Virus record (IMG/VR): IMGVR_UViG_3300025121_000282
Coordinates: 62,001-126,000 of that record
Strand: one strand, 5' to 3'
DNA: 64,000 nucleotides
Shown: piece after piece, positions 1-64,000 of the stretch
Numbering within the stretch: the stretch's first letter is position 1
Layout: every line of letters begins with the position of its first letter
Translations under genes and position numbers: made by a program
The notes under the pieces: model-generated
Databases searched by the model: none
What the model saw: the letters and a program-made list of their open reading frames with translations, nothing else
Told to the model about the DNA's origin: nothing

Positions 1-55
1 AGTTATACGTGTGTAAGTAACACTGTACCATAATGTCTTACTGATAGAGTACAAA

Positions 56-487
56 ATGCCTCCCGTCTTTGTGTATTTGACCCTTTTTGGGTTGGCAATC
101 TTTTTGCTTATGCTGATTGCCATATTTTGGCCCAAGTATGTGTCTGCTAACCCAACTAAAATACTGCCTACAGTGGTGTGTGTTACCAAGGGTCATACGT
201 GGCACGAGGGGGATGATACCCCGCACACCTTAGCAGGGGCCAAAAATAGTGGCTTTCATTGGTGTACATTTACATGGAGATGCAAGCGGTGTGGTGTCTG
301 CACAGAGCCTGGAGACTCACCTCCGCCCAACTTTACTTGGGACCACACCTGGGTAAATCCTATGGACGAGCCATCATGGTTTGACGGTCGTCCAGGTGAT
401 TGTGCAAACATTTATCGTAAACGTCAAGACAAAATAAAAGAAATTAAAATGGCCTGGGCGCGGCAGGAGCAAGACAATGTGGTATAA
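56..487 (+). CDS. hypothetical membrane-anchored Cys/His-rich protein
   Basis: 143 aa ORF with N-terminal hydrophobic helix; first gene of a tightly packed + strand run. Confidence 0.6.
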   Translation: MPPVFVYLTLFGLAIFLLMLIAIFWPKYVSANPTKILPTVVCVTKGHTWHEGDDTPHTLAGAKNSGFHWCTFTWRCKRCGVCTEPGDSPPPNFTWDHTWVNPMDEPSWFDGRPGDCANIYRKRQDKIKEIKMAWARQEQDNVV

Positions 488-719
488 CAATGACCCTAGG
501 CACGTGGTTGGTAAGCGAGCCACTGTCATTGTGTGGTGTCCTCCTGACGTAGTGTTTACGGCCTATGTTGAAACTAAGAATACTTATTGGGTTGACGTGA
601 GGAATCATCCGTCAAATACCATGGCTTCTAATGGTATCGGGGACAACTGGCCCGAGGGTTGGTTGTGGACTTGGCTCCCAACCCCTTCAAAAGCTGTTAT
701 GAACGAGGAGAAGTGCTGA
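477..719 (+). CDS. hypothetical protein
   Basis: 80 aa ORF overlapping the upstream stop. Confidence 0.55.
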   Translation: MWYNNDPRHVVGKRATVIVWCPPDVVFTAYVETKNTYWVDVRNHPSNTMASNGIGDNWPEGWLWTWLPTPSKAVMNEEKC

Positions 720-720
720 A

Positions 721-1698
721 ATGGGTGGTAATTTCTGGAAGCTGGACAGAATGGCACGTGTTGCCTACTTAGACATAGAGGACGACCTGAGGCGATACCT
801 GGACGAAGCAGCCCCGGGTCAATACAGAATTCCGGAGTATTGTGGGGACAAAGCTACCTTTGGAGACTTGGACGTACTACTGTCCTCGAATGTTTTAGTC
901 AAAAACCCACAATTTTATGATACCCTGCATCGCGATCTGGGCATCACCCAGTTTGATAGTCTGCACACCGGGCATACCACAGTCTATCGTGGGTTGCAGG
1001 TAGACTTCTTTATTGTGTCTCCCGATAACCTCAAGTCCTCGTATAATTTCATGTCATACGGAGAGTTGGGTAACATTATCGGTAGAATGGTCAAGAGATT
1101 TGACTGTAAGTGGGGTGGAGACGGCCTTACTTTCATCTTCAGATGGGGAGACCATTTCAAGAGAGAAGTTAATCTTACTAAAAACTTCGAAATAGTATGT
1201 GAATGCTTTTGTTTGAACTATGACATTTGGTCTAAGGGGTTCGCAACCCAGAGAGACTCGTTTATTTGGGCCACCAATTCTATGTGGTTCCGGTCTGAAC
1301 CATACTTTAGAGAAGACGGCCCCGTAGCCAACAGAATTAAGACCCGTACAGGCATGATAGACTTTGTAGCCTTCGTCAAGTCAAACTTTGGCCCCAACTC
1401 GGGAGCTAAAACAGACGACCCCATTGGACACTTGGAAAAGTACTTCCCTGGGTCAAACCTAAGAGAGAAAATAAGTAAATTCGAGGCTCAGGTAAAGACC
1501 ATAGAAGCAGTTTCTGCCAAGTTCAATGGCAGATACATCATGGGACTCAGACCGGGACTTGCCGGGAAAGAATTGGGAGACTTTATCAGTAAGTTTAAGG
1601 CATCTAAAGAGAACTTTGAGGAGTGGGTCATAGGGAATGACCAACCCACAATTGATAGTGCCGTACTCGGATTTGTCCCCAATCGGAGCGAATTGTAA
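721..1698 (+). CDS. Pol-beta-superfamily nucleotidyltransferase-like protein
   Basis: hG[DS]hDh motif (TFGDLDVLL) plus downstream QVDFF third acidic residue. Confidence 0.65.
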   Translation: MGGNFWKLDRMARVAYLDIEDDLRRYLDEAAPGQYRIPEYCGDKATFGDLDVLLSSNVLVKNPQFYDTLHRDLGITQFDSLHTGHTTVYRGLQVDFFIVSPDNLKSSYNFMSYGELGNIIGRMVKRFDCKWGGDGLTFIFRWGDHFKREVNLTKNFEIVCECFCLNYDIWSKGFATQRDSFIWATNSMWFRSEPYFREDGPVANRIKTRTGMIDFVAFVKSNFGPNSGAKTDDPIGHLEKYFPGSNLREKISKFEAQVKTIEAVSAKFNGRYIMGLRPGLAGKELGDFISKFKASKENFEEWVIGNDQPTIDSAVLGFVPNRSEL

Positions 1699-2169
1699 AT
1701 GAGTGATGACAAGATCCACATTCGGAAAAGTAGCTTTGCGGATACCCGTACATGCGATTACACACAGGTGTCGGAGGCCCAACTTTTAGAGGCTTCCAGA
1801 CAGCACATAAACGACATTGGCCTTGCTATGCGCTTTTTTAGAAGCCTGATTCTAAGAGCCATGCAAGTTCATGACTTTGATAAATTCACGGATATCAAGT
1901 CTTTCCATGAGGATTTTCTCACCGGGTTCAAGCAAACTGGGTGGTGGGACCGGCACAGACGTGTAAATCGTCACCATCTTTTGGTGGCAGACGGTGTGCC
2001 AGAGGACGTTAACCTAATCGATGTGCTAGACCTTATAGCAGATTGTGTCATGGCAGGTATGGGTCGTTCAGGTCAGGTTAGAGAGTTTAACATTGGCCCA
2101 GAGGTTCTGATGACCGCGTACAAAAACACGGTAGAGTTGCTGAAAAATCAGGTTGTGGTGGACGAATGA
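1699..2169 (+). CDS. HD-like phosphohydrolase (DUF5662-like)
   Basis: HDFDKF, NRHH and DLIADC motifs. Confidence 0.5.
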   Translation: MSDDKIHIRKSSFADTRTCDYTQVSEAQLLEASRQHINDIGLAMRFFRSLILRAMQVHDFDKFTDIKSFHEDFLTGFKQTGWWDRHRRVNRHHLLVADGVPEDVNLIDVLDLIADCVMAGMGRSGQVREFNIGPEVLMTAYKNTVELLKNQVVVDE

Positions 2170-2696
2170 CATCTACTACTAAACTACTGGATGCTTTGTC
2201 GTGGGCTAACAATCAACTTGCCTGGGCTAGTGTTGGTATTGATGACAAGGCCAAGTGTCATATAAGAGTTCTAACCGACTTCGCCTGCGAAACTCTTAAG
2301 AAGCAGGAAGGCCTTAAAACTGAGACTCGTCTGACAACGACAGACCCCAGGGCCGCATGTCTGGGAATTGACGTTAAAATGCACACCCTTAAAGATGCTA
2401 TTATGAGCATGGCATCTAGAATGCCTCCTGGTTTGGCCGATCACTTTGTAAGACTGTTGACAGACTTTTATGAGAGTTGTTTCCATACTCACATCGCACT
2501 CCCACTATGTGTGGCTAAGAGTATTCTGAACAGAATGTGGGTCACTTCTGAGCCTCCGGAATCCTGTCCGGAATGTGGAGAGTATAGAGCACCCGGAGAC
2601 ACCATTCAAACCCATTATTTGCATTGTGCCGGGTGTACAATCGGCCAACTAGAAGAAGCCATTTTGAAAGCGGAATTTGATGGTGCCTCGCGGTAG
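2166..2696 (+). CDS. hypothetical protein with C-terminal Cys cluster
   Basis: 176 aa ORF, ATGA overlap with upstream gene, CPEC and HCAGC motifs. Confidence 0.55.
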   Translation: MTSTTKLLDALSWANNQLAWASVGIDDKAKCHIRVLTDFACETLKKQEGLKTETRLTTTDPRAACLGIDVKMHTLKDAIMSMASRMPPGLADHFVRLLTDFYESCFHTHIALPLCVAKSILNRMWVTSEPPESCPECGEYRAPGDTIQTHYLHCAGCTIGQLEEAILKAEFDGASR

Positions 2697-3798
2697 TCGC
2701 TATAAGAGGTGGACCGACCAGGAGAATGAGGTACTGCGTTCGTTTTTGTTAGGTCCTGACGCCGATTGTAAGCCATACTCGCATCTACTTTCTTCGTTGC
2801 TTCCAGGTAGATCGGGCCAAGACATCCGCAACGGTCTGAACATACTTAGGCGCAAGCTTAATAATTTGTGTGCTGGTGGGTGTGGAAACAAGGTCTCAAC
2901 TGGTGGCACGCAATGTGACCAATGCAAACAGCACGATAGGACAGCACGAGTTGTTAGACTCGCTCAAGGGCGCTGTGGGAACTGTGGCATTGAGTTGGAC
3001 GACGCTTCTTCTACCACTTTGTGTACTCGTTGTAGGGAGTACCACTCCAAATATAATACTACCTGTTTCAAACCCAAAACTGCAACTGGCCACCCATCTG
3101 ATGTGCCAGGAATTAGGATGTTTGGTTGGCCCCGGTGTGGGTCTGCTAAGTTTGTGGCAAGGTTTTTGTCGAAAACAAACAGGCCAGTGGTAGACTTGTG
3201 TGGTGGCACCGCTGAATTTCTGAGACTTTTCTCAGTGTTTTCGGGCGGCCCCCACAGCATACACGCCTACTATGACATAAACCCTGTAATACACAACACC
3301 ATGGACCACATTATAAATGGTGCAGAACTGTTACACCGCACGCTGTTGGATATCACACAGTCTAAAACATCAAAGAAAAACATCAAACTAATAAGAAAAT
3401 CGCTAGGGGGTATACCACTTTTTTGTGCGTCTGCCATAGATGTTTTGAAACATAATCACCATCCTGACAACACTGTGTATGTATGCGACCCACCATGGCC
3501 CGGCATTATCTCAGATGTTTTAAAGCCATATGACACCATGGACTACGAGAAGTTGTTTGGGTTGTTGTCAAATCTACCGAAAAATCAGGACTTTGTACTG
3601 TCCCTGGGTGCAGAAAGACTGGCACTTAAGTATGCCTCACGTTGGCTTAAAGGTACTAGACTGTTTAGGCTGAGGACCACGTACATAGGCTCTCAGTCAG
3701 TTATAGCCATGACACCAAGAATGGTAGAGTTGTCTGGCCTAGAAGGCTCCAACAGAGAAGTAATTTTAAGTAACCTGGGGATTTACAATGAGCCATAA
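2677..3798 (+). CDS. N6-adenine DNA methyltransferase-like protein (Dam/D12-like) with N-terminal Myb-like and Zn-finger region
   Basis: Motif I-like VDLCGGTAEF; catalytic VYVCDPPW; N-terminal RWTDQENEVL and several CxxC pairs. Confidence 0.6.
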   Translation: MMVPRGSRYKRWTDQENEVLRSFLLGPDADCKPYSHLLSSLLPGRSGQDIRNGLNILRRKLNNLCAGGCGNKVSTGGTQCDQCKQHDRTARVVRLAQGRCGNCGIELDDASSTTLCTRCREYHSKYNTTCFKPKTATGHPSDVPGIRMFGWPRCGSAKFVARFLSKTNRPVVDLCGGTAEFLRLFSVFSGGPHSIHAYYDINPVIHNTMDHIINGAELLHRTLLDITQSKTSKKNIKLIRKSLGGIPLFCASAIDVLKHNHHPDNTVYVCDPPWPGIISDVLKPYDTMDYEKLFGLLSNLPKNQDFVLSLGAERLALKYASRWLKGTRLFRLRTTYIGSQSVIAMTPRMVELSGLEGSNREVILSNLGIYNEP

Positions 3799-4129
3799 CC
3801 TAAACCTGAATGAGTTGCAGGGCTTGATTTTGTCTGGAATGAACGCTAGGCAACGCTCTACTACTCTAGATCAGCGCATCAAGTTTCTGTATTCAGAAGT
3901 AGGAGAACTGTCCCGACATGCTCTGGAAATGGACGGGTGTTATGGCCCACTGGCTCAGTCTAATGCCAAAAGTAAAACAATAGCCGAAATATATGATATT
4001 ATGTGGAACTCGTTGGTGTTATTACATCAGCTTGGAGTGGACGACCCTGCCCAAGGTATGACAGGTCTGGTGGACAAAAATTCAAATAGGTCCTGGCCCG
4101 ATGATGACCTAGCTAAGCCTGGAACTTGA
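3788..4129 (+). CDS. MazG-like NTP pyrophosphohydrolase
   Basis: SEVGELS and EIYD acidic motifs in an all-alpha 113 aa protein. Confidence 0.6.
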   Translation: MSHNLNLNELQGLILSGMNARQRSTTLDQRIKFLYSEVGELSRHALEMDGCYGPLAQSNAKSKTIAEIYDIMWNSLVLLHQLGVDDPAQGMTGLVDKNSNRSWPDDDLAKPGT

Positions 4130-4156
4130 GCATCTTTTAATCCGGGATGCTGTGTT

Positions 4157-4576
4157 ATGGCACAAAATCTCAACAAACTCATTGAAGAATTCTTAGAGCT
4201 AATAGTACCTGACATGGACATCAACTCGCCTGAAAGCGTAAGCGGCAAGTGTGATGGAGTATCCAGCGACTTACACTACTTTCTTAAGAGTAGGGGCGTA
4301 GAATCTTCCTTAATACAAGGGATAGGGTTGAAACCGCCTCTGGGCAAAAATGCCTCTAAAAATTTACTTGGTTTTTTAGGCACGACCCCATCGCATCAGA
4401 AATACTTTTGCCACGTGGTAGTTAAAGTAGGGGCGCAGGTAATAGACCTGACGGGTGCACAATTCGGTATAGGGACGTCAACTGTAATGTCCCTGTCCCA
4501 ATTCAAGTCATACTGGAACAGGGTCAAGTCATTTCAACCCTGGATGTTGTCGGATGGACTAAGGTCGCTGTTGTAG
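4157..4576 (+). CDS. transglutaminase/papain-like fold protein (putative Cys-His-Asp triad)
   Basis: GKCDGVS, CHVVVKVG and IDLTGAQF motifs. Confidence 0.4.
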   Translation: MAQNLNKLIEEFLELIVPDMDINSPESVSGKCDGVSSDLHYFLKSRGVESSLIQGIGLKPPLGKNASKNLLGFLGTTPSHQKYFCHVVVKVGAQVIDLTGAQFGIGTSTVMSLSQFKSYWNRVKSFQPWMLSDGLRSLL

Positions 4577-4578
4577 CC

Positions 4579-5007
4579 TCACCCCTCTTTTAGCCCGCCC
4601 TGGCCATCCCAAACCCAAAGTTTGCCGTTGTGGTTTGATTCTTGAAATACGAATTGTTTTGCTACCTCTTTCCCGGCTATCTCTTCTAAGTATTTCCACC
4701 ACACAGTCCTAACGATCTCGTGTGGCGAACCAGGGAGAGTGTTTTTAACCTCTACTCCATTCATTTTGCGAGTAGTGTCCAACTCATCATAGTAAACTAA
4801 TGTTTTTCCATTTTTACCAACCAAACGATACTTTCTCTCTTTGTAGTCAATCAAAATGTTGCTGTCCCATTCTGGTTCTTCAACATTTCCGCCAATAGAT
4901 ACAATACTGTAACTGATTGTTGAGTCTAATTTGAACCAAGTTAGTAATTTCCCGGCGTAAGATATTTTGTTAATTACAACCGACCTCAGTTTTGCAGACA
5001 GATTCAT
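4579..5007 (-). CDS. hypothetical protein
   Basis: 142 aa ORF convergent with the upstream run. Confidence 0.55.
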   Translation of the reverse strand: MNLSAKLRSVVINKISYAGKLLTWFKLDSTISYSIVSIGGNVEEPEWDSNILIDYKERKYRLVGKNGKTLVYYDELDTTRKMNGVEVKNTLPGSPHEIVRTVWWKYLEEIAGKEVAKQFVFQESNHNGKLWVWDGQGGLKEG

Positions 5008-5112
5008 TTGTTTAGCCCCTATGCGAGTGTGATTCTCTTGTCTTATAAAATGTCAAGAACAGATCATGTAGAATTAGACTGTACACCTAACGTGGACCGA
5101 GGGTAATACACC

Positions 5113-5910
5113 TTGAAGCAAAAGCACCTTGATATTCGAATCGAACAGTGTTTGATTCTCAGTAGAGCATCGAATTGCCCTAGGAGGAAATTTGGGGCTC
5201 TTCTTTTAGACCCTGTGAGGAATGTCGTACTGATGGATGGTTACAATGGGGCTGCCAGGGGTGGCGGCGAGTTGTGTGGCGGCCATTTCTGTGAGCGAAA
5301 CGGTCTAAAAAGAACAGACTTTGAGTACAAGAAGGTGCGTCGCACTCAGTGGGTGGGTGGGACACCGGGAGCAATTGGGGGCTCTCACCCAGTTGATGAA
5401 CATCGGGTGGCGATCACCATTAATGGTGTTTTAGCCCACGAAATTCCGTACAACCCACAACTTGAGACAATTCTGTCTCAGCTGCCTGAAGTCAATCTGA
5501 CTGACGACCCCCTCAGACGGCTATCCGTGGAAGAGATGGCTGAGTATATAAGTCGCTCTTCTCAAAAACTTATTACAGTTGAGCAAAAAGCTGAGGCCTG
5601 GATTGAGACGATGCTCGCCAAACATCCAGGCGTAGTTTCAGGCACTCACATGGAAAAAGGCTGTCACCACGCTGAGATGAATGTTATCTGTAATTGCGCT
5701 GCTTCTGGGGTAAAAACGGATGGTGCATGGATTATAATTACGGGAGAGCCCTGCTCCCTGTGCTCCAAGTTGATACACCATGCCGGTATAACCAAGGTGA
5801 TTGTTATTGATGGCGGTTATGTTGGCGAGAATGGTTTGGAATACTTAGAAAAGAACGGTATTGCAGTAGAAAAAGTGACTGGCCCTGTAGACCCCAGGGC
5901 TACTACATAA
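5113..5910 (+). CDS. dCMP deaminase with large internal insertion
   Basis: SNCPRRKFGA, GYNG, HAE and PCSLC motifs; TTG start. Confidence 0.85.
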   Translation: MKQKHLDIRIEQCLILSRASNCPRRKFGALLLDPVRNVVLMDGYNGAARGGGELCGGHFCERNGLKRTDFEYKKVRRTQWVGGTPGAIGGSHPVDEHRVAITINGVLAHEIPYNPQLETILSQLPEVNLTDDPLRRLSVEEMAEYISRSSQKLITVEQKAEAWIETMLAKHPGVVSGTHMEKGCHHAEMNVICNCAASGVKTDGAWIIITGEPCSLCSKLIHHAGITKVIVIDGGYVGENGLEYLEKNGIAVEKVTGPVDPRATT

Positions 5911-5911
5911 A

Positions 5912-6253
5912 TTACAACAGAGGGAGTCTCTCGTTTATTTTATCTTCTAATTCAAACCTGCCTTTGAGTGATGCAAAATAGGTACTGTACCTACTACCTT
6001 TGAGGTCTGTTAGTCTTACAGGCCACACCCACTTTCCCACCATAAAATTAAACTCGCGTCTGTGTGGGTCATCTGTTATTTTTAAGGAGTACCCGGGGTT
6101 TTGTTTGAGAACACTCTGAACAGTGAGGATCACCTTATGTATTACATCACACTCAAGGTGTCTCCGTTTGTTTGCATCAAATTGCTCTGCCTCAGGCCGC
6201 ACACTTATTGGTGTTTCAAATCGGGTGACAGTTGCAAATTCTAAATCGTGCAT
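5912..6253 (-). CDS. hypothetical protein
   Basis: 113 aa ORF filling the gap between + genes. Confidence 0.5.
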   Translation of the reverse strand: MHDLEFATVTRFETPISVRPEAEQFDANKRRHLECDVIHKVILTVQSVLKQNPGYSLKITDDPHRREFNFMVGKWVWPVRLTDLKGSRYSTYFASLKGRFELEDKINERLPLL

Positions 6254-6300
6254 CGGTATCTCCTTTGTGTTAAAGTCATTTTACACAGTTGGGGGTATAA

Positions 6301-6555
6301 ATGGAATCTATTAAGAAGGTTTGGCCATACATAAAAGATGGCATTATCCTCATTTTGATACCAGTCATTGTTTGGGTAATGAACGTAAACACCAACAATG
6401 CTGTTATAAAAGTAGAACTGGACCAACTAAAAGAACAGGTAGCTGCTTCTAAAACCACCTCAGACCAGTTGGTCTCATTGAGACTGGAATTCGCTGGTGT
6501 AAAGAAGGACATAGAACAAGCATTAAAGAAACTTGATAAGCTTACAGGCCAATAA
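6301..6555 (+). CDS. small membrane protein with coiled coil
   Basis: One TM helix (GIILILIPVIVWVM) followed by heptad-rich region. Confidence 0.6.
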   Translation: MESIKKVWPYIKDGIILILIPVIVWVMNVNTNNAVIKVELDQLKEQVAASKTTSDQLVSLRLEFAGVKKDIEQALKKLDKLTGQ

Positions 6556-6556
6556 C

Positions 6557-6838
6557 ATGAAAAAATTACTTTTAGTTGTGTTACTGTTGTTTGCAGCCAC
6601 TAGTCTTGGACAGAATGAGCCAGAAAAGACTATTACTGCAGAGCAGGTACAGAAATTCCGGGAGCAGGTACAGCAAGAACTTGGTTACCCAGTCAAAGAC
6701 TTGAATGCCAAACTTGATGTTCTGATCAAAAAACGTGGACTTTCAGATAAAACCACAGACAACGATTCCATGGCCTTGATTCGACCCGATGTTTTCATGG
6801 CCCCGTCTGCTCCCGCGTCTGCAACATCTCTGAAATAG
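6557..6838 (+). CDS. hypothetical secreted protein
   Basis: Signal peptide MKKLLLVVLLLFAATSLG; ATG at 6557. Confidence 0.6.
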   Translation: MKKLLLVVLLLFAATSLGQNEPEKTITAEQVQKFREQVQQELGYPVKDLNAKLDVLIKKRGLSDKTTDNDSMALIRPDVFMAPSAPASATSLK

Positions 6839-6899
6839 CAATTAACAAGAATCGAACCTGGGTGAAAAAGGGTACAACAACCCAGGAGATGTATTCATT

Positions 6900-7631
6900 A
6901 TGAGCCTCGATTCCTTCCCTTTTGCCATTGACTCCTCTCTCCCTTGGCGCCAGACGGTGGACCAGTTGGTCCAAGCGCTGATCCAGGCAGAGCACCCCTT
7001 CTCGTCGGGTGAGATTGCTCGTTTGATCCGAACCAGGGAGCCTTCCGTGGTGTTCTCCGCTCGTGGTGTCGGGCATTACCTTCGGGATGCATACACCAGC
7101 GGAACCATGCCCGTGTACCCCTCCGTGGGCGCTGTGGTCCAGGTGGACCGATACACGGGTGATGGACATCTGGTCTTTGTGTATGGGCCCGACCTCAATG
7201 CGGCGGGTATGCACCCCTTTGAGGTGGATGTTCCGTTGTACCAGGACCCGAATGCCCCTGTCACCACTTCTACGGTGGCGTCTGCCCAGCCCGCACCGGC
7301 TCCGGTCAAGCACCGGGCTCCGCCTCTTGCCGAGGATGAAGCGCGGGTGAACAATGACGGAACCATCTCTGTTTCCAATCTGGCTGTGGCCAAGCTGAAT
7401 GTTGCCCCTGGTGACGCAGTCTTTTTGGAGTACCACAACAGCGATTCGGAGGTCCGCATTTTCGCTGCCTCTCAGGGTATCGCCAGCATCCCGTATCGAC
7501 TCAACAAGGATCGCACTCGCCTCACTTTTAAGCCTGTGGGCAGGCACACGGGCCTTGTCGCTCAGCGAGTGATCAAGGTTGACATCTCCAGTGCAGCCTC
7601 CTTCCTTCTCTCTATCGACCTCAACCAGTAG
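6900..7631 (+). CDS. putative transcription regulator (N-terminal HTH-like, C-terminal AbrB/SpoVT-like)
   Basis: FSSGEIARLIR helix; ARVNNDGTISVSNLAVAKLNVAPGDAV resembles AbrB; GC-rich codons. Confidence 0.45.
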   Translation: MSLDSFPFAIDSSLPWRQTVDQLVQALIQAEHPFSSGEIARLIRTREPSVVFSARGVGHYLRDAYTSGTMPVYPSVGAVVQVDRYTGDGHLVFVYGPDLNAAGMHPFEVDVPLYQDPNAPVTTSTVASAQPAPAPVKHRAPPLAEDEARVNNDGTISVSNLAVAKLNVAPGDAVFLEYHNSDSEVRIFAASQGIASIPYRLNKDRTRLTFKPVGRHTGLVAQRVIKVDISSAASFLLSIDLNQ

Positions 7632-7641
7632 GACACTAGTT

Positions 7642-8046
7642 GTGGAACACATTCGCCGCAGTCCTAATCGGTACGCCGTCACGCCTTCGTGCTGCGAGCC
7701 GGCTCGGACTAGGATGACCGTGGTTCTGTATCAAGCACCCGACCGAGAGACAGGGGATAGCGCGGGGGTTGTGCCTCAGTGGTTCATCCACGATGCGGAC
7801 TCTTACTATGGCATCTTCACCATCGACGAGAAGGGAACGCGGATTGATTGGCACTCCGTACCTGTCTCTTTCTGCCCCTACTGCGGCATGAAGCTCCCTA
7901 CTCCGGTGAAGACGACCCCGCTCTTGTCTCCTATCCGCAAGGTCACGGATGGTGGGTATTACTGCGACACTTGTGGGGAACGGTTGATGTGCTGCCATTG
8001 CTGGCCCGAACTTGTAGGTTGGAGACTAGAACGACCCATCCCTTAA
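7642..8046 (+). CDS. hypothetical Cys-rich (Zn-binding) protein
   Basis: CPYCG and CDTCG motifs; start uncertain (GTG 7642 or ATG 7714). Confidence 0.55.
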   Translation: MEHIRRSPNRYAVTPSCCEPARTRMTVVLYQAPDRETGDSAGVVPQWFIHDADSYYGIFTIDEKGTRIDWHSVPVSFCPYCGMKLPTPVKTTPLLSPIRKVTDGGYYCDTCGERLMCCHCWPELVGWRLERPIP

Positions 8047-8071
8047 CAGTTATAGAAAATGGGCATAAACT

Positions 8072-8812
8072 TTGAACTCTAATCTAATCAATGATGCCGT
8101 CAAGGCCCTCAAGTCCGGTCCTGTCATTATCTCTACTGGTGCTGGAGTCTCAGCTGAGAGTGGTATTCCCACCTTCCGTGGGTCACCAGACTCTCTGTGG
8201 CAAGGTTACAAACCTGAAGACCTTGCCACACCTGAAGCATTTGAGAAGAATCCTCAGTTGGTCTGGGACTGGTATTACTGGCGTAGGCGACTCATCGCCC
8301 AGGCTCAGCCCAACCCTGGCCACCACTCTTTGACAGAAATGGCCCTTCGTCACACAGACGAGTTCACACTACTCACACAAAATGTGGACGGATTGCACCA
8401 ACGAGCGGGGTACGCCTACCCGATTGAAATGCACGGCTCCATTTGGACCACCAAGTGCAGGACGTGTGGATGTGTTTCTAAGGATGAGGCACTGTCTGGT
8501 ACCACCGTGCCTAAATGTGTAGCCTGTGGGTCTCTGACAGGTCCAGGTGTGGTGTGGTTTGGTGAAGAAGTGCATGATGGCTTTTTCCGTGTTCTTTCGT
8601 CGATTACTCCTAAACATACCATTCTGATTGTCGGTACATCTGGAAATGTGTTTCCAGCCAATCAGATCGCCAGTGTAGCTAAAGCCCATGGCGCCACCAC
8701 GATCTGTGTAAACACCGATTCGGCTATGGGGCCCGCAATCGACATTCCTCTGATTGGGAAAAGTGGAGACATCCTTCCGCTGATTGTAGAGAACTGGGAC
8801 GGGGTCGTTTAA
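8072..8812 (+). CDS. cobB: Sir2/CobB-family NAD-dependent deacylase
   Basis: GAGVSAESGIPTFRG, TQNVDGLHQRAG, HGS, Zn CxxC pairs, PGVVWFGE, GTSG; class III YxxR. Confidence 0.92.
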   Translation: MNSNLINDAVKALKSGPVIISTGAGVSAESGIPTFRGSPDSLWQGYKPEDLATPEAFEKNPQLVWDWYYWRRRLIAQAQPNPGHHSLTEMALRHTDEFTLLTQNVDGLHQRAGYAYPIEMHGSIWTTKCRTCGCVSKDEALSGTTVPKCVACGSLTGPGVVWFGEEVHDGFFRVLSSITPKHTILIVGTSGNVFPANQIASVAKAHGATTICVNTDSAMGPAIDIPLIGKSGDILPLIVENWDGVV

Positions 8813-8908
8813 TGGACGAATACTTCAGGGAAAGATTGAAAGAGGCTGCTTTACTGGGGCCTCTTTTCAAACAATTCCTCTTTCCAGAGACTGCAGGACG
8901 TCACACTG

Positions 8909-9118
8909 ATGGCAAGAGCCAAGTTAGAACCACTACCATTTGTAAACGACGGAGAGTGCGGTCAATACTCTACCTTTGTAAGGACTGAGGACGGTAAAGC
9001 ACACGATTTGGGTAGAGGTCAACGCCCACCCATACACGACCATGAGCGTGACAAGGTTGGTACCTGCCCTGAGTGCCGCATCGTAGACGCTTTCACTGCT
9101 AGATACTTAAACAGCTAG
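8909..9118 (+). CDS. hypothetical protein
   Basis: 69 aa ORF with CPEC. Confidence 0.4.
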   Translation: MARAKLEPLPFVNDGECGQYSTFVRTEDGKAHDLGRGQRPPIHDHERDKVGTCPECRIVDAFTARYLNS

Positions 9119-9126
9119 CCAGATAG

Positions 9127-10092
9127 GTGACTCTAGGCCTGTACAATGAGAGTACTGTCACAGGATCAGAATCGCTGGCGGGTTTACAAAATGACTGGGA
9201 TGGAATAACTATGGAATCGGATCTCACGTGGATCTCTTTAGATTATGTAGTCAGGCTTAATCCCCGTGTCAGTGTGACTAATGATCGTGGTCGCACCATT
9301 ACTTTGACCAAGCCCCTGCATCAATCTCTTTCAGGGCCTTACATTACACAGTACGATACTATTACAATCTCAAAACTCAGTACAACAATTGACAGGATAA
9401 CAGTCGATTACCCCAACACTGAGTATGGCAGGCAGCTATTTGCACACGACATAGAAAGGTGGCTAACCCCCCGCAGCTTAGCCCGATTTGAGGAGGAACT
9501 GTTTGAATGTCTCCTCAAAAAAGGATGGGAGAGGGTCCACCACTATAGGGGTATCACCACTGTAAAGGGGTATGGTAAGACTCTTCCTTTGCGTATGGAT
9601 GTCCGTAGTGTTGGTACCCCTACAGTGACAATTGTCACTGACCGGTTGGATGTTGTGTATGCTGTTTACGACTCTAGTAAACTGGCCAACGAAATAGCTG
9701 ATGTACTGGATCAACACTGGCGTCCTGACGTGCAAGAAAGAATCACGGAAAAAATTAACACTATGGTCAGGGACAGTCTGAAAGGTTTCATTGGGGAACC
9801 TATTACTGCTAGTGCTATGCGCGCCATGCAGAAACAAGTGACTGACACCCTGTTTAAGTCGGTGGACCAAAACCCCTGTAAAGAGATAGCTCTTACAGAC
9901 TTCAGGGGTGGATTTAGGGACTCTGCAAGAAATTTGCAGGCATTTAAACAGATGTGGGCAGAGTACGCCGCTTATCAGTTTGAACCTGTCAAGGAATACA
10001 CAACACCTGACTGGGTGATTACCCCCAAAGACCGCCAAAACACTAGGTACTTTGGGACGGACATCTTCTCATACTATGACGATGACTTGTAA
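9127..10092 (+). CDS. hypothetical protein
   Basis: 321 aa ORF. Confidence 0.65.
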   Translation: MTLGLYNESTVTGSESLAGLQNDWDGITMESDLTWISLDYVVRLNPRVSVTNDRGRTITLTKPLHQSLSGPYITQYDTITISKLSTTIDRITVDYPNTEYGRQLFAHDIERWLTPRSLARFEEELFECLLKKGWERVHHYRGITTVKGYGKTLPLRMDVRSVGTPTVTIVTDRLDVVYAVYDSSKLANEIADVLDQHWRPDVQERITEKINTMVRDSLKGFIGEPITASAMRAMQKQVTDTLFKSVDQNPCKEIALTDFRGGFRDSARNLQAFKQMWAEYAAYQFEPVKEYTTPDWVITPKDRQNTRYFGTDIFSYYDDDL

Positions 10093-10100
10093 AATTGTGA

Positions 10101-10463
10101 ATGGACAGATCTGAACAACTGCTATCCCTAGACCGCAAAATAGCTTCCAGTCTTTTCAACAAAAAACCTTGCACCTCATACTTGCTCTCCCCATACCCAG
10201 GTGGTGTGCATGTAGTACACAGCATGGTTGATGGCTGTTCACCCGATTGCATTTTGAACATTAACAACTCGTGGCCCCCGCCTTATTCATCCGATATCTC
10301 GGTCGCATGGGAACTGGTAGAGAAGTATCAGTTGTCTATACTGAGGTCTGACAACGGTTGGATAATCGAGTCTAAAGAGATGGGTATAAGTATGGAACGG
10401 GAGTCTGTGCCTTTGGCTATTAGTTTAGTGTCCTGGCTGATTCACTCTGCGGCTGAGAAATAG
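10101..10463 (+). CDS. phage ABA-sandwich (BC1872-like) domain protein
   Basis: PPYSSDISVAWELVEK motif and C-terminal PLAISLV. Confidence 0.55.
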   Translation: MDRSEQLLSLDRKIASSLFNKKPCTSYLLSPYPGGVHVVHSMVDGCSPDCILNINNSWPPPYSSDISVAWELVEKYQLSILRSDNGWIIESKEMGISMERESVPLAISLVSWLIHSAAEK

Positions 10464-11178
10464 GGTCAAGTGGCATCCCGCTAACTTCTTGCAGCAGGCT
10501 CCAGGCCCCATTAAAATTGTCATTTTTTAGAAATTTTTCCATCTCAGCTATTTGTGTGGGACTTGCCTTTTCCCAAAATACCACAAATTCTTGAAAGCCC
10601 AGATTACTCGGGCTTTGAGCGGATGATCGCATCTCTTTGGTCTTTTCTGATATGTGCTTTAAGGCAACATGTACCGCTTTGTTTTTTGCGCTTTTGTTTA
10701 TTGCTAAGTCGACTAGAGTATCCCCATACCACAATTGCACATTGTTGATGGTCCATCTAAACGCTGGTAACACATAACTGGAGTCCAGTCTTGAATTCAA
10801 CCCTTCCAGATACGTTACGAACATGTGTGGATGATACGCCAGGGGGGATTTGTCCATTACGCTGAAACCAGCAATGAGTAAATCATACACTAAATTCGTT
10901 CTGAGCGGTGAGAAATCATAACTGGAAGTAATAGACTGCCACACTATCGTTCTATTATTGTGCGGGTCGTTGATGTATTCTACTTGTTCGGTCTGCAGGG
11001 TTACCGACCCACCTACTTCGGATATTTTGTTTTGGCAGATGTCCGTAAGCTCGTTTAGCCTCTCGGTAGGCACACTACCGATGTACAACAAAGTGACATG
11101 TGGCCTCGAATCACCCGATTGACCGGATACTGCGTCTGGTAAAACAATTGATAGGCTCACGTTTGTATTGTTTGACAT
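10420..11178 (-). CDS. 2H phosphoesterase (LigT / 2'-5' RNA ligase-like)
   Basis: Two HxT-like motifs: PHVTLLY and YHPHMFV. Confidence 0.7.
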   Translation of the reverse strand: MSNNTNVSLSIVLPDAVSGQSGDSRPHVTLLYIGSVPTERLNELTDICQNKISEVGGSVTLQTEQVEYINDPHNNRTIVWQSITSSYDFSPLRTNLVYDLLIAGFSVMDKSPLAYHPHMFVTYLEGLNSRLDSSYVLPAFRWTINNVQLWYGDTLVDLAINKSAKNKAVHVALKHISEKTKEMRSSAQSPSNLGFQEFVVFWEKASPTQIAEMEKFLKNDNFNGAWSLLQEVSGMPLDPISQPQSESARTLN

Positions 11179-11239
11179 GTGACTTAGTTACCTCTTAAGT
11201 GATAAACTACCATAGAACAGCCACCGAATTGCAACTACA

Positions 11240-11788
11240 ATGCACACACTAGTACTAGGTGTGGATTTCATGCCTATCAACATAATACCGTGGCAAGCAG
11301 CAATTACTAAGCTGTTTCAGAATCGGGTTACAGTTCTCAGTTCTTACGACCGTGAGGTACGGTCTTTACATATGGCCATCCAGATCCCAGCGGTTGTGTT
11401 ATCGCGCGGCCGTAGAAATAAGAAGCGCAGAAGTCACCCTAACCGTAAAAATGTACTTGCCCGTGACGGGTACATGTGTCAGTACATGGGGTGCAAAACT
11501 AAAATACTTTCATCTGGTGTGATGCCATTTTCCAGTTTGACTATGGACCATGTAGTACCTCTATGTAAAGGTGGCAAAACAGTCTGGGTGAATTGCATTA
11601 CTGCGTGTTTCGCTTGTAACCAGATGAAGGGATGTTTGACACTGGAAGAATCAGGAATGGTGCTTAAGCGTAAACCGCGAGAACCAAGTTTTGTGGAACA
11701 AATTAGAATGATGTCTCCGTTCCCCACCATACCAGAAGTATGGCAACCATACCTTAATTTTTGCAATGAGAAGGGTACAGCTGCTTGA
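11240..11788 (+). CDS. HNH endonuclease (McrA/HNH_5-like)
   Basis: RDGYMCQY, TMDHVVP and NCITACFACNQMKG motifs. Confidence 0.85.
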   Translation: MHTLVLGVDFMPINIIPWQAAITKLFQNRVTVLSSYDREVRSLHMAIQIPAVVLSRGRRNKKRRSHPNRKNVLARDGYMCQYMGCKTKILSSGVMPFSSLTMDHVVPLCKGGKTVWVNCITACFACNQMKGCLTLEESGMVLKRKPREPSFVEQIRMMSPFPTIPEVWQPYLNFCNEKGTAA

Positions 11789-12141
11789 AGTACATATTTA
11801 GATTTGAGATAGAAGGTGGCATCGAATTTGGCATCGAAATCGACGGGGTGGGGGTCATACACAACGGAGTGCTGTCGGCCCACGATGTATATACGGACAA
11901 AGAGATCGCTGACCAAGCCCTTGATGTAATGCGTTTGCCACCTAATTTAGGCGGCATGGGTGCTAAGGTGGTCATGTCGCTTTTAGACCCCAAGGCACCA
12001 TTCAGACCTGGGAATGCCACAGATTTCAAGGACTTTGTAGCGAGAGTAAATGCCCGTAAAGAACACGGGATGAGAATTCGCAAAATATTTGATGGGGAAT
12101 TGGAAGTGCGCGAAATCCAGGATAACCGCGATAAACACTAG
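11785..12141 (+). CDS. hypothetical protein
   Basis: 118 aa ORF overlapping the HNH stop. Confidence 0.55.
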   Translation: MKYIFRFEIEGGIEFGIEIDGVGVIHNGVLSAHDVYTDKEIADQALDVMRLPPNLGGMGAKVVMSLLDPKAPFRPGNATDFKDFVARVNARKEHGMRIRKIFDGELEVREIQDNRDKH

Positions 12142-12186
12142 CCTATTTGTATTGTGGTTATGGCCACAAACACAAATAGGTGACAA

Positions 12187-12711
12187 ATGGTAACTTTAAT
12201 CATTGGGTGTATGTTTGCTGGTAAAACAGATACACTCCACACAAAATTAAACAGAGACTGCTTTGGTAAAAGAAGTGTGTACCTCACTACTAAAGACACT
12301 AGACATGGTGGTGATTCAGTTACGCATTCTGGCACTCCGGTAAGCGACAAAGTGATTTTGGTATCGTTGGAATGGCTGGTAGATAATGCCCACTTGTTAA
12401 ATAACACCACCGTGGGCATAGACGAAATTCAATTTATAGACACCACAGTGCTGATTCCTCTGATTCGTAAACTATCAACAAAAAATAGAGTGTTTCTGGC
12501 TGGGTTGGACCAAGACTATCTTGGTGAGTCATTTGAAACATCAATACGGGCTGTATCCGAGTCAGACAAAATTATTCGATGTAAGGCTTGCTGCGATAAG
12601 TGCGGCGCTGATGCCATCAGGACTCACAGAATCACAGATTCCACAGACCGGATTCTTGAGGGAGCTAAGGAATCCTACATACCCCTGTGCAAAGAGTGTA
12701 GAGGATTTTAA
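12187..12711 (+). CDS. tdk: thymidine kinase (type II)
   Basis: GCMFAGKT P-loop, GIDEIQF, AGLDQDY, Zn-lasso CDKC and CKEC. Confidence 0.92.
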   Translation: MVTLIIGCMFAGKTDTLHTKLNRDCFGKRSVYLTTKDTRHGGDSVTHSGTPVSDKVILVSLEWLVDNAHLLNNTTVGIDEIQFIDTTVLIPLIRKLSTKNRVFLAGLDQDYLGESFETSIRAVSESDKIIRCKACCDKCGADAIRTHRITDSTDRILEGAKESYIPLCKECRGF

Positions 12712-12752
12712 TAGCTGAAAATGCAGTCACCACACAAGGTTGTTGGGATAGA

Positions 12753-13781
12753 TTGATGGAAAAAATTAGCCACTCAGAACGCACTCTTGGCATTGTGTAT
12801 GGGACGGCTGTTTTCGATGCAATAGGAAAACAGGTCGAAGGGGTGAAGAATATAACTACACCCGTCACCGGTTACGGCCCGTACCAGGGTTCTTATGACC
12901 AACTAAAAAACTTGGCGCCAAATGAGTGGACAGATGATACCATACTCACTATAGCCACTGCTCTGGGGCTGGTTCGGGCTGGTTTCATGTCTATTGGATA
13001 TCAAACCAACGAATTAATCAGGGCATACAACAGGTACCCTGACAAAGGAATGGGTACTAGTACCAAGTTATCCATTCAGAAACTGGAAAAGGGAGTTGAG
13101 TGGGACCAAGCAGCTAAAGCAGGTGGTGGCACGGGTGTAGGCAACGGGGTGTGTATGAAAACTGCCATTATTGCTGCCTGGGCAACACGGGGTGACAGTT
13201 GTTTAGACCTGAAAACTGTGCTGGATTTTACTGAAAAAGTCGGTAGACTTACCCACCACGACCCTAGAGGCTATTTGCCCGGGGTGTATATGACTTGGTT
13301 AACTTATAAGTTAATGACGGGGTGCGAGGGCTCAAACAAACTTATACTAACACATGGCACCTATCCGGACAGATTGTTTAGAGAGCTAGTAGAATTTGCT
13401 TCAAACCAAGATAACATACACTACAGGGCTTCTAGTTTATCAGACTCTGTACACCTAAAGCTCCAGCTGGCCTACGACCTACCCGAACAAACAACAATAT
13501 TTGAAGCAGCCAGGATTCTGGGTACCAGTTGTTATGCCCCAGAGTCATTCTCATTTGTAATTTGGTGCTTCTTTCGGCATGTTCTGAACAGTACCAATCC
13601 TACACAGGCTATCCTAGATGCCATCAACTGCGGTGGCGACACAGACAGTGTAGGAGCTATGCTGGGAGCACTATACGGAGCATACGCAGGGCGTGCATGG
13701 ATACCTGCTGAGTTCCGTAATAAAGTGCACCGGACCAAACACTTATACTCTGTTGCTATACAGGTTTCTACTGCTCCTTAA
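12753..13781 (+). CDS. ADP-ribosylglycohydrolase (DraG/ARH family)
   Basis: FDAIG, WTDDT, GNGVCMK, THH and GGDTDSVGAMLGALYGA motifs. Confidence 0.9.
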   Translation: MMEKISHSERTLGIVYGTAVFDAIGKQVEGVKNITTPVTGYGPYQGSYDQLKNLAPNEWTDDTILTIATALGLVRAGFMSIGYQTNELIRAYNRYPDKGMGTSTKLSIQKLEKGVEWDQAAKAGGGTGVGNGVCMKTAIIAAWATRGDSCLDLKTVLDFTEKVGRLTHHDPRGYLPGVYMTWLTYKLMTGCEGSNKLILTHGTYPDRLFRELVEFASNQDNIHYRASSLSDSVHLKLQLAYDLPEQTTIFEAARILGTSCYAPESFSFVIWCFFRHVLNSTNPTQAILDAINCGGDTDSVGAMLGALYGAYAGRAWIPAEFRNKVHRTKHLYSVAIQVSTAP

Positions 13782-13786
13782 CCCTT

Positions 13787-14725
13787 TTGTTTGCTTTTGT
13801 TCATATGGAAAAGACAGCAATGAGAGTTAAGAAGTTTTATATGCGGGCGCCAGCTTCTCGGCGTAAGGCTAAGTTTTATAAGCGTAGGTGGCGCAGAGGC
13901 CGGGGCCATGTTATGGAGGTCAGAGGCCGAGTACGGAGACGATACCGTCCCCAGCGGTACAAAATCTTCCATGTCCGCCATCGTCGGTCTGACCTGGATA
14001 ACACTCTGGTCATGGCATCCCGAGTTGCTGCCGAATTTATAACCAAAGAGTTCCCATACAGTTGGTCCCCCGTAGAAGTAGAACCATCAGAGCATCCAGA
14101 CTTCGTGGGATACGTGGACTTTCAGGGTTTGGACATCGACCTTGAGAATCTGGCGGGCGATGTACGGTCAGGCGTAGACCCTCAAGGCAACTCATGGGAA
14201 GCCGAAACCATAGCTCATTATGGGGAAATACGTGGCACTGAGGGTGTTGATGGGGATTTGCTGGATGTGTATGTTGGCCCTAACCACGACTCCCCGACAG
14301 TGGTCGTAATCCATCAGCACACACCCGACACTGGCAAATACGACGAAGATAAGGTGATGGTGGGATGGGACTCAGTTGACCACGCTGTTCAGGCGTACAA
14401 GACCCAGTACAAGAAGCCCGGGTTTTACGTTGGGCTCCACACGGCCATCAACATAGGCCAATTCTGGCGTTGGGTAAATGACGTTAGAAACAAGGGGCAG
14501 AGGATAACTGATGACTCAGCCACGCAAAACACCTCCGAGGATGAGGTACCCGTCTGTGGCTGTGGGTATCCGATGGACTCGTGCCGGTGTGCCCTGGGAT
14601 GGGCCTGTCCGGCCTGTGGTGCCCACGGACTGGATGAGGCGGGCCAGCGTACGGTATCTGACAGGACCCGCTCTGAAGAGGCCCTAGAAGACATGGAGAG
14701 AGCCAGGGCCTCTCATAAGTATTAG
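13787..14725 (+). CDS. phage inorganic-pyrophosphatase-like (InPase) domain protein with Arg-rich N-terminus
   Basis: HYGEIRGTEGVDGDLLDVYVG and YDEDKVMVG motifs. Confidence 0.7.
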   Translation: MFAFVHMEKTAMRVKKFYMRAPASRRKAKFYKRRWRRGRGHVMEVRGRVRRRYRPQRYKIFHVRHRRSDLDNTLVMASRVAAEFITKEFPYSWSPVEVEPSEHPDFVGYVDFQGLDIDLENLAGDVRSGVDPQGNSWEAETIAHYGEIRGTEGVDGDLLDVYVGPNHDSPTVVVIHQHTPDTGKYDEDKVMVGWDSVDHAVQAYKTQYKKPGFYVGLHTAINIGQFWRWVNDVRNKGQRITDDSATQNTSEDEVPVCGCGYPMDSCRCALGWACPACGAHGLDEAGQRTVSDRTRSEEALEDMERARASHKY

Positions 14726-15654
14726 CAGTCCTCAGGCTCGTCGTAGGGAAGGTCTACACCAAAACATCTACCATCCTCTTTCCTCTTCTCCCACTTGTGG
14801 TCAATAACTTTCTCTACACCTAGTTTGTACACTCTGCCATCTAGTGCGATGTAAGTACCCGTTTGCATTTCCAGAGGTGAACTGCCTGTGTGCTCTGTTT
14901 TAGACTGAGGCTTGTACCCAATTGCTCTGTCCAGTTCAGCCATCATGTCACCAATTGGTGTCCCCTTTGGCAGCTTGAAAAATGTCATAAGTTTGGACAC
15001 CAAAGCGTCATATTCTTCTACGCGATTTTCCATAAAATAGGAGGTACTATTATTACAGTCTAGGTTCCCGGTAATTACCACGTCCTTCCAATCAGACGTC
15101 TCGTTGGGGTAGTAATAGGGGTAATCCCTCCTAATGAGTACTTTAATCTCCCGATCAGTTACCACATCAGTCACAACGCCGCCATAGCTGTCTTCACCGT
15201 TCTCTACGCGCCAGTACTCTTCTTTTTCACAGTATGAGACAGCATCCCCAAGTTGGGGTGCTTTCCCATTCAGGTACCCATACTTTTGATTGCGGTACAC
15301 ATAGTCCACTATAAACTTGCGCGCTAGACCGTCTACAGTTACAGCACCTGTGGCTTGGCAGTGTGTGGGACTCTTCACAACTATTCCTACAGGAGTATCC
15401 CCGTTTTCATATTTTCTCAATTTGGACTCAATGGGTGATATGCCAACTATATCACCCGGTGCCACACTCCCTGCATCAAAGTGCATCAACTCACCTATTG
15501 TCCCTGTGTACGCATCAGGTAGGACAACAATTTTACTTTTGTCCTTGTTTTCTAAGGCGTACCTTAGTGCTATTTCCAAATCGTCGACATCAGTCTCTTT
15601 TAAATCCCAGGCTTGCATCCCGACCCACATACTGCGCTCTAATTTGTTGTTCAT
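14722..15654 (-). CDS. hypothetical protein
   Basis: 310 aa ORF. Confidence 0.65.
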   Translation of the reverse strand: MNNKLERSMWVGMQAWDLKETDVDDLEIALRYALENKDKSKIVVLPDAYTGTIGELMHFDAGSVAPGDIVGISPIESKLRKYENGDTPVGIVVKSPTHCQATGAVTVDGLARKFIVDYVYRNQKYGYLNGKAPQLGDAVSYCEKEEYWRVENGEDSYGGVVTDVVTDREIKVLIRRDYPYYYPNETSDWKDVVITGNLDCNNSTSYFMENRVEEYDALVSKLMTFFKLPKGTPIGDMMAELDRAIGYKPQSKTEHTGSSPLEMQTGTYIALDGRVYKLGVEKVIDHKWEKRKEDGRCFGVDLPYDEPEDC

Positions 15655-15926
15655 CTTTGATCCAGTCTACTCAGTTTAACCATGTTGGCGGTGGCATACG
15701 CGTGTTCATTTCTAGCGTCGGCATACCGCTCACTCTGGTATTCTTTGTCTTTGATAATTAAATCTGGAAGTTGGGCCGCGTAGGCTAGTGCGGTGGGGTG
15801 GTCTATGAGACAAATGTCTCTTCGGGCTACTTCATAGTCTTTTAGAAGACCCCAGATCTCCTCGTCGGTTAAAGACTCAAATACCCACTGGTCAGTACCA
15901 TCGCTCGTCAGCCACCAATTAGCCAT
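15651..15926 (-). CDS. hypothetical protein
   Basis: 91 aa ORF, ATGA-coupled to the downstream gene. Confidence 0.55.
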   Translation of the reverse strand: MANWWLTSDGTDQWVFESLTDEEIWGLLKDYEVARRDICLIDHPTALAYAAQLPDLIIKDKEYQSERYADARNEHAYATANMVKLSRLDQR

Positions 15927-16024
15927 TTTGGTTATGATCCTTTGTGTTTATTGTACACCCAGGATTAAAACGCTAAATACAGCTGTGGGCAGGTACCGTT
16001 TCCAGTCCTGCCCACAGCGCGGTA

Positions 16025-17146
16025 TTACTCGGCAGCAGCGTCATCCCCAGTATCCGGGGTGGGCTCGGAGGCGATGATCTGCTCGATGTCCTCGCCACGA
16101 GCCACCCGGGCAAACACCTCGAAAGCGTTCCGGCGAACCTTGGCCGACACATTCCAGTGATTGGCAATGAACCGGGTGTCCTCATCACGACCGTACTGGT
16201 GGGTCAGGTAGTAAGTGACACCGTTGTAAAGGCCCCACGCCGTACCCTCAGCAGTCTCGTGACCGGGGGACGTGCTCGTCAGTTCCATGACCGCGTCCCG
16301 CCACTCCGTGGCTTTGGCAGCAGAACCACCACCAGCGGGGTCAGGACGGAGGAAATTGAGAAGCAGCTTGGCATTCTCTTCCGTGACGGGCGTCGCCGCC
16401 ATGGCTTGGTACACCTCCACCACGTTGTCGAACCGCTGGTGAATCTTCACCACATGCTCCGACAGGAACTTAAGGGCCTCTCGCATCTTCCGGGTGTGGG
16501 GAATACCGATGTTCCGCTCGGAATTCTCCTTCAGCGCGGCATTCAGCGTGTTCTGACACACCACCCGAGTGCCGGTGGGCTTGAAGAACACGCTGGACGA
16601 GCCGTCGTGGGCCGTGCCAAGAAGAAGGTAAAGCTCCACCTCATCACCGGGGACCACCAGTTTGGTGCTGTTCACCACCTTCGCCATGATGCACACCCGG
16701 CGCCCATCCTGGAGGGCGATGGCCGTCTCATACCGGATCAGCCCGGCCTCGACCGCAGGCTCGAAGAAGGCGAAGGCCTCTTCGTTTTGGAGGACCTCGT
16801 AGCGGCTGGTGACCGGGCCCCAAAGGGGGTGGGAATAGCTAGGTCCTTCGTGGACCGCCATCCCATCCTCTGCCTCATTGGCTTCTTCGTCCGCCTGCGC
16901 CGGGTCGATTTCGTCCGTACGCATGACCCAATACTTGTCGTCGGCAGGAAGGAAGGACACCTCGCCATCAGCATTCATGACGTTGGCACCGGCCTGGATC
17001 TTGGTCAGACCCCACCCGCCCAACCGAGAGGCCTGCATCATCCGTGCGCCATCAGTGCACTCCTCATCGGTGAGAGGCACGCCCTTACCATGCCACGGGA
17101 CACCACCAGAAATCGCATAGGCCATAGTCTTGACTGCGTCAGCCAT
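16025..17146 (-). CDS. DUF932 family phage/plasmid-like protein (TIGR03299-like)
   Basis: PWHGKG, YEVLQNEEAFAFF, ETAIALQDGRRV, AHDGSS, RVVCQNTL, GTAWGLYNGVT; likely ATG at 17146; GC-rich. Confidence 0.85.
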   Translation of the reverse strand: MADAVKTMAYAISGGVPWHGKGVPLTDEECTDGARMMQASRLGGWGLTKIQAGANVMNADGEVSFLPADDKYWVMRTDEIDPAQADEEANEAEDGMAVHEGPSYSHPLWGPVTSRYEVLQNEEAFAFFEPAVEAGLIRYETAIALQDGRRVCIMAKVVNSTKLVVPGDEVELYLLLGTAHDGSSSVFFKPTGTRVVCQNTLNAALKENSERNIGIPHTRKMREALKFLSEHVVKIHQRFDNVVEVYQAMAATPVTEENAKLLLNFLRPDPAGGGSAAKATEWRDAVMELTSTSPGHETAEGTAWGLYNGVTYYLTHQYGRDEDTRFIANHWNVSAKVRRNAFEVFARVARGEDIEQIIASEPTPDTGDDAAAE

Positions 17147-17241
17147 TTTTGAGTTCCTCCTTGTTTTTAATTGCTGTCTCTTCCTGGGTCCTTCATCCAC
17201 AGAGAGACAGAGTCAATCCTGTATTTGTATAATTTTCAGTT

Positions 17242-17643
17242 ATGAGACTCGCAATAATTGGTAGCAGAACCTTTGATGACTTAACACTGATGACCACCGT
17301 CATCCGTGGCTTCTTAAATTCCAAACACAGAATAGACATGTTGGTCTCTGGCGGTGCCAGGGGTGCTGATTCGTTGGCAGAGATGGTGGCTAAAGAGCTT
17401 GACATTCCTATAAATGTGTACGAAGTAACTCCTGAAGACTGGAGTAAATATGGAAAGTCTGCCGGTCACAGGAGAAACATTAAAATCGAAGAGAACTCCG
17501 ACGCTGTGCTAGCCTTTTGCAGTGGGAAATTTGGAAGCACGCCCGGGACCAAAAACTGCGTAGACAAATTTCTAAAATCTAAGAAGCCTGTGGTTATAAT
17601 TGAGCATTATTCTAACAACACTCACAAAATATACAAACTATGA
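17242..17643 (+). CDS. SLOG-family (DUF2493/YspA-like) protein
   Basis: IIGSRTF, VSGGARGAD, KSAGHRRN and TPGTKN motifs. Confidence 0.8.
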   Translation: MRLAIIGSRTFDDLTLMTTVIRGFLNSKHRIDMLVSGGARGADSLAEMVAKELDIPINVYEVTPEDWSKYGKSAGHRRNIKIEENSDAVLAFCSGKFGSTPGTKNCVDKFLKSKKPVVIIEHYSNNTHKIYKL

Positions 17644-17829
17644 CTTGCTTGCACTGCTGCAACGCGTGGGCGCTGTAGAACACTCTTCGCATAATAGTGT
17701 GTCTTGCAGGTTCTCTACCAGCTTAGACGCTGCTTGTGTGCTCATTATGCCGTATGCACTTTTGCTCTTACACATTAGGCACATCCACACAACTATAAAT
17801 CCATTTGTTCTTCTATCAATTAATGTCAT
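17638..17829 (-). CDS. hypothetical Zn-ribbon protein
   Basis: CLMC and CEEC motifs. Confidence 0.4.
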   Translation of the reverse strand: MTLIDRRTNGFIVVWMCLMCKSKSAYGIMSTQAASKLVENLQDTLLCEECSTAPTRCSSASKS

Positions 17830-18082
17830 GACATGCTATTTCCGGTCTTGTGTATTCTAGGTCAGGGAGCAACACGTCCCCATGTGTAACTAGCCGCACC
17901 ATTTCACGAGGGTTTGACACCATAGGGGACAGTAAAGAGGACGATATGGTTGTTGTAACGCCGTTTATGTCTTTTGTGTATAACTCGATAGTTGATACTG
18001 AACCACTTACACTTGTTACTTTACAAACACCAGCATCTAGAAGGCCTACTGGGCAAAGATACCACCTGCCTATTGTTGCCAT
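17816..18082 (-). CDS. hypothetical protein
   Basis: 88 aa ORF. Confidence 0.5.
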   Translation of the reverse strand: MATIGRWYLCPVGLLDAGVCKVTSVSGSVSTIELYTKDINGVTTTISSSLLSPMVSNPREMVRLVTHGDVLLPDLEYTRPEIACHDIN

Positions 18083-18131
18083 GTGTATTCTCCATTGCTA
18101 CTGTACAATATGCTTGTAGACATGGTATTGC

Positions 18132-18458
18132 TTAGTCAATCAGGTCTATATTGAGTTGGACTAAATTGAGACTCTCGGGTTCAGCTCCCATTTGTGCTGC
18201 TAACACCAACGCCGACTCTATGCTCAACCTTTGGGATTTGTTATTGGGCTTAGCTTTATCGGAGTGTATTGCGCTCCATACCCTAGGCCCTCTTCTACAC
18301 AACAAAACACCATTTCCAACGCTTATAACAACTGCGTTCCTTACAATGTGAATAAGCTGCGTGTTTTGTTTTTCCAAAAATTGAATCGTGGATATTATGT
18401 TTTCCAGCGTCTCTTTTTGGATAGTAACTGTCGGTGGTGTGTCCATTGATTGAAACAC
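18132..18458 (-). CDS. hypothetical protein
   Basis: 108 aa ORF. Confidence 0.5.
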   Translation of the reverse strand: MFQSMDTPPTVTIQKETLENIISTIQFLEKQNTQLIHIVRNAVVISVGNGVLLCRRGPRVWSAIHSDKAKPNNKSQRLSIESALVLAAQMGAEPESLNLVQLNIDLID

Positions 18459-18479
18459 TTTAAAGAACGGTTATTAAAA

Positions 18480-19145
18480 ATGTCACTACCTACGGTTGAA
18501 TTGTGGACAGATGGGTCTGTTTATCCAAACCCTGGTGGACCGGGGGGATGGGCTTGCTTGATGCGATATTACAAGTCTAATGCTGGAACTTATCAGACCA
18601 AGACATTTGGTGGCGGGCTATTCTCTACAACCAATAACAGGGCAGAACTTACGGCTGTTTTAGAGGGTATCAGAAGAATACTTATGCCCTGTGTTGTGCA
18701 TTTATACTCAGACTCCGAAGTTACAGTACGGTGTTTGACTGGAAAGTACGGGAAGAATAGCAATACAGACCTGTGGGATGAATTGGATTCTGTCATTAAA
18801 GAAAAGAAGCACCAAATAGTGGCTAGGCACATGTTGGCGCACCTCAAAGCCCCTAACGACCGGTTGAGGGCTATGGCAGAAGAATACGGTTTGAATCCAT
18901 CAGAGATGATCCAATACAACGCCGCCTGTGACAGTTTGGCCAATCAGCACAGGATTGATACGTTGAAATCTATTTCTGGGGTGGTATTGATGGAAGATGA
19001 CGAAACTGTGGTTTGTGAGAACTGCAAACAGTACCATTTCAGCAAAGATACTACGTACTGTGAGCCATCTAAGTTGGTTTACACCCACAGGAGGAATGTT
19101 AAACTGAAGAGAGAGGTGGACTCTTTTCACTCGCCGGGAGCTTGA
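18480..19145 (+). CDS. rnhA: ribonuclease HI
   Basis: WTDGS...NPGGPGGW, TTNNRAELTAV, SDSE, C-terminal ACDSLA catalytic Asp. Confidence 0.88.
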   Translation: MSLPTVELWTDGSVYPNPGGPGGWACLMRYYKSNAGTYQTKTFGGGLFSTTNNRAELTAVLEGIRRILMPCVVHLYSDSEVTVRCLTGKYGKNSNTDLWDELDSVIKEKKHQIVARHMLAHLKAPNDRLRAMAEEYGLNPSEMIQYNAACDSLANQHRIDTLKSISGVVLMEDDETVVCENCKQYHFSKDTTYCEPSKLVYTHRRNVKLKREVDSFHSPGA

Positions 19146-19492
19146 GACTTTTCTACGCCGCAAAATTCTTTAGCGCGAGCGATCTCTTCCGGGTCACCGC
19201 TGCCCAGGGCGTGGCCAGCCAACACACCTCGCAGAAGATTCCAAGAAGCTTGCTGTGCATCCTTGGTCCGCTCACCGCTCTCAGCCCACACACCCTGCTC
19301 GAACGCTTTGGCCAAGCTAAGTCGTAGATTTGTTTCGAATTGGTCCCAATCGAAATTTTGGCTCAAAAGTGGCCCAAGTTGACCCTTTACAATATACCGA
19401 AGCAAACCTACGGACTCTTCCATGCTCTTATTTTTAAGCCGCATGCCGTCAAAGTAACTGGTGGTGAGACGGTCGAATTCTGTGTCGTGCAT
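19127..19492 (-). CDS. hypothetical protein
   Basis: 121 aa ORF. Confidence 0.55.
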   Translation of the reverse strand: MHDTEFDRLTTSYFDGMRLKNKSMEESVGLLRYIVKGQLGPLLSQNFDWDQFETNLRLSLAKAFEQGVWAESGERTKDAQQASWNLLRGVLAGHALGSGDPEEIARAKEFCGVEKSQAPGE

Positions 19493-19544
19493 GGCTATTC
19501 CAACTCCTTCCCTATAATTACTTATTGCTTATGGTGCGTCAATA

Positions 19545-19940
19545 CTACCTTTTGTGGGTCTCTATAATGAGCCCTGCCAATGAGAATCTCCACCCAGTTC
19601 TTTTATTTGCAATTCCATAAAATTGAGGCAAAATGCTAAATGGGGAGCGGTCGTCGTAACCCCAACCGATAAAAGTCTGTCTTTTTAATTTTGTGCTGTG
19701 TTGGTTGTACTGGTAAACTACCAAACCAAGGTAGGTTTCGTCTTTGTCCCAATTTTTTGTTTCTATGTGCACGCGAGTGGTTAGATACTCCGACAGTACC
19801 CCCACTAATGTAGCTAATGCGAAGTAGTAAATTATCCTACCCATACATTCCCATCTTGCACTCTGAACAGTAATTTTCGTAGCAATGAATGTCTCCGAAC
19901 AGTTTACCTCTGGACTTGACCAAGGCGTCTGCAGCAGCAC
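19545..19940 (-). CDS. hypothetical membrane protein
   Basis: ORF with hydrophobic segment; start probably MGRII. Confidence 0.45.
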   Translation of the reverse strand: MLLQTPWSSPEVNCSETFIATKITVQSARWECMGRIIYYFALATLVGVLSEYLTTRVHIETKNWDKDETYLGLVVYQYNQHSTKLKRQTFIGWGYDDRSPFSILPQFYGIANKRTGWRFSLAGLIIETHKR

Positions 19941-20166
19941 AATCGGTGTGCCTGTTGCAACTGTTTACTATTTCTGTTATGGGCTGTTGGCGGAGATGTC
20001 TAAATACTTCGTTACGAATGAATACTGGCACGCATGCTGCTTCGTTAATGTTGAACCTTACTGTAATAGTAAGTTCATTTGCGTCCCTTGTTGACTCCAG
20101 TATCTTTACCATCACCGAAGACTGTTCTAAATGCGTTAAAGTTGTTGTCATTGCCGTAGATAGCAA
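19837..20166 (-). CDS. hypothetical protein
   Basis: 109 aa ORF. Confidence 0.45.
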   Translation of the reverse strand: MLSTAMTTTLTHLEQSSVMVKILESTRDANELTITVRFNINEAACVPVFIRNEVFRHLRQQPITEIVNSCNRHTDCAAADALVKSRGKLFGDIHCYENYCSECKMGMYG

Positions 20167-20827
20167 AGATAACTTTTTTTATAGAACCGCTATGACTTGA
20201 AATCGCCTTCTTAAAAGCAAGTGCCACAGACTTTGGATTGTTACCAAAAACACCACATCCCCACGCCCCGAGGACCAGTGTGTCAGTGCTCATGGCCACC
20301 GCTGCATCGATGATGTGCACAGCACGCCTCTCTAGTACCGTCCCGGGCCTGCACCGGGCTATCCTGGTATTAGGTGCTGGGTAGGTGATGACACTCACCT
20401 GCATGGGCGGCGTAGGCTGGTATTGCCCGTCTTTTATAAATGTAATCTCTGGGCTAACAATCATCCAGTCCAGGTACTCTGGCGGAGCATTTGGTGCTCT
20501 ATTCGATTGATAGAGAGACGGGTGGGCTTCCAGATGAAGCAGCAAGTCAGAGCACAAGCACAGGTCCTCTTCCTGAGCTTGTACCCCATTTCTTGCCCCA
20601 CCACCAGGACGTGTGCCTGACGCAAAATTTAGAATGGTGGTCTTATCAGTACAGCCTAAAATGGCATCCTGGGTCTTCTCTGAAGTCACCTCAATAATCG
20701 GCGACCCAGGATTGGTGGGTAGATCACAACCCGTGTAGTCCATGATGGTAGAGTTAGTAGAGTAGTGCTCACTGGACACTTTACTGAGTGTGTCCTGGAG
20801 AATAGCAATGCGGTCTGCTTTTGACAT
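20075..20827 (-). CDS. bacterial-type poly(ADP-ribose) glycohydrolase macrodomain (TIGR02452/DUF2263)
   Basis: NFAS...PGGG...AQEE signature; LVLGAWGCGVFGN. Confidence 0.9.
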   Translation of the reverse strand: MSKADRIAILQDTLSKVSSEHYSTNSTIMDYTGCDLPTNPGSPIIEVTSEKTQDAILGCTDKTTILNFASGTRPGGGARNGVQAQEEDLCLCSDLLLHLEAHPSLYQSNRAPNAPPEYLDWMIVSPEITFIKDGQYQPTPPMQVSVITYPAPNTRIARCRPGTVLERRAVHIIDAAVAMSTDTLVLGAWGCGVFGNNPKSVALAFKKAISSHSGSIKKVIFAIYGNDNNFNAFRTVFGDGKDTGVNKGRK

Positions 20828-20879
20828 TATGGTACCTCTGATATAAATTCAGACCTACATATAGGTAGTTAATTGGTTA

Positions 20880-21284
20880 TCAGATACCTTTAGGTCGGGC
20901 CGGGACTTTTCGAGGTTGCAGATCCAGTAAGTACGACTCTTGAGGCTGATCATCAAACCGGACTGCGATAGAACGGCGGCGCAGTACCTCTGCATGTCGG
21001 ACGAGGCGTAGTGCTGGTTCAATTGTTTTTGCTGCGAGCGCCCCACGATCAACTTGGTCTGCTAGATCGAGAAGAACTTTTCGTTGGTCTTGTACTATTT
21101 TTCTACGAACCCACCAAAGGGAACGCGTGTTATCTAGAACAAGAACGGGAATTGTACCAACAACAATTCCCGCTGCGAAAGCAGCGAAAGTGGCCAGCGG
21201 TTCCAGCCCGTAGGCAGCAAAGATTATAATTGGTCCTACGACTAAACCAATCGTAAAACTGGCCCAGATATAAATGGCTGTCAT
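20880..21284 (-). CDS. hypothetical membrane protein
   Basis: Two N-terminal TM helices. Confidence 0.55.
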   Translation of the reverse strand: MTAIYIWASFTIGLVVGPIIIFAAYGLEPLATFAAFAAGIVVGTIPVLVLDNTRSLWWVRRKIVQDQRKVLLDLADQVDRGALAAKTIEPALRLVRHAEVLRRRSIAVRFDDQPQESYLLDLQPRKVPARPKGI

Positions 21285-21638
21285 TTATATCTGCCTGTAA
21301 CTTATAACGTCATTGTCAAGAGCGGCTTCGGCAGCTTTGATGGTATAAGGCCACACACCGTCGTTGGAAGAATGTGGGCGTGCTAAGCTGAGCAGATTGT
21401 GTAGGGCCTCACAAACTTCCAAAGCCCACTTTTCCAGGGCCTGGGTATGCTCTTTGCCACCCTCGGCGCGAGCAATAGCCACATCACGCTCGCAGCGCAA
21501 CTCTACGCTCTGTTCCATTAGCCTGCAAATAGCAGTGTTTTCTTCGGCAAGTTTGGCGTTGGCCGCGTCAAGCTGTTCTTTAAGAGACTCATTCTCTTGT
21601 CTCATAGCATTAACAACATCGTCAGGCAGTGTGTGCAT
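21285..21638 (-). CDS. hypothetical coiled-coil protein
   Basis: 117 aa ORF. Confidence 0.55.
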   Translation of the reverse strand: MHTLPDDVVNAMRQENESLKEQLDAANAKLAEENTAICRLMEQSVELRCERDVAIARAEGGKEHTQALEKWALEVCEALHNLLSLARPHSSNDGVWPYTIKAAEAALDNDVISYRQI

Positions 21639-21820
21639 TTTGTATCCTCTTCAGTCTAAAATTCCCGGCCCACCAGCTGACTTACGTTGGATTTATCAGG
21701 ATCAGGTCCCTATCCAACTGCCGACTTCCTATTATCTCACCTGATGAGCAAGGTCGTCGCCTCTGACTACCGGGCTTGAAACCGTACCATCCTCTAACAA
21801 GGAGTGGTTCAGTAACAAGG

Positions 21821-22261
21821 TTATTGGACCAGAGCTAGTGCTTTCCATCTAGGCATTGATTTAGTTTCGACGCGGGCATAGTGGCAAAGTGATTTTACCT
21901 TCACTGCAGCTTCCGCGTAAGTCCAGAATGGGCCGCTGTCATGACGATAGTACCTGCCTTCTGTATCGCCAATGAGCGCATTGTAAATGATAGTCTCTTC
22001 CAGTGCGTAGGCATAACAGGCAAGCCGGTAAATCATTTGAGAGTACTCCAGTGCCGAGGGAGACATGGAATTTGCTATAGGGAACTGATGCCACTCCATG
22101 CCAAGGGGCATCCTAGACTGCGCCTCATCAAACGGTATACCGGCAGCCCACCGTGTAAATGCGTCCATATCTTTGCAAGTACCGCCGCAATCGGCTATTC
22201 GGCCCAAAACAACAATACTTGCAATGTCACGTGAATTAAGCATAAGTTTGAGACCGATCAA
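21821..22261 (-). CDS. hypothetical protein
   Basis: 146 aa ORF. Confidence 0.55.
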   Translation of the reverse strand: MIGLKLMLNSRDIASIVVLGRIADCGGTCKDMDAFTRWAAGIPFDEAQSRMPLGMEWHQFPIANSMSPSALEYSQMIYRLACYAYALEETIIYNALIGDTEGRYYRHDSGPFWTYAEAAVKVKSLCHYARVETKSMPRWKALALVQ

Positions 22262-22556
22262 TACCGCGAACTAGTATTATGGCACCAAACCCGTCACAGC
22301 AGGGGCACGCTTCTTTCATAGGCTCGCAGTGTTGTTCACCCGTAAAAGACTTTAAACTTGTTACAATGCGCTTGCCATCACACCACGGACAGGGTGCAGA
22401 TAGGATTCTATTCAAGATTCTATCTAGGATTCCAGTTTCAGTTATGCAGTCTTCTAGGGGTACATTACTGAACCCCTCTTTTCCAAATTCCTGCTGTATC
22501 AATGCGCCCAGATTCTTACCAGTTAGTTTATTGGGTATCATCTGTAGTTTATCCAT
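22236..22556 (-). CDS. hypothetical protein with DnaJ-type CxxCxGxG Zn finger
   Basis: CPWCDG and CPCCDGFG motifs. Confidence 0.55.
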   Translation of the reverse strand: MDKLQMIPNKLTGKNLGALIQQEFGKEGFSNVPLEDCITETGILDRILNRILSAPCPWCDGKRIVTSLKSFTGEQHCEPMKEACPCCDGFGAIILVRGIDRSQTYA

Positions 22557-22993
22557 GGTTTCAATTCACCGGTTTCCAGGTTCTTTTCCATTTCGGCTAC
22601 AATGCGAGTTTCGCCATGTTTGGTCCAGTACCCGAAACAAACATAATAATCTGACCATTTGTACTGTCCACGAACCCACCCCGTCACATACTGGTTTTCT
22701 GGGTCGGTTAGGTCAAATAATGGAAAAGCCACACGACGAACTGGGAGAAAACATTTAGTTTTGGCCTTTTCAAACTCTTCCATCTCAAACTTGTACCAAC
22801 TGAGCACAAGGTCCAGAGGAATACCTATAGGCTCAAGTACTTTTTCAAACTTGCGCGGGACTACAGAAAGGGCTGTTTGGATGACCCTGGAACAGGACTC
22901 ACAGTGTACATCATTGTGGAGGTTGGAGTTGGAATAACTATTTAAAGAGTATACTGTCTTACAATGCTGACAACGATGCTGTGTAATTCTCAT
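22538..22993 (-). CDS. hypothetical protein
   Basis: 151 aa ORF, N-terminal CQHC and CESC. Confidence 0.6.
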   Translation of the reverse strand: MRITQHRCQHCKTVYSLNSYSNSNLHNDVHCESCSRVIQTALSVVPRKFEKVLEPIGIPLDLVLSWYKFEMEEFEKAKTKCFLPVRRVAFPLFDLTDPENQYVTGWVRGQYKWSDYYVCFGYWTKHGETRIVAEMEKNLETGELKPWINYR

Positions 22994-23004
22994 CTTCTAA
23001 TTCC

Positions 23005-23198
23005 TTTAAAGAGTTGCTGGCTAGGACCACCATTCCTACTTTTCACCGGAGCTAGCGGTGCTGCTTTTCGTGGAAGTACTTCCTAAACACACCAACCTTG
23101 CTCACGAGTGGAACTGCGTGTTCCGGAGACAATCCGGTATGTTTAGTAGCTCGAAGTACCACACTTATGACAGCATTGGTGTCCAGCAACTCTTTAAA
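23005..23198. ncRNA. candidate structured RNA (16-bp closing stem)
   Basis: Perfect inverted repeat tttaaagagttgctgg (23005-23020) / ccagcaactctttaaa (23183-23198) in an intergenic gap. Confidence 0.35.
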
Positions 23199-23228
23199 AG
23201 AACCAGTCAGAAGTACATTATACAACAA

Positions 23229-23507
23229 TCATTTAGGCGGGCTAGTAAATCCCGCTTTTACCATTTGGACCAAACGATCTCCAGTGGACTCGTCTCCGTA
23301 CCTGACCCCAATTTGCCTGACATCTTCTAGTCTGGGCGAGGTGAGCAGGTTTGCACGTTCACAATAACTCTCGATCTCAGCACCAAGCAGAGCCATCAAT
23401 TCTAGAAACATGCCCTCATCCATGGTGACCGTAGGCCTGATGTTGGCAGGGACCATACCAACAGTTTCAGATGCCGAAAAACTGACAAGACTGTTGGTTC
23501 TCTTCAT
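23229..23507 (-). CDS. hypothetical protein
   Basis: 92 aa ORF. Confidence 0.5.
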   Translation of the reverse strand: MKRTNSLVSFSASETVGMVPANIRPTVTMDEGMFLELMALLGAEIESYCERANLLTSPRLEDVRQIGVRYGDESTGDRLVQMVKAGFTSPPK

Positions 23508-24067
23508 TTCGTTAAGTTCAACTTATTCAAGCCACGGGCATTGTAGAACACGTTTTGGGGCTTAGGACTGGCACCTGACGCATACTTATTTAGACCATGT
23601 CCGTGTTTGGCACCTGTCAGTCCAACTTCCACTTCTTGAACAATTTCTCTAATGGTTCGTTTGTCCTCAAACAAGAAAACTGTCACCCGCCAATGAAAAC
23701 TGTCTGAGGTGACATCTCCGGTGGTAACACGGAGCGCAGACGGACGACAAGACTGAATCATGTTCAACGCATATTGGTCCCAGGGCCGACCTGTCAATTC
23801 GGTGAGCACTTTAACCGAGGTGTAACCAGTTCTGTCAGACCTTTTAAACGGATGCCCATGGTGATTAAGGTACTGGTCGGCTGCATCAGTTGAAGACAGA
23901 ACCTCGGCATCGTAGTCTGGGGTCTGATCATCGATGCCGCGCTCGTACACCATAAAACCGATTTTGTTGGTGTTCGGGTCGTCTGGCGTTACAATAGTGA
24001 TTCTAGATTCAGGCATCCCATCACACTCTTCACAGGGAGAGGTACTGCAACTATGCTTATCATGCAC
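23504..24067 (-). CDS. hypothetical protein
   Basis: 187 aa ORF. Confidence 0.6.
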   Translation of the reverse strand: MHDKHSCSTSPCEECDGMPESRITIVTPDDPNTNKIGFMVYERGIDDQTPDYDAEVLSSTDAADQYLNHHGHPFKRSDRTGYTSVKVLTELTGRPWDQYALNMIQSCRPSALRVTTGDVTSDSFHWRVTVFLFEDKRTIREIVQEVEVGLTGAKHGHGLNKYASGASPKPQNVFYNARGLNKLNLTK

Positions 24068-24080
24068 TGTAAACTCTTGC

Positions 24081-24581
24081 TTATGGGATCAGGTTTTTGA
24101 CTCTACAAACCATATTCTCAGGTCCGTTACCCTCGGATTCTTTCCAACTAGCATCACACATTCCGCCTTGAGCATTAATGTGACCAACTACAAATCTGGA
24201 CCCGTCGCCCATCTCTACGACATGGCCAGCTTTGATTAAACACAAAAATGACAACACGTCTATGTGGTTTCCTGGTGTGTAGTCCTTTGCTGTAGGACCC
24301 TCGACCCACCCGTCATCATCATCCCAGTCCAGTTGGGTTGATGTTTTTACTCCGTCAAGAATGCGTGACGACAGACAGTGGTCACACCTACCAAACATAG
24401 AATTGACATGACCGACTAACAGCTTCTCACCATGGTCCAGTTCCAGTAACAAACCGGGTGAAAGCTCGTTGTCATGTATCATCTGTCCCAGTGTTTTCAA
24501 AGAGTTTCCCTCAATAGTGATGTGGTCACCCGAATGTCGAAGAAGTTGCGGCTGGATGTTATTTCCACTTCCGTGGAACAC
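24081..24581 (-). CDS. hypothetical protein with internal domain duplication
   Basis: LVGHVNSMFGRCD / VVGHINAQGGMCD repeat. Confidence 0.55.
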   Translation of the reverse strand: MFHGSGNNIQPQLLRHSGDHITIEGNSLKTLGQMIHDNELSPGLLLELDHGEKLLVGHVNSMFGRCDHCLSSRILDGVKTSTQLDWDDDDGWVEGPTAKDYTPGNHIDVLSFLCLIKAGHVVEMGDGSRFVVGHINAQGGMCDASWKESEGNGPENMVCRVKNLIP

Positions 24582-24646
24582 CTTTATTCTCCTTCTTTAG
24601 AAGGGAAATGTAAGCGTCAGCCACATCGCTCTTTTCACAAATTAAG

Positions 24647-24968
24647 TGCCCGGTGAGGGAGTCGGACCCTCACGCTCTTGCGAGCGGCGGATTTTCTTCG
24701 CTCTACGAATTTCTTCGCTCTCCATTTTACTGGAGATTTGTGCGCTGGACTTTGTCTTCACCCGTTCTGGGTGGTCGCCGTTAAGTCTCTACACCTTCCT
24801 CCTTGTCAGGGAGGCTTGGCTCGGCGTTGTCTCGCTTCTTTTGAAGGAAGCAGGGAGTTCACCGAATTTGACGACATTCACTCTAGCCATTCCTGGCTAG
24901 GTGCTCAAATTGGATGTAGTCTCCATCCTACTTAAGTCCGCTGCGTCTACCGGTTTCGCCAACCGGGC
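24647..24968 (-). tRNA. trnL: tRNA-Leu(UAA), interrupted by group I intron
   Basis: Exons 24934-24968 and 24647-24695 join into a class II cloverleaf, anticodon loop CU-UAA-AA; no encoded CCA. Confidence 0.93.
24696..24933 (-). ncRNA. group I intron (IC3-like), 238 nt, in tRNA-Leu(UAA) after U34
   Basis: P/Q/R/S-like blocks AAATTCGGTGAA, CCGAGCCAAG, GAAGGTGTAGAGACT, AAAGTCCA; 5' exon ends in U, intron ends in G. Confidence 0.93.
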
Positions 24969-25063
24969 ACAATTTCAATGGTCATCACCTCGTAGGATTA
25001 TTCATTCTATACATCACGTGGTTAATCGCTGTTTGAGGTATAGAATTGAAAAGAAACCCGCAG

Positions 25064-25282
25064 TCAGTCACTTGTCAACCGACTGCGGGGGTGGAGGTGT
25101 TTTGCTCGTTGGAGCCAACTCCCTGCCGTTTGTTTGACCCTCGTCTTAGGGTCAATAACTGTGTGGGGTTCAGACTGGCAGCGCTTTTCAGTGCCCTTTG
25201 CCATAGCTTCTAAAATTGCTTGGCGCTGGACCGGGTCGGCTAGCATTTCCTTGATTTTAATATGCTTCTCTTCGTTTGTCAT
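25064..25282 (-). CDS. hypothetical protein
   Basis: ATG at 25282 overlaps the upstream TGA. Confidence 0.45.
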   Translation of the reverse strand: MTNEEKHIKIKEMLADPVQRQAILEAMAKGTEKRCQSEPHTVIDPKTRVKQTAGSWLQRAKHLHPRSRLTSD

Positions 25283-25794
25283 TTCCGCCTCACCCATACT
25301 TTTCGCTCTGGGAGGTTGAAAACAGGCTCTGGTGCCCCCACACTGAGGTGATTTTTGGTCAACCAACCACAAACGTGATCACGGTGCTGTTTCAAAGCCT
25401 TCCTTAGAAAAGCCTTTCTGCAGCCTTTCCACGGTTTGGCACTCTCCAGCGCTCGTTGAAACGATACAAACACACCATCGTCCTCGTCGTAAATGGCGTG
25501 TCCAGCTAGAGGTTCGTCTGCCCAGTACCAGCTGTTTACAACCACCCACTCATCCAGGTTCTCAGGCGGAATAGCAATGGTGTCGGTGGGCTCGTATTCC
25601 CCACCAATAGCGAACCATCTGGACTTTTCCTTTGGATTATTTTTATTGGACAGGATAAGCACTATCTCGTGCACGTTTACAGGTGTGACGAAAGACCAGT
25701 GGTTCCATGCACTGAAAACTGCATACACCTCTTGCCCTAAAGTGACAAAGGGGCCTGTGAAAAAAGGGTTTATATCAATACCATGGTACTTCAT
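25279..25794 (-). CDS. hypothetical protein
   Basis: 171 aa ORF. Confidence 0.6.
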   Translation of the reverse strand: MKYHGIDINPFFTGPFVTLGQEVYAVFSAWNHWSFVTPVNVHEIVLILSNKNNPKEKSRWFAIGGEYEPTDTIAIPPENLDEWVVVNSWYWADEPLAGHAIYDEDDGVFVSFQRALESAKPWKGCRKAFLRKALKQHRDHVCGWLTKNHLSVGAPEPVFNLPERKVWVRRK

Positions 25795-25822
25795 GCAGTA
25801 CTTCTATTATAACCCATCTGTG

Positions 25823-26212
25823 TTAATAACCCATCCCGCCACACTCTGGGCAGGCTGGTATCTTTTCGTTTGGCCCTATTCCACTTCCACCGCAGGACAC
25901 ACACCCCGGACAAGTTAGAGCCTTTAGAATCCAGTCCTCTGGCAATCCAAGCCTGATGGATGCTCTGTGTATGTCAAAATCTCCATGGACGATGTTGGAA
26001 TCTAGATGAAGCATAGAGTCCACAATAGACTTAGCCTCTTCTACAATTTTTATAGACTCGTGTGTCTTAGGTAGGCTAGGGTCATTAATCTGACGCAGTA
26101 ATAATTGGGACCTGAAAATCTGATATGCCGTAGGTCGATCACCAACACAGGATCTTAATGACCTTAATTCTTTTAGTCTATTTTCTAAGTCTATTGTGGG
26201 CATTGCAAACAA
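25823..26212 (-). CDS. hypothetical protein with C-terminal CxxCxGxG Zn finger
   Basis: CVSCGGSG and CPECGGMG motifs. Confidence 0.55.
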   Translation of the reverse strand: MFAMPTIDLENRLKELRSLRSCVGDRPTAYQIFRSQLLLRQINDPSLPKTHESIKIVEEAKSIVDSMLHLDSNIVHGDFDIHRASIRLGLPEDWILKALTCPGCVSCGGSGIGPNEKIPACPECGGMGY

Positions 26213-26247
26213 CCTCTGTGTGGGAGGCTGTCAATCAAAGAACTATT

Positions 26248-26784
26248 TCAGGTCCAAGTTTCCGTACAGTACCAGCAACTCGTGTCGATAGCCTCTGACG
26301 CTTTGGCGGCCCACTCTTTGAGTGTCATCGTCAGTATCTCGTCTGGTATGATTTTGTACCGATCGTCAAAAGCCATGTCCCGGGCGACCATGAATAATGG
26401 CTCGATTTGAGCCCAAGGATTGGACAACGAATAACTCTTGTATTTCAATTCTGGATCTGGGTCTGTTTGGATGGCCTGTATTAATTCTGCAAATGTATAG
26501 GTTCTTATTTCATCGGAACCAGATAAACTAGACCAATGCTCGCTTTTGTCTAGTATGAATTCAATAGACTCGCACAGGCCCCCTAGTGTAGTGCTACAAT
26601 CAGTGCCGTATGCACCTTCAATGCGGTCTTCCCAATCCGGCTCGTCAGTTATTGGTGTGACGAATTCGCCCCCGTAGGCGTAAGCACAGGAATTGGTAAC
26701 ATAAGGTAAAATCCAGTCGATGTAGACCTGTTTTAGCTCCCTGTCCTTGACTCTTACCCACCCTATGCCTCCGTCTGCGCCCAT
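26248..26784 (-). CDS. hypothetical protein
   Basis: 178 aa ORF. Confidence 0.6.
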   Translation of the reverse strand: MGADGGIGWVRVKDRELKQVYIDWILPYVTNSCAYAYGGEFVTPITDEPDWEDRIEGAYGTDCSTTLGGLCESIEFILDKSEHWSSLSGSDEIRTYTFAELIQAIQTDPDPELKYKSYSLSNPWAQIEPLFMVARDMAFDDRYKIIPDEILTMTLKEWAAKASEAIDTSCWYCTETWT

Positions 26785-26975
26785 GACTCACTCTCAGCCT
26801 GTTTGTGTGTTACAAATGCTTCGGAGTACGGTTCTATTCCGAGTTTGTACATGCCCTTCAAAAATGTGTAGTGGCCGGTGTATACCCTGTTCTCTACAAA
26901 CTTTTCTCCGTAGTGTGAACATAAGTCTTTGTAAAGCTCTATGTCCTCAGCAATGGCATCTATGATAGAACCCAT
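26763..26975 (-). CDS. hypothetical protein
   Basis: 70 aa ORF. Confidence 0.5.
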   Translation of the reverse strand: MGSIIDAIAEDIELYKDLCSHYGEKFVENRVYTGHYTFLKGMYKLGIEPYSEAFVTHKQAESESWAQTEA

Positions 26976-26978
26976 GTT

Positions 26979-27260
26979 TTATGTCACCTTATTGTTGAAA
27001 CGCAAGGCGACCGCCCGAGCGGTTTCCCATAAGCTTTCTGGACTCCACGTCGGAGCCCACCCCAAGGCGCCAGCAGCCGCACCGAGGACGACCACCAACG
27101 GGATAGATGCAGCACGCTGAGCAGCGACGACTGGACGGCCACGCATCAGATTGAGGGCCGCGTCACCGGTCGTGATGGCCCCCCAGAAGACGGCACCAGA
27201 GACGGCACCACAGGCCTGGGTGCACCTGAGCGAGCGATATGGACGGTTTACACCACTCAC
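26979..27260 (-). CDS. small hydrophobic membrane protein
   Basis: Gly/Ala-rich TM segments; GC-rich codons. Confidence 0.5.
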   Translation of the reverse strand: MSGVNRPYRSLRCTQACGAVSGAVFWGAITTGDAALNLMRGRPVVAAQRAASIPLVVVLGAAAGALGWAPTWSPESLWETARAVALRFNNKVT

Positions 27261-27562
27261 GACTCGCCCTCGGAATGTACCCTGGACTCTGGGAATTGAT
27301 TGTTGCCGGAGTCAAAGATCCATATGGCTATCCCTTTAGCGAAACACGTGGCCGTAAGCGCGTCAGTGTCAGGCTCAAATTTGGCGGTATATACAACCCT
27401 GGGGTACTCTGACCACGGAGCCACCATTTCTTTAGGCATATACGACAACTCATACCCGTCAAGTTCTCCAATAATTTTTATTACGTCGTTAACCCGTTCC
27501 GGGTCGAGTACGTAGATGCGACCATAACCTTTGTAGGTGAGAGAGCAATTACCTCTTCCCAT
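27257..27562 (-). CDS. hypothetical protein
   Basis: 101 aa ORF. Confidence 0.55.
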   Translation of the reverse strand: MGRGNCSLTYKGYGRIYVLDPERVNDVIKIIGELDGYELSYMPKEMVAPWSEYPRVVYTAKFEPDTDALTATCFAKGIAIWIFDSGNNQFPESRVHSEGES

Positions 27563-27573
27563 TTTATTTACTC

Positions 27574-27876
27574 CTAGTTTGAAGTGGACAACGCAAAGTA
27601 TGCAGTCGACCCGTTAGATAGCGGGATTACAAATGCCCTGCCACCACCACTAGCCTCTTTTAGCACAGACACGACCGCTTCCGAGTCCATGAACACACCC
27701 TGGACTATACGCGTGTTCCTGCTGTCCGCAATTAGTCCCCCATTAGGACTCAAAATTTGTGATGGGCGTACCACGCGAACTATGGTGCCTGCATCGTCGG
27801 CACAATAAAACATCGCTTGGTCAGACCCCTCACACACCACATGGTCCCTGTAAATTGTGAGAATGAGATCGCGCAT
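27574..27876 (-). CDS. hypothetical protein
   Basis: 100 aa ORF. Confidence 0.55.
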   Translation of the reverse strand: MRDLILTIYRDHVVCEGSDQAMFYCADDAGTIVRVVRPSQILSPNGGLIADSRNTRIVQGVFMDSEAVVSVLKEASGGGRAFVIPLSNGSTAYFALSTSN

Positions 27877-28367
27877 TACTTTATCTCCGCGTGGTACTGA
27901 TCGTTATCTGTGCTCAAAATGTAAATTTTGTTCGTTGGTACTGATTCGCTCACTGAAACAAGGCTGCCCCACACGTGCAATTTGGCCCCCTGTTTCAATA
28001 GACTGTGTATAACAACCGGTTCCGCAATTAGTCCGAAGTCCATTTCTCCAAGCGTGCTTGGGTGTACTACCAAATTCTCGACTTCCCCGCCACACGCTTC
28101 CACTGCTGTGTATATATCTGCTATAGTTGATGACACGACGGGCTTGAACACTGTAACAATAGGTGTAGAATCGACCCTAAAATAGTTAGCCATTTCATGA
28201 ACATTTAAAGAATCTACTGTTGCAGTGGACTCTTGTGGTACCTCTGAAGTTGGCTCATCAGGTAGCATTTCAAGTATAGTGTCCACAAGCAATTTCATTA
28301 ATTCATCAGCGCTAATGGCGCCACTTAACTGCCTTAAAAACTCAGACTTTGTCATTTCAAATTGCAC
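27876..28367 (-). CDS. hypothetical protein; C-terminal half resembles HK97-fold capsid A-domain segment
   Basis: IADIYTAVE...NLVVHPSTLGEM...HVWGSLVSVSESVPTNKIYIL pattern. Confidence 0.4.
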   Translation of the reverse strand: MQFEMTKSEFLRQLSGAISADELMKLLVDTILEMLPDEPTSEVPQESTATVDSLNVHEMANYFRVDSTPIVTVFKPVVSSTIADIYTAVEACGGEVENLVVHPSTLGEMDFGLIAEPVVIHSLLKQGAKLHVWGSLVSVSESVPTNKIYILSTDNDQYHAEIK

Positions 28368-28374
28368 CCCAACT

Positions 28375-28449
28375 TGGTGACCCTAACGGGATTTGAACCC
28401 GTGTTCCCGGCTTGAAAGGCCAGTTTCCTAACCGCTGGAAGATAGGGCC
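28375..28449 (-). tRNA. trnE: tRNA-Glu(UUC)
   Basis: Cloverleaf, loop CU-UUC-AA, T-loop UUCAAAU, encoded CCA. Confidence 0.93.
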
Positions 28450-28454
28450 AAAAC

Positions 28455-28544
28455 TGGCGGAGAGGGTGGGAATCGAACCCACGGTAGATTTTACTCTACG
28501 ACGGTTTTCAAGACCGCAGCCTTAGGCCGCTCAGCCACCTCTCC
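28455..28544 (-). tRNA. trnS: tRNA-Ser(UGA)
   Basis: Class II cloverleaf, loop CU-UGA-AA, long variable arm, G73, encoded CCA. Confidence 0.93.
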
Positions 28545-28550
28545 ATTGTT

Positions 28551-28766
28551 TTATACTCTGAATTTAGACATGACCTCGGGTGTTACACCTTCGGCTAGTC
28601 TCTTGTCTAACTCAGGCAAACCAGTTAACAATCTGTTTGTTTTACCAGTACCAGAGCAGGCTCTACATCTACCAGTGACAACAACAGGTTTGCCATCATT
28701 GTCATCGTCAAGTGCAGAACACTCTCCAGTACCTTTACAGCAGGAACACTCTACAAGTTTTGGCAT
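28551..28766 (-). CDS. small DnaJ-type Zn-finger protein
   Basis: CSCCKGTG and CRACSGTG motifs. Confidence 0.6.
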   Translation of the reverse strand: MPKLVECSCCKGTGECSALDDDNDGKPVVVTGRCRACSGTGKTNRLLTGLPELDKRLAEGVTPEVMSKFRV

Positions 28767-28769
28767 GGC

Positions 28770-29039
28770 CTAATACCCAAGGACTAATAGGTCCCGGCGT
28801 CGTGTCTCTTTGTCTGTCTCGGACTCCGGATACTTTGAAAGAATAGTGTGTAACACCATAACTATATTTCCACAGGCCCATGAGTACCGCACAGTTAGGT
28901 CGAGTAGGTTTCTGAGCAAAAGAAGTGGGTCGCCTAGTTCAGGATCGAATTTTTGACACAGCTTGCGGCCTTGTGGGTCCATAAATGTGTCAGATTTCAT
29001 GTCACCAATAAGGGCGATAAGGTCTTTTAGGTCTTGCAT
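28770..29039 (-). CDS. hypothetical protein
   Basis: 89 aa ORF. Confidence 0.55.
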   Translation of the reverse strand: MQDLKDLIALIGDMKSDTFMDPQGRKLCQKFDPELGDPLLLLRNLLDLTVRYSWACGNIVMVLHTILSKYPESETDKETRRRDLLVLGY

Positions 29040-29040
29040 G

Positions 29041-29688
29041 CTAGACCCCTTTGGTAAACAGAGTTTCTACTTTGTAAGACGGGAGAAATGGGTGGTCCTC
29101 ATGCCAGACAGTAATCAGTTGAACGGCGTGATATTTTAAGCTGTCAGAGAAATCACTGGTGCTGTAACCACACCTACTGTCTAGTGCCTTTTTGTATGCA
29201 TCCATGCTCATTTGATGTGTCATCACAACGGCTGTTTCCGTCTCTTCGGCAAGCTTCCTAGCTTTTTCGCAATCGTAGTTTGCACCACAGTCGATAGCAA
29301 TGATGCTAGGCCCGTCGTAAGCCTTGGCCAATGTCTCAATGTCTGCAGGGTTATCAGCCACTATCACATGGACTGCGTCAGATGGGAAGTCGGCCCTGAC
29401 TATCTCGTAAAATTTCGCTTCGTACGAATGTAACTGCCAAGTGTACATACTTTTATAATCTAGACAGTCGATTATACCAAGTTCTCGTCTTTTATCCTCA
29501 AACTTCGGATGGCCGCTGTGGATTGTGATGAGTTTGTTCATTACCTGTCTTGCAGGCATTTCCGTAAACAGCACCACCGACTGGCCGCAAACTATCTTTT
29601 TGTACAACTCGCTCAGTAAATAGCTGCTCCTGCCGTGGCCTGCGAACCCGGCAATTACAGTCACCATTCCGTTGAGTAAAAGCATCAA
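29041..29688 (-). CDS. degenerate DnaB-C/RecA-like P-loop protein
   Basis: GMVTVIAGFAGHGRSS (Walker A K to R), LFTEMPARQV, IIAID. Confidence 0.5.
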   Translation of the reverse strand: MMLLLNGMVTVIAGFAGHGRSSYLLSELYKKIVCGQSVVLFTEMPARQVMNKLITIHSGHPKFEDKRRELGIIDCLDYKSMYTWQLHSYEAKFYEIVRADFPSDAVHVIVADNPADIETLAKAYDGPSIIAIDCGANYDCEKARKLAEETETAVVMTHQMSMDAYKKALDSRCGYSTSDFSDSLKYHAVQLITVWHEDHPFLPSYKVETLFTKGV

Positions 29689-29918
29689 ATTAGTCCTTTA
29701 TGGTGCATCGTTTCGGCAAGTGTGTACGCACAAATTTCACTATTGACACAGGCAATTCTAAGATTCGTACCTATATAAACATCGCCTACAATCGGTAGAT
29801 TGTCAAATAACACACCATCAGGACAGACTACCCTTGTCTCACTTATGATAGCGAATCGCCACGGTAGGTTGTTCTGCTCTTCGGCAGTTAGTATAAGTAC
29901 AGCCTCCAACTTGGGCAA
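29685..29918 (-). CDS. hypothetical protein
   Basis: 77 aa ORF, TTG start uncertain. Confidence 0.4.
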   Translation of the reverse strand: MPKLEAVLILTAEEQNNLPWRFAIISETRVVCPDGVLFDNLPIVGDVYIGTNLRIACVNSEICAYTLAETMHHKGLI

Positions 29919-30168
29919 GGTGGTCAGGCTTTGTGGTGTCTAACACTATGTCTGTTTTCAATTAGTACCTCAAAAGAAATGGTTGCATTGTGCCTGAGGG
30001 CTTTCGAGGCCCACGCTGACCTGTTACGTTTGGCTGTTCAGAGCATACCAGTATTGCAATTATACACAAGGCGGGTTAATCTGTACTCCAAGTTTGAATG
30101 GCCATTGTTGCAGAGTACTGTAGGCAGCCCTAACACTAATTCTTTTATGTTACTTCGTACACAAGAAT

Positions 30169-31590
30169 TTGAAAGCAAGAAGCACTATTCCCGAATCTTC
30201 AACTAATCCTGGCAAACTCCAGGCACTCAGTAATCTGTATCAGGAATATTTGAAGTACATGGAAGTTTGTGTGGGGTTGATGATTAAAGACAAGGTATTT
30301 AGTCTAAAGCCCTCAGAAAGAATGTTGTACTTTCCAAATTCCAGCACATTGACTGTGAATATAAAAGCCAGTTGTCAAATGCAGTCAATACAACTGGTTA
30401 ACAGTTGGGTAGCTGGTGTTTATGTTAGAATTTTAAGGAAGTATATCGGAAAGCAAAAATTTATTGATTCAGAAGCTAAACAACTTTATACGATCGGAAA
30501 ATATCGTCTTACTCATGGTGGTAAATTTGGAAATGCTGAGGTTTCCCAAAAATTAGTTGACCTTTATTGGTCTTGGGTTTGGAATCCCGAAATTGTGGGC
30601 AATCCTCCAAGAATCACTTACAAAATCCCAATGAGGATGACAGAGCACACGGTTGTTGTTGAACCACCAAAAAACACCGTTCATTTTAATGGTTTGTGGT
30701 TAAAGTTTTCTTCCCTGGTTTCAAAACAGCGGATTTCAATTCCCCTCAAAGTCACACCACACCTCCATCGGTTTGTTGGTTTGGCAAACATTGCTCTTAC
30801 AGTTTATGTCAGAAAGACGCGCATTGGGTGGCAGTTTCTCTTTACTGACAAATCTGAGGAACCCACTTTTGATGGTTCAGTGGGTAAGGTTGGAATAGAC
30901 GTTGGTTTAAATACTTTAGCTGCTACCAGCAGTGGAGAACTACATGGGTATAAATTTAAAAAGAAATTTGAGTATTTAAAAAAGAGGGTACAAGACGCAA
31001 GAGCAAATCGCCAAAGACAGGGTTTAAAGGATGACTCTTTAAAACTTTGGAAACTAGAACAACGCTTAAGTGGTCAGATCAAAACGGCTGTTGGTTCCAT
31101 TGCTAATAAACTTGTCAAGAAATATAAAGACCACACATTTGTCGTTGAAGATCTTGACCTCTCAGGATGTAAGGGTTCAAAGCGTTTTGCCTACAAAGCT
31201 CTTCAAAGCTCTTTAGCCCGAAAGGCTGTGATCGAGAAAATAAATCCGGCCTACACTTCTCAACAATGTCCAAGTTGCGGGTGCATTGATAAAAATAACA
31301 GAAACGGGATAAAATTTTCTTGTAAATCATGTGGTCGAAAAGCTCATGCCGATTTTGTTGGCGGGTTCAATATTCTCAGACGTTCTGAGAATAAAAATAT
31401 TGGGCTGAAAACGTCACCAAAAGAAGCAAAGGTAATTTTGAGAGAGCGATACCTTAGAAATAGGAACAGTTCCTCAAAACTCCCTGGTCGTAAGACCAAA
31501 ATAAAGCGCGCTTGTACGGACAAGCCAGAGACTCACTACGGAGAAATGCCGCAAAGTCTCAAATCAGGCTCAACTGAAAAGTTAACCTGA
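30169..31590 (+). mobile_element. tnpB: TnpB (IS200/IS605/IS607-family RNA-guided nuclease), no transposase in window
   Basis: RuvC-I GIDVG, RuvC-II VEDL, NPAYTSQQCPSCG...CKSCG, RuvC-III HAD; antisense to neighbours. Confidence 0.88.
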
Positions 31591-31630
31591 ATTCCACCGC
31601 TGTCTCCCGCTTCAGCAAGGCACATTGCAA

Positions 31631-32113
31631 TCAAACTGCCCCAAGAGACCTGATACGATTTCTAATTTCTGTTAGAATTTCGCCTAACCAGTTGGTTCCT
31701 CGCCATGTACTGCGACTATGGGCTCTAGAGTCAGATGCTTTTAAACCGATACCCCACAAACAATCGGTCGCACTGGCTTCTACTATTGTTTTGTTGCCTG
31801 TAGCCAGCAGTTCTGTTTTGAGGTCTTCGTTCTGTGTGTACTTGGCCCAAGAGCCTTTCCACACAATTTGTTTGGCCTTGGCTTTCCAAACACTATCGTT
31901 AAAGCCCCTCACAGCCTTTCCGAGGCGTTGGTGCTCAGCGGGGTCACTTGTACCCATTATTCTTTCCTCAATACCCATGTCGCCAAACAGACGGGCTTTC
32001 TCGGCCATCATGTACTGCTCAGCACAACAGTAGGCTACACCACCAATCACAAATGGACTTGGCGCCCACTGACTGAAATTGCTGCCCCAAAAGAAATGGA
32101 ATTCCTCTGACAT
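31631..32113 (-). CDS. NADAR family protein (YbiA/DUF1768)
   Basis: FSQW, AEQYMMAEKARLFGD, IVEAS...WGIG and WRGTNWLG motifs. Confidence 0.92.
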   Translation of the reverse strand: MSEEFHFFWGSNFSQWAPSPFVIGGVAYCCAEQYMMAEKARLFGDMGIEERIMGTSDPAEHQRLGKAVRGFNDSVWKAKAKQIVWKGSWAKYTQNEDLKTELLATGNKTIVEASATDCLWGIGLKASDSRAHSRSTWRGTNWLGEILTEIRNRIRSLGAV

Positions 32114-32362
32114 TTTGAGTACCCTGCAGTTGTTACCTTAAGATTTGTAATTCGTAACTCTGGTAGACCCATGTGTTGTGCTAAATGTGGGTATGTAGCC
32201 CATGTCCAAGTCTGCCACATCTGTGCTGTTAGTTCATTCCCAAAAGATGCCTTGATCAGTAAGATCAACGACCCGTCCAACTTGATTGTGTTGTGTTCAA
32301 ATCACCATTGGGAACTCGACCATGGATTGTTGCGACTAGAAGACTGCACTGGCGGTCTCTGA
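32111..32362 (+). pseudogene. 5'-truncated HNH endonuclease (paralog of 39537-40062)
   Basis: CAKCGY...HVQVCH...INDPSNLIVLCSNHHWELD; frame closed by TGA at 32108-32110; 3' end overlaps a tRNA. Confidence 0.7.
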
Positions 32363-32426
32363 GGGATTCGAACCCCCGTAGGCCCTTTAGGGGAGGGCTG
32401 CCTGATCCTGGCTAGGCTAAGAGACC
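32350..32426 (-). tRNA. atypical tRNA, probably Arg(CCU)-derived, 6-nt anticodon loop
   Basis: Acceptor GGUCUCU/AGAGACC, G73+CCA, D-loop GGA (A20), stem GCCCU/AGGGC closing CCCUAA. Confidence 0.7.
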
Positions 32427-32464
32427 ATGCTACACAAGTGTTGTCTTGTTACTTTACACTGTCA

Positions 32465-32893
32465 TCACCCGGGAACCATGAAGAACTTCCGCTTGTGGTT
32501 TTTCCAGCGGAACCGGAAATCGGTCGTCACACCGAACCGCTGACGGATGTACCAGCCGATGGCACCCTCGGTACCGCTTTTGGTCACCCAAGGCTGATTG
32601 ACGACAATCGTGGGAACGTTGGGGTCATCCCCATCCTCGATGGGGAAGGGCATGCAGAAGTCCCAATTGTAATCAGGAAGTTTGGGTTCTTCATAGCCAT
32701 AATACTCAGCATTAGACCCAAAAATCTCACGGTCACGGTCCACACTAGTCATCGAAATCAGCGTGGGGGCCAGACGGATGATTTTACGCCGAAGCTTAAA
32801 CATCACCCAGGTATCAGACCAGAGCACACCATAACTAGGGTCATACTGGAGACCCTCATGGTTGGACAGCAGGACAGATTTCTTGCTAGACAT
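32465..32893 (-). CDS. hypothetical protein
   Basis: 142 aa ORF. Confidence 0.55.
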   Translation of the reverse strand: MSSKKSVLLSNHEGLQYDPSYGVLWSDTWVMFKLRRKIIRLAPTLISMTSVDRDREIFGSNAEYYGYEEPKLPDYNWDFCMPFPIEDGDDPNVPTIVVNQPWVTKSGTEGAIGWYIRQRFGVTTDFRFRWKNHKRKFFMVPG

Positions 32894-32986
32894 TTAACAG
32901 ATCCTTTTTGTGGTTAAAGTACTAACAAGATAGCCTCCTCTCTAAGAATTGACTGTGTCAAAAATTGGTCTAATTACAAACATTGC

Positions 32987-33063
32987 TGGCTGGGGTACGA
33001 GGATTTGAACCTCGGTCCTCCGCTTCAAAGGCGGGTATCCTGGGCCAGCTAGATGATACCCCA
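32987..33063 (-). tRNA. trnQ: tRNA-Gln(UUG)
   Basis: U1-A72 acceptor, loop CU-UUG-AA, G73, encoded CCA. Confidence 0.92.
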
Positions 33064-33229
33064 CTATCTCAAAGGTTGCCTGGGTCTCACTACTGCTCGA
33101 AGTTCACCTTGTGAGGCTAAAATCGGTCACAGCCAAGTCTGGTGGCCAGCCCAAGCACAACATCAACACGTTGCCTAGCACGTTGTTTAAAGCCCCATAC
33201 AGCCCGATTGCTGTATGGCTCGCTCCTTA

Positions 33230-33427
33230 CTAGGTCGGGAGCTTAGAGTCGGGTTCCACAGGCTCACCGGTGACGGGATTCACTTCAGTGACCGTATCAG
33301 AATTCTTACCCACCATTTCAATGATAGCCGGGCTATCGGTGGCCATCCACCCTGTACAGCGTCGGTTCTGTTCGTCCCTGTACTTTATTCGCCACGGTCT
33401 GTTGGGCTTAATTTCTTGCGAGTCCAT
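33230..33427 (-). CDS. hypothetical protein
   Basis: 65 aa ORF. Confidence 0.45.
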   Translation of the reverse strand: MDSQEIKPNRPWRIKYRDEQNRRCTGWMATDSPAIIEMVGKNSDTVTEVNPVTGEPVEPDSKLPT

Positions 33428-33478
33428 GGGTTGTCACATCCTCAGTTGGTACTATTATTACACAGAGAGTTTGGCAGG

Positions 33479-34027
33479 TCAATCTGCCGCTGTTTGAATT
33501 TCTTTTATACTGACGTTTCCTACAAACAACCGCTCAATACCAACGTGTTTTACAGCCGTCACCGTTATGTGCAGTCCTTCTGGATGCAACACCTCATTAA
33601 CTCGGTCCAACAATTCCTCATTGGCTAGCTTGAGTGGTGCTGCATCCATTGGGTAGTCTCTAATAGTCAGAGCGTGCATAAACCAAAAGGGCAAAGCCCC
33701 GAAATCCTCTGGTTGAAGTCCGTCTGCAGACCAGTACTGCTTAGCATAAGCAAATAATTTACAGTCATGTAATTGACTTTGACTGCCAACTTCGTTGTAA
33801 ACATTAGCAACAACATAACTATCTACATGTTTTGGCTTTCCATAGAATACCACACTCTCAATCTTGTCCCCTGGGAAAATTGCATGACTATCGTGTAAAA
33901 CAAAGAAATGCTTGCTATAAAGTAATTTTGAGATAGCCTCACGTTGTGACAGGGTGGCAACCTCTGGACCATGGATGACTAATTCTGATGTTTTAGGGTG
34001 TATACCGATCCAGGCAAACGGCTCCAT
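33479..34027 (-). CDS. hypothetical protein
   Basis: 182 aa ORF. Confidence 0.6.
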   Translation of the reverse strand: MEPFAWIGIHPKTSELVIHGPEVATLSQREAISKLLYSKHFFVLHDSHAIFPGDKIESVVFYGKPKHVDSYVVANVYNEVGSQSQLHDCKLFAYAKQYWSADGLQPEDFGALPFWFMHALTIRDYPMDAAPLKLANEELLDRVNEVLHPEGLHITVTAVKHVGIERLFVGNVSIKEIQTAAD

Positions 34028-34030
34028 TAC

Positions 34031-34621
34031 CTACTCCACCACAATGTAGTCTTCGAGACTTGTAATCTCTTCTTTGGTTACAGCATCCGTGAAGAAACCA
34101 TCCAGGCCATGTGCCCAGGGCTTATTGGTCTCAGGGTCTATAATGGCCGCCCTGTCAATCCACATGGACGCCCCCGTACCACTCTCTATGGTAGGTAGGG
34201 CCCCACGAGCTTTGCCCATTCTGAAAGAACTCTCAGTGAAAGTGGCACCCCAGCCTATGGCTTTAAATGGTTTCACAATTCTCAGCGACAGTTGATGGGG
34301 ACTACGCTCGTGGTCGTGTCCGCACGAGTAGCAGTGCTCTAGGGGTGGAAGGTCTTTTAGGTCTGCTGTGCTGAACAACACTCTCAACTTAGCCAAAAAT
34401 CTGAGTGCCTCTGGGTCGGTGATGGACTCCAGAATAGTCTTTGCTACTGGATAGTTATGGCCAAATATAACATTTCGGTCAATAAATTCCGCACCCCGCA
34501 AAGCAATTGCTGGTAGCAGAACGTCCTGCCACTCCTCAAATGAGGATTCCTCGTACGGTATGTTTTGGAATAGGCGCCTTAGGCCCAGAATTTCTTTCTC
34601 ACTTAGTACAAGCATCTTCAA
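34031..34621 (-). CDS. hypothetical protein
   Basis: 196 aa ORF. Confidence 0.6.
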   Translation of the reverse strand: MKMLVLSEKEILGLRRLFQNIPYEESSFEEWQDVLLPAIALRGAEFIDRNVIFGHNYPVAKTILESITDPEALRFLAKLRVLFSTADLKDLPPLEHCYSCGHDHERSPHQLSLRIVKPFKAIGWGATFTESSFRMGKARGALPTIESGTGASMWIDRAAIIDPETNKPWAHGLDGFFTDAVTKEEITSLEDYIVVE

Positions 34622-34971
34622 TTACCTGTAGGTCCGAGAATGTTGCCACCGAAATCAAGATCAACCTTGGGGCCAAACAACTTGATTCTGCTCTCTTCAG
34701 CGGAGATCAGTTTTTGCGCTTCATGCACGTCAGTAATGCCCAGTTGTTGCCAGGGAGCCGACCACTCCCGGCTCTCCATGTTTTCTACAGTGTCAGGGGT
34801 GACGTAGACCCACACATGGGTTTTGAGGTTGATCCATCCGACGTAGTTGTAGCTGTCTAAACTGCCAATCGAATTGTTTGTGATGGGTTTGCCTACACGG
34901 CCTGAATACGGGCCAGCCGTTTTGGCCGCTTCGATCATACTAAATACAGATTTTGCTTCTAGTTTAAACAT
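34618..34971 (-). CDS. hypothetical protein
   Basis: 117 aa ORF. Confidence 0.55.
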   Translation of the reverse strand: MFKLEAKSVFSMIEAAKTAGPYSGRVGKPITNNSIGSLDSYNYVGWINLKTHVWVYVTPDTVENMESREWSAPWQQLGITDVHEAQKLISAEESRIKLFGPKVDLDFGGNILGPTGN

Positions 34972-34996
34972 GGGCCTTATACCTTAGTTATGAAAA

Positions 34997-35183
34997 TTGT
35001 TGCAGGCAGGGTTGGGCTTATTCAGGGGTACCCGGTTAAAGGCAGAGCCGAGAAGTTTGCTTGACCTACTACGCCCAGGGGCCGTGTGCTTGTCACCCTG
35101 GCGTCAATGTTCCAGAACCAACTCACAGCAAGCACATGTGACACGGCGCTAGTGCTGACCCACAAATTGGTCCTCTGCAACAA
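34997..35183 (-). ncRNA. candidate structured RNA (~185 nt rod)
   Basis: Terminal ttgttgcag/ctgcaacaa stem, nested internal complementarities, ORF-free gap. Confidence 0.35.
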
Positions 35184-35187
35184 AATC

Positions 35188-35415
35188 TTATTCTGCTATG
35201 TACTCGTCCGTGTTTATATTTGGACACTCCGTAAGGTGCCTGTTCAGCGAACGGGTGCCTGATTCAGTAGGACGGTAAGAGCCATTCTCTCTATTTTTAC
35301 GAACCCACCCCGCATTACATAGTTGTGTAGCCAAGGCATGGTTGACTCTGTAAGAATAAACGGGTGCGTTGTGAATAATAAACCAGAGTTCGCCATACAT
35401 ATTTGTTCTTAACAT
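35188..35415 (-). CDS. small winged-helix-like protein (paralog of 37171-37455)
   Basis: QLCNAGWVRKNRENGSYRPTESG. Confidence 0.55.
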   Translation of the reverse strand: MLRTNMYGELWFIIHNAPVYSYRVNHALATQLCNAGWVRKNRENGSYRPTESGTRSLNRHLTECPNINTDEYIAE

Positions 35416-35421
35416 ATAGAG

Positions 35422-35763
35422 TTACTCCTTGGCAGAAACAAAATTGACCATCACATTGTTGTTCTGAATGCCAAACACAATGCCCTCCATAAACTTGTTG
35501 TAATCGGTATTGTGGAGCATCATAAACGTACCTATGTTAGTGTGTACCAGAATCCCATCGGTCTTGTCTCTAACAGCGCCCAAGAAATCGGCGACAACAG
35601 TCTGCTTCCGACTGTCAGGTCCCTTACTCATTGTCTCAAATTGAATTAGCACTTTGACTACTGCCTCGTTATTGGGTGTGGTACATGGGCTGTAACTACC
35701 GTAGCAGTCAGCGGCGCTACTCCACTCTGACGACGGGTCACTCTGGCACCCATCGTCAGACAA
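35422..35763 (-). CDS. hypothetical protein
   Basis: 113 aa ORF. Confidence 0.5.
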   Translation of the reverse strand: MSDDGCQSDPSSEWSSAADCYGSYSPCTTPNNEAVVKVLIQFETMSKGPDSRKQTVVADFLGAVRDKTDGILVHTNIGTFMMLHNTDYNKFMEGIVFGIQNNNVMVNFVSAKE

Positions 35764-35854
35764 TCCGTGTTACGGTACCCACACCATAATCCGTGTCGTA
35801 TTACTGCGGGTCAACTACTGCGGAAGGTCTGAAGCCTGATTAACCACAATGCCG

Positions 35855-36346
35855 TCAGGCAGAGGAAAAGTAGTCACTGTAATCTTTTTCCTCAAAGTAC
35901 TGAGGTTCTGCCTTTTTGGTCAGAGGATTCAACATGAGAACCCAGGTGGCGTCAGCGGACGCAGGGCTGAACAACCCATTGGGGTCAGCCTGAGGCAGAA
36001 TGGCATACCCCTGGTTTAAGTTTTCTGCCGCAATCTTCTCAGGGTTCGTGAACTGGGTTGCAGCAGGGATACCAAATCCCAAAGACTTGCCAACCAGGAT
36101 GAACTTGCCGAGCATGGGACTGAAAACATAGGTATATGTAGTCAGCCCTTCCTGGTCCCGGAGTTCAAAAAGGGTCTTGACGATTTTCCGCTCACGGAAA
36201 TTTTTGATCCCAGGCATACCCACCTGGGATGTGCCTTCGGAGAGGATCTTTTCTTGCTGCTGTCTCTGACGGACGTCACTTGAAACCTCTTCACGAGGAC
36301 AACCAACAAGAGAAAGGCCTGCAGACAAAATCAGAAAACGCTTCAT
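35855..36346 (-). CDS. phage lipoprotein; possible frameshift near the C-terminus
   Basis: Lipobox LSLVGC; an alternate frame after the A5 run reads KITVTTFPLP. Confidence 0.65.
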   Translation of the reverse strand: MKRFLILSAGLSLVGCPREEVSSDVRQRQQQEKILSEGTSQVGMPGIKNFRERKIVKTLFELRDQEGLTTYTYVFSPMLGKFILVGKSLGFGIPAATQFTNPEKIAAENLNQGYAILPQADPNGLFSPASADATWVLMLNPLTKKAEPQYFEEKDYSDYFSSA

Positions 36347-36360
36347 GGGCTACTATTCCC

Positions 36361-36663
36361 TTAGTTACGAAGATTGAGGACAAAAGAGGCTAGATCGGGG
36401 GGCATGGCATCATGGGGAACAGTGTCCGCACGACGAATCATTTCTGAACGGAGAAGAGCCTTGTGGTCAGGGTCGGCAGAAGACGCATATGACATCTGCA
36501 TGTTCCTGATTTCTGATATAACCCCGTCCTGGAAAGCTTGAGAGTTCTTGAACACCTCTCTCCGGGTGTCTTCTTCTGCAGCCCCGAAGAGCTTAAAGGA
36601 CACCAGACCCAGGCCTCTTGCCCCAAAGGCAAGGAGGGCCAGTACGAGTAACGCAACTACCAC
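36361..36663 (-). CDS. membrane-anchored protein upstream of the lipoprotein
   Basis: N-terminal TM; RREVFKNSQAFQDG. Confidence 0.6.
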   Translation of the reverse strand: MVVALLVLALLAFGARGLGLVSFKLFGAAEEDTRREVFKNSQAFQDGVISEIRNMQMSYASSADPDHKALLRSEMIRRADTVPHDAMPPDLASFVLNLRN

Positions 36664-36715
36664 AACTATGAGCCAGTTGTAGGCCTCTTTGCGGTCTTCT
36701 CGTCACTGCTCAGTA

Positions 36716-37156
36716 TTAGACATTTTGCAGTTCGCTTTCTACAGTTTTAACCGACCACTTTTGCACACGTATTGTAATCCCAAATGGTGATTGGGTGATT
36801 TCACTTTTTGCGTTTATGTGTAATTCTTTCAGCGACTTGTTGATGGCATGAACAAGTACTTCGAATGGCCCAAGCCTTATGTTTTCCAGTTGAAGTTTAC
36901 TAATAAATGTAGTAGTCTCTTCCACTTCCTTTACAGGGAATTCGTGAAACTTGACCCCTCCAATAATTACAGCACCATCCACCTGAGTTGCAGAATTCCA
37001 GCTTGTAATCCTGGTTTCTACCTCTGGAATACTTTCCAGTCGTAGACGTATTTTGACATTGCTGATGCCAAGTGCATTCCACGGTGGGAACAACGTGAGT
37101 GTGGTCCCTGCCAGCGTGCCGACACTCTCATTACCTATGTATACTTCTGCATTCAT
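36716..37156 (-). CDS. hypothetical protein
   Basis: 146 aa ORF. Confidence 0.55.
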   Translation of the reverse strand: MNAEVYIGNESVGTLAGTTLTLFPPWNALGISNVKIRLRLESIPEVETRITSWNSATQVDGAVIIGGVKFHEFPVKEVEETTTFISKLQLENIRLGPFEVLVHAINKSLKELHINAKSEITQSPFGITIRVQKWSVKTVESELQNV

Positions 37157-37170
37157 TGCAGTACTCCCAA

Positions 37171-37455
37171 TTAGTCTATGTGTTTTGGCAATGACGGAAT
37201 TATATCTGACAATCTGAATATAGTAGGGTCAGACAAGTGTAGGTTTGCCCGATTCCAGTCTTCCAATTCATTTAGCTTGCGTATGCCTAACTCAGTAGGA
37301 CGATAAGAGCCGCTAATTCTGTTTTTGTGGACCAGTCCTGCCAAGCACAGTTGGTGGGCCACACCCTGGTAATACAACCCCCACACAGGAGCAGTATGGA
37401 CAATATGACGAAGTACCTGATGGTAGTACCTATAGTGTTTTATTTCGCGTTTCAA
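37171..37455 (-). CDS. small winged-helix-like protein (paralog of 35188-35415)
   Basis: QLCLAGLVHKNRISGSYRPTELG. Confidence 0.55.
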   Translation of the reverse strand: MKREIKHYRYYHQVLRHIVHTAPVWGLYYQGVAHQLCLAGLVHKNRISGSYRPTELGIRKLNELEDWNRANLHLSDPTIFRLSDIIPSLPKHID

Positions 37456-37662
37456 TTAGATGCCCCCAAATAGTAGCATTGGACTATGTGCTGGGCACCT
37501 GTCCGCATTTACCAAGTCTCCGAATATGTTATGCTCACAGAAGCATAGGGGTGTGCAACAGGTTGGATTGTGACATGGCTCAGGTTTGCCATCCTCTTTA
37601 ATTAAAAGAGGGAGACTACAAATTAGACATCTGGGCATGCTGCCTCGATTGTAATAAGCCAT
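37456..37662 (-). CDS. small Cys-rich protein
   Basis: CLIC, CHNPTCC and CFCEH motifs. Confidence 0.4.
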   Translation of the reverse strand: MAYYNRGSMPRCLICSLPLLIKEDGKPEPCHNPTCCTPLCFCEHNIFGDLVNADRCPAHSPMLLFGGI

Positions 37663-37686
37663 TGAAAGAAACCACCTGGAGAAAAA

Positions 37687-37769
37687 TGGAGCCGGGTGTG
37701 GGATTCGAACCCACGGTGTGGGATTCCGCCTTACAAGGGCGGTGCCGTCGACCGCTTGGCTAACCCGGC
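37687..37769 (-). tRNA. trnT: tRNA-Thr(UGU) with expanded variable region
   Basis: G1-C72/C2-G71, loop CU-UGU-AA, U73, CCA; 11-nt variable region. Confidence 0.85.
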
Positions 37770-37794
37770 AGAAACACAATTGTACATGGCAATT

Positions 37795-37965
37795 GGAAAT
37801 GCTGATTTTGAAGGCCCCAGGACTTCCACCTGGACACCACTTTTGATCGTGGCTGCTAGCGCAGACTCTAGAATCTGCGGCCAGTGTTGGGCACCGCTTA
37901 ATGACCACTTGGCGGGGCACAGAGCACCGGTCTTACAATAGGCCTTCAAAATCAGCACTTCTCCA
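37795..37965 (-). ncRNA. candidate multibranch ncRNA (~170 nt)
   Basis: 16-bp perfect stem 37801-37816/37941-37956 enclosing several hairpins. Confidence 0.5.
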
Positions 37966-37998
37966 GTGCCCAGGCGTTACAAAGTGTCCGTACTTTCC

Positions 37999-38519
37999 GG
38001 ACTGTCACCCCTTCCTCAAGCAAGCTGCCTTGTAGGTGCATACTTGAGAATTTGGTCAGGCCCAGAGTTGGAACCTGTGACTCAAACAGCTAGCTAGGCC
38101 GTTAAAGTCAAGTACCCAATGGCGAAGCACATGCCATCAGGAGGGTGTGGAACCTGCTGTGCTAACAGGGCAGAGAACCGGGTCTGCGGACCGGTTCACA
38201 ATAGCCACTCATTTGAGCCTTAGGCTTTCGCCACGTAGTCCTGCCGGAAAGTCTCATGGGAAATGGCATCCCACTTTTCATCGTAGGTTGAAGTCCACGG
38301 CTTTGTCTTCCGATGCACCTTTTAGTGCTGAGGGCGGGTGACTCCCTTTCGGTCGTAAAAACCGAATCTTGCCAACACCAACATGGTTATTGCAACCCGC
38401 CCGAACACCCCATGCGGGGCTCAAATGCAGGGTGCTCTGCTATCAACCACTAAGCAGATTCCTGTGAGCGGAGTAGGCCTTTTAGTTGCCTAGTCCCGGC
38501 TTTTATACGGGACAGTCCC
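37999..38519 (-). ncRNA. candidate large structured ncRNA (~520 nt)
   Basis: Terminal gggactgtc/gacagtccc pairing, about ten short internal hairpins, no credible ORF. Confidence 0.5.
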
Positions 38520-38527
38520 TAGGGGAA

Positions 38528-38992
38528 CTAAACCTTTGCAGTTCTGGCGCGCTTGAAACCTAGCAGGCTGATTTGATTGATCCTGGCCTTGTAAAGCACG
38601 CCACCACTCTCGCCACGAGCTTCCAGGAAAGCAATACCGGTGGCGACACTTTCAATCAGGGCATCCAATTCTATGTTCGATAAATGATCAGCCCGGTCAA
38701 ACCTTTCCCAGGCTTTTTTGACGCTTTGATTGCTGATCATCTGCTTGGGGTTGGACACCTCAGCACGAATCAAATCATTGGTTTCCATAGTTCTTGTGTC
38801 ATTGCAATGTGAGAAGGCGTCTATTCGCTCCCTCAAGATCTCGCTGTACGCAGTCATATGGGTTATTTGGAGTACAATCCGCGCCCGTTCGTGTTCCTTG
38901 AGTTTGGAGAATATTTCATCGTTGATGAGAAAGGACAACTTGGCGATCCTTTTGTCTAGTTGTTCCTTCTCGTCCAAAATCTTCTCTATCAT
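38528..38992 (-). CDS. crAss001_48-like N-terminal domain fused to a repeated phage domain
   Basis: EKEQLDKRIAKL...QITHMTAYSEILRERI; C-terminal half similar to 40361-40582. Confidence 0.6.
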   Translation of the reverse strand: MIEKILDEKEQLDKRIAKLSFLINDEIFSKLKEHERARIVLQITHMTAYSEILRERIDAFSHCNDTRTMETNDLIRAEVSNPKQMISNQSVKKAWERFDRADHLSNIELDALIESVATGIAFLEARGESGGVLYKARINQISLLGFKRARTAKV

Positions 38993-39037
38993 CTGGGACT
39001 CCGTGGATATAAAAACCTAGACCTCAGGGGGCTGTAT

Positions 39038-39295
39038 TCAGACCTTCTCCATAGGCTCTACACCCCATCTACACTCCCCGTTCCCACTTTTTGATCTCAG
39101 TGAGAGTGTGGAAACCAACACCGGCTTGTCTTTCAGTGCGGCCAACTTGACTGCATGCTGAAAGCGAGCCATGAAGGGGGTGCTGTCATCCACCAGTTCC
39201 ACCTCAAACCCTGCGGCCTTTAAAGCCTCATTGATAATCAGGGCTATGGTGGTTTTACCCTCACCGGCCTCGCCTGAAATCTGTACCTTAAGCAT
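39038..39295 (-). CDS. small P-loop-containing protein
   Basis: ISGEAGEGKTT. Confidence 0.55.
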   Translation of the reverse strand: MLKVQISGEAGEGKTTIALIINEALKAAGFEVELVDDSTPFMARFQHAVKLAALKDKPVLVSTLSLRSKSGNGECRWGVEPMEKV

Positions 39296-39536
39296 CTGGA
39301 ACTCTTTCGAAAAACGATGGTTAGTGGGCTGAACTAGGAGACATCAACAGCCCCGTAGGAAGCACTCCTCAGTTTTAAAAAGGCGCGTTACGACAAGTTG
39401 GCACTCCAAGATGCGTACGCATTTGAAAACTAACCTGTCTTCCCTTTTGAAAAAGCACACCAGGAGGGACTCGAATAGAGTGGTAATCTTTTTACAGTTC
39501 ACTCTATTCAACCCCTATCAGCTTGTGGACCTGGAA

Positions 39537-40062
39537 ATGAAACTCACTAATTGTACTAACTGTGGTGACTCCACCACAAATCCAAGATTTTGTTCTAACT
39601 CGTGTTCGGCATCATGGGGCAACAAACTAAAGCCCCCATGTCCCAATGAAGAAGAAATGTAAACGTTGTGAAGTTATTATTCCCAGCAGAATAACTTATT
39701 GCACCAAATGTCAAGACCACTTTAAATCAAATACTAAGCGATGGAAAAACGAAACACTGGGTACACTACAGGCACGCCGAGTGTATCAGTCCAACTCACA
39801 AATTCGAGATGATGCTCGTGTGGTAGTGGACAAGCAGGGGTGGGTCAAATGCTGTGCGGTGTGTGAGTACTCTTTACACGTGCAAGTGTGTCACGTTAAA
39901 GCCATCAAAGACCACACGCCAGACACTATTATCTCGGCGATAAATGACCCATCCAACCTGATTTTGTTGTGTTCCAACCACCACTGGGAATTTGACCATG
40001 GCCTCTTGGACATTAAAGAAATTCGTGCTAGGCAGGGATCGAACCTGCGACCACTCGCTTAG
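39537..40062 (+). pseudogene. HNH endonuclease with N-terminal Zn finger, frameshifted at a C5 run (~39633)
   Basis: MKLTNCTNCG...FCSNSCS in one frame, then KKKCKRC...HVQVCH...NLILLCSNHHWEFD; 3' end overlaps tRNA-Arg. Confidence 0.75.
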
Positions 40063-40311
40063 CTTACCACTATAACTTTCGTTACTCTCTTGTGGAGATT
40101 TGTGGCCTGGACTTTGTCTTCACCCGTTCTGGGTGGCCCCCGTCAAGTCTCTACACCTTTTCCCGTTTAATAGGGAACTTGGCTCGGCGTTGTCTCGCTT
40201 CTTTTGAAGGAAGCAGGGAGTTCACCGAATTTGAGGGCATTCACACTAGACATTCCTATCTAGGTGCTCCTATTTCAAAGGCGAGCGCTCTATCCGCTGA
40301 GCTACTAGCAC
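40024..40311 (-). tRNA. trnR: tRNA-Arg(UCU), interrupted by group I intron
   Basis: Exons 40278-40311 and 40024-40062 give loop CU-UCU-AA; A20, G73; no CCA. Confidence 0.9.
40063..40277 (-). ncRNA. group I intron (IC3-like), 215 nt, in tRNA-Arg(UCU) after U34
   Basis: Same P/Q/R/S blocks as the Leu intron; terminal G; covarying P3. Confidence 0.9.
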
Positions 40312-40360
40312 ACAAAATCAATTTGAAAATAGTTACTAGGGAACAAAAGAAAGTTGAGTG

Positions 40361-40582
40361 TTACTCAAGTGGGTTTGGACGGATGGGTCCATCAGGGTCA
40401 TCATTAGTCCATCTAATTCTAGTCCTAAGGGCCTTTAGGTCTAATAAGGTCCTTTGGTCGGATTCGGCCTTATACAAAACACCACCCGTCTCACCCCGCG
40501 CTGATAGGAAAGTAACACCAGAATTGATACTGTCGATCAACTGATTGAGTTCAATGTCAGACAGGTCACCCCCCATGGTCAT
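40361..40582 (-). CDS. hypothetical protein (paralog of the 38528-38992 C-terminal domain)
   Basis: LSDIELNQLIDSINSGVTFLSARGETGGVLYKA. Confidence 0.6.
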   Translation of the reverse strand: MTMGGDLSDIELNQLIDSINSGVTFLSARGETGGVLYKAESDQRTLLDLKALRTRIRWTNDDPDGPIRPNPLE

Positions 40583-40772
40583 ACCTCAGCCATAACTGGT
40601 CTAATTCTGGTGTGGTTTCCATTCTCTGCTCCAAGAATTGAAAAATGGGCTACAAGTGAGTTGACGGTGATGTGACTATCGACCATCGAGCCGCGGCCTT
40701 ACCACAAGTAGGCCACACCGTGGGGACCGGGAGGCTTATACCTGCTTGTAACCCAAACTTTGATGAAAATTG

Positions 40773-40846
40773 TAGCCGCTGAGGGACTCGGACCCCCGAC
40801 ATCCTCCGTGTAGGGGAGGCACTCTAACCAACTGAGTTAAGCGGCC
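40773..40846 (-). tRNA. trnV: tRNA-Val(UAC), atypical C33
   Basis: Cloverleaf, loop CC-UAC-AC, T-loop UCCGAGU, A73, no CCA. Confidence 0.85.
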
Positions 40847-40853
40847 ACAGAAA

Positions 40854-41507
40854 CTATGTTTGAAGAATCTTGTCCCAACGCTCTGCTGCGTCTGGGGAAA
40901 TGGTTATTGCGTTCTTATACAAAGATGTTTCTTGCCAAGACCAAATATAACATGTGTCTGTGTACAAATCGTATGCAATAATAAAATCGAATTCATGGGA
41001 TTGGTATCTTTTACCCGGTTGTATCAGCTTGGTTTTGGCTAGAACTCTTGGGGCATGGATCAATCTAATAGCTGGCTGACCATGTCCCTTGTCTGACCTA
41101 GCAGTTTTAACTTGTACTTTCCATAGCTTATTAGTTTGGGGTAGGAACATTATTATGTCCACAGTGGCACAATCAAACACTGACTTGTATGTCTCAATAC
41201 CTCTAGCCAAAGCCCGCGCCATAACTGCACACTCTGACAAGCTTCCAATGTCACGACTAGTTAATTTAGCTCGGTCGATCGATTGGTGGAGCCAAGATTC
41301 CGTCCCACGTTCTTTTTTATTGCTGATTGTATGTGGGATGTGTTTGCTTTTTATCTCAGTTTCAGTGAGTGGGTGGTCTCTCAATAGTGCACTAAGTGCT
41401 CCCTTGGAAACCCCAGTCAGGCCCCTAATCTCATTAAGGGACCTACGTTCATCAGTCCTAAGACGCAGGCACTCGGCTCTAAGACTCTCATCTAAACGTG
41501 TAGCCAT
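40854..41507 (-). CDS. free-standing PD-(D/E)XK endonuclease (I-Ssp6803I/PDDEXK_5-like) with N-terminal HTH
   Basis: GSLSECAVMARAL...VDII...KVQVKT; N-terminal RSLNEIRGLTGVSKGALSALL. Confidence 0.75.
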   Translation of the reverse strand: MATRLDESLRAECLRLRTDERRSLNEIRGLTGVSKGALSALLRDHPLTETEIKSKHIPHTISNKKERGTESWLHQSIDRAKLTSRDIGSLSECAVMARALARGIETYKSVFDCATVDIIMFLPQTNKLWKVQVKTARSDKGHGQPAIRLIHAPRVLAKTKLIQPGKRYQSHEFDFIIAYDLYTDTCYIWSWQETSLYKNAITISPDAAERWDKILQT

Positions 41508-41521
41508 GTGAACCCTCGTAG

Positions 41522-41563
41522 TAGTTCACATGAACTATAACACAAGTATTGACACTTGCACAA
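41522..41563 (-). promoter_or_regulatory. putative sigma70-like promoter with overlapping palindromic operator
   Basis: TTGTGC-18 bp-TATAGT with TGn extension; TAGTTCA-CA-TGAACTA palindrome at 41522-41537. Confidence 0.35.
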
Positions 41564-41669
41564 TTAAGTATCCCTATTGGGTTGTCAAAGACACCATTTT
41601 GCGTTTGAGCTTAATAAGACCGCTAGTGAGGCCCTTGAAAATCAGTGTGTAAGAGTGTAGGAACAGTCG

Positions 41670-41972
41670 TGCGCCCACCTGGACTTGAACCAGGAACCGT
41701 GGCGTTATGCAATCCACTTCGGCTTTCGCCGCTCTTCCGTTGCTGAAAGATTTGTGGTCTGGACTATCCCTTAACCGTGTTCCTTTATCGGAATTTAGGT
41801 TCTCCGTGTCTAGTCTCTACACCTTCCCTTTGCTTAAAGGGCTTGGCTCGGGATTGGCATCAGCATAACCTGTTAAGCGTTCCCCGAATTTACGGAGTTG
41901 TCACGCAAAAGTTTCCTTTTGCGCAGCCCTTAAACTCAAGCACCCCGCTCTGACCATTTGAGCTATGGGCGC
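41670..41972 (-). tRNA. tRNA(CAU), elongator Met or Ile2, interrupted by group I intron
   Basis: Exons 41939-41972 and 41670-41709; loop CU-CAU-AA; G1-C72 paired; no initiator GGG/CCC. Confidence 0.88.
41710..41938 (-). ncRNA. group I intron (IC3-like), 229 nt, after U33 of tRNA(CAU)
   Basis: AAATTCGGGGAA, CCCGAGCCAAG, GAAGGTGTAGAGACT, GATAGTCCA; P3 CTCCGT/ACGGAG; terminal G. Confidence 0.9.
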
Positions 41973-42207
41973 AAAAGTCCCTACACTCTTACACACCTGA
42001 TTTTTCACAGATCCCAATCAATTATTTAGGGAGTGGCACCACCCCGGTGTCAGGATTTCAGCAATGTTAGAACCGGGTCATTATAGCTGAACCTGTAGTG
42101 CGGGCCAGTTATAACCCTGTCACCTGCGTCAGTCCGAGGGGGTCAGGAACTCCTGGAGCAGCATTTCGCCCGGATTGACAAGAATTCGGTTCTTCGGGAG
42201 CATCGTT

Positions 42208-42504
42208 TCACCCATCGGCCTGGAACACCTTGATGTGTTCCAATTGCTCCGATGACACGTCCCGTTGGACTTCCAGGTCAAAGCGGGTCTGCAGGCTCAT
42301 CCAGAACTCAGCCGTCGTTCCGAAGAACTTAGCCAGACGCAAGGCCGTGTCCGCCGTGGTGCCACGTTTGCCGTGGACGATCTCGTTGATCCTCACAGGC
42401 GGCACACCAATGTCCTTGGAGAGCCTGTACTGGCTGATGGCCAGGGGCTTCAGGAAATCCTCATCGAGGACCTCACCAGGATGAATCGGATCAAGCCTAT
42501 CCAT
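42208..42504 (-). CDS. higA: HigA-family antitoxin (XRE HTH)
   Basis: PIHPGEVLDEDFLKPL...RINEIVHGKRG...ALRLAKFFGTTAEFWMSLQ. Confidence 0.92.
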   Translation of the reverse strand: MDRLDPIHPGEVLDEDFLKPLAISQYRLSKDIGVPPVRINEIVHGKRGTTADTALRLAKFFGTTAEFWMSLQTRFDLEVQRDVSSEQLEHIKVFQADG

Positions 42505-42534
42505 GGTTCATCTCCTGAACGCAGAGCGTGCGGG

Positions 42535-42680
42535 TCACGAGTGGTAGTCCACGAGTTCAAGGTCCTCCACCCCGTCGTTCCACACGAAGCAGAACCTCCC
42601 CTGGTCGTTGATGCGGACGCTATACTGACCGGCCCGATCCCCTTGAGGGCTTCGAGTCGGTTCCCCGGAAGGGCCCTAAC
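42535..42680 (-). pseudogene. higB: HigB toxin remnant (5'-truncated, frameshifted)
   Basis: PGNRLEALKG / DRAGQYSVRINDQGRFCFVWNDG...ELVDYH across a 1-nt shift. Confidence 0.85.
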
Positions 42681-42744
42681 TGGAGATGGGCCATTTCTTG
42701 CTTCTATCTATTTCACCCACCACTTGGTCCAGTCAATCAGTGAT

Positions 42745-43230
42745 TCACACCCAAAGAAATCCGGATGCAGTCCAATCTCTACATAGTGCCCCATCGCGCT
42801 TAGGCCACACCTCAATTGCCGAAGTTTTGAGATTGAACGTTACTGAACCAGCCAACATATCTTGGTATCCGTTGGGGAATTCAACAGCAAGGTTCACCAC
42901 TCTCCTAAACTCTTGATGGGTTCCAGGATAGACTATGGCATGAACCCCATTACCCACAAACTTGAGCTTGAACCATTGTGTTTCCCACAATAGGTTGGCC
43001 CACTCAGATTCCACCTCAAATAGGTGGTCTTTTAGATAACTCCTAAGTGGGTTTAGCACACTGGCTGAGACCTTACCCTCCGGTTCGAAAACCCTCTTAC
43101 CTTTGTTTTCGAGCCACACCTTGTGATGAACGTTCTTAGGTGCCACCACCTGAAGGTGCATTCGTGGGTCCTCACGTGTGTAAAACCCCCAGTCCAGGCC
43201 ATTCGGCGTGTCTCGCACTATTGTAGGCAT
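42745..43230 (-). CDS. possible DUF4160-DUF2442 (toxin-antitoxin) fusion protein
   Basis: MPTIVR...FYTREDPRMHLQV...KVWLE N-terminal half; FPNG...IEVWP..D C-terminal half. Confidence 0.45.
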   Translation of the reverse strand: MPTIVRDTPNGLDWGFYTREDPRMHLQVVAPKNVHHKVWLENKGKRVFEPEGKVSASVLNPLRSYLKDHLFEVESEWANLLWETQWFKLKFVGNGVHAIVYPGTHQEFRRVVNLAVEFPNGYQDMLAGSVTFNLKTSAIEVWPKRDGALCRDWTASGFLWV

Positions 43231-43529
43231 TGCCACCACAGTACGTAACACAGCTGACACTTTGTCGGTCATCGGACTGCACCTTGGGGTCTTTGTGAGA
43301 AATTGTCTGGGGCTTTCAGTGGGGCATCCCTCAGACTTTATCTTGTCCCACTATCAGACCAGCAGCGAGTGGCGACCCTGGTCACGTTCAATTTAAGCCA
43401 CCATCACCAAGTCTTTGCTTGGAGTCATCATGAGGCATTTGCTAGCAAGCTTCTGACGGGCTTTCCTCATGAGCCAGAATTGAAAGCAGACGTTTGGCAC
43501 TTGGTCTGCAAGCAAGCCCTAGAACGCTA

Positions 43530-43920
43530 AGTGACTAGACCTAGCGGACGCCACAACTTCTTGATGGTGTGTCATTACACCAACCCTCCATCAAGAAGTT
43601 GAAGGCGGATGCGCTCAACCTGAATTGAGACGAGTTGCGATTGGGCATCTCTCGCACCCGCAATCTTTAGATGGCCGCTGATGAGGTCAACAGCTTCCTC
43701 TTTAGACTCCACTTTTAAGGAGTGGAGTCAGTGCCGTCAGCCCGGCTTTTGAGTACTGGTTGTGAACCTGGGAGGGAAACCAGTACTCGCGGTGTGACTG
43801 GTGTGGAATCGGATACCACCCTTGTCTTCGCTACTCGTCCCAGGGTAGTTTATGGCCACCCTGCTCTCACCGAGTTCCGTTACAGGACCCACCACAGGCC
43901 CTGATCGAAATTGTAGTCTC
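43530..43920. ncRNA. candidate large structured ncRNA with kissing-loop potential
   Basis: Perfect 14-, 9- and 11-bp hairpins; loop cctggga complementary to loop tcccagg. Confidence 0.45.
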
Positions 43921-44164
43921 TAGCACTTAGCTCTTCACTAACGTGGGAACTGTGCTGCGGTTACAATGCCGTTATGGACTCTCAACCCGAGACTATAAGT
44001 TGAGCACCCTGGCCTTATAACATCGTTACTCAAAAGACCAGCAAAGGTAACGAAGTCCTCCTTGTCACGGGAGGCGTCAAGAATTGATTGAGAAGGAGCC
44101 AATCGACGAGACCACTCTACAATCACCGTGGTCTACAGGATTATTACACAGACCAGATGCCCCG

Positions 44165-45517
44165 TCAATTGGGTTTGAATTGAGCCATTCGCCATGATAT
44201 GGCCGCTGAAAAACAGCGCTCTTGCATGACGGCAGGGGTGCATGGCCCTTGGGACACCACTTCGTCCATTACTGACTGCGCCACTCCGCAGAGAATTCGA
44301 GCGCCCATCTTCATGCGCCCATCTTCATTCAGGTCACCAAATTCTACGACACCATCGATGCGACCAGGGCGAGTGGGATGCCACACCCCATCTATTAGCT
44401 GAGACCCTAACGCGGGGTCCAATATTTCTGCATGATTTGAGGTTATAAACAGTAGTATGCCAGACGATTCCTGTACCCCGTCTATACAATTCAATAAGCA
44501 GTCGAAGGTTACTGTGTCTTTATGCTTGTCTGCATTTACATTCCGCCGGCCATCAAACACAGAATCCAGATCTTCAAACAGAGCGATAGCTGGAGTGCTG
44601 TTGACAACTCCGGTCCAGGCTCGGTTTAATTCGCCATTTGACATGGAAGCTAAATCGAACATGAATATAGGCATCTTCAATTCCATGGCCACCGCTCTGA
44701 CAAAACTCGTTTTACCTGTTCCAGGAGGCCCTTGCAGCAAATATCCCCGTCGCCAAGGTACTGCTCTTTCGCGGAACCAGTCTTTGGAGGTTCTCCAGAA
44801 ATGAATCTCTTCTAGGGCTTGAGACGCTGTGGGTGACATCACCAAATTGGCTACGGTTCTTGCGGTCTTGGGAATGATGTCCTCTAGCGAGTATCCTATG
44901 ATGATAGTAGACGACCACTTGGAATGAATTGTTTCAAATTCCACTTCGTCTATAGTCTTCGTCGCACCAGGGCTATTTGAGTCATTTTTGTCATTTTGGC
45001 TTCCATAGCCAAAACATCGGATTACTCTGAACCTGTTGGAATTGACCGAGGCCCCTTCGTCTGCAAAACAATCTAGTGTCTCTTTTAAAATTTTGGGTAG
45101 GTTTAGTGTGCCTCTGATGTACCGTATTCTGGTTTTGGTTTCTGATGAACTACTAGGGGGGCCTTTGCCAGATCCAGTTACGGTATTGGATAAAAACACT
45201 GGTTGCCACCACTTGAGCCAAAATATCTGGTTCCCCTCACCCAGGTCTAGAGTGGCAACATACTGTTCTCTATCTCTAGAATGCACCCGTAAGTGCACAG
45301 CGCCGTACACCCGGTCTCCAAATGGGCTTCGCTTTGCGTGCGCCCTTAGGTACCCAGCTATGCTGCTTTTGACTTGGTGGTGAGATAGGTAATCAGTTGC
45401 GATCACATGTGAAAACAACCGATACACAAAGTCTCTCATTTTGGAAGAGACGGTGGTGGCTAGACCAGCAGCAATTAAGTACACCCAAGGCGGCACAGAC
45501 TCAAACAACTCAATCAT
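44165..45517 (-). CDS. BCS1-like AAA+ ATPase with N-terminal membrane anchor
   Basis: RRGYLLQGPPGTGKTS, LFEDLD, LLNCIDG, TSNH...LDPAL...RPGRID. Confidence 0.85.
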   Translation of the reverse strand: MIELFESVPPWVYLIAAGLATTVSSKMRDFVYRLFSHVIATDYLSHHQVKSSIAGYLRAHAKRSPFGDRVYGAVHLRVHSRDREQYVATLDLGEGNQIFWLKWWQPVFLSNTVTGSGKGPPSSSSETKTRIRYIRGTLNLPKILKETLDCFADEGASVNSNRFRVIRCFGYGSQNDKNDSNSPGATKTIDEVEFETIHSKWSSTIIIGYSLEDIIPKTARTVANLVMSPTASQALEEIHFWRTSKDWFRERAVPWRRGYLLQGPPGTGKTSFVRAVAMELKMPIFMFDLASMSNGELNRAWTGVVNSTPAIALFEDLDSVFDGRRNVNADKHKDTVTFDCLLNCIDGVQESSGILLFITSNHAEILDPALGSQLIDGVWHPTRPGRIDGVVEFGDLNEDGRMKMGARILCGVAQSVMDEVVSQGPCTPAVMQERCFSAAISWRMAQFKPN

Positions 45518-45845
45518 TTTTAATTCCTACCGTGCGCTCCCACTCTTCTGTAGCCAGGACGTTCCGAAAGTATGCTTCGTAGGTAGACGGTTGTACTAGC
45601 GTATTCTGGTCTACACTTGTCATGTTGCCTGTCAGCGACACGCCATACACTCTATTCAAGTTGAGTTTGTGGTACTTCACCGAACTGTCGGATAGACGTA
45701 GGTAGGCATTGGTACCGGTCCTTTTGATGAACCAGCCCCCGTACGGAATTTCTCTAGCAGGGATTAGAACCTGGACCACGGGTTTAGTCCCCGTTCGCAA
45801 GGGTCGTATGCGAGGCAGGACTATTGGGAGTGTTCGGGTCACCAA
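45510..45845 (-). CDS. hypothetical protein
   Basis: 111 aa ORF. Confidence 0.5.
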   Translation of the reverse strand: MVTRTLPIVLPRIRPLRTGTKPVVQVLIPAREIPYGGWFIKRTGTNAYLRLSDSSVKYHKLNLNRVYGVSLTGNMTSVDQNTLVQPSTYEAYFRNVLATEEWERTVGIKND

Positions 45846-46200
45846 ACGCTTTACTGATCAAGTCGTGAATTGCAACACCCGGTTCCACCCATTCTTGGGT
45901 AACCCGCAACATGAAGGCATAAGCGTGGACAGGCCACCCTGCCTCTTCTAGTGTACCGAGGTTTTTGTCTAATAGAGCCTGAAGGTGTGTGGGACTACAG
46001 ACATACACAGCCCCTGACAAAATTTTGCACACGTCCTGTGCCGCAATCTCTATAAGATACCCCAGGTCTTCACACTCTTTGACCACGCTTTCTATTCTTC
46101 GACTACAAAGGTGTGTGATAGTGTGCTGAGGTACATACCCCATCGGCTTCGCGGGGCCCAATCGCAAAATGTCGTTAAGAATGTAGCCATACTCAGCCAT
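45784..46200 (-). CDS. hypothetical protein
   Basis: 138 aa ORF. Confidence 0.55.
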   Translation of the reverse strand: MAEYGYILNDILRLGPAKPMGYVPQHTITHLCSRRIESVVKECEDLGYLIEIAAQDVCKILSGAVYVCSPTHLQALLDKNLGTLEEAGWPVHAYAFMLRVTQEWVEPGVAIHDLISKAFGDPNTPNSPASHTTLANGD

Positions 46201-46262
46201 TTCCTGCTCCTATCAAGATGTCCAGCCCGCAACCGAACAATCATTGGTAATTGGGTTCGTGG

Positions 46263-47852
46263 TCAGTCCCATCGGTCCAGTTTGTAGTCTGTGGCAATAT
46301 TACCAACCCAAACACGCAGGACTACGTTCCACGTACCACTCTTCTGACAAATGAGTCCCGATGCAGACTGGTCCTCAGTCCCTTCCATCTTGCTCGACTT
46401 GGAGTGGGCCTCCATAACCGACCTGATTTCGCGATACTCTGCCTTCAGAATCTCAGGGAACAGGCACGACCCCGCATCATGGGTGTCTTTCGCCCCCTCC
46501 AGGACAAAAAGGACCCCGGCCCCCTGGTGTTCCATGCCGCCGTTCCACATTGATGGCTGCAGAGTCACTGCTGAAACTGTACGGAAAGAACCTGCACTCA
46601 GTAACCACTGGTGGGCCGGCGACCCAGACGTGTACTGATACCACGCAACAGGATTCCGCTTCTCAGGCGTATCCCACTGCAGAATGGGAGGCGCATCGAA
46701 GTTCACAGCCGTTGTCAGCGCAGCAAAAGAGCCGTGCCCAGGCACCAGCAATTCGATTTTCCCCGCCTTGTGCAAGACGGTACTCTCGAATTTCACCCAA
46801 GTGATCGGTTTTGCAGGTGCACCGGTCACAACACTTTGAACAGAGGTGTCCTTGGCTTTCAGATGTCCAAACACCCCAGAACCGTTCTTAGTCTCTGACT
46901 TGGGCGTGGGTCGCCAAAGAGCCTGAATCTCTTCGAGTCGAGCATAGCGACGGGCCAATGCACCAGCGGACTGAAGCTGCTCAACGATTTTTTCAGCAGC
47001 CGCGATGTTACCCGCCTTGGGCGGAGCCTGAGGCCGCTGGTATTGATCGGGCTGCATCTTGTCTGCAAACCGTTTGGCCGCAGTGCTGAAAGGTACGCCA
47101 TTGGCTACGTCCACCAGCAAGGTTCCAACCATTGAGGTACGCGGGTGACAGAATCCTGACGGAGCCGTGGCAATTGCCAGCCACACCACATTCTCCTTCA
47201 GCAACTTGCCCTTAGCCTGACTCCGAGCCACATGTAGGTCATGTAGCCACTTGGCGGGACCAAGTACTTTCTCGCTGCGGTACAACTGCTCCGCTTCCAG
47301 CAGGGCCAGAACCTTTTCAACAAGCGGCTGTTTGAACTCGTCCAGTGCACGGCTGACGTTCTGGAAGTCCTGTTTCTTCTCAGCCATCACTTGTTCGGCA
47401 TTGAGCGTCGGGTGCTTGAAAATCGTCTTAGGTACAACCGAGAAGTGAGTCCACGGCCCAGTTTTGGGTACGCCCCACTCAGGCTCCGACGACAGAAATA
47501 CACCGGTGACATACGCTTTCCGCACAGCTTGGGCCATGGCCTCATCTGTGTCCGCGTACACCGTGCTACCACCCCACATGACCGGATGTGTACGACCGTC
47601 CGGACCGATGGTGACCAATCCGCCGAATCGCTCGATAAATCTGCGACAACAATTGCAGGCGTGGGCCTGCCGCTCAACCGGGTCTTTGAATGAGTTCAGG
47701 TATGTCTCATACAGATTTGACACGCTAGTGGTGAACACGGGCGCGCTCATCGAGTTAAGGTTGTAGTGGTTCTTAACCCGCTCCAAGAACCAGTTATAAT
47801 GTTCGTCTGGCGTATGCGAAGTGGTGGTCACAGCAACGGTGGAAACAGTCAT
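46263..47852 (-). CDS. conserved-looking hypothetical protein (529 aa)
   Basis: Long GC-rich ORF; HACNCCRRF and CFHPRT-like motifs. Confidence 0.75.
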   Translation of the reverse strand: MTVSTVAVTTTSHTPDEHYNWFLERVKNHYNLNSMSAPVFTTSVSNLYETYLNSFKDPVERQAHACNCCRRFIERFGGLVTIGPDGRTHPVMWGGSTVYADTDEAMAQAVRKAYVTGVFLSSEPEWGVPKTGPWTHFSVVPKTIFKHPTLNAEQVMAEKKQDFQNVSRALDEFKQPLVEKVLALLEAEQLYRSEKVLGPAKWLHDLHVARSQAKGKLLKENVVWLAIATAPSGFCHPRTSMVGTLLVDVANGVPFSTAAKRFADKMQPDQYQRPQAPPKAGNIAAAEKIVEQLQSAGALARRYARLEEIQALWRPTPKSETKNGSGVFGHLKAKDTSVQSVVTGAPAKPITWVKFESTVLHKAGKIELLVPGHGSFAALTTAVNFDAPPILQWDTPEKRNPVAWYQYTSGSPAHQWLLSAGSFRTVSAVTLQPSMWNGGMEHQGAGVLFVLEGAKDTHDAGSCLFPEILKAEYREIRSVMEAHSKSSKMEGTEDQSASGLICQKSGTWNVVLRVWVGNIATDYKLDRWD

Positions 47853-47911
47853 GTTGGATACTTTCTACGTAATGTCTGGGTATAATTACCCAATGGTAAA
47901 TCACTGGTCAA

Positions 47912-48145
47912 TCATAACTTGGTATTACAGGGGCCGCCTGTCTCTACAAATTTATGACTATGTTCTCTGAACCAGTACCCAGGTTCTGTGGAATATACAT
48001 CCACATTTTTTCTTTTAGTGCCCATGGCCAAATTCAGGGTAAACTGGGCCTCTGTTTTGGTACAGGGCACCACCGAGACTACCGTCCATCCCCCAATGGC
48101 TTTGTTAAGCTTGTCAGTGTTGGCGCCAGTGTTATAAAGAGCCAT
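47912..48145 (-). CDS. hypothetical protein
   Basis: 77 aa ORF. Confidence 0.45.
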   Translation of the reverse strand: MALYNTGANTDKLNKAIGGWTVVSVVPCTKTEAQFTLNLAMGTKRKNVDVYSTEPGYWFREHSHKFVETGGPCNTKL

Positions 48146-48151
48146 CTTTAG

Positions 48152-48460
48152 TTACTCCTTATTTAGAAATTTCCCCAAGAACACATACAATTTTTCAGCT
48201 TCTTTTTTACCTAGAATGGTGCAGTCCCAATGACCGTACCTCGATTGATGACCAAACACGTATTTGGTGGCCATCACAACCCGTTTATACCACGGATTGC
48301 ACGGGTTCAGTTGTACACTTGTGTAACAGCACTCTTCGGGCTCCCCCTCTTCGGGCTCGAACTGCACAAACTGCAAAATGTGTTCTGTGCTGCTGCACTC
48401 ACACACCACATGTAAAGTTGTGATGAAATCTTGTGGAGACATTTTAGTGGACAATCCCAA
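48152..48460 (-). CDS. hypothetical protein
   Basis: 102 aa ORF, CECSSTEH. Confidence 0.55.
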   Translation of the reverse strand: MGLSTKMSPQDFITTLHVVCECSSTEHILQFVQFEPEEGEPEECCYTSVQLNPCNPWYKRVVMATKYVFGHQSRYGHWDCTILGKKEAEKLYVFLGKFLNKE

Positions 48461-48809
48461 TTCAGTCTGGTGGGTTTATGTGATTCAAAGTCTGGTAGAA
48501 CGGAGAGGGAAACGCGGTAATCCCCTCCCCGGCTTCTATTATGTTGGGTCAACCACTGATCCTACAAGAAGAATACGTCAGCATAACGGCCTCAAGAAGG
48601 GAGGCGGGAAGTATACCTTCAAGGCCCGTCCTTGGGTTCCCCGCGCCCTCTACGGTCCGTATTGCAACAGGAGTGAGGCCCTAAGGGCAGAGATGGCTCT
48701 CAAGCACAACAAAAGGGGTGTGGAAAGAATCAAGTGGTCCATTAATGACCACCATTTGTGCAGAGGCTTGGGACCCGATGACCCCTGGGTCACTTCTTCA
48801 AAACCCTGA
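48423..48809 (+). CDS. GIY-YIG nuclease (SLX1-like)
   Basis: WVYVIQ...YYVGSTTDPTRRIRQHNG...GGGKYT...EALRAE; start uncertain. Confidence 0.85.
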   Translation: MKSCGDILVDNPNSVWWVYVIQSLVERRGKRGNPLPGFYYVGSTTDPTRRIRQHNGLKKGGGKYTFKARPWVPRALYGPYCNRSEALRAEMALKHNKRGVERIKWSINDHHLCRGLGPDDPWVTSSKP

Positions 48810-49094
48810 TCACACCTTTGGGTGTGGTTCTATTTTATTTAATAAATCGGGATACGTTGACTCGGTTACTTCCAAGTCATACTTATTTTGCAGTTCCAGC
48901 CAGTATTCTGCTGGTACTTTGAGAAACTTGGACAAACGTAGAGCCACCTTAGCGGTCATGGGGCTCATCCCATTAACTATTCGCCATGCCTGTCTGTCTG
49001 ATATTTTGATATGTTGAGCTAGCAAATACTCCGTCAAGTCCAGAGGCTTCAAAAATTGTTGTCTCAACACAGTACCAGGATGCGGGTTATTCAT
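48810..49094 (-). CDS. higA: orphan HigA-family antitoxin
   Basis: PHPGTVLRQQFLKPL...IVNGMSPMTAKVALRLSK...AEYWLELQNKYDL. Confidence 0.85.
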   Translation of the reverse strand: MNNPHPGTVLRQQFLKPLDLTEYLLAQHIKISDRQAWRIVNGMSPMTAKVALRLSKFLKVPAEYWLELQNKYDLEVTESTYPDLLNKIEPHPKV

Positions 49095-49593
49095 ACTCCA
49101 CCGTAATTTTTATAGTCTTCTCACCGGGCAATTTTATTCTTGTAATGTGCTTGTCTACATGTTCGGTACCCAAGCCGCCAGCGCCCCAATGAGAACCTAC
49201 TGCGCCAATTTCGGGTCCGTATGAGTGTGGTGGCACCAAATAGGCAGCTTGGCACATTATGTTGGAAGCCAGATAGTGTGTTAATGGTCTATCCGAGTCC
49301 CGTTTTGCAGCGGTGTTCCACTCTTCAAATGACCTACCGACAATCTTCTGAACTTCCTGGTCATTGGGGTTTAGCCTAGAAATATCAGTTGTTACCCTGT
49401 GCAAAGAGACACTTCCACCCTCTTTTGGTGGTGTTGGAAAGTCCTTGCTCAGTTCAACGGATTTTGTGTCCCAGTTATAAACAACCCAAAATGTTAACTG
49501 TCTCTCTTGCATTTGTACCACCTCTATACCATTATACAGAGGATTCTTTTTTATGTGTCGGAAGGGATATAAAAAATTTGGACCCCCTGTCAA
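49087..49593 (-). CDS. hypothetical protein
   Basis: 168 aa ORF; start uncertain. Confidence 0.5.
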   Translation of the reverse strand: MTGGPNFLYPFRHIKKNPLYNGIEVVQMQERQLTFWVVYNWDTKSVELSKDFPTPPKEGGSVSLHRVTTDISRLNPNDQEVQKIVGRSFEEWNTAAKRDSDRPLTHYLASNIMCQAAYLVPPHSYGPEIGAVGSHWGAGGLGTEHVDKHITRIKLPGEKTIKITVEYE

Positions 49594-51064
49594 CTTCTGA
49601 TTCCAATCTTATGGTGCCACCAAGTCTCTCTATTATCATTTTGGTCAAGTACAGCCCAACACCAGTACCTGGAAATTCTGTGGTCAGTCTCTCAAATAAC
49701 AAAAACAACTTTTTGTGATACACAGGGTCTATGCCCACCCCGTTATCTTCTACTACCACAACAGGTGCAAAACTTTGTGGGTCGGCGATGACATGTATTT
49801 TTACCATTTTTACAATACTTTTGTTAAATTTGAGACCGTTATCTATGAGATTGTTGAAGGCCTCTGTTAAAAGTGTTTGATCTCCCAACACCATAGGAAG
49901 GTCTGAACTTATTTTTATGTAACAATCTGAGGCTTCTCTACAGTACGCCAGCCTCATAGGCCTGAGTATGGTGTTCAGGTCTACTGGAAGCGCCTTCATA
50001 TTTTTTAATTTTCGTATGTCAGACACCTTGTGGAGACCATCTATTATGTCGGATAGCAGTACTGCATCTTGTTTTATGTCCGTAATGTACTCTTGCATCC
50101 CATCTGGAAGTTTAAAGTCTTCCTCTATTATCTGCGCAGCACCCAAGATGCTGCGAGGCGGACTTCTTAATTGGTGTGCTGCCACATTAGCAAAACCAGA
50201 TAAAGCAACATTCGCCTGTTCTAGCTCGTGTATGGTGTTTTTTAGGTGTTCTTGTTGTTTGACAAACTCAGTCAGGTTCGTTGCGCTCATGTACATACCC
50301 CCGGATTGGCGGTCCCGGGTTATACTCCACAATAAGTGTACCCTGTTACCATTGGCTGTTCGTGTTTTTGCTTTTGCTCTTGTTATTTTTGTAAAACTGT
50401 CCACCTCCTCTTCCTCAAATTCTTCCTCAAATTCTTCCTCAAATTCTATCCATTCTTTCCACGGTCTACTTGTCAATTCTAGTTCTGACCGCCCCAATAG
50501 CTGTTGGAGGCCCTTACTTACAAAAGACCATTTCTCAAGATCAGTGGGTCGAGTCGTGGCAACCAACTCTAGCCCCACTAATAACCAGTACTTGAGGTCT
50601 ATGTCCCTTTTGTGGTGTTCGCTTATATCCCTTGCTGTAGCATATACCTGAGTTCCATCAGACGCAGCCGTCCATTCCAGGTATACTTCTGCCTTGTCTT
50701 TTCGTATGTATCTGTTTACAAATCCCATCGTGTGGTGGTCTATATTTTGTAGCGCAACAGCTTCTTTTATAGTCTTCTCTCTGTCTTGTGGGTGTACAAA
50801 GTTAATAAGTGGTTTTGACTTGAGTTCCTCTAATGAGTACCCAATAGTTTTAACCCACCCTTTAGACAAAAATGTGAACACACCATTTGAGACGGTGCAA
50901 TGCAAATCACTAGAACTGTTAAACCATTTGTCCAGTAGTTCTTTTTGATTTTTGTACTCTAAAGATTTTTTGTAATATTCTGTTTTTTTAAGCCAAAAAA
51001 GAAAATACGGTAATACCAACAAAAATAGCAACACCCAGTCATGGAACTCTAATTCTTGAATCAT
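49532..51064 (-). CDS. membrane-anchored PAS-domain sensor histidine kinase
   Basis: TM helix, PAS (LGYSLEEL...VHPQDRE), H-box AAHQLRSP, N-box NLIDNGLKF, DNGVGI, GTGVGL. Confidence 0.9.
   Translation of the reverse strand: MIQELEFHDWVLLFLLVLPYFLFWLKKTEYYKKSLEYKNQKELLDKWFNSSSDLHCTVSNGVFTFLSKGWVKTIGYSLEELKSKPLINFVHPQDREKTIKEAVALQNIDHHTMGFVNRYIRKDKAEVYLEWTAASDGTQVYATARDISEHHKRDIDLKYWLLVGLELVATTRPTDLEKWSFVSKGLQQLLGRSELELTSRPWKEWIEFEEEFEEEFEEEEVDSFTKITRAKAKTRTANGNRVHLLWSITRDRQSGGMYMSATNLTEFVKQQEHLKNTIHELEQANVALSGFANVAAHQLRSPPRSILGAAQIIEEDFKLPDGMQEYITDIKQDAVLLSDIIDGLHKVSDIRKLKNMKALPVDLNTILRPMRLAYCREASDCYIKISSDLPMVLGDQTLLTEAFNNLIDNGLKFNKSIVKMVKIHVIADPQSFAPVVVVEDNGVGIDPVYHKKLFLLFERLTTEFPGTGVGLYLTKMIIERLGGTIRLESEVDRGSKFFISLPTHKKESSV
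50409..50446. repeat. 12-bp tandem repeat (about 3 copies) encoding EFEE in the kinase linker
   Basis: (tcttcctcaaat)n gives EFEEEFEEEFEEEE. Confidence 0.8.
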
Positions 51065-51498
51065 GACCTTGGCAAAAAAGCATGGTCTATCCAGAATGTA
51101 CCCAGTGCGTGTATCACATCCTCAAACTCTTTGGGGTCTATTGGTTTTCTTAGATATGCATTTGACCCTGCTGCGTGGGCCTCGTCTACGTCTGAGTCAC
51201 TAGACGACGTAGTAAACACTATAACTGGTATTTTTATTAGAAGTGGGGATGCTCTCATTTCTCTCAATACCTCTATACCATTCTTTAAAGGAAGCATCCA
51301 ATCCAACAAAATCAAATCCGGACGTTCAACGCCGGAATACACATTTCTTTGAAACAAGTAATCCAGTGCTGACACTCCGTCCTCCACTACATCAACCGGA
51401 ATGTGTCCCCACCCTAATTTGTTCAGTGCTCGGATAACTTGTCTGGCATCCTGCTTTCGGTCTTCTACTAAAAGCAAGTGATGGGGTGTTTTTCTCAT
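51061..51498 (-). CDS. single-domain response regulator (Rcp1/CheY-like receiver)
   Basis: LLVED, PDLILLDW, NGIEVL, FTTSS, YLRKP; ATG at 51498 overlaps the upstream TGA. Confidence 0.9.
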   Translation of the reverse strand: MRKTPHHLLLVEDRKQDARQVIRALNKLGWGHIPVDVVEDGVSALDYLFQRNVYSGVERPDLILLDWMLPLKNGIEVLREMRASPLLIKIPVIVFTTSSSDSDVDEAHAAGSNAYLRKPIDPKEFEDVIHALGTFWIDHAFLPRS

Positions 51499-52013
51499 TT
51501 GCCCACCACCCCTATAATATCGGCTAAACTTATCCCTGCGATTTTCATCACTATAGCCGCAAACAACAGTGACACAGCTAATACTATGTACCTCCCACCA
51601 ACATTCCACACGGCTTGAGCACCCAGTACTACTAAACTCCGTTCTTGCTTTCTTTCCCCCAGTTCAGACCGAATAATCTCTTGTATCAGTGCCCTTTCTT
51701 CTTTGCCTGCGTCTGCATTTGTCTCTTTGCGGTCTTTTCTCTCTTCTCCTAGTAACTCGAAAATTCGGGCTAATTCATTTCGTCTGGTGACCTCTGCACC
51801 TTCTGACATCAATTTTAATTCTGAGATTGAGCGGTCCAGGTTATCCAGTTTAGCCACTATATTGGTTGTAGCTTCTCGCAGCGTCTGTCTATTAACGACA
51901 GACTCGTTTTGGTAAGAGCTTATAGTTGCGGTTATGGTGGCCATAACCTCTGTGCTTTTTACCAACACAGATAACACCGCATTTGTTGATGGTGAGCTGG
52001 GGTCTTCTGACAC
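51495..52013 (-). CDS. coiled-coil protein with C-terminal TM helix
   Basis: Heptad-rich body, hydrophobic C-terminus; ATGA-coupled to the response regulator. Confidence 0.65.
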   Translation of the reverse strand: MSEDPSSPSTNAVLSVLVKSTEVMATITATISSYQNESVVNRQTLREATTNIVAKLDNLDRSISELKLMSEGAEVTRRNELARIFELLGEERKDRKETNADAGKEERALIQEIIRSELGERKQERSLVVLGAQAVWNVGGRYIVLAVSLLFAAIVMKIAGISLADIIGVVGK

Positions 52014-52024
52014 GGGTCTCTCAC

Positions 52025-52069
52025 TAGTTCAGGTGTGGTTTGCCGGTCGAGGCAGTCACACCTGAACTA
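52025..52069. promoter_or_regulatory. 13-bp inverted repeat immediately upstream of the two-component operon
   Basis: tagttcaggtgtg / cacacctgaacta with inner tgcc/ggca stem. Confidence 0.4.
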
Positions 52070-52155
52070 TAATAGAACCCTTAACGTAGGATGGGGCTGT
52101 ACGGAACAAAGAAAGGGGGCCTATAATAAGAGGGATTGTTTTGACGGCGGCCGGT

Positions 52156-52494
52156 CTACTTATCGCATTTGCCGCATGGGGGAGGACACCGGACGTGACT
52201 AGCAAACTCCGTCCAACTTATACTATATGGGACCACAGCAACATAGCTGGGGTCTTTCAAACCTTTTTCCAGTTCTGTTTTAACAGAATCGACCTCTTGC
52301 TTTTGTGCTTTAATCCCTCCGGGTTTAAACACGCTGATAACAGCACCCACAGGGACCTCAACCCAGTGTAAAGCAGACCCCACCACCACAATGTGTTCAG
52401 GGTCGCCCTTGGCTTTTTCCAGTTCCGACTTGATGTGTGCCAGTTCAATGGGGTCGGCTTCGGGGGCACACCAGACAATGGTACTATTCCGCAT
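52156..52494 (-). CDS. hypothetical protein with internal duplication
   Basis: IKSELEKAKGDPEHIVVV / VKTELEKGLKDPSYVAVV. Confidence 0.55.
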   Translation of the reverse strand: MRNSTIVWCAPEADPIELAHIKSELEKAKGDPEHIVVVGSALHWVEVPVGAVISVFKPGGIKAQKQEVDSVKTELEKGLKDPSYVAVVPYSISWTEFASHVRCPPPCGKCDK

Positions 52495-52503
52495 CTATTT
52501 AAC

Positions 52504-52731
52504 TCAATCCTCTGTGGTTTCGGGTTTCAGCTTGGCTTTGACTGACAGACCCAAGGTTGTGAGTCTGTACCAGAAGTTTGGCATCCCGTCGACGGTGCTT
52601 TCAAGTGGGCGGGCCTCAATGAGACCCATTCTTTCCGCTTCATCTGTTGTGGGTCCAGCCAAAAAACTCGGCATTACGTCACCGGATTGGTCGGTAGTAC
52701 GAATGAGGTCCTCAATATTAGTTGTTTTCAA
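52504..52731 (-). CDS. hypothetical winged-helix-like protein
   Basis: AERMGLIE...WYRLTTLG. Confidence 0.45.
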   Translation of the reverse strand: MKTTNIEDLIRTTDQSGDVMPSFLAGPTTDEAERMGLIEARPLESTVDGMPNFWYRLTTLGLSVKAKLKPETTED

Positions 52732-53086
52732 GTTCTACACATTCCTTAGAAGATTCAGGCCACGCATATACGTTATAGGGTAAAAACTGCGGAAGGTGGT
52801 ATACTACTTCCACGTCCAGGTCAGGTATGTGTGTCACAAACTTGGAATTTAACTGTTCACAAGCCACAGTTGCCACACCACTGTCTCCAGTGGCCTCTTC
52901 CGTAGCAATCCACATTCCGTCGTGACTACCCTCACCGCGGACCTCGTTATTTTGGTCCAAAGTAATAAACACATCCCCTGCCTTAATGTCTCCCATATCA
53001 ACTACGTTCCATTCCAGGCGTAAAACCCTGGCCATGGGGTTGTTGGCGTTGTGAGGTCTAGGAGAATTGACGACGTTGATTTTCAT
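52718..53086 (-). CDS. hypothetical protein
   Basis: 122 aa ORF. Confidence 0.55.
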   Translation of the reverse strand: MKINVVNSPRPHNANNPMARVLRLEWNVVDMGDIKAGDVFITLDQNNEVRGEGSHDGMWIATEEATGDSGVATVACEQLNSKFVTHIPDLDVEVVYHLPQFLPYNVYAWPESSKECVELENN

Positions 53087-53099
53087 TGATTTTCCTGTC

Positions 53100-53550
53100 T
53101 AAAACTAAAGAAGGGTGCTAACCTAGGGCGTGTATCTGTTGGCGTGGAGGCTTCTGCCTGGGTATAACCCGACTGACCAGACACGAAGACGGGAAGGTGT
53201 TCCTACTGGTTGCGGGGTTGGACCCGTTCCTCTTTGTGCAGTTTTAAGGCTGACTCGCTTGGCCACCACTGCTTGTCCGATAGGTTTTAGCCCAAGGACG
53301 TTTTCCTGCGAGTCTTCGTACTGCCAACCTCCAAAACCCAGTTGTGTGGCATACTAGTGCCAGATTGTACTGGGGGTTTAGAATTAGAGGGCCGGGGCAG
53401 GATTCTCACCTGCCGGATTCTCACCGACTCAAGAACGTTTCCTTCTCTTCCCACAAGTGGAAGAGAGTATTGCTCACAACTAACGTTCTTTGCAGCAATT
53501 CCCAGGTGTCATCACCCCGAGACTGTCTCCCGCTCCAGTATTATTCTACA
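53100..53550 (-). ncRNA. candidate structured RNA with tandem T-loop-like hairpins
   Basis: Intergenic gap with many stems; CGG-UGAGAAU-CCG and GCAGG-UGAGAAU-CCUGC in tandem. Confidence 0.45.
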
Positions 53551-53576
53551 ACGAGCAGCCGTTGTTAATGGCTTGT

Positions 53577-53813
53577 TTATGAGTGGCGCCCGCTGTCACA
53601 CTTTTCTCTTTTGAAAGAATCCGCACCACAGATGTGACAGAATCGATTCCAATTTGGCATTTTGAATTTATATTTGCGTCCGGACGGGTCTCTTGCAGTG
53701 ACCATGCTTTTTCCTACTTCTCTCCTATAATAGAAGGTACTTATAGCAAACGCACCGCCCGCCAATCCTACAAGAAAAGAGCATGATGCTACATAGACCA
53801 TTACAGCAGTCAT
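53577..53813 (-). CDS. small membrane protein with Cys motif
   Basis: N-terminal TM; CHICG. Confidence 0.5.
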   Translation of the reverse strand: MTAVMVYVASCSFLVGLAGGAFAISTFYYRREVGKSMVTARDPSGRKYKFKMPNWNRFCHICGADSFKREKCDSGRHS

Positions 53814-54583
53814 ACTATCTCCAGGTTGGACCCCATCTTGTCTATGATCTGCTGGAAAGTGAGGTCACACAACTCGTCCTTCCAGTCTCCCACAAAGTAT
53901 AACTTTCTAGAACCCCGTACAACACCAAAAAGAATTGGGTCTTTCAAGGCTTCCCGGTCTTTCTTGAGGGTGCCTCGATTTTCGGGGTCATAGTGCAGCA
54001 CCACATAATTGTCGAACAACTTCAATTCATCGCACTTTACTTTTGCTTCTACTGCTTCGTTGGGTATAGGTCTTACAAAATTTTTGATCCAGTCCAGACA
54101 CAGGGCCCTGTCGGCCACAGCCGTAAATTGCAGTAATTGCTTCTCAGAAATATACTTCTTCATCCCCAAAGCAAAAAGAGTATTTTCAAACTTACGTACT
54201 TCAGACTCTTCGTCTATACTATCCACTAGAGAGGTCTGCCCCGCCAAAACAGCCCTCCCCCTCAATTCCAAGACTTTATTTTCCCTATCCTCGAAGATTT
54301 TGAGTTCTTCTGGATTTAGTAAAATCTGTTCGAAAATCTGTTTGATTTTGACAGGAGGTGTAATCTTCTCCTTTCTATAAAAAAGTCGTTTGTACCACGG
54401 TGGCCTTGGTATCGAACCATTTTCTACAGAAAAACTCCCCACAGAAATAAACGTATCTCTGATGTTTATAGTGTCCAAAGATTTCTGGACAAAATTCTTG
54501 GGTAGAGAGAGGTCCACCTCAAATCGATTGAAAATTATAAGAGAATCAGGCGGGTTAGGTACACCTAGCGTGGAGATCGGCAT
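53810..54583 (-). CDS. hypothetical phage protein
   Basis: ATG at 54583 overlaps the upstream TAA; DPILFG...LYFVGDW. Confidence 0.65.
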   Translation of the reverse strand: MPISTLGVPNPPDSLIIFNRFEVDLSLPKNFVQKSLDTINIRDTFISVGSFSVENGSIPRPPWYKRLFYRKEKITPPVKIKQIFEQILLNPEELKIFEDRENKVLELRGRAVLAGQTSLVDSIDEESEVRKFENTLFALGMKKYISEKQLLQFTAVADRALCLDWIKNFVRPIPNEAVEAKVKCDELKLFDNYVVLHYDPENRGTLKKDREALKDPILFGVVRGSRKLYFVGDWKDELCDLTFQQIIDKMGSNLEIV

Positions 54584-54837
54584 TACTGTCTCTTTTTTGC
54601 TCTGCCATTGGGGCAAATACACGGTCCTTGAACTGTGACCCGCTGATGCCCAGGAGGAAGACCGCATGGAGGAAATGGTGTGATTACAGCTAGGTACCCT
54701 GTGTTGCCGCACAAGCCGCACAGAGGAGTTGGAATGTGTGGTGTTGCATTGTTGATGCACACCATTACAATGAACTCTTCCCACAAATTAGATGCGTCGC
54801 CCATAAAATCATCCCGCTTCCTCGAAGCTATTTTCAA
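54583..54837 (-). CDS. hypothetical Cys-rich protein
   Basis: CGLCGNTG and CICPNG motifs. Confidence 0.5.
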   Translation of the reverse strand: MKIASRKRDDFMGDASNLWEEFIVMVCINNATPHIPTPLCGLCGNTGYLAVITPFPPCGLPPGHQRVTVQGPCICPNGRAKKRQ

Positions 54838-55101
54838 TCACATGTTGGGGACGTCGAAAATAGCTTCTCCGTACACCTCGTTTTGCTCGTCTGCGTAGTT
54901 GTCATTATACAGATTCCTCCCGCCTGTCACTGCGTTGTAGTCATGACACGAAGTGCGGGACGGGGTTACTCTGTCTAGCGCTGCAACTTGCTTCTCGGTT
55001 AGAAACCCGTGCCGCCTATAATAGTTATTACACCCTGCCACAAACTCGTTACCCGGGTCTGAATCGCCGGCTCTTTTTAGAGCGTACCTAAACTTATTCA
55101 T
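54838..55101 (-). CDS. hypothetical protein
   Basis: 87 aa ORF. Confidence 0.5.
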   Translation of the reverse strand: MNKFRYALKRAGDSDPGNEFVAGCNNYYRRHGFLTEKQVAALDRVTPSRTSCHDYNAVTGGRNLYNDNYADEQNEVYGEAIFDVPNM

Positions 55102-55457
55102 TGGACATATCCAAATATTTTAGCTTTTGTAATTTCTACGAAATCATGCCCAAGCCATTCAGCTAGTGTTATGTCTCCCTGATGTTCTCTTCTGTACCCA
55201 AAAGAGGGGGTGTCGCTGGATTTCTCGATTTCCACAGCCCTATTCATGGCCGCAATTTCTTCCGGTGACTTAGCGGGGTAGTCATCTTGGGTGTACCTCC
55301 TTACAAAGGTGGCGCCCTTGGTGGACAACACCCATTGCAAAGCCCCCAGTAGTGACAACGATTTTTCTTTAGCTATGACACCAATTACTACTTCCAGTTC
55401 TTCACTATTATTTATTGTTGCAGAGTAACAGTTGGTGTCAAGAAAGAAAGGTTGCAC
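55098..55457 (-). CDS. hypothetical protein
   Basis: 119 aa ORF. Confidence 0.5.
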   Translation of the reverse strand: MQPFFLDTNCYSATINNSEELEVVIGVIAKEKSLSLLGALQWVLSTKGATFVRRYTQDDYPAKSPEEIAAMNRAVEIEKSSDTPSFGYRREHQGDITLAEWLGHDFVEITKAKIFGYVQ

Positions 55458-55460
55458 TTT

Positions 55461-56492
55461 TTAGTTCCTTACGTCCAGTATCTTCTTAACAAGTGCAGCC
55501 TTACCACCCGGAATCTTGGATGCACCGGTTATGTGGAGACCAAAGGATGCGTACTTTCGGAGGTCTTCCAGACTGGATTCCATCAACTTGGCTTCGTTGT
55601 ATTTGTCCATATAAGACCAAGTTTTATCCCCATCAAGAGACTTCGTGGTACTTGGCTTTTCTGGCTTGGCTTTTTTGGTATCGGTCTTTGCAGACTCCTT
55701 CTCGGCCGGAGCGACCTTTTTTGGAGGCGTGGTTTCCTTTACGGGAGTTCTGACCCCCAAGTCCTCTGACTTTATGGTAGTGGAGGGTAAGGGTGCCCCG
55801 TGTACCCCTAGAACCTCGTAGCTGCAAACCCGCATTTTTTGCATACTGCAGTCTTTGGGGATGCAAACCACATCAGCAGGGTCAATTCTGCAGACAACGA
55901 TTTTACTGGAGACCTGCCCAAAGTCCCTGGCGTACTTGAGACTGCCTATGTGCAAACCCTCATGACATGCGACGTCTGGGTCATCAGAAATCTTATTTCT
56001 GGGGAAAGTGGGCTTCTCTCCAGGTTTGTTCAGTATGGTGCCAGAGTGGTGGTCCATCCAGTCGTTTCGTACTGACTTGTAGGCAATGACGAAGCCACTC
56101 TCGTCGATCGGGATCTGGTCATGTTCCATAAACCCATACAACTGCTTCACAGACCGCCATGACGGATTCAACTGTAGACGCTCCCAAAATTTGATCCAAG
56201 GCCACGGGTCTTCGTTTCTCCCTGCCATGGACATGATTCTTTTGGAAAGCTTTGGGTCTATAACTTCACCCTTAAAAAGTATGCTACCATCCACCACCTT
56301 GAACTGGCCATTGGCCCAACTCTCTATAGTTTTGGCTGGTGTCAAACAACTAGGGACTAAATTCCACTCTTCGTTGACTAAATGGGTGCATAACTTCTTG
56401 TAGTTGGGGGCGGACGAACTTACAACGGTAGCCTTACCATCTACAACCACTGTAACCGACCCCGGGGTCATGCTATATGTAATATTCGACAT
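55461..56492 (-). CDS. rIIB: RIIB-like protein
   Basis: FWERLQLNPS...QLYGFM...AYKSVR...DDPDVACHEGLH; directly downstream of rIIA. Confidence 0.85.
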   Translation of the reverse strand: MSNITYSMTPGSVTVVVDGKATVVSSSAPNYKKLCTHLVNEEWNLVPSCLTPAKTIESWANGQFKVVDGSILFKGEVIDPKLSKRIMSMAGRNEDPWPWIKFWERLQLNPSWRSVKQLYGFMEHDQIPIDESGFVIAYKSVRNDWMDHHSGTILNKPGEKPTFPRNKISDDPDVACHEGLHIGSLKYARDFGQVSSKIVVCRIDPADVVCIPKDCSMQKMRVCSYEVLGVHGAPLPSTTIKSEDLGVRTPVKETTPPKKVAPAEKESAKTDTKKAKPEKPSTTKSLDGDKTWSYMDKYNEAKLMESSLEDLRKYASFGLHITGASKIPGGKAALVKKILDVRN

Positions 56493-58596
56493 TTTCTGAT
56501 CCTATTTCTGTTAGCGAATCAATGAGTTTGATGTACTCAACAGCACAGTTTACGAGTTCCTGTTCCCCATCAGAGAAGATGCTGAACCCACCCTTATGTA
56601 GTTTGTGTAACATCGGATACTTTTTCATTGTATCTATAATACCTATTGGTGGAACCACCGTTTTGTCGTTTATAATGCCTCTTATATGCTCCACCAGTGG
56701 GGCTAGAGTTTCGTTCTTATTTATTGTTCTCTCTAGTTGTGTGTACTCGCGGACAACTAGGTACAGTGGGTGCGCTCTGCCTAATAGTTTGGCAAAACGT
56801 TTCTCAATAGATGCTGGGTAGTGCCTAACATTGTGTGGTAGACTGTCTTTGGTGCTTTTTACTCTAGCCATATCATTGTACAAACTGCCCAGGTTCATGG
56901 CAGTCATGGTCTCTTTGGCCCACTCTACCCTCCAGTCTCTATAATGTTTTCCGATACAATCAATACCGGACACTGGTTTCTTTTCGGTTGTTTTGTACCC
57001 ATACACACCGGGCATTTTTAACCCAATACTCTTCATAATGCTGGCGTCGTCTCTATACATACGAATAAAATCGAGACCACACACTTCGAATTTGTCCAGT
57101 ATTACAAACACGTCATTTTTTGACGGGATACGCGTAACAATTTCCCACGAGTCGGAGAATTTGTCACCACGTACACCCGGGTTATACTCAAAACACCTAG
57201 CCCTATAAACCGGGTTGATTGGCCCACATCGTACTTTACCACTCTTGGTACGGACGGTGGTATACGTGTTCTCTTTAGCCCACAAAACTGTAGAAATGTC
57301 AGTTATGGGAACGCCGTCTAAGTTTGCCTCTTTGACGTACTTGTCTAATTCCTCTCTTAAGACTTTAAAATCAACCGGGTCAGGTGCAATTGGGGTGACT
57401 ATGCAGGCATAATCGCCCAGCCCATAACCTTTTATAGACTTAACCTCATTTTTTATGTAGAGAGTTGTACGAGTGTCTACTATGACACTCTGAGAGTTGT
57501 TTTGGATATTCGATATGGTGAACGTCTTAGGCTTGTTTGCCTCAGTGTACAAGGGAACACTTTGAATAGTCCACTTCTGGTACTGTTTGGACAGTCTTAT
57601 GCCAAACCCTTTGCATGTGGTGGACACTTCTAAACGTCTGTGAAAATTGCTGTTGTCAGAACTGGACACTAGTGTTATAAGTGACTCGATGTAGTGTTCG
57701 TACATCTGCCTTATTTTGCTTACTACGGCCTTTATGGTGTAGTCTGAATACCTCAGTTCTTCTCTGCTTGTGGCAGTTTGTACCTCTCCAATGTCAAAGT
57801 ACAACACCCCGCACAATTTTCTTAGACTGCCATATAACTCTTCGTCCTGTAACAGACTTTCAATCTGGTTTAAATCCAGCTTGTACGGAATGGGTCCCAT
57901 TACGGCTGTCCACCCCGTAGAATGATCATTTTTGTCTAAGTATCCATACGGAGTGCCGATGCTAAATTTTCTCAGTTCAGGAATTATAATATTGATGTCA
58001 GGCAGCGGTTTGAAATACTTAAATAACTTAACAGCCCTGGCCTCGAAGTGCTCAATGTCTTTGGGTTTGACTGGCATCTGTACCTCAATGCCAGTCTCGT
58101 CTCCGCATGGCTCTTCGTGTAACTTTTGCATGATGCCAGCATTGGACTCATCCAATACCGCTGAATAAATTTTCTTAAAACCACCATGCCACGATGTAAC
58201 TGTGAACGAATCGGAGTACGCAAATGCTGATTTTGCACCGATGCCATAGTTTCCAGCTTCGTTATTGGTCTCTCTCTTGGTGCTGTCGCCGTACTGAGTA
58301 TAAGTATATAACACCACTTCTTCAGACATGCCAGGGCCCCAGTCCCTGATCATGAGGGTGGGGTTCAAAGGTGTAGGCAGGGTTACCCTAATAGGCAAAT
58401 CATCTTTGCCTATAGACCTGTGAGCGTCCCAGGCATTGGTTGAGTACTCCCGCAGTGGGGCTAGAATTTTATCAGTATAAAGAGTATCGCGTAGAATGGT
58501 CATAATGTGGGTTTCGGCGGCCTTACTTATGCCGAATACACTTACACTGGTAACACCAGACGTGACCAGTGTGCGGTCCTCTACTTCAGTCTTCAT
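56473..58596 (-). CDS. rIIA: RIIA-like protein (N-terminal GHKL/Hsp90-like ATPase)
   Basis: LREYSTNAWDAH, RDWGPGMS, STKR...GNYGIGAKSAFAYSDSFTV. Confidence 0.9.
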   Translation of the reverse strand: MKTEVEDRTLVTSGVTSVSVFGISKAAETHIMTILRDTLYTDKILAPLREYSTNAWDAHRSIGKDDLPIRVTLPTPLNPTLMIRDWGPGMSEEVVLYTYTQYGDSTKRETNNEAGNYGIGAKSAFAYSDSFTVTSWHGGFKKIYSAVLDESNAGIMQKLHEEPCGDETGIEVQMPVKPKDIEHFEARAVKLFKYFKPLPDINIIIPELRKFSIGTPYGYLDKNDHSTGWTAVMGPIPYKLDLNQIESLLQDEELYGSLRKLCGVLYFDIGEVQTATSREELRYSDYTIKAVVSKIRQMYEHYIESLITLVSSSDNSNFHRRLEVSTTCKGFGIRLSKQYQKWTIQSVPLYTEANKPKTFTISNIQNNSQSVIVDTRTTLYIKNEVKSIKGYGLGDYACIVTPIAPDPVDFKVLREELDKYVKEANLDGVPITDISTVLWAKENTYTTVRTKSGKVRCGPINPVYRARCFEYNPGVRGDKFSDSWEIVTRIPSKNDVFVILDKFEVCGLDFIRMYRDDASIMKSIGLKMPGVYGYKTTEKKPVSGIDCIGKHYRDWRVEWAKETMTAMNLGSLYNDMARVKSTKDSLPHNVRHYPASIEKRFAKLLGRAHPLYLVVREYTQLERTINKNETLAPLVEHIRGIINDKTVVPPIGIIDTMKKYPMLHKLHKGGFSIFSDGEQELVNCAVEYIKLIDSLTEIGSENVEYYI

Positions 58597-58655
58597 TGCT
58601 TGCCTAGTGCCAGAATTGTGTTACTGAGATAACCTTGTGTACCCACCCAACTCCG

Positions 58656-58856
58656 TCAATCTAATTTGACAGAATCCAGATAACCGTACCTATTGTCAAA
58701 CCAATCTTTAAATTCTGCTGACGAAACCAAGGCTCTCTCAGGTAGAATGTCGTACTGTTGTAAGCAATACTCATCCCATCTTAGATTCATCCAAGTCTCG
58801 AAACTAGACCCTGGACTGCCCAGCTTTTTCCATGCCTCAAGTGCATTCACGGCCAT
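58656..58856 (-). CDS. hypothetical protein
   Basis: 66 aa ORF. Confidence 0.45.
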   Translation of the reverse strand: MAVNALEAWKKLGSPGSSFETWMNLRWDEYCLQQYDILPERALVSSAEFKDWFDNRYGYLDSVKLD

Positions 58857-59326
58857 AACACCTCCAATCCTTCAAGCAATAAAGTCAAACTCCGGGTCTC
58901 GTCTGCCGGTTGCCACACAGCCTTGAACCCAGCCTCTGTTAGTCTTTTGACCATGACAGGGCCTCCGATGTGATTAGAGGTATGCACCCAAACCTTAGTA
59001 TTTGCACCCAACCTTATAATTTGTTCTACTGTGTCTCTGCCTGTGGGACATCCGCAGTGGGGGTTTAACATGTTTAGCCCGTGTGCCCGGTCCGTGTTAG
59101 GACACTCTAGGCTCACAATTAGACCACCTTTCAAATCTCCAGCCTCTTCCCAGACACACATGTCATGGTCAAGGCACACTAAGTCTGCATCCCAAATGTC
59201 TTGGTCCCTAACCTGATTTGGACATTTAAAATGGGTAATGTCTACATTTTGAATATCAAATTGGCTAAACAGACTGGTAATCCAGTTGTGCCGGTTATCC
59301 CAGTCGTCTATTACCACTACTCTCAT
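58847..59326 (-). CDS. cyclic-phosphate-processing receiver-like domain protein
   Basis: VVIDD...R, VCLDHDM, TGRD, VWVHTSN..G...M pattern. Confidence 0.6.
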   Translation of the reverse strand: MRVVVIDDWDNRHNWITSLFSQFDIQNVDITHFKCPNQVRDQDIWDADLVCLDHDMCVWEEAGDLKGGLIVSLECPNTDRAHGLNMLNPHCGCPTGRDTVEQIIRLGANTKVWVHTSNHIGGPVMVKRLTEAGFKAVWQPADETRSLTLLLEGLEVLWP

Positions 59327-59334
59327 TTGGGTAC

Positions 59335-59700
59335 CTATTTGATATCTGTGGCTATTATTTTTACGCTCTCAAATGGCTGCTGTGAGATTGTTATTACTAA
59401 CAAACCATTTGAAACTGTAGCCTTAAAAGACGGATTTGAACACCCGCTAAGAACGAACTCTTTGGACGAAAATAGTCCACTTTTTACTGTTTTGGTGTCA
59501 ACTCTAATGCTGACCCCATCAAAATCGATGTTCAGGTCTTTGGCCGTCATACCAGGGACAGCTATTTCAAGTGTTACTGTTTTCCCAGTAATGGGAACAG
59601 TGTTCTTGTCATTATTGGGTGGAGCCTTGAAAAAATCAGGAAAATCTTTTACAAAACTCTTGCGAAACTCCTTGAAAATCTCGTCCACCATACTAGACAT
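59335..59700 (-). CDS. small heat-shock (Hsp20/alpha-crystallin-like) protein
   Basis: LEIAVPGMTAKDLNI and ATVSNGLLVITI motifs. Confidence 0.7.
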   Translation of the reverse strand: MSSMVDEIFKEFRKSFVKDFPDFFKAPPNNDKNTVPITGKTVTLEIAVPGMTAKDLNIDFDGVSIRVDTKTVKSGLFSSKEFVLSGCSNPSFKATVSNGLLVITISQQPFESVKIIATDIK

Positions 59701-59956
59701 TGCTAGGTGCTGCCTTCTTATTGTGAATGGCAGGTTTTACAGAGTCGCGGAAGATGGGGATTCCGCGCTGCCGGGACTTGGTATTCTCAAGGTAGGCCAT
59801 GACGAGAGCACCGAATGGCGTCTTGTCATCAATTGCTAGGCCCTTTGATGTCTGAAGCACCTGAGACCGCTTGTTCCTGCGTAGGGCCTTTCGTAGGGCC
59901 TTCATGCGCTTGTTAAGGATCTTTCTCTTGGATTCTGGGCTGAGTTCGGTGTTCAT
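59693..59956 (-). CDS. basic hypothetical protein
   Basis: 87 aa, Lys/Arg-rich. Confidence 0.5.
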   Translation of the reverse strand: MNTELSPESKRKILNKRMKALRKALRRNKRSQVLQTSKGLAIDDKTPFGALVMAYLENTKSRQRGIPIFRDSVKPAIHNKKAAPSNV

Positions 59957-60000
59957 TTTGTTTCCTCTTAGTTAGAAATAGTCTCTACTGGACTACGCAA

Positions 60001-60489
60001 TTATTTTACAGGCAAGTTTGGAGGTATAGTAGCTACCAGTTTTTCTGGCATGTTCATGTACGAGATAATGCATTCCTCCCCTTTACTGGAGACAATTGCC
60101 ATTTTGGCTTCGGGGTCTTTGAATGGCATGTGTTCGTCACACCCAGTATTCCAACCCGCATCTAGCAAAGCTTGCCACAAATCATAACTGCCATCTGCTA
60201 TACCGCTGGCATACTCGCGAATGTCGTGTTCCATTTGTTCTGGGTCGACTTCGTTTGTGTGCGTTTCCCGTGACTTTCCGCATTTGTTGCAATAAGTTGC
60301 ACCCGCGGGTGCGTCAAACGAGTGGCCTTTAAGCACACTTGAGAGTTGGTATGTCGCAAACACATTGTGTATGCTTTCGATAGCTTCTGTAACTGTGGCG
60401 AACCCCGCTCTGTGATACAGAATCAACGTCGAGTTGAAACACCCCTCTGCATATCCCATCTGTAGCAACACAAAATTAACTCTAGACAT
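60001..60489 (-). CDS. hypothetical protein
   Basis: 162 aa ORF, CNKCG. Confidence 0.55.
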   Translation of the reverse strand: MSRVNFVLLQMGYAEGCFNSTLILYHRAGFATVTEAIESIHNVFATYQLSSVLKGHSFDAPAGATYCNKCGKSRETHTNEVDPEQMEHDIREYASGIADGSYDLWQALLDAGWNTGCDEHMPFKDPEAKMAIVSSKGEECIISYMNMPEKLVATIPPNLPVK

Positions 60490-60778
60490 TCTCTTTCTTT
60501 CTTCTGGGAATTGGAGGTTTTTCCCCCGGTAGGAGAATACGCTCGTCGAATTTGGCCATGCCTATGCAATTACACATACCATACCCGGTGGCCATTACAA
60601 TACCGGATCGTTCATTAATGGCTACAAGTAAATCTTCTTCCATGACGTAAAATTTGAAAGAAGATACTTCTAAACCAAGTTCCTCAATTCCTCGTTCCAA
60701 TTTGTTGGTAAACACCCCAACACTACCAGGAAGGGTAAATTTACTTTTCTGTTCAAGTGCATCTTCTAGTGTTAACAT
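60482..60778 (-). CDS. hypothetical protein
   Basis: 98 aa ORF. Confidence 0.5.
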   Translation of the reverse strand: MLTLEDALEQKSKFTLPGSVGVFTNKLERGIEELGLEVSSFKFYVMEEDLLVAINERSGIVMATGYGMCNCIGMAKFDERILLPGEKPPIPRRKKENV

Positions 60779-61323
60779 TACTTTGGTATCGCTCTGCCCA
60801 ATGAGTCCCCCTCATACGATAGGGCTTTTGACACATCGGCGATCATCATACTGACAATTACGTTGTCGCACACCTCGTCAAGGACGCCGGCTCTGTACTC
60901 CTCTGTACTCAGTCCTTGAGCAGTGAGAGCTTCTTCTAATTCTTTAGCTTCATCTTTTAACATATTGAAACACTGAATAGGGGTATAGTGGGTCCACCCA
61001 CCTTTGTATTCGAGAAGGCGGATCTTTGCCTCTGCGGCTAAGGCTAGTGCCAGTAATGATGGCCTGATGTTTAATGAACGCAAATCAGCAGTAAATGTAT
61101 TCCCTGTGGGGATCAGATTCTCAGCTTTATATACCGCACAGGACGGGGCACAATCATCTGTGATGTGCGTTCCACATGACGGACACAAAGTGGGGTTGTT
61201 TTTGTTAATAATCTGTACTAGGTCAAAGATAGTAGACTCTAACTCCACCTCTCGCCTTTTGATCCGCATCAGTTCTCTTTTAAATTCCTCAGACCGAGCT
61301 TTTAAATCCTCTATAGACCTCAA
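60778..61323 (-). CDS. protein with C-terminal MazG-like (dNTP pyrophosphohydrolase-like) domain
   Basis: KGGW...LKDEAKELEEAL...LDEVCD. Confidence 0.5.
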   Translation of the reverse strand: MRSIEDLKARSEEFKRELMRIKRREVELESTIFDLVQIINKNNPTLCPSCGTHITDDCAPSCAVYKAENLIPTGNTFTADLRSLNIRPSLLALALAAEAKIRLLEYKGGWTHYTPIQCFNMLKDEAKELEEALTAQGLSTEEYRAGVLDEVCDNVIVSMMIADVSKALSYEGDSLGRAIPK

Positions 61324-61388
61324 TGGAATACTCTCGTCTGTATTGTGTTGGTACCAATGTTATACAACAAAAGGGTAGGTGCACTTAG

Positions 61389-61643
61389 ATGGAATTGACT
61401 GAGGAAGAAGTGAAAAATATACTACTCTCTTTGACACACATATCCAAAGAGATGTATAAAGCCATACTAACAAACCCAAAACATACCCCCGCCAATGGAG
61501 AGCACAATGTGCTTGTTCCTGTAAATGGCCTAAAAATTTTGGCAGACAATCTCAGTGCCCTGTGTACACAATTACAAATGAAAAATGGCGCATCTGAAAC
61601 CCATGACACGTCTACCCCTCCTCCGGGGACAACCTTAAACTAG
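61389..61643 (+). CDS. hypothetical protein
   Basis: 84 aa ORF. Confidence 0.45.
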   Translation: MELTEEEVKNILLSLTHISKEMYKAILTNPKHTPANGEHNVLVPVNGLKILADNLSALCTQLQMKNGASETHDTSTPPPGTTLN

Positions 61644-61746
61644 GGGCCCGCATTTGTTTGTGCGGACAGAGGTGAGTCCACATAGAGCCGTCTGGTTGCA
61701 GACGAGGCTCGCGTGTCCGAAATTGAATTATTTGTTTTGTGATTGG

Positions 61747-61962
61747 CTAGGTCTGGGGTTGGGATATGTGGTGTGCAGGGAGCCACTCTTGGCGGGGACA
61801 CCAGGGCTGGTGGGTGTGATTTAAGTCATACGGTGGGCGGATGTGTCTGCCACATACAACACACTCGTCGCACCGACACCCACCATTTGTTCGCATGCCC
61901 GTCTTTGATACAGCATACCGGCACGAATTGTCTCCGCAGTCAGGCTGAAGGCTTGCTGCCAT
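61747..61962 (-). CDS. small Cys-rich protein
   Basis: CGDNSC...GMRTNGGCRC. Confidence 0.5.
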   Translation of the reverse strand: MAASLQPDCGDNSCRYAVSKTGMRTNGGCRCDECVVCGRHIRPPYDLNHTHQPWCPRQEWLPAHHISQPQT

Positions 61963-62158
61963 CTAGGCCACCGTCCGCAAGTGGTTTGTCGTATGTTACC
62001 ACGACTTTTGAGTTTCTAGACAAGTTTTTGCCCGCGCTGTCGCGGACGAAATGCAGGTGTATTGTGGCCTCCGGAGGTATTTCTGTGTACTTACTCCTGA
62101 GTATTTCCTTGACCTCGTTTAAGTCAAAGTACAGTTCCACAATTATTTTACGTCTCAT
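61940..62158 (-). CDS. hypothetical protein
   Basis: 72 aa ORF. Confidence 0.45.
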   Translation of the reverse strand: MRRKIIVELYFDLNEVKEILRSKYTEIPPEATIHLHFVRDSAGKNLSRNSKVVVTYDKPLADGGLDGSKPSA

Positions 62159-62215
62159 TTTGATGGGTTGGTCCCACGAGTGTCTCCCCCGGTAAGACCG
62201 GGTTTGAGAAGGCCA

Positions 62216-63142
62216 TCAGTCATCCAGGCCATACTGACCGGGGAAGTGGCGAGCCTCCATGGTGATCCCGTCCACCGAGATCTGCTTGAAGTTACCCTCC
62301 TTAAGGATGTACTCGCGGAACTTGCCAGTGGGAAGCAAGGCTCGAACCACCTCGGCCGCCGCGCTGACCATGGTGCGATAACCGCGAACCTCGAAGGGGG
62401 TGTTGGACTTGGTCGTCACCGTCTTCGAAGCCACGAAGCCGTAAATGCGGGCAGTCCCCTCGGTCTTGTTGTACTTGAATCCGAGGATGGGTTCTCCATC
62501 ATTTCCGAGCAACTGCTCGTAATGAGCCTCACGGGCATCGATGGAGGCCGAACGAGCCCGCTCCCCGGTCTTCTCCGCCAGAATGTCCGCAATTGCGGCG
62601 GCATAATCAGCGGCCGTGATTGCAAGGCCTTTCCCGACCAGAGAAAAGGCTTTTTTGACCACATTCTCATTGAGACCCAGGGACTCGATGGACACGTTGT
62701 TCTGCTTCTCCAAGGCAATCGTCAGACCTGCCAGTTCCGTGAGCAACTTGGCGTCACGGGCCTTGGCCTTTTCGTAGTTGATGTGAGTGGCCAGAACGAG
62801 ATCCATGACCTCGCCCGTAGCAAGGACACCCGCCTCCACGAAGGCGCGGATTTCCGCTTCATCCTTTCCCGTAGGGTCAAGATAGCGGCAGAAATCGTTG
62901 AAATCGTCCTCCGCCTTGGGGTCATGGGCACCCTTGGGGTCGTTGAAGGTGGGGGTTCCGCCGTCACGTTTGGCCACAAGAGCCTTGGTGATGATGTCCA
63001 CTCGCCCCTTGGAGCTTGCTCGGGCGGCCCACTTGTTCTTGGGCTGGGCCTGATACCCACGGATGCCCACGAACTTTGCCTTGGAATCCAGAGCCGCGAA
63101 CACGGCCAGACCCAACTTGGTGACACCCTGATCAGTACTCAT
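62216..63142 (-). CDS. hypothetical protein (308 aa)
   Basis: GC3-biased long ORF; the overlapping + ORF is a shadow. Confidence 0.7.
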   Translation of the reverse strand: MSTDQGVTKLGLAVFAALDSKAKFVGIRGYQAQPKNKWAARASSKGRVDIITKALVAKRDGGTPTFNDPKGAHDPKAEDDFNDFCRYLDPTGKDEAEIRAFVEAGVLATGEVMDLVLATHINYEKAKARDAKLLTELAGLTIALEKQNNVSIESLGLNENVVKKAFSLVGKGLAITAADYAAAIADILAEKTGERARSASIDAREAHYEQLLGNDGEPILGFKYNKTEGTARIYGFVASKTVTTKSNTPFEVRGYRTMVSAAAEVVRALLPTGKFREYILKEGNFKQISVDGITMEARHFPGQYGLDD

Positions 63143-63208
63143 TGTTTTTAGTCTCCCTGATTGTTGATTACTAGCGGCTACACACTCTTCGACCCGAGTC
63201 GTAGTCGG

Positions 63209-63997
63209 TTAATCTGCCGATTTGTCAGTGGTACTGCTAAACATCTTCCTGGTTTCTTCCACACGCCATTCCTTAAAACCCGGAGCAAGAGCGTCGAGGT
63301 AGTCCTCAGCATTGACCTGTCTGGCGTTCCACCTAATGTTTTCCAAGACACGCGGTTCCAATTTCCACAGCAGTCTGACGTTCTCTTGGTTTTGACACCC
63401 CAACGAGGTTACCCAGTATTCTCTGTTCACACGTTTGACAGTAAACGGATAACTCTTGGTGGAAATTACTCGAATACCCGGGTCCCTGTTGGTGTTCCCG
63501 TGCCACAACGGGTTCTTATACTTACACCATCCGGGGATGCCGTAGCGGTTCCACCACAAAGACTTGGCAGGCTTGTAATCAAAGTCCGCCAAATCAAGTA
63601 CTTCTGGGTCTTTCGCTTCGTGACCTGGGAATCCCATTTTAAAGACCCCCAACAATTGGTCATTTTGGTTGTAGACCGAGTCCACGTAGTCCCATTCGTT
63701 GCAGTCATTGAAAATGATTACTCTCCACCCGTTTGAGGCTTTGTACTCGACATTGCCCGCAAATACGAATTGAGGTTCTGTGTCAGAAGTGAGGGTGATG
63801 TAACCAGTCTCAATGAGCTTGAAAAAATCCAGAATCTTAGATTTCATGACTTTTGTGTTTGTCCTATAACCACAAACAGGTAGGGAAGCGCGGTCATAAG
63901 TGGGAAAACCCTCACACTTGTGTACAACCTCATCACATTGCCAATCTGGTTCAGCCCTGCAGACCACACACCAACCATCTGGAGTACTGTGTGCCAT
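63209..63997 (-). CDS. hypothetical protein
   Basis: 262 aa ORF. Confidence 0.6.
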   Translation of the reverse strand: MAHSTPDGWCVVCRAEPDWQCDEVVHKCEGFPTYDRASLPVCGYRTNTKVMKSKILDFFKLIETGYITLTSDTEPQFVFAGNVEYKASNGWRVIIFNDCNEWDYVDSVYNQNDQLLGVFKMGFPGHEAKDPEVLDLADFDYKPAKSLWWNRYGIPGWCKYKNPLWHGNTNRDPGIRVISTKSYPFTVKRVNREYWVTSLGCQNQENVRLLWKLEPRVLENIRWNARQVNAEDYLDALAPGFKEWRVEETRKMFSSTTDKSAD

Positions 63998-64000
63998 TCT

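What the first reader, a model, noticed from the sequence alone, without database searches (positions are those of the whole stretch)
41670..41972. Intron after U33 in a non-initiator CAU tRNA (Met or Ile2)
The spliced tRNA has a paired G1-C72 and lacks the GGG/CCC initiator anticodon stem. C4-G69 and C5-G68 are compatible with TilS-type Ile2 recognition. The intron lies between positions 33 and 34. From recollection this is the cyanobacterial fMet intron position, whereas the Azoarcus Ile(CAU) intron follows the anticodon. This third intron is clearly more divergent from the other two, which points to an independent acquisition.
Basis: partly seen in the sequence, partly recalled or inferred. 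Interest (0 to 1): 0.65.

Follow-up and report, generated by a model that had tools for sequence, protein, structure and literature searches.

The report
Phage tRNA-Ile2 gene with self-splicing intron
A 315-kb groundwater phage carries a tRNA gene, most likely the AUA-reading isoleucine tRNA, split between U33 and C34 by a small self-splicing group I intron; this arrangement is real but is already catalogued and common in bacteria.

Summary
On the minus strand, 41972-41670 is a tRNA(CAU) gene: 5' exon 41972-41939, a 229-nt ORF-less group I intron 41938-41710, and 3' exon 41709-41670. The splice site lies between U33 and C34.

The tRNA is not an initiator (G1-C72, C11-G24, no GGG/CCC). It is most likely tRNA-Ile2:
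- It has G3-C70, a published negative mark for Met and fMet, plus C4-G69 and C5-G68.
- The phage encodes a 197-aa TilS catalytic domain.
- AUA is its commonest Ile codon.

Williams 2020 (bioRxiv) already lists Met.2Ug and Ile2.2Ug. My capped scan found about 70 bacterial species and three further distinct phage sequences with this site in Ile2-like tRNAs.

"Independent acquisition" is favoured but not proven. The intron is 55-59% identical to the Leu(UAA) and Arg(UCU) introns of the window, which are 83% identical to each other (AU test p = 0.07).

New context:
- A free-standing I-Ssp6803I-family endonuclease gene lies 162 nt downstream.
- A conserved 20-bp RNA stem brackets the tRNA.

Splicing, lysidine formation and cleavage are all untested.

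The parts
41977..41996 (-). 5' arm of a 20-bp stem bracketing the tRNA. It ends 4 nt before tRNA position 1.
   Evidence: Inverted repeat, 20 nt, 95% complementary. It is the only tRNA of 11 in the genome with such flanks. The one mismatch is a G.U pair on the tRNA-sense strand only. A relative (L011) keeps the stem through one compensatory change (A-U to G-C) and two more wobbles.
41939..41972 (-). 5' exon, tRNA positions 1-33: acceptor GCGCCCA, D arm, anticodon stem GGGUG, C32, U33.
   Evidence: Read directly from the sequence. Best-scoring ARAGORN join.
41710..41938 (-). ORF-less group I intron, 229 nt, of the bacterial tRNA-intron (IC3-like) type.
   Evidence: Rfam RF00028, 40.9 bits, E 6.9e-9. 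Conserved core blocks match those in Williams' alignment. Helices are recovered by RNAfold.
41926..41941 (-). P1. Exon G31, C32, U33 plus intron U1 (41941-41938) pair with the internal guide GGGC (41929-41926). U33.G is the splice-site wobble. The adjacent UUUAAG (41934-41929) can pair with the 3' exon C34 and U36-A38 as P10.
   Evidence: Read from the sequence. The same CU|U / GGG core occurs in phage relatives L005, L008 and L092, with covariation at position 31. P10 is an inference: 4 of 5 pairs.
41902..41925 (-). P2 hairpin, 10 bp with a GAAA tetraloop.
   Evidence: The GAAA-capped P2 is typical of the family alignment.
41761..41897 (-). Catalytic core P3-P8. It includes AAAUUCGGGGAA, AAUCCCGAGCCAAG, GGUGUAGAGACUAGAC and AAGGGAUAGUCC.
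   Evidence: Rfam alignment, coordinates and the family alignment.
41710..41757 (-). P9 domain: CCAC/GUGG enclosing two hairpins, one GAAA-capped. It is followed by AUU and the terminal omega-G at 41710.
   Evidence: The spacing from P9 to omega-G is as in family members.
41670..41709 (-). 3' exon, tRNA positions 34-73: CAU anticodon, A37, A38, CGCCA, 5-nt variable loop, T arm, UGGGCGC, A73.
41645..41664 (-). 3' arm of the bracketing stem. It starts 5 nt after A73.
40854..41507 (-). Free-standing 217-aa gene: an N-terminal helix-turn-helix-like part plus an I-Ssp6803I-family PD-(D/E)XK endonuclease domain. It lies 162 nt downstream of the tRNA and 7 nt upstream of tRNA-Val(UAC).
   Evidence: Pfam PF11645, 37 bits against a cut-off of 26.1. 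A profile of 5 homologues hits PDB 2OST (I-Ssp6803I) at E 1.1e-9. The AlphaFold model (pLDDT 74.6) matches 2OST in Foldseek at E 2e-8, TM 0.74. It is the only copy in the genome.

Best explanation
This is a phage-encoded tRNA-Ile2 gene. Its anticodon CAU is read as lysidine-AU after modification and decodes AUA. The gene is interrupted between U33 and C34 by an ORF-less, IC3-like self-splicing group I intron.

Proposed pathway:
1. The gene is transcribed as part of a long minus-strand transcript of small ORFs and tRNAs. This is inferred; no promoter or terminator was found nearby.
2. A conserved 20-bp stem formed by the flanks probably directs excision of the precursor, for example by RNase III (inferred).
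3. The intron folds and pairs G31-C32-U33 with its guide GGGC. Exogenous G attacks after U33, and omega-G (41710) then directs ligation to C34. This mechanism is inferred from the family; the structural elements themselves are shown.
4. Only after splicing does a normal anticodon loop exist. C34 is then converted to lysidine by the phage's own 197-aa TilS catalytic domain (outside the window, G000:C1:135533-136126) and/or by the host TilS. IleRS charges the tRNA (inferred).
5. The tRNA supplies AUA decoding, and AUA is the phage's most used Ile codon.

The intron was most likely acquired separately from the Leu(UAA)/Arg(UCU) intron pair of the same genome. Its maintenance is probably tied to the I-Ssp6803I-family endonuclease gene just downstream. 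In that model the endonuclease cuts intron-less CAU tRNA genes while the intron disrupts the site in its own genome.
For: Anatomy and intron:
- Sequence reading and joins.

Not an initiator:
- G1-C72, C11-G24, U12-A23, and no GGG/CCC.

Ile2 rather than Met:
- G3-C70. Silva et al. 2006 report G3/A3/C70/T70 as complete negative discriminators of Met and fMet, and C4-G69 and C5-G68 as frequent in Ile(CAT).
- All 8 intron-bearing CAU tRNAs found in viral contigs have G3 or A3.
- The tRNA is 78-81% identical to bacterial Ile2-like tRNAs of the GGGCCCA...UGGGCCCA type.
- The phage encodes a protein that passes NCBIfam TIGR02432 lysidine_TilS_N, 95.7 bits against a cut-off of 93.6. It has the SGGVDS PP-loop, and its only PDB hits are TilS structures 3A2K and 1NI5.
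- ATA makes up 40% of Ile codons, 23.7 per 1000, above ATG at 19.6.
- This is the only CAU tRNA in the genome. The other phage tRNAs mostly read A-ending codons: UAA, UUC, UGA, UUG, UGU, UAC, UCU.

Separate origin of the intron:
-.

Link to the endonuclease:
-.
- PF11645 genes sit inside fMet.2Ug introns in two Omnitrophota genomes.
- PF11645 genes also sit free-standing, directly downstream on the same strand, of ORF-less 2Ug introns in three further bacterial genomes.

Flanking stem:
-.
Against: - No RNA evidence of splicing. RNA runs held only conserved-core fragments from other organisms.
- The Rfam score is below the gathering threshold.
- P1 is only 4 bp, and P10 has an A.A mismatch.
- G29-C41 differs from the C29-G41 seen in nearly all bacterial Ile2-like tRNAs. 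From memory, C29-G41 is an E. coli IleRS determinant. G27.A43 is unpaired.
- TilS passes its cut-off by only 2 bits and lacks the C-terminal tRNA-binding domains.
- tRNAscan-SE isotype models were not available.
- Other homologues of the endonuclease sit in phage tRNA arrays next to non-CAU tRNAs. The close relative L011 keeps the endonuclease next to an intron-less CAU tRNA-like gene. The endonuclease may therefore target something other than the intron site.
- No intron-less allele of this tRNA was found.
Confidence: 0.72

Rival explanations
1. The spliced product is an elongator tRNA-Met reading AUG, not Ile2. The phage TilS homologue would then act on a host tRNA or have another role.
For: - An unmodified CAU anticodon with A73 is the main MetRS identity set (established knowledge).
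- Met.2Ug introns exist.
- G29-C41 is unlike most Ile2-like tRNAs.
Against: - G3-C70 is reported as absent from Met and fMet genes in 234 genomes.
- C2-G71/G3-C70 is the reverse of the G2-C71/C3-G70 of E. coli tRNA-Met (from memory).
- The phage has a TilS domain, and AUA is its top Ile codon.
- A phage gains little from an extra AUG elongator.
Confidence: 0.12
2. The gene is a decaying remnant. The intron no longer splices efficiently, so no functional tRNA is made.
For: - The Rfam score is below gathering.
- P1 is short, the anticodon stem has G27.A43, and no CCA is encoded.
- The neighbourhood is a mosaic with a tRNA remnant.
Against: - All core blocks, the U.G wobble, omega-G and all tRNA helices are intact.
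- The locus is 100% identical in an independent contig and is held in runs from four studies.
- The bracketing stem is conserved by compensatory change.
- Both other tRNA introns of the window also score below gathering, at 45.1 and 35 bits, and none of Rfam's seed sequences is bacterial. The low score therefore reflects the model.
Confidence: 0.08
3. The downstream endonuclease is unrelated to the intron. It would be a free-standing homing gene of phage tRNA arrays that cuts an intergenic or neighbouring tRNA site, as T4 SegB does. The intron would persist on its own.
For: - Homologues P0003 and P0004 lie between Ala/Ala and Gln/Ile(GAU) tRNA genes, with no CAU intron beside them.
- L011 carries the endonuclease next to an intron-less CAU tRNA-like gene.
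- SegB is a precedent (PMC2330249, abstract).
Against: - The family's founding member cuts the anticodon region of a CAU tRNA gene at this very intron site.
- In bacteria, PF11645 genes recur inside or immediately downstream of 2Ug CAU introns: 5 clear cases among 120 loci of up to 8 kb, plus two weak ones.
Confidence: 0.4

Closest known systems
Ile2.2Ug and Met.2Ug group I introns of bacterial tRNA genes (Williams 2020, bioRxiv 10.1101/2020.01.27.920355; seeds Gba28.Ile2.2Ug, Sba135.Met.2Ug)
   Same: Same insertion site (after U33), U(-1)/omega-G rule, same conserved core blocks, GAAA-capped P2 and P9 architecture. My scan found this type in about 70 bacterial species.
   Different: - This copy is in a phage genome.
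- The seeds' introns begin with CA, mimicking the anticodon; this one begins with U, giving a CU|U / GGG P1.
- The anticodon stem has G29-C41 rather than C29-G41.
Synechocystis PCC 6803 tRNA-fMet intron encoding I-Ssp6803I (Biniszkiewicz 1994; Bonocora and Shub 2001; Zhao 2007; PDB 2OST)
   Same: Same intron site in a CAU tRNA (fMet.2Ug). Same endonuclease family.
   Different: - The host tRNA here is an elongator of the Ile2 type, not an initiator.
- The intron is ORF-less: 229 nt against 655 nt.
- The endonuclease gene lies outside the intron, 162 nt downstream, and carries an extra N-terminal part of about 80 aa.
Azoarcus tRNA-Ile(CAU) intron (Ile2.5Ug)
   Same: An Ile2-type tRNA interrupted by a small ORF-less IC3 intron.
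   Different: The Azoarcus intron follows U36. That type also occurs in phages: L085, L106, L121 and the unannotated gene in Klebsiella phage Muenster.
Phage T4 tRNA cluster with tRNA-Ile(CAU) and the free-standing homing endonuclease SegB (PMC2330249)
   Same: A phage tRNA set for A-ending codons, including an AUA reader (from memory). A free-standing homing endonuclease gene sits inside the tRNA cluster.
   Different: T4 tRNA genes have no introns. SegB is a GIY-YIG enzyme, not PD-(D/E)XK.
Cyanophage psbA intron with the adjacent free-standing endonuclease F-CphI ('collaborative homing'; Zeng, Bonocora and Shub 2009; from memory)
   Same: An ORF-less group I intron with a separate endonuclease gene next to the interrupted gene. 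The intron is thought to protect the cut site.
   Different: That case is a protein-coding gene with a different endonuclease family. Cleavage at the intron site is shown there and untested here.

Membership tests
Group I intron (bacterial tRNA, IC3-like) | Conserved catalytic core (P3-P8) detectable by a covariance model | tested here: met
   RF00028 scores 40.9 bits, E 6.9e-9, spanning model positions 1-253. This is below Rfam's gathering score of 50. The window's other two tRNA introns are also below it. Williams used cut-offs of 18-20 bits.
Group I intron (bacterial tRNA, IC3-like) | U at -1 in a U.G wobble within P1, and G at the 3' end (omega-G) | tested here: met
   U33 pairs with the G at 41928 within GCUU/GGGC. 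The intron ends in G at 41710. P1 position 31 covaries in relatives.
Group I intron (bacterial tRNA, IC3-like) | Self-splicing activity | not testable with these tools
   RNA runs gave no coverage of the exons.
tRNA-Ile2 (lysidine, AUA-reading) | CAU anticodon without initiator marks (C1xA72, A11-U24, GGG/CCC) | tested here: met
   G1-C72, C11-G24, and GUG/CGC at 29-31/39-41.
tRNA-Ile2 (lysidine, AUA-reading) | Acceptor stem that excludes Met (G3/A3 or C70/T70) with C4-G69 and C5-G68 | tested here: met
   Acceptor GCGCCCA/UGGGCGC gives G3-C70, C4-G69 and C5-G68. The rule is from Silva 2006.
tRNA-Ile2 (lysidine, AUA-reading) | C29-G41, an E. coli IleRS determinant (from memory) seen in most bacterial Ile2-like tRNAs | tested here: not met
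   G29-C41 here. Determinants are known to vary between lineages.
tRNA-Ile2 (lysidine, AUA-reading) | Isotype-specific covariance model score (tRNAscan-SE 2) | not tested
The joined exons were not sent to any search tool.
tRNA-Ile2 (lysidine, AUA-reading) | Lysidine at position 34 and charging by IleRS | not testable with these tools
   Indirect support only: a phage TilS domain and high AUA use.
Initiator tRNA-fMet | C1xA72 mismatch, A11-U24 and three G-C pairs at 29-31/39-41 | tested here: not met
   None of the three is present.
I-Ssp6803I family homing endonuclease (PF11645) | Sequence and fold match to the family | tested here: met
   Pfam 37 bits against a cut-off of 26.1. Profile against 2OST, E 1.1e-9. 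Foldseek against 2OST, E 2e-8, TM 0.74.
I-Ssp6803I family homing endonuclease (PF11645) | Catalytic D ... (E/Q)xK residues | tested here: inconclusive
   D117 is invariant among the five homologues. The K-V-Q-V-K stretch aligns with KVQVK of 2OST. Residue roles were not checked on the structure.
I-Ssp6803I family homing endonuclease (PF11645) | Encoded inside the intron whose site it cuts | tested here: not met
   The gene is free-standing, 162 nt downstream. The same free-standing layout occurs in L257, L214 and L249.
I-Ssp6803I family homing endonuclease (PF11645) | Cuts the anticodon region of an intron-less CAU tRNA gene | not testable with these tools
No intron-less allele was found.
TilS (tRNA-Ile lysidine synthetase) | N-terminal PP-loop catalytic domain | tested here: met
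   TIGR02432, 95.7 bits against a cut-off of 93.6. SGGVDS motif. The only PDB hits are 3A2K and 1NI5.
TilS (tRNA-Ile lysidine synthetase) | C-terminal tRNA-binding domains | tested here: not met
   The protein is only 197 aa. The full-length model NF007942 scores 34 bits against a cut-off of 606. Similar short forms are annotated as TilS in Pseudomonas phage PA5oct and its relatives.

The most novel reading that the evidence does not exclude
The ORF-less intron and the free-standing I-Ssp6803I-family endonuclease 162 nt downstream form a two-part ('collaborative') homing unit for CAU tRNA genes. The enzyme would cut intron-less tRNA(CAU) genes at the anticodon loop, while the intron splits and so protects the site in its own genome.

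The same split layout recurs in Omnitrophota and Chloroflexota genomes, alongside the intron-encoded layout. If real, this would show both stages of endonuclease capture by an intron in one family. It would also extend that family from cyanobacterial fMet genes to phage Ile2 genes.

The 20-bp bracketing stem would be a second new element: a processing signal for an intron-bearing tRNA.
Probability: 0.3. Interest if true: 0.6.

Novelty: new member of a known kind. Interest (0 to 1): 0.38.

Why it matters
The finding as stated is ordinary. This intron site in Ile2 and Met tRNAs is already catalogued and proves widespread.

The value lies in the context:
- Group I introns in phage tRNA genes seem hardly documented. 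No paper in the held library describes them. Yet one core pattern retrieved 69 intron-split tRNA genes from viral contigs. An unannotated example sits in cultured Klebsiella and E. coli jumbo phages, which gives a laboratory system.
- This phage combines a split AUA-reading tRNA, its own minimal TilS and heavy AUA use. Decoding of its commonest Ile codon may therefore depend on a ribozyme step followed by a phage-encoded modification.
- The neighbouring I-Ssp6803I-like gene offers a testable case of how introns and homing endonucleases come to be associated.

Tried and rejected
- **ARAGORN intron mode.** It gave wrong joins: 'tRNA-Ala(tgc)' of 96 nt for this gene and 'tRNA-Gln' for the Arg gene. 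I replaced it by scoring every U(-1)/omega-G join.
- **Splicing evidence from reads.** The phage DNA is held in groundwater and soil runs from four studies. The one metatranscriptome of the same study held nothing. Wastewater RNA runs held only 30-80-nt core fragments from other organisms.
- **Intron-less allele.** An exact 28-mer of the 3' exon was found only in the phage's own contig and in one identical 3.7-kb contig.
- **Flank-stem arm pattern in viral contigs.** Three chance hits in coding DNA, with no second arm.
- **Endonuclease against PDB.** The single sequence gave no hit. A 5-sequence profile was needed.
- **Larger intron tree** (114 rows). Mostly unresolved. The nearest neighbour is a gammaproteobacterial Ile2.2Ug intron at 88/37 support.
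- **TAG recoding.** Prompted by a tRNA(CUA); no signal was found.
- **Promoter and terminator scan.** Nothing near the gene.
- **Automated P1 search.** It picked a spurious site inside the core for this intron, so the manual P1 was kept.
- **Not done.** The joined (spliced) sequence was not sent to any search tool. Only the 3' exon was searched, as a 28-mer; the 5' exon was not searched. The join existed only inside local scripts. tRNAscan-SE was not available. The large protein-representative search was not used.
- **Host.** Not identified.

Full report
**Source.** The window is bases 62001-126000 of a 314,886-bp IMG/VR virus record. The record has 47% G+C and is rated complete by CheckV. It is a jumbo phage found in groundwater and soil metagenomes. 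The region is a run of small minus-strand ORFs interspersed with tRNA genes.

**Observation.**
- On the minus strand, 41972-41939 and 41709-41670 are the two halves of a tRNA with anticodon CAU. They are separated by 229 nt.
- Rfam's group I model matches the insert at 40.9 bits, E 6.9e-9. This is below its gathering score of 50. The other two tRNA introns of the window are also below it, at 45.1 and 35 bits.
- The insert carries the sequence blocks and helices of the bacterial tRNA-intron family as aligned by Williams. These include a GAAA-capped P2, AAAUUCGGGGAA, AAUCCCGAGCCAAG, GGUGUAGAGACUAGAC, AAGGGAUAGUCC, and a P9 domain followed by three bases ending in G.
- RNAfold alone recovers P2, P3, P4, P6a, P8 and P9.

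**Splice sites.**
- U33 pairs with a G inside GCUU/GGGC. The intron ends in G at 41710.
- The loop UUUAAG can pair with C34 and U36-A38 of the 3' exon.
- Among all U/G joins, ARAGORN scores the CAU, site-2 join best: 121.3 against 116.3 for the next.
- Related phage introns keep the CU|U / GGG core, while position 31 changes G-C, U-A and A-U.

**Which CAU tRNA.**
- Initiator marks are absent: G1-C72, C11-G24, and GUG/CGC instead of GGG/CCC.
- Silva et al. 2006 classified 1070 CAT tRNA genes. They report that G3, A3, C70 or T70 exclude Met and fMet, and that C4-G69 and C5-G68 are frequent in Ile(CAT). This tRNA has G3-C70, C4-G69 and C5-G68.
- It is 78-81% identical to bacterial tRNAs of the GGGCCCA.../...UGGGCCCA type that carry the same marks.
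- The genome gives three further independent supports:
  - It encodes a 197-aa protein at G000:C1:135533-136126, outside the window. The protein passes NCBIfam lysidine_TilS_N (95.7 against 93.6 bits). It has the SGGVDS PP-loop and hits only TilS structures in the PDB.
  - ATA is the commonest Ile codon: 40% of Ile codons, 23.7 per 1000.
  - This is the only CAU tRNA, in a set dominated by readers of A-ending codons.
- Against Ile2: G29-C41 rather than C29-G41, the marginal TilS score, and the missing TilS C-terminal domains.
- I put Ile2 at about 0.8, Met at about 0.12 and initiator near zero.
- tRNAscan-SE isotype models were not available. The joined sequence was examined only in local scripts and was not sent to any search tool.

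**Is the site known?**
- Williams 2020 names four classical bacterial types: Leu.3Ug, Arg.5Ug, fMet.2Ug and Ile2.5Ug. He adds 17 new ones. His seed alignment includes Sba135.Met.2Ug and Gba28.Ile2.2Ug.
The site is nonetheless already catalogued for both Met and Ile2.
- 83 of those loci could be resolved. 70 are Ile2-like by the G3/A3 rule: Chloroflexota 22, Peregrinibacteria 13, Altimarinota/Gracilibacteria 7, Bacillota 5, and others. 11 are fMet-like. The rule is crude for a few odd cases such as L249.
- In viral contigs the same site occurs in L005/L007, L008 and L092, all with G3.

**Independent acquisition.**
- The CAU intron is 55% and 59% identical to the Leu(UAA) and Arg(UCU) introns of the window. 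Those two are 83% identical to each other.
- In a 57-row tree the Leu and Arg introns are sisters (98/96). They sit inside a 47-row clade (90/84) that excludes the CAU intron.
- Forcing all three together costs 31 lnL units, p-AU 0.073. Grouping the CAU intron with the L005/L007/L008 introns raises the likelihood by 9.3.
- A larger tree is unresolved.
- Separate origin is favoured but not demonstrated.

**Neighbouring endonuclease.**
- The ORF 41507-40854 lies 162 nt after the tRNA and 7 nt before tRNA-Val(UAC). It matches Pfam PF11645.
- A profile of its five homologues hits PDB 2OST, the homing endonuclease I-Ssp6803I, at E 1.1e-9. Its AlphaFold model matches 2OST at Foldseek E 2e-8, TM 0.74.
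- I-Ssp6803I is encoded inside the tRNA-fMet intron of Synechocystis. It cuts the anticodon region of intron-less tRNA-fMet genes. That is the same site.
- Here the gene is outside an ORF-less intron.
- The same family occurs inside fMet.2Ug introns of two Omnitrophota genomes (L155, L184).
- It also occurs free-standing, directly downstream on the same strand, of ORF-less 2Ug introns in L257 and L214 (Omnitrophota) and L249 (Chloroflexota). L249 has an HTH plus nuclease layout like the phage protein.
- This recurrence argues for a functional link.
- Against a link: other homologues lie in phage tRNA arrays beside non-CAU tRNAs. The close relative L011 also has the endonuclease next to an intron-less CAU tRNA-like gene.

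**Flanking stem.**
- A 20-nt inverted repeat brackets the tRNA, 4 nt before position 1 and 5 nt after A73. None of the other ten tRNAs of the genome has such flanks.
- Its single mismatch is a G.U pair on the tRNA-sense strand only.
- In L011 the arms persist around a different gene. One change is compensatory (A-U to G-C) and two more are wobble pairs.
- This points to an RNA helix of RNase III size. A processing role is an inference.

**Verdict.** This is a real, correctly described intron-split tRNA, most likely tRNA-Ile2. It is a new phage member of an already catalogued kind. The side observations deserve more attention than the original claim: the free-standing I-Ssp6803I-like gene, the minimal TilS, the bracketing stem, and the abundance of tRNA introns in phages.

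Noticed in passing
window 24647-24968 (-) and 40023-40312 (-): tRNA-Leu(UAA) carries a 238-nt intron at 24696-24933. tRNA-Arg(UCU) carries a 215-nt intron at 40063-40277. Both introns lie between positions 34 and 35. They are 83% identical and are sisters in the tree (98/96). This suggests recent spread of one intron between two different tRNA genes within this phage lineage.
   Followed up: partly
window 39646-40062 (+): A 138-aa ORF with a zinc-finger-like N-terminus and an HNH_2 domain (PF13391, 39 bits). It is antisense to the tRNAs. Its last 40 nt overlap the 3' exon of the intron-bearing tRNA-Arg(UCU), and its stop codon lies at the exon/intron boundary.
   Followed up: partly
window 39446-39475 (-); L011 3073-3147: The 3' remnant of a second, different tRNA-Arg(UCU). 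That gene is intact and intron-less in the close relative L011. The flanks of the two phages are 96-100% identical, while the tRNA/endonuclease block between them is mosaic. This signals repeated replacement of tRNA genes.
   Followed up: partly
L011 922-997: In the relative, the same bracketing stem encloses an intron-less 76-nt tRNA-like gene. It has a perfect acceptor stem and a CUCAUAA anticodon loop, but no D arm and a 20-nt variable region. ARAGORN and Rfam do not call it.
   Followed up: no
L258 373-887 (= Klebsiella phage Muenster MT708547.1, about 302709-303223): An unannotated tRNA(CAU) gene with acceptor GGCCCCU and an encoded CCA. It is split after U36 by a group I intron of about 240 nt, the Azoarcus-type position. 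It lies between the annotated tRNA-Asn and tRNA-Ser. The same core hit occurs in six other Klebsiella and E. coli phage records.
   Followed up: partly
L138, L171, L180, L211, L199 and about 15 more bacterial loci: Bacterial Ile2.2Ug introns of about 600-620 nt carry a conserved ORF of 125-150 aa on the antisense strand. It has a zinc finger and a weak HNH match (L211: 24.1 bits against a cut-off of 21.4). This is a different endonuclease solution at the same site.
   Followed up: partly
G000:C1:284600-284674 (-), outside the window: A tRNA with anticodon CUA, an amber suppressor type. ORF statistics show no sign that TAG is recoded.
   Followed up: partly
window 49532-51064 (-): A 510-aa PAS, HisKA and HATPase_c sensor histidine kinase encoded by the phage.
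   Followed up: no
window 37687-37769 (-): tRNA-Thr(UGU) is 83 nt long and has a 7-nt insertion in the variable region relative to the Rfam model.
   Followed up: no
tRNA introns are therefore common in phages.
   Followed up: partly

What the first reader, a model, noticed from the sequence alone, without database searches (positions are those of the whole stretch)
49532..52069. Phage-encoded two-component operon coupled to a membrane coiled-coil protein
Three genes are chained by ATGA overlaps: a coiled-coil/TM protein, a single-domain receiver with intact phospho-Asp and Lys, and a TM-PAS histidine kinase with H/N/G boxes (AAHQLRSP). A 13-bp inverted repeat lies upstream. Complete kinase/regulator pairs are uncommon in phages. 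The receiver has no output domain, so it probably acts by protein contact or cross-talk with host phosphorelays, for example in lysis timing or superinfection sensing (inference).
Basis: partly seen in the sequence, partly recalled or inferred. Interest (0 to 1): 0.7.

Follow-up and report, generated by a model that had tools for sequence, protein, structure and literature searches.

The report
Huge-phage three-gene membrane signalling cassette
A 315-kb uncultivated groundwater phage carries a conserved, apparently phage-only three-gene signalling cassette: a membrane-anchored coiled-coil protein, a stand-alone receiver, and a membrane sensor kinase in which a residue thought to be needed for kinase activity is replaced. 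The phage therefore runs its own phospho-signalling circuit, but its input and target are unknown.

Summary
On the minus strand, three genes are chained by two ATGA overlaps:
- a 172-aa tail-anchored coiled-coil protein (TMcc, 51495-52013);
- a 145-aa single-domain receiver (51061-51498);
- a 510-aa TM-PAS-PAS-HisKA-HATPase kinase (49532-51064).

A perfect 13-bp inverted repeat lies at 52025-52069.

The window is part of a complete 314,886-bp phage genome from groundwater.

New findings:
1. The triad is a fixed unit. In more than 20 metagenomic loci, mostly phage-like, every TMcc homologue with enough downstream DNA is followed by the receiver and then the kinase.
2. TMcc is a tiny orphan family: 27 clusters among 1.84 billion representatives. 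A motif-limited scan of 185,579 bacterial and archaeal genomes found none.
3. The kinases form one clade (100/100 support). All three genes are under strong purifying selection (dN/dS 0.02-0.07), so this is not a recent host fragment.
4. The receiver is Rcp1/phytochrome-type with all catalytic residues.
5. The H-box is not canonical. The acidic residue after the phospho-His is an invariant Gln (AAHQL[R/K]S). This change abolishes kinase activity but spares phosphatase activity in CrdS, and in NtrB by phenotype.

Best reading: a self-contained phage three-component phosphorelay, possibly phosphatase-biased, that acts by protein contact. Its input, its output and the role of TMcc are unresolved.

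The parts
52067..52074 (-). TATTATAG motif (part of the conserved TTCTATTATAG) just 5' of the hairpin; a candidate phage promoter -10-like element (inference)
   Evidence: It is conserved in all three upstream haplotypes. Six of the genome's 15 copies lie on this strand within 5.1 kb around the operon. The sigma-70 consensus scan finds nothing here.
52025..52069 (-). Perfect 13-bp inverted repeat (TAGTTCAGGTGTG / CACACCTGAACTA, 19-nt loop), the core of a three-tier hairpin in the 5' leader. Its basal stem pairs with the GAGAGA stretch just before the GTG start.
   Evidence: RNA fold -36.3 kcal/mol, z -6.85. Three haplotypes keep the stem through changes on both sides, T-A to C-G and G-C to A-T. 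No T-run follows, so it is not a canonical terminator.
51495..52013 (-). TMcc: 172-aa tail-anchored coiled-coil protein, a family-specific orphan
   Evidence: ORF. The same start position is ATG in L005. It matches no Pfam, PHROG or PADLOC family. AF2 predicts a single helix, aa 10-159. Its family has 27 clusters in 1.84e9 representatives. dN/dS is 0.074.
51831..51854 (-). TMcc motif AKLDNLDR (aa 54-61; R61 is invariant across the family)
51531..51608 (-). TMcc juxtamembrane motif W136-x-x-G139-G140-x-Y-I-V and the C-terminal transmembrane segment (aa about 136-161)
   Evidence: Hydropathy. W136, G139 and G140 are invariant in 24 family members.
51061..51498 (-). Single-domain Rcp1-type response regulator (145 aa). 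The phospho-acceptor D66 is encoded at 51301-51303.
   Evidence: Pfam Response_reg, 65 bits. Best solved relatives are 5te9, RcpA 1k68, Rcp1 1i3c and 6xvu, E 1e-21 to 1e-26. E12, D13, D66, T97, S98 and K118 are invariant. It is the only receiver in the genome. dN/dS is 0.016.
49532..51064 (-). Membrane-anchored PAS-PAS-HisKA-HATPase sensor kinase/phosphatase (510 aa)
   Evidence: Pfam. AF2 model: TM plus linker helix aa 5-50, PAS1 54-146, PAS2 168-263, DHp 265-352, CA 359-500. PDB relatives are HK853 and bacteriophytochrome kinase modules. dN/dS is 0.052.
50990..51043 (-). Kinase N-terminal transmembrane helix (aa about 8-25). Only about 7 residues lie outside it, so there is no periplasmic sensor domain.
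   Evidence: Most relatives have two TM helices with a short loop.
50627..50905 (-). PAS1 (PAS_3) domain, aa 54-146
50276..50563 (-). PAS2, a divergent PAS-like domain (aa 168-263). It carries a lineage-specific acidic EFEEEFEEEFEEEE insert at aa about 206-222.
   Evidence: AF2 secondary structure and the family alignment.
50156..50185 (-). H-box VAAHQLRSPP (H297 phospho-acceptor, Q298 at H+1, S301 at H+4)
   Evidence: Read directly. It is invariant in all family kinases. Of 119 H-boxes among the listed homologues, 99 are H-D and 4 are H-E.
49556..49990 (-). Catalytic ATP-binding (CA) domain with N, G1, F and G2 boxes

Best explanation
This is a self-contained three-component phospho-signalling cassette. 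It has been inherited and diversified within a group of huge, uncultivated phages.

Shown:
- The three genes are co-oriented and their reading frames overlap, consistent with translational coupling.
- All three are under strong purifying selection.
- They occur together in every sampled lineage.
- The kinase is anchored in the inner membrane by one or two TM helices with almost no external loop. Its two PAS domains, the DHp and the CA face the cytoplasm.
- The receiver is a stand-alone Rcp1-type domain with a complete active site.
- TMcc is a tail-anchored protein whose long N-terminal helix most likely lies in the cytoplasm.

Inferred:
- In the infected cell, the kinase reads a cytoplasmic or membrane-state cue through its PAS and TM modules and sets the phosphorylation level of the receiver.
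- The receiver has no output domain, so it acts by phosphorylation-dependent protein contact.
- TMcc is the only co-inherited candidate partner. I propose it is the membrane-bound partner of the pair, either scaffold and co-sensor or the receiver's target.
- The residue after the phospho-His is an invariant Gln rather than Asp or Glu. The enzyme may therefore work mainly as an ATP-dependent phosphatase or phosphotransferase. The receiver would then be charged partly by other donors, such as host kinases or acetyl phosphate.
For: Anatomy:
- ORFs, overlaps and domains.
- AF2 models.

Fixed triad:
- The order TMcc, receiver, kinase is found in L001, L009, L010, L012, L013, L014, L016, L107-L109 and two contigs without DNA.
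- It is also found in all JGI loci with enough downstream DNA, including the most divergent one, L125, on a 270-kb contig.

Restriction to phage-like contexts:
- TMcc has 27 clusters in 1.84e9 representatives and none in 185,579 species genomes.
- Triad-bearing contigs include records from the viral collection (IMG/VR), and L009 and L010 carry small genes, Rho_N and thymidylate kinase.
- L012's record encodes a DNA polymerase 38-39% identical to this phage's.

Single origin and function:
- The H-Q kinases form one clade with 100/100 support.
- dN/dS is 0.016-0.074.

Receiver type and active site.

The H+1 Gln:
- H+1 Gln is invariant while the N, G1, F and G2 boxes are kept.
- CrdS E372Q is kinase-minus and phosphatase-plus in vitro, and NtrB E140Q gives the matching phenotype in vivo (PMC3510030).
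- DrBphP, a natural HisKA enzyme with a non-acidic H+1 and an Rcp1-like partner, is an ATP-dependent phosphatase (PMC8292422). The solved DrBphP-receiver fusion 8avv is among the PDB relatives of both proteins.
Against: - No direct evidence links TMcc physically to the receiver or the kinase. The only complex prediction, two TMcc plus two receivers, gave no answer (score 0.18 against a mark of 0.32).
- H-Q H-boxes also occur in bacterial kinases, for example Lachnospiraceae DISHQVKTP and Rhodoferax DAAHQLRTPL. I could not check their activity, so Gln at H+1 does not prove a dead kinase.
- The host is unknown.
- No RNA run was listed that holds the operon, so expression and timing are unobserved.
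- PAS ligands cannot be read from the sequence.
- The phage origin of several short contigs is assumed from their gene content, not shown.
Confidence: 0.55

Rival explanations
1. Canonical kinase model. The kinase autophosphorylates normally despite Gln at H+1 and phosphorylates the receiver. Receiver~P then binds a host or phage target, for example to time lysis or sense superinfection. TMcc is an unrelated co-transcribed membrane protein or a lysis-related factor.
For: - The His, N, G1, F and G2 boxes and the receiver active site are all conserved.
- Bacterial H-Q kinases exist.
- rIIA and rIIB lie 3.4 kb upstream in this lineage.
Against: - E-to-Q at H+1 abolished autophosphorylation in CrdS in vitro and gave a kinase-minus phenotype in NtrB.
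- The strict co-inheritance of TMcc with the pair in more than 20 loci argues against an unrelated passenger.
- TMcc matches no holin, spanin or lysis family.
- The neighbourhood outside the triad is not conserved.
Confidence: 0.2
2. Phosphate-sink model. The H-Q enzyme is a dedicated phosphatase. The phage receiver mimics host Rcp1-type receivers and drains phosphoryl groups from one or more host kinases, shutting down a host signalling pathway during takeover. TMcc holds the sink at the membrane, where host kinases sit.
For: - Invariant H+1 Gln with a retained ATP-binding domain.
- Precedent of DrBphP as an ATP-dependent phosphatase acting on an Rcp1-like receiver.
- The receiver is 38-45% identical to bacterial Rcp1-type receivers.
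- In L016 a second, canonical H-D kinase and a second receiver sit next to the H-Q triad, which suggests the two kinase types are not redundant.
Against: - This is entirely inferential.
- H+4 is Ser, not the Thr or Asn shown to be needed for phosphatase activity.
- The host and its kinases are unknown.
- No evidence of cross-phosphorylation exists.
Confidence: 0.18
3. Recent host-derived moron. The operon is a passively carried bacterial fragment with no phage-specific role.
For: - GC content of 50-52 kb is 0.42 against a genome mean of 0.47.
- Two-component genes are typical bacterial genes.
Against: - The nearest bacterial receivers are at most 45% identical, and the nearest bacterial kinases about 30%.
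- TMcc has no bacterial homologue.
- The kinase clade is monophyletic with a long stem.
- The triad is kept in phage lineages as far apart as 25-33% TMcc identity.
- dN/dS is far below 1.
Confidence: 0.02

Closest known systems
Cyanobacterial and bacterial phytochrome two-component pairs (Cph1-Rcp1, RcpA/RcpB, BphP with its single-domain receiver)
   Same: - The receiver belongs to the same subfamily: a single domain with the C-terminal FW...LP extension. Best solved matches are 1i3c/1jlk (Rcp1), 1k68 (RcpA), 6xvu and 8avv at E 1e-20 to 1e-24.
- The kinase DHp-CA module matches bacteriophytochrome kinase modules at E about 1e-13.
- The kinase and receiver genes are adjacent.
   Different: - There is no GAF/PHY photosensory module. 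The input is a TM anchor plus two PAS domains.
- H+1 is Gln.
- A third, orphan membrane gene is always present.
- The genes lie in a phage genome.
Deinococcus radiodurans DrBphP/DrRR, a natural HisKA enzyme with non-acidic H+1 acting as a phosphatase
   Same: - It is a HisKA protein whose H+1 is not Asp or Glu.
- It is paired with an Rcp1-like single-domain receiver.
- Its phosphatase activity needs ATP, which would explain a conserved CA domain (PMC8292422).
   Different: - DrBphP has His at H+1 and also a His in place of the N-box Asn. The phage enzyme has Gln at H+1 and keeps both N-box Asn residues.
- The activity of the phage enzyme is untested.
Three-component systems with an accessory membrane protein (LiaFSR, BceRS-BceAB, SaePQRS, WalKR-YycHI)
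   Same: - A kinase without an extracytoplasmic sensor domain is co-transcribed with a small membrane protein.
- It may work like these systems, with the accessory protein gating the kinase. The comparison rests on general knowledge plus PMC13473831 for BceS.
   Different: - There is no sequence similarity to any of these accessory proteins.
- TMcc is tail-anchored with a helix of about 130 residues before its membrane anchor, presumably cytoplasmic.
- The kinase also has two cytoplasmic PAS domains.
- The receiver has no DNA-binding output.
Other phage-encoded host-state sensors (for example the phage VP882 quorum-sensing receptor) and histidine-kinase-like PHROG families
   Same: - A phage carries its own sensory protein, presumably to inform an infection decision (PMC7790227 was listed but not read in detail).
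- Kinase-like and receiver-like families exist in PHROGs: phrog_857, 10912, 731 and 20458.
   Different: - Those PHROG families are uncharacterised.
- I found no published description of a fixed coiled-coil-receiver-kinase triad in phages.

Membership tests
HisKA-family sensor histidine kinase | Phospho-acceptor His in DHp helix 1, with a Pfam HisKA match above the gathering score | tested here: met
   H297. HisKA scores 29.1 bits against a cut-off of 26.9. It aligns to HK853 H260. AF2 predicts a helical hairpin at aa 265-352.
HisKA-family sensor histidine kinase | Acidic residue (Asp or Glu) at H+1, required for autophosphorylation | tested here: not met
   H+1 is Q298. It is Gln in all family members. 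The requirement is taken from PMC3510030 and PMC8292422.
HisKA-family sensor histidine kinase | Thr or Asn at H+4 (phosphatase determinant) | tested here: inconclusive
   H+4 is Ser301 (Ala in one member, P0010). Ser is chemically close to Thr, but I found no clear activity data for it. A BceS T128S variant was made, but its effect could not be assigned to kinase or phosphatase activity.
HisKA-family sensor histidine kinase | GHKL ATP-binding domain with N, G1, F and G2 boxes | tested here: met
   HATPase_c scores 72.9 bits. N405, N409, D440-N-G-x-G444, F454/F457 and G466-T-G-V-G-L471 are invariant.
HisKA-family sensor histidine kinase | Autophosphorylation and phosphotransfer activity | not testable with these tools
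   Needs biochemistry.
Response regulator receiver domain | Acidic pair, phospho-acceptor Asp, Thr/Ser and Lys of the active site | tested here: met
   E12/D13, D66, T97/S98 and K118-P119 are invariant in 14 sequences. Response_reg scores 65 bits.
Rcp1-type single-domain receiver (KEGG name Rcp1, as some sources label the homologues) | Stand-alone receiver with the C-terminal FW..LP extension; closest to Rcp1, RcpA and RcpB | tested here: met
   The 145-aa protein has no second domain. The extension aligns through to the chain ends of 1k68, 1jlk and 5te9. Homologues are named Rcp1 by JGI.
PAS domain sensor | PAS fold. The cofactor or ligand defines the signal. | tested here: inconclusive
   PAS_3 scores 40.8 bits for PAS1. 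PAS2 is seen only in the AF2 model and the family alignment. No cofactor signature could be assigned.
Intramembrane-sensing histidine kinase (short TM module, no other input domain) | Two TM helices with a minimal loop and no cytoplasmic sensor domain | tested here: not met
   The external loop is minimal or absent. However, two cytoplasmic PAS domains are present.
Holin, antiholin, spanin or other known phage lysis proteins (for TMcc) | Match to a lysis family, or adjacency to an endolysin | tested here: not met
   There is no Pfam or PHROG lysis hit at permissive thresholds. The neighbours are unrelated small genes. Atlas look-alikes (DUF7201, DUF1515) score below 0.9 and are leads only.
Known anti-phage defence or counter-defence systems | Match to PADLOC models | tested here: not met
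   There are no hits for TMcc or the kinase. The receiver gives only a weak generic hit, E 2e-5 with no stretch passing on its own.

The most novel reading that the evidence does not exclude
The cassette is a viral anti-signalling device. The invariant H-Q enzyme is a kinase-dead, ATP-dependent phosphatase. The phage receiver is a decoy that siphons phosphoryl groups from host Rcp1-cognate kinases. The orphan tail-anchored coiled coil tethers this phosphate sink at the inner membrane. Together they would form a phage-specific three-protein machine for switching off a host sensory pathway during takeover.
Probability: 0.15. Interest if true: 0.8.

Novelty: new variant of a known kind. Interest (0 to 1): 0.6.

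Why it matters
Two-component systems are the main bacterial sensing device. Phages are usually thought to manipulate them rather than own them.

Here a complete module has been kept as a fixed three-gene unit across a deep radiation of huge phages. It has its own orphan membrane partner and a derived catalytic signature. This indicates that these viruses sense or rewire the physiological state of the infected cell with their own circuitry.

It also offers a natural, evolutionarily fixed H+1 Gln HisKA enzyme. This could test how far the acidic-residue rule for autophosphorylation holds. It adds a new protein family (TMcc) that may be a partner of single-domain receivers, whose targets are mostly unknown.

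Tried and rejected
- DNA and protein searches of GenBank phages found no close relative of the operon, or of the phage by its DNA polymerase. Only generic kinase and receiver hits at 24-37% identity appeared.
- TMcc was scanned against Pfam, PHROGs and PADLOC at permissive thresholds. Only scattered coiled-coil noise and phrog_18217 of unknown function (E about 4e-4) came up.
- ESM Atlas look-alikes of TMcc are viral hypothetical proteins, DUF7201 and DUF1515, all at or below 0.90 (the named DUF families 0.87-0.88). They are leads only, and Pfam scans do not confirm them.
- Complex prediction of two TMcc plus two receivers gave no answer and is not used as evidence either way.
- I looked for covariation between H+1 Gln and the residue before the N-box Asn (DNG). 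The loci had been selected by that very pattern, so nothing can be concluded.
- I tried to learn from a BceS paper and a PDB search whether a characterised kinase has H-Q. The text did not give H+1 and the alignment was not shown, so this is unresolved.
- I searched for expression data. No RNA run was listed that holds the operon.
- More distant lineages (L013, L014, L016) have no equivalent upstream hairpin, so the hairpin is lineage-specific.
- The sigma-70 promoter and terminator scans found nothing above chance at the operon's 5' end.
- Literature searches found no description of this cassette.
- The host could not be identified. The best-named bacterial receiver homologues are from Chitinophagaceae and Ferruginibacter at 42-44% identity, which is only a weak hint.


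Full report
**1. What is in the sequence**

Window 49532-52069 holds three co-oriented minus-strand genes:
- TMcc, 51495-52013, 172 aa, GTG start;
- a receiver, 51061-51498, 145 aa;
- a kinase, 49532-51064, 510 aa.

The sequence shows ATGA at both junctions, so each stop codon overlaps the next start codon. The GTG start of TMcc is supported in two ways. The 99.7%-identical contig L005 has ATG at the same position. The residues before the first internal Met are also conserved in homologues.

Pfam results:
- The middle gene matches Response_reg only (65 bits).
- The last gene matches PAS_3 (aa 64-133), HisKA (aa 288-347, 29.1 bits against a cut-off of 26.9) and HATPase_c (aa 394-503).
- TMcc matches nothing.

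Hydropathy finds one C-terminal TM segment in TMcc (about aa 141-161) and one N-terminal TM in the kinase (about aa 8-25).

AF2 models:
- TMcc is one continuous helix, aa 10-159.
- The kinase is a TM plus linker helix (5-50), PAS1 (54-146), a second PAS-like domain (168-263), a DHp hairpin (265-352) and a CA domain (359-500).

**2. The inverted repeat**

A perfect 13-nt inverted repeat with a 19-nt loop lies at 52025-52069, 11 nt before the GTG start. I estimate about 0.05 such repeats by chance in 64 kb.

As RNA, the leader folds into a three-tier hairpin of -36.3 kcal/mol (z = -6.85). Its basal stem pairs with the purine-rich GAGAGA stretch before the start codon.

Only three upstream haplotypes are available: the window, the L001 lineage and the L005 lineage. 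All three keep the fold, with changes on both sides of at least two stem pairs and G-U wobbles on the sense strand. No T-run follows, so it is not a canonical terminator.

I read it as a leader-RNA structure that could limit translation initiation or stabilise the mRNA. That is an inference. More distant lineages lack it.

**3. Context: a phage**

The window is bases 62001-126000 of a single 314,886-bp contig. The contig is held as a virus record rated 100% complete.
- It encodes terminase, DNA polymerase, ligase and helicase genes.
- In the window it has rIIA and rIIB (55461-58596) and six tRNAs.
- It has no close relative among GenBank phages.
- Near-identical DNA occurs in groundwater metagenomes from several samples and studies.

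**4. The three genes are a fixed cassette**

TMcc has few homologues. There are five at 90% clustering, and 27 clusters at 50% in 1.84 billion representatives by profile search.

In every homologue context I fetched, the order is TMcc, single-domain receiver, PAS kinase. The contexts include:
- L001, with 78% TMcc identity and the same rIIA/rIIB neighbourhood;
- L009 (a 109-kb contig) and L010;
- the IMG/VR contigs L012 (169 kb) and L013 (72.8 kb);
- L014 (a 314,050-bp contig), L016 and two contigs without DNA;
- L107-L109, reached from the kinase side.

A JGI metagenome scan added 16 loci:
- All 14 with 600 nt or more of downstream DNA carry the receiver.
- All 12 with more than 1.2 kb downstream carry the kinase.
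- This includes the most divergent locus, L125, on a GC-rich 270-kb contig.

Signature motifs recur throughout:
- AK[LIVM][DE]N[LIC]DR and W-x-x-G-G-x-[YWF] in TMcc;
- LLDW in the receiver;
- AHQL[RK]S in the kinase.

Genes outside the triad are not conserved between sublineages. The kinase input module varies: one TM, two TMs, or an ETR1_N-like three-TM module with three PAS domains. The triad itself is therefore the conserved unit.

A pattern-limited scan of 185,579 bacterial and archaeal species genomes found no TMcc relative.

**5. Not a recent host fragment**

- The closest non-family kinases are about 30% identical over about 63% of the length.
- The closest bacterial receivers are at most 45% identical.
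- In a maximum-likelihood tree of 94 DHp-CA cores, the 19 H-Q kinases form one clade with 100/100 support on a long stem.
- Between the window and L001, dN/dS is 0.074 (TMcc), 0.016 (receiver) and 0.052 (kinase), with synonymous sites near saturation.

**6. The receiver**

Its best solved relatives are phytochrome-associated single-domain regulators: 5te9, RcpA 1k68, Rcp1 1i3c/1jlk, 6xvu, and the receiver part of the DrBphP fusion 8avv.

E12/D13, D66, T97/S98 and K118-P119 are invariant. The C-terminal FW..LP extension typical of this subfamily is also kept.

It is the only receiver domain in the genome.

**7. The kinase and its unusual H-box**

The N box (N405, N409), G1 (DNGxG), F and G2 (GTGVGL) are invariant, so nucleotide binding is under selection.

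The H-box reads VAAHQLRSPP. Gln follows the phospho-acceptor His in every family member, including the most divergent one. Among 119 H-boxes in the listed homologues, 99 are H-D and 4 are H-E. The 13 H-Q sequences are exactly the phage family.

Published work bears on this:
- The H+1 acidic residue is required for autophosphorylation but not for phosphatase activity. CrdS E372A, E372D, E372G and E372Q all lose kinase activity and keep phosphatase activity in vitro, and NtrB E140Q gives a kinase-minus, phosphatase-competent phenotype (PMC3510030).
- DrBphP has a natural non-acidic H+1 and is an ATP-dependent phosphatase toward its Rcp1-like partner (PMC8292422).

This makes a phosphatase-biased or otherwise non-canonical enzyme a serious possibility. 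It would also explain why the CA domain stays conserved.

Two caveats apply:
- H+4 is Ser rather than the Thr or Asn shown to matter for phosphatase activity.
- H-Q H-boxes also occur in bacterial kinases, from Lachnospiraceae, Saccharibacteria, Rhodoferax and others. I could not establish their activities.

In L016 the H-Q triad is followed by a second, canonical H-D kinase and a second receiver. This hints that the two kinase types are not redundant.

**8. TMcc**

The family-wide invariants are R61 in the AKLDNLDR motif of the cytoplasmic helix, and W136, G139 and G140 at the membrane entry.

A cytoplasmic N-terminus is inferred, because the N-terminal part is highly charged and has no hydrophobic leader.

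No known family matches. Atlas look-alikes are viral hypothetical proteins at or below 0.90 (the named DUF families 0.87-0.88).

The one complex prediction, two TMcc plus two receivers, returned no answer and is not evidence either way.

TMcc's role is therefore inferred only from strict co-inheritance and from the overlap or close spacing of its gene with the receiver gene.

**9. Mechanism, committed**

Best-supported reading (0.55): a self-contained phage three-component phosphorelay.
- The membrane-anchored PAS-PAS enzyme reads a cytoplasmic or membrane-state cue in the infected cell.
- It sets the phosphorylation state of the stand-alone receiver.
- The receiver acts by protein contact.
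- TMcc is the membrane-bound partner, either scaffold and co-sensor or the receiver's target.

Variants and rivals:
- a fully canonical kinase with an unknown target (0.2);
- a phosphate-sink device that drains host kinases (0.18);
- a passive host fragment (0.02).

The genes, domains, residues, cassette conservation, selection and phage restriction are shown. Topology, direction of phosphoryl flow, the TMcc partnership, signal and output are inferred.

**10. Novelty**

The components are ordinary two-component parts, and PHROGs already hold uncharacterised kinase-like and receiver-like families. I found no description of this fixed triad, of the TMcc family, or of the invariant H-Q signature in phages.

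I rate it a new variant of a known kind. It is of moderate to high interest mainly because it is conserved, phage-restricted and biochemically testable.

Noticed in passing
window 51994-52152: The window and contig L005 are otherwise 99.0-99.85% identical. Of 52 differences across 5.2 kb, 45 fall in this 160-nt patch, which covers the operon's leader, the hairpin and the first codons of TMcc. The receiver is identical and the kinase has one synonymous change. This looks like a small recombination patch or a hot spot in the regulatory region. The hairpin is nevertheless kept.
   Followed up: partly
window 51512-56641, minus strand (genome 113512-118641): Six of the genome's 15 TATTATAG copies cluster on one strand within 5.1 kb. 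Two are TTCTATTATAG copies (52067 and 53725). They may be a phage promoter element, but several copies lie inside coding sequence.
   Followed up: partly
window 48378-49593: Immediately downstream of the kinase lie three genes. They are an unknown ORF (168 aa from the first TTG start, called as 141 aa in related contigs), a HigA-like HTH antitoxin overlapping it (48810-49094, phrog_1381 E 1e-21), and a GIY-YIG nuclease on the other strand (48378-48809). This block is absent in the L001 lineage, where a 99-aa gene takes its place. It may be a mobile toxin-antitoxin and homing-endonuclease insertion.
   Followed up: no
window 50399-50449 (kinase aa about 206-222): An acidic low-complexity insert, EFEEEFEEEFEEEE, sits in a loop of PAS2. 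It is present only in the window and L001 lineages.
   Followed up: no
L016:4327-5765: One relative carries a second, canonical kinase (H-box SHDLQEPIR) and a second receiver directly after the H-Q triad.
   Followed up: partly
L014:5880-6006: A direct repeat of about 45 nt duplicates the region just upstream of the TMcc start, including the start of the gene.
   Followed up: no
L110 and L124 (contigs Ga0208375_1000024 and Ga0208375_1000332): The same metagenome holds two different phages with the triad. One is the window's own 315-kb genome. The other is a 72.8-kb contig whose kinase has an ETR1_N-like membrane module and three PAS domains.
   Followed up: partly
window 55461-58596 and 28375-40846: rIIA-like (707 aa) and rIIB-like (343 aa) genes lie 3.4 kb upstream of the operon. 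Six tRNA genes (Glu, Ser, Arg, Gln, Thr, Val) are all on the minus strand.
   Followed up: no
window 53810-54784: A 324-aa ORF has a weak match to a PHROG annotated as transposase (phrog_10081, E 1e-13). Related contigs call it as about 257 aa.
   Followed up: no
genome 284678-290385 (L022:9678-15385) and 24999-28199 (L018:4999-8199): Several very long ORFs combine core-function hits with HNH, homing-endonuclease or Mom-like regions. The terminase large subunit ORF is 1066 aa. This suggests inteins or fused mobile elements.
   Followed up: no
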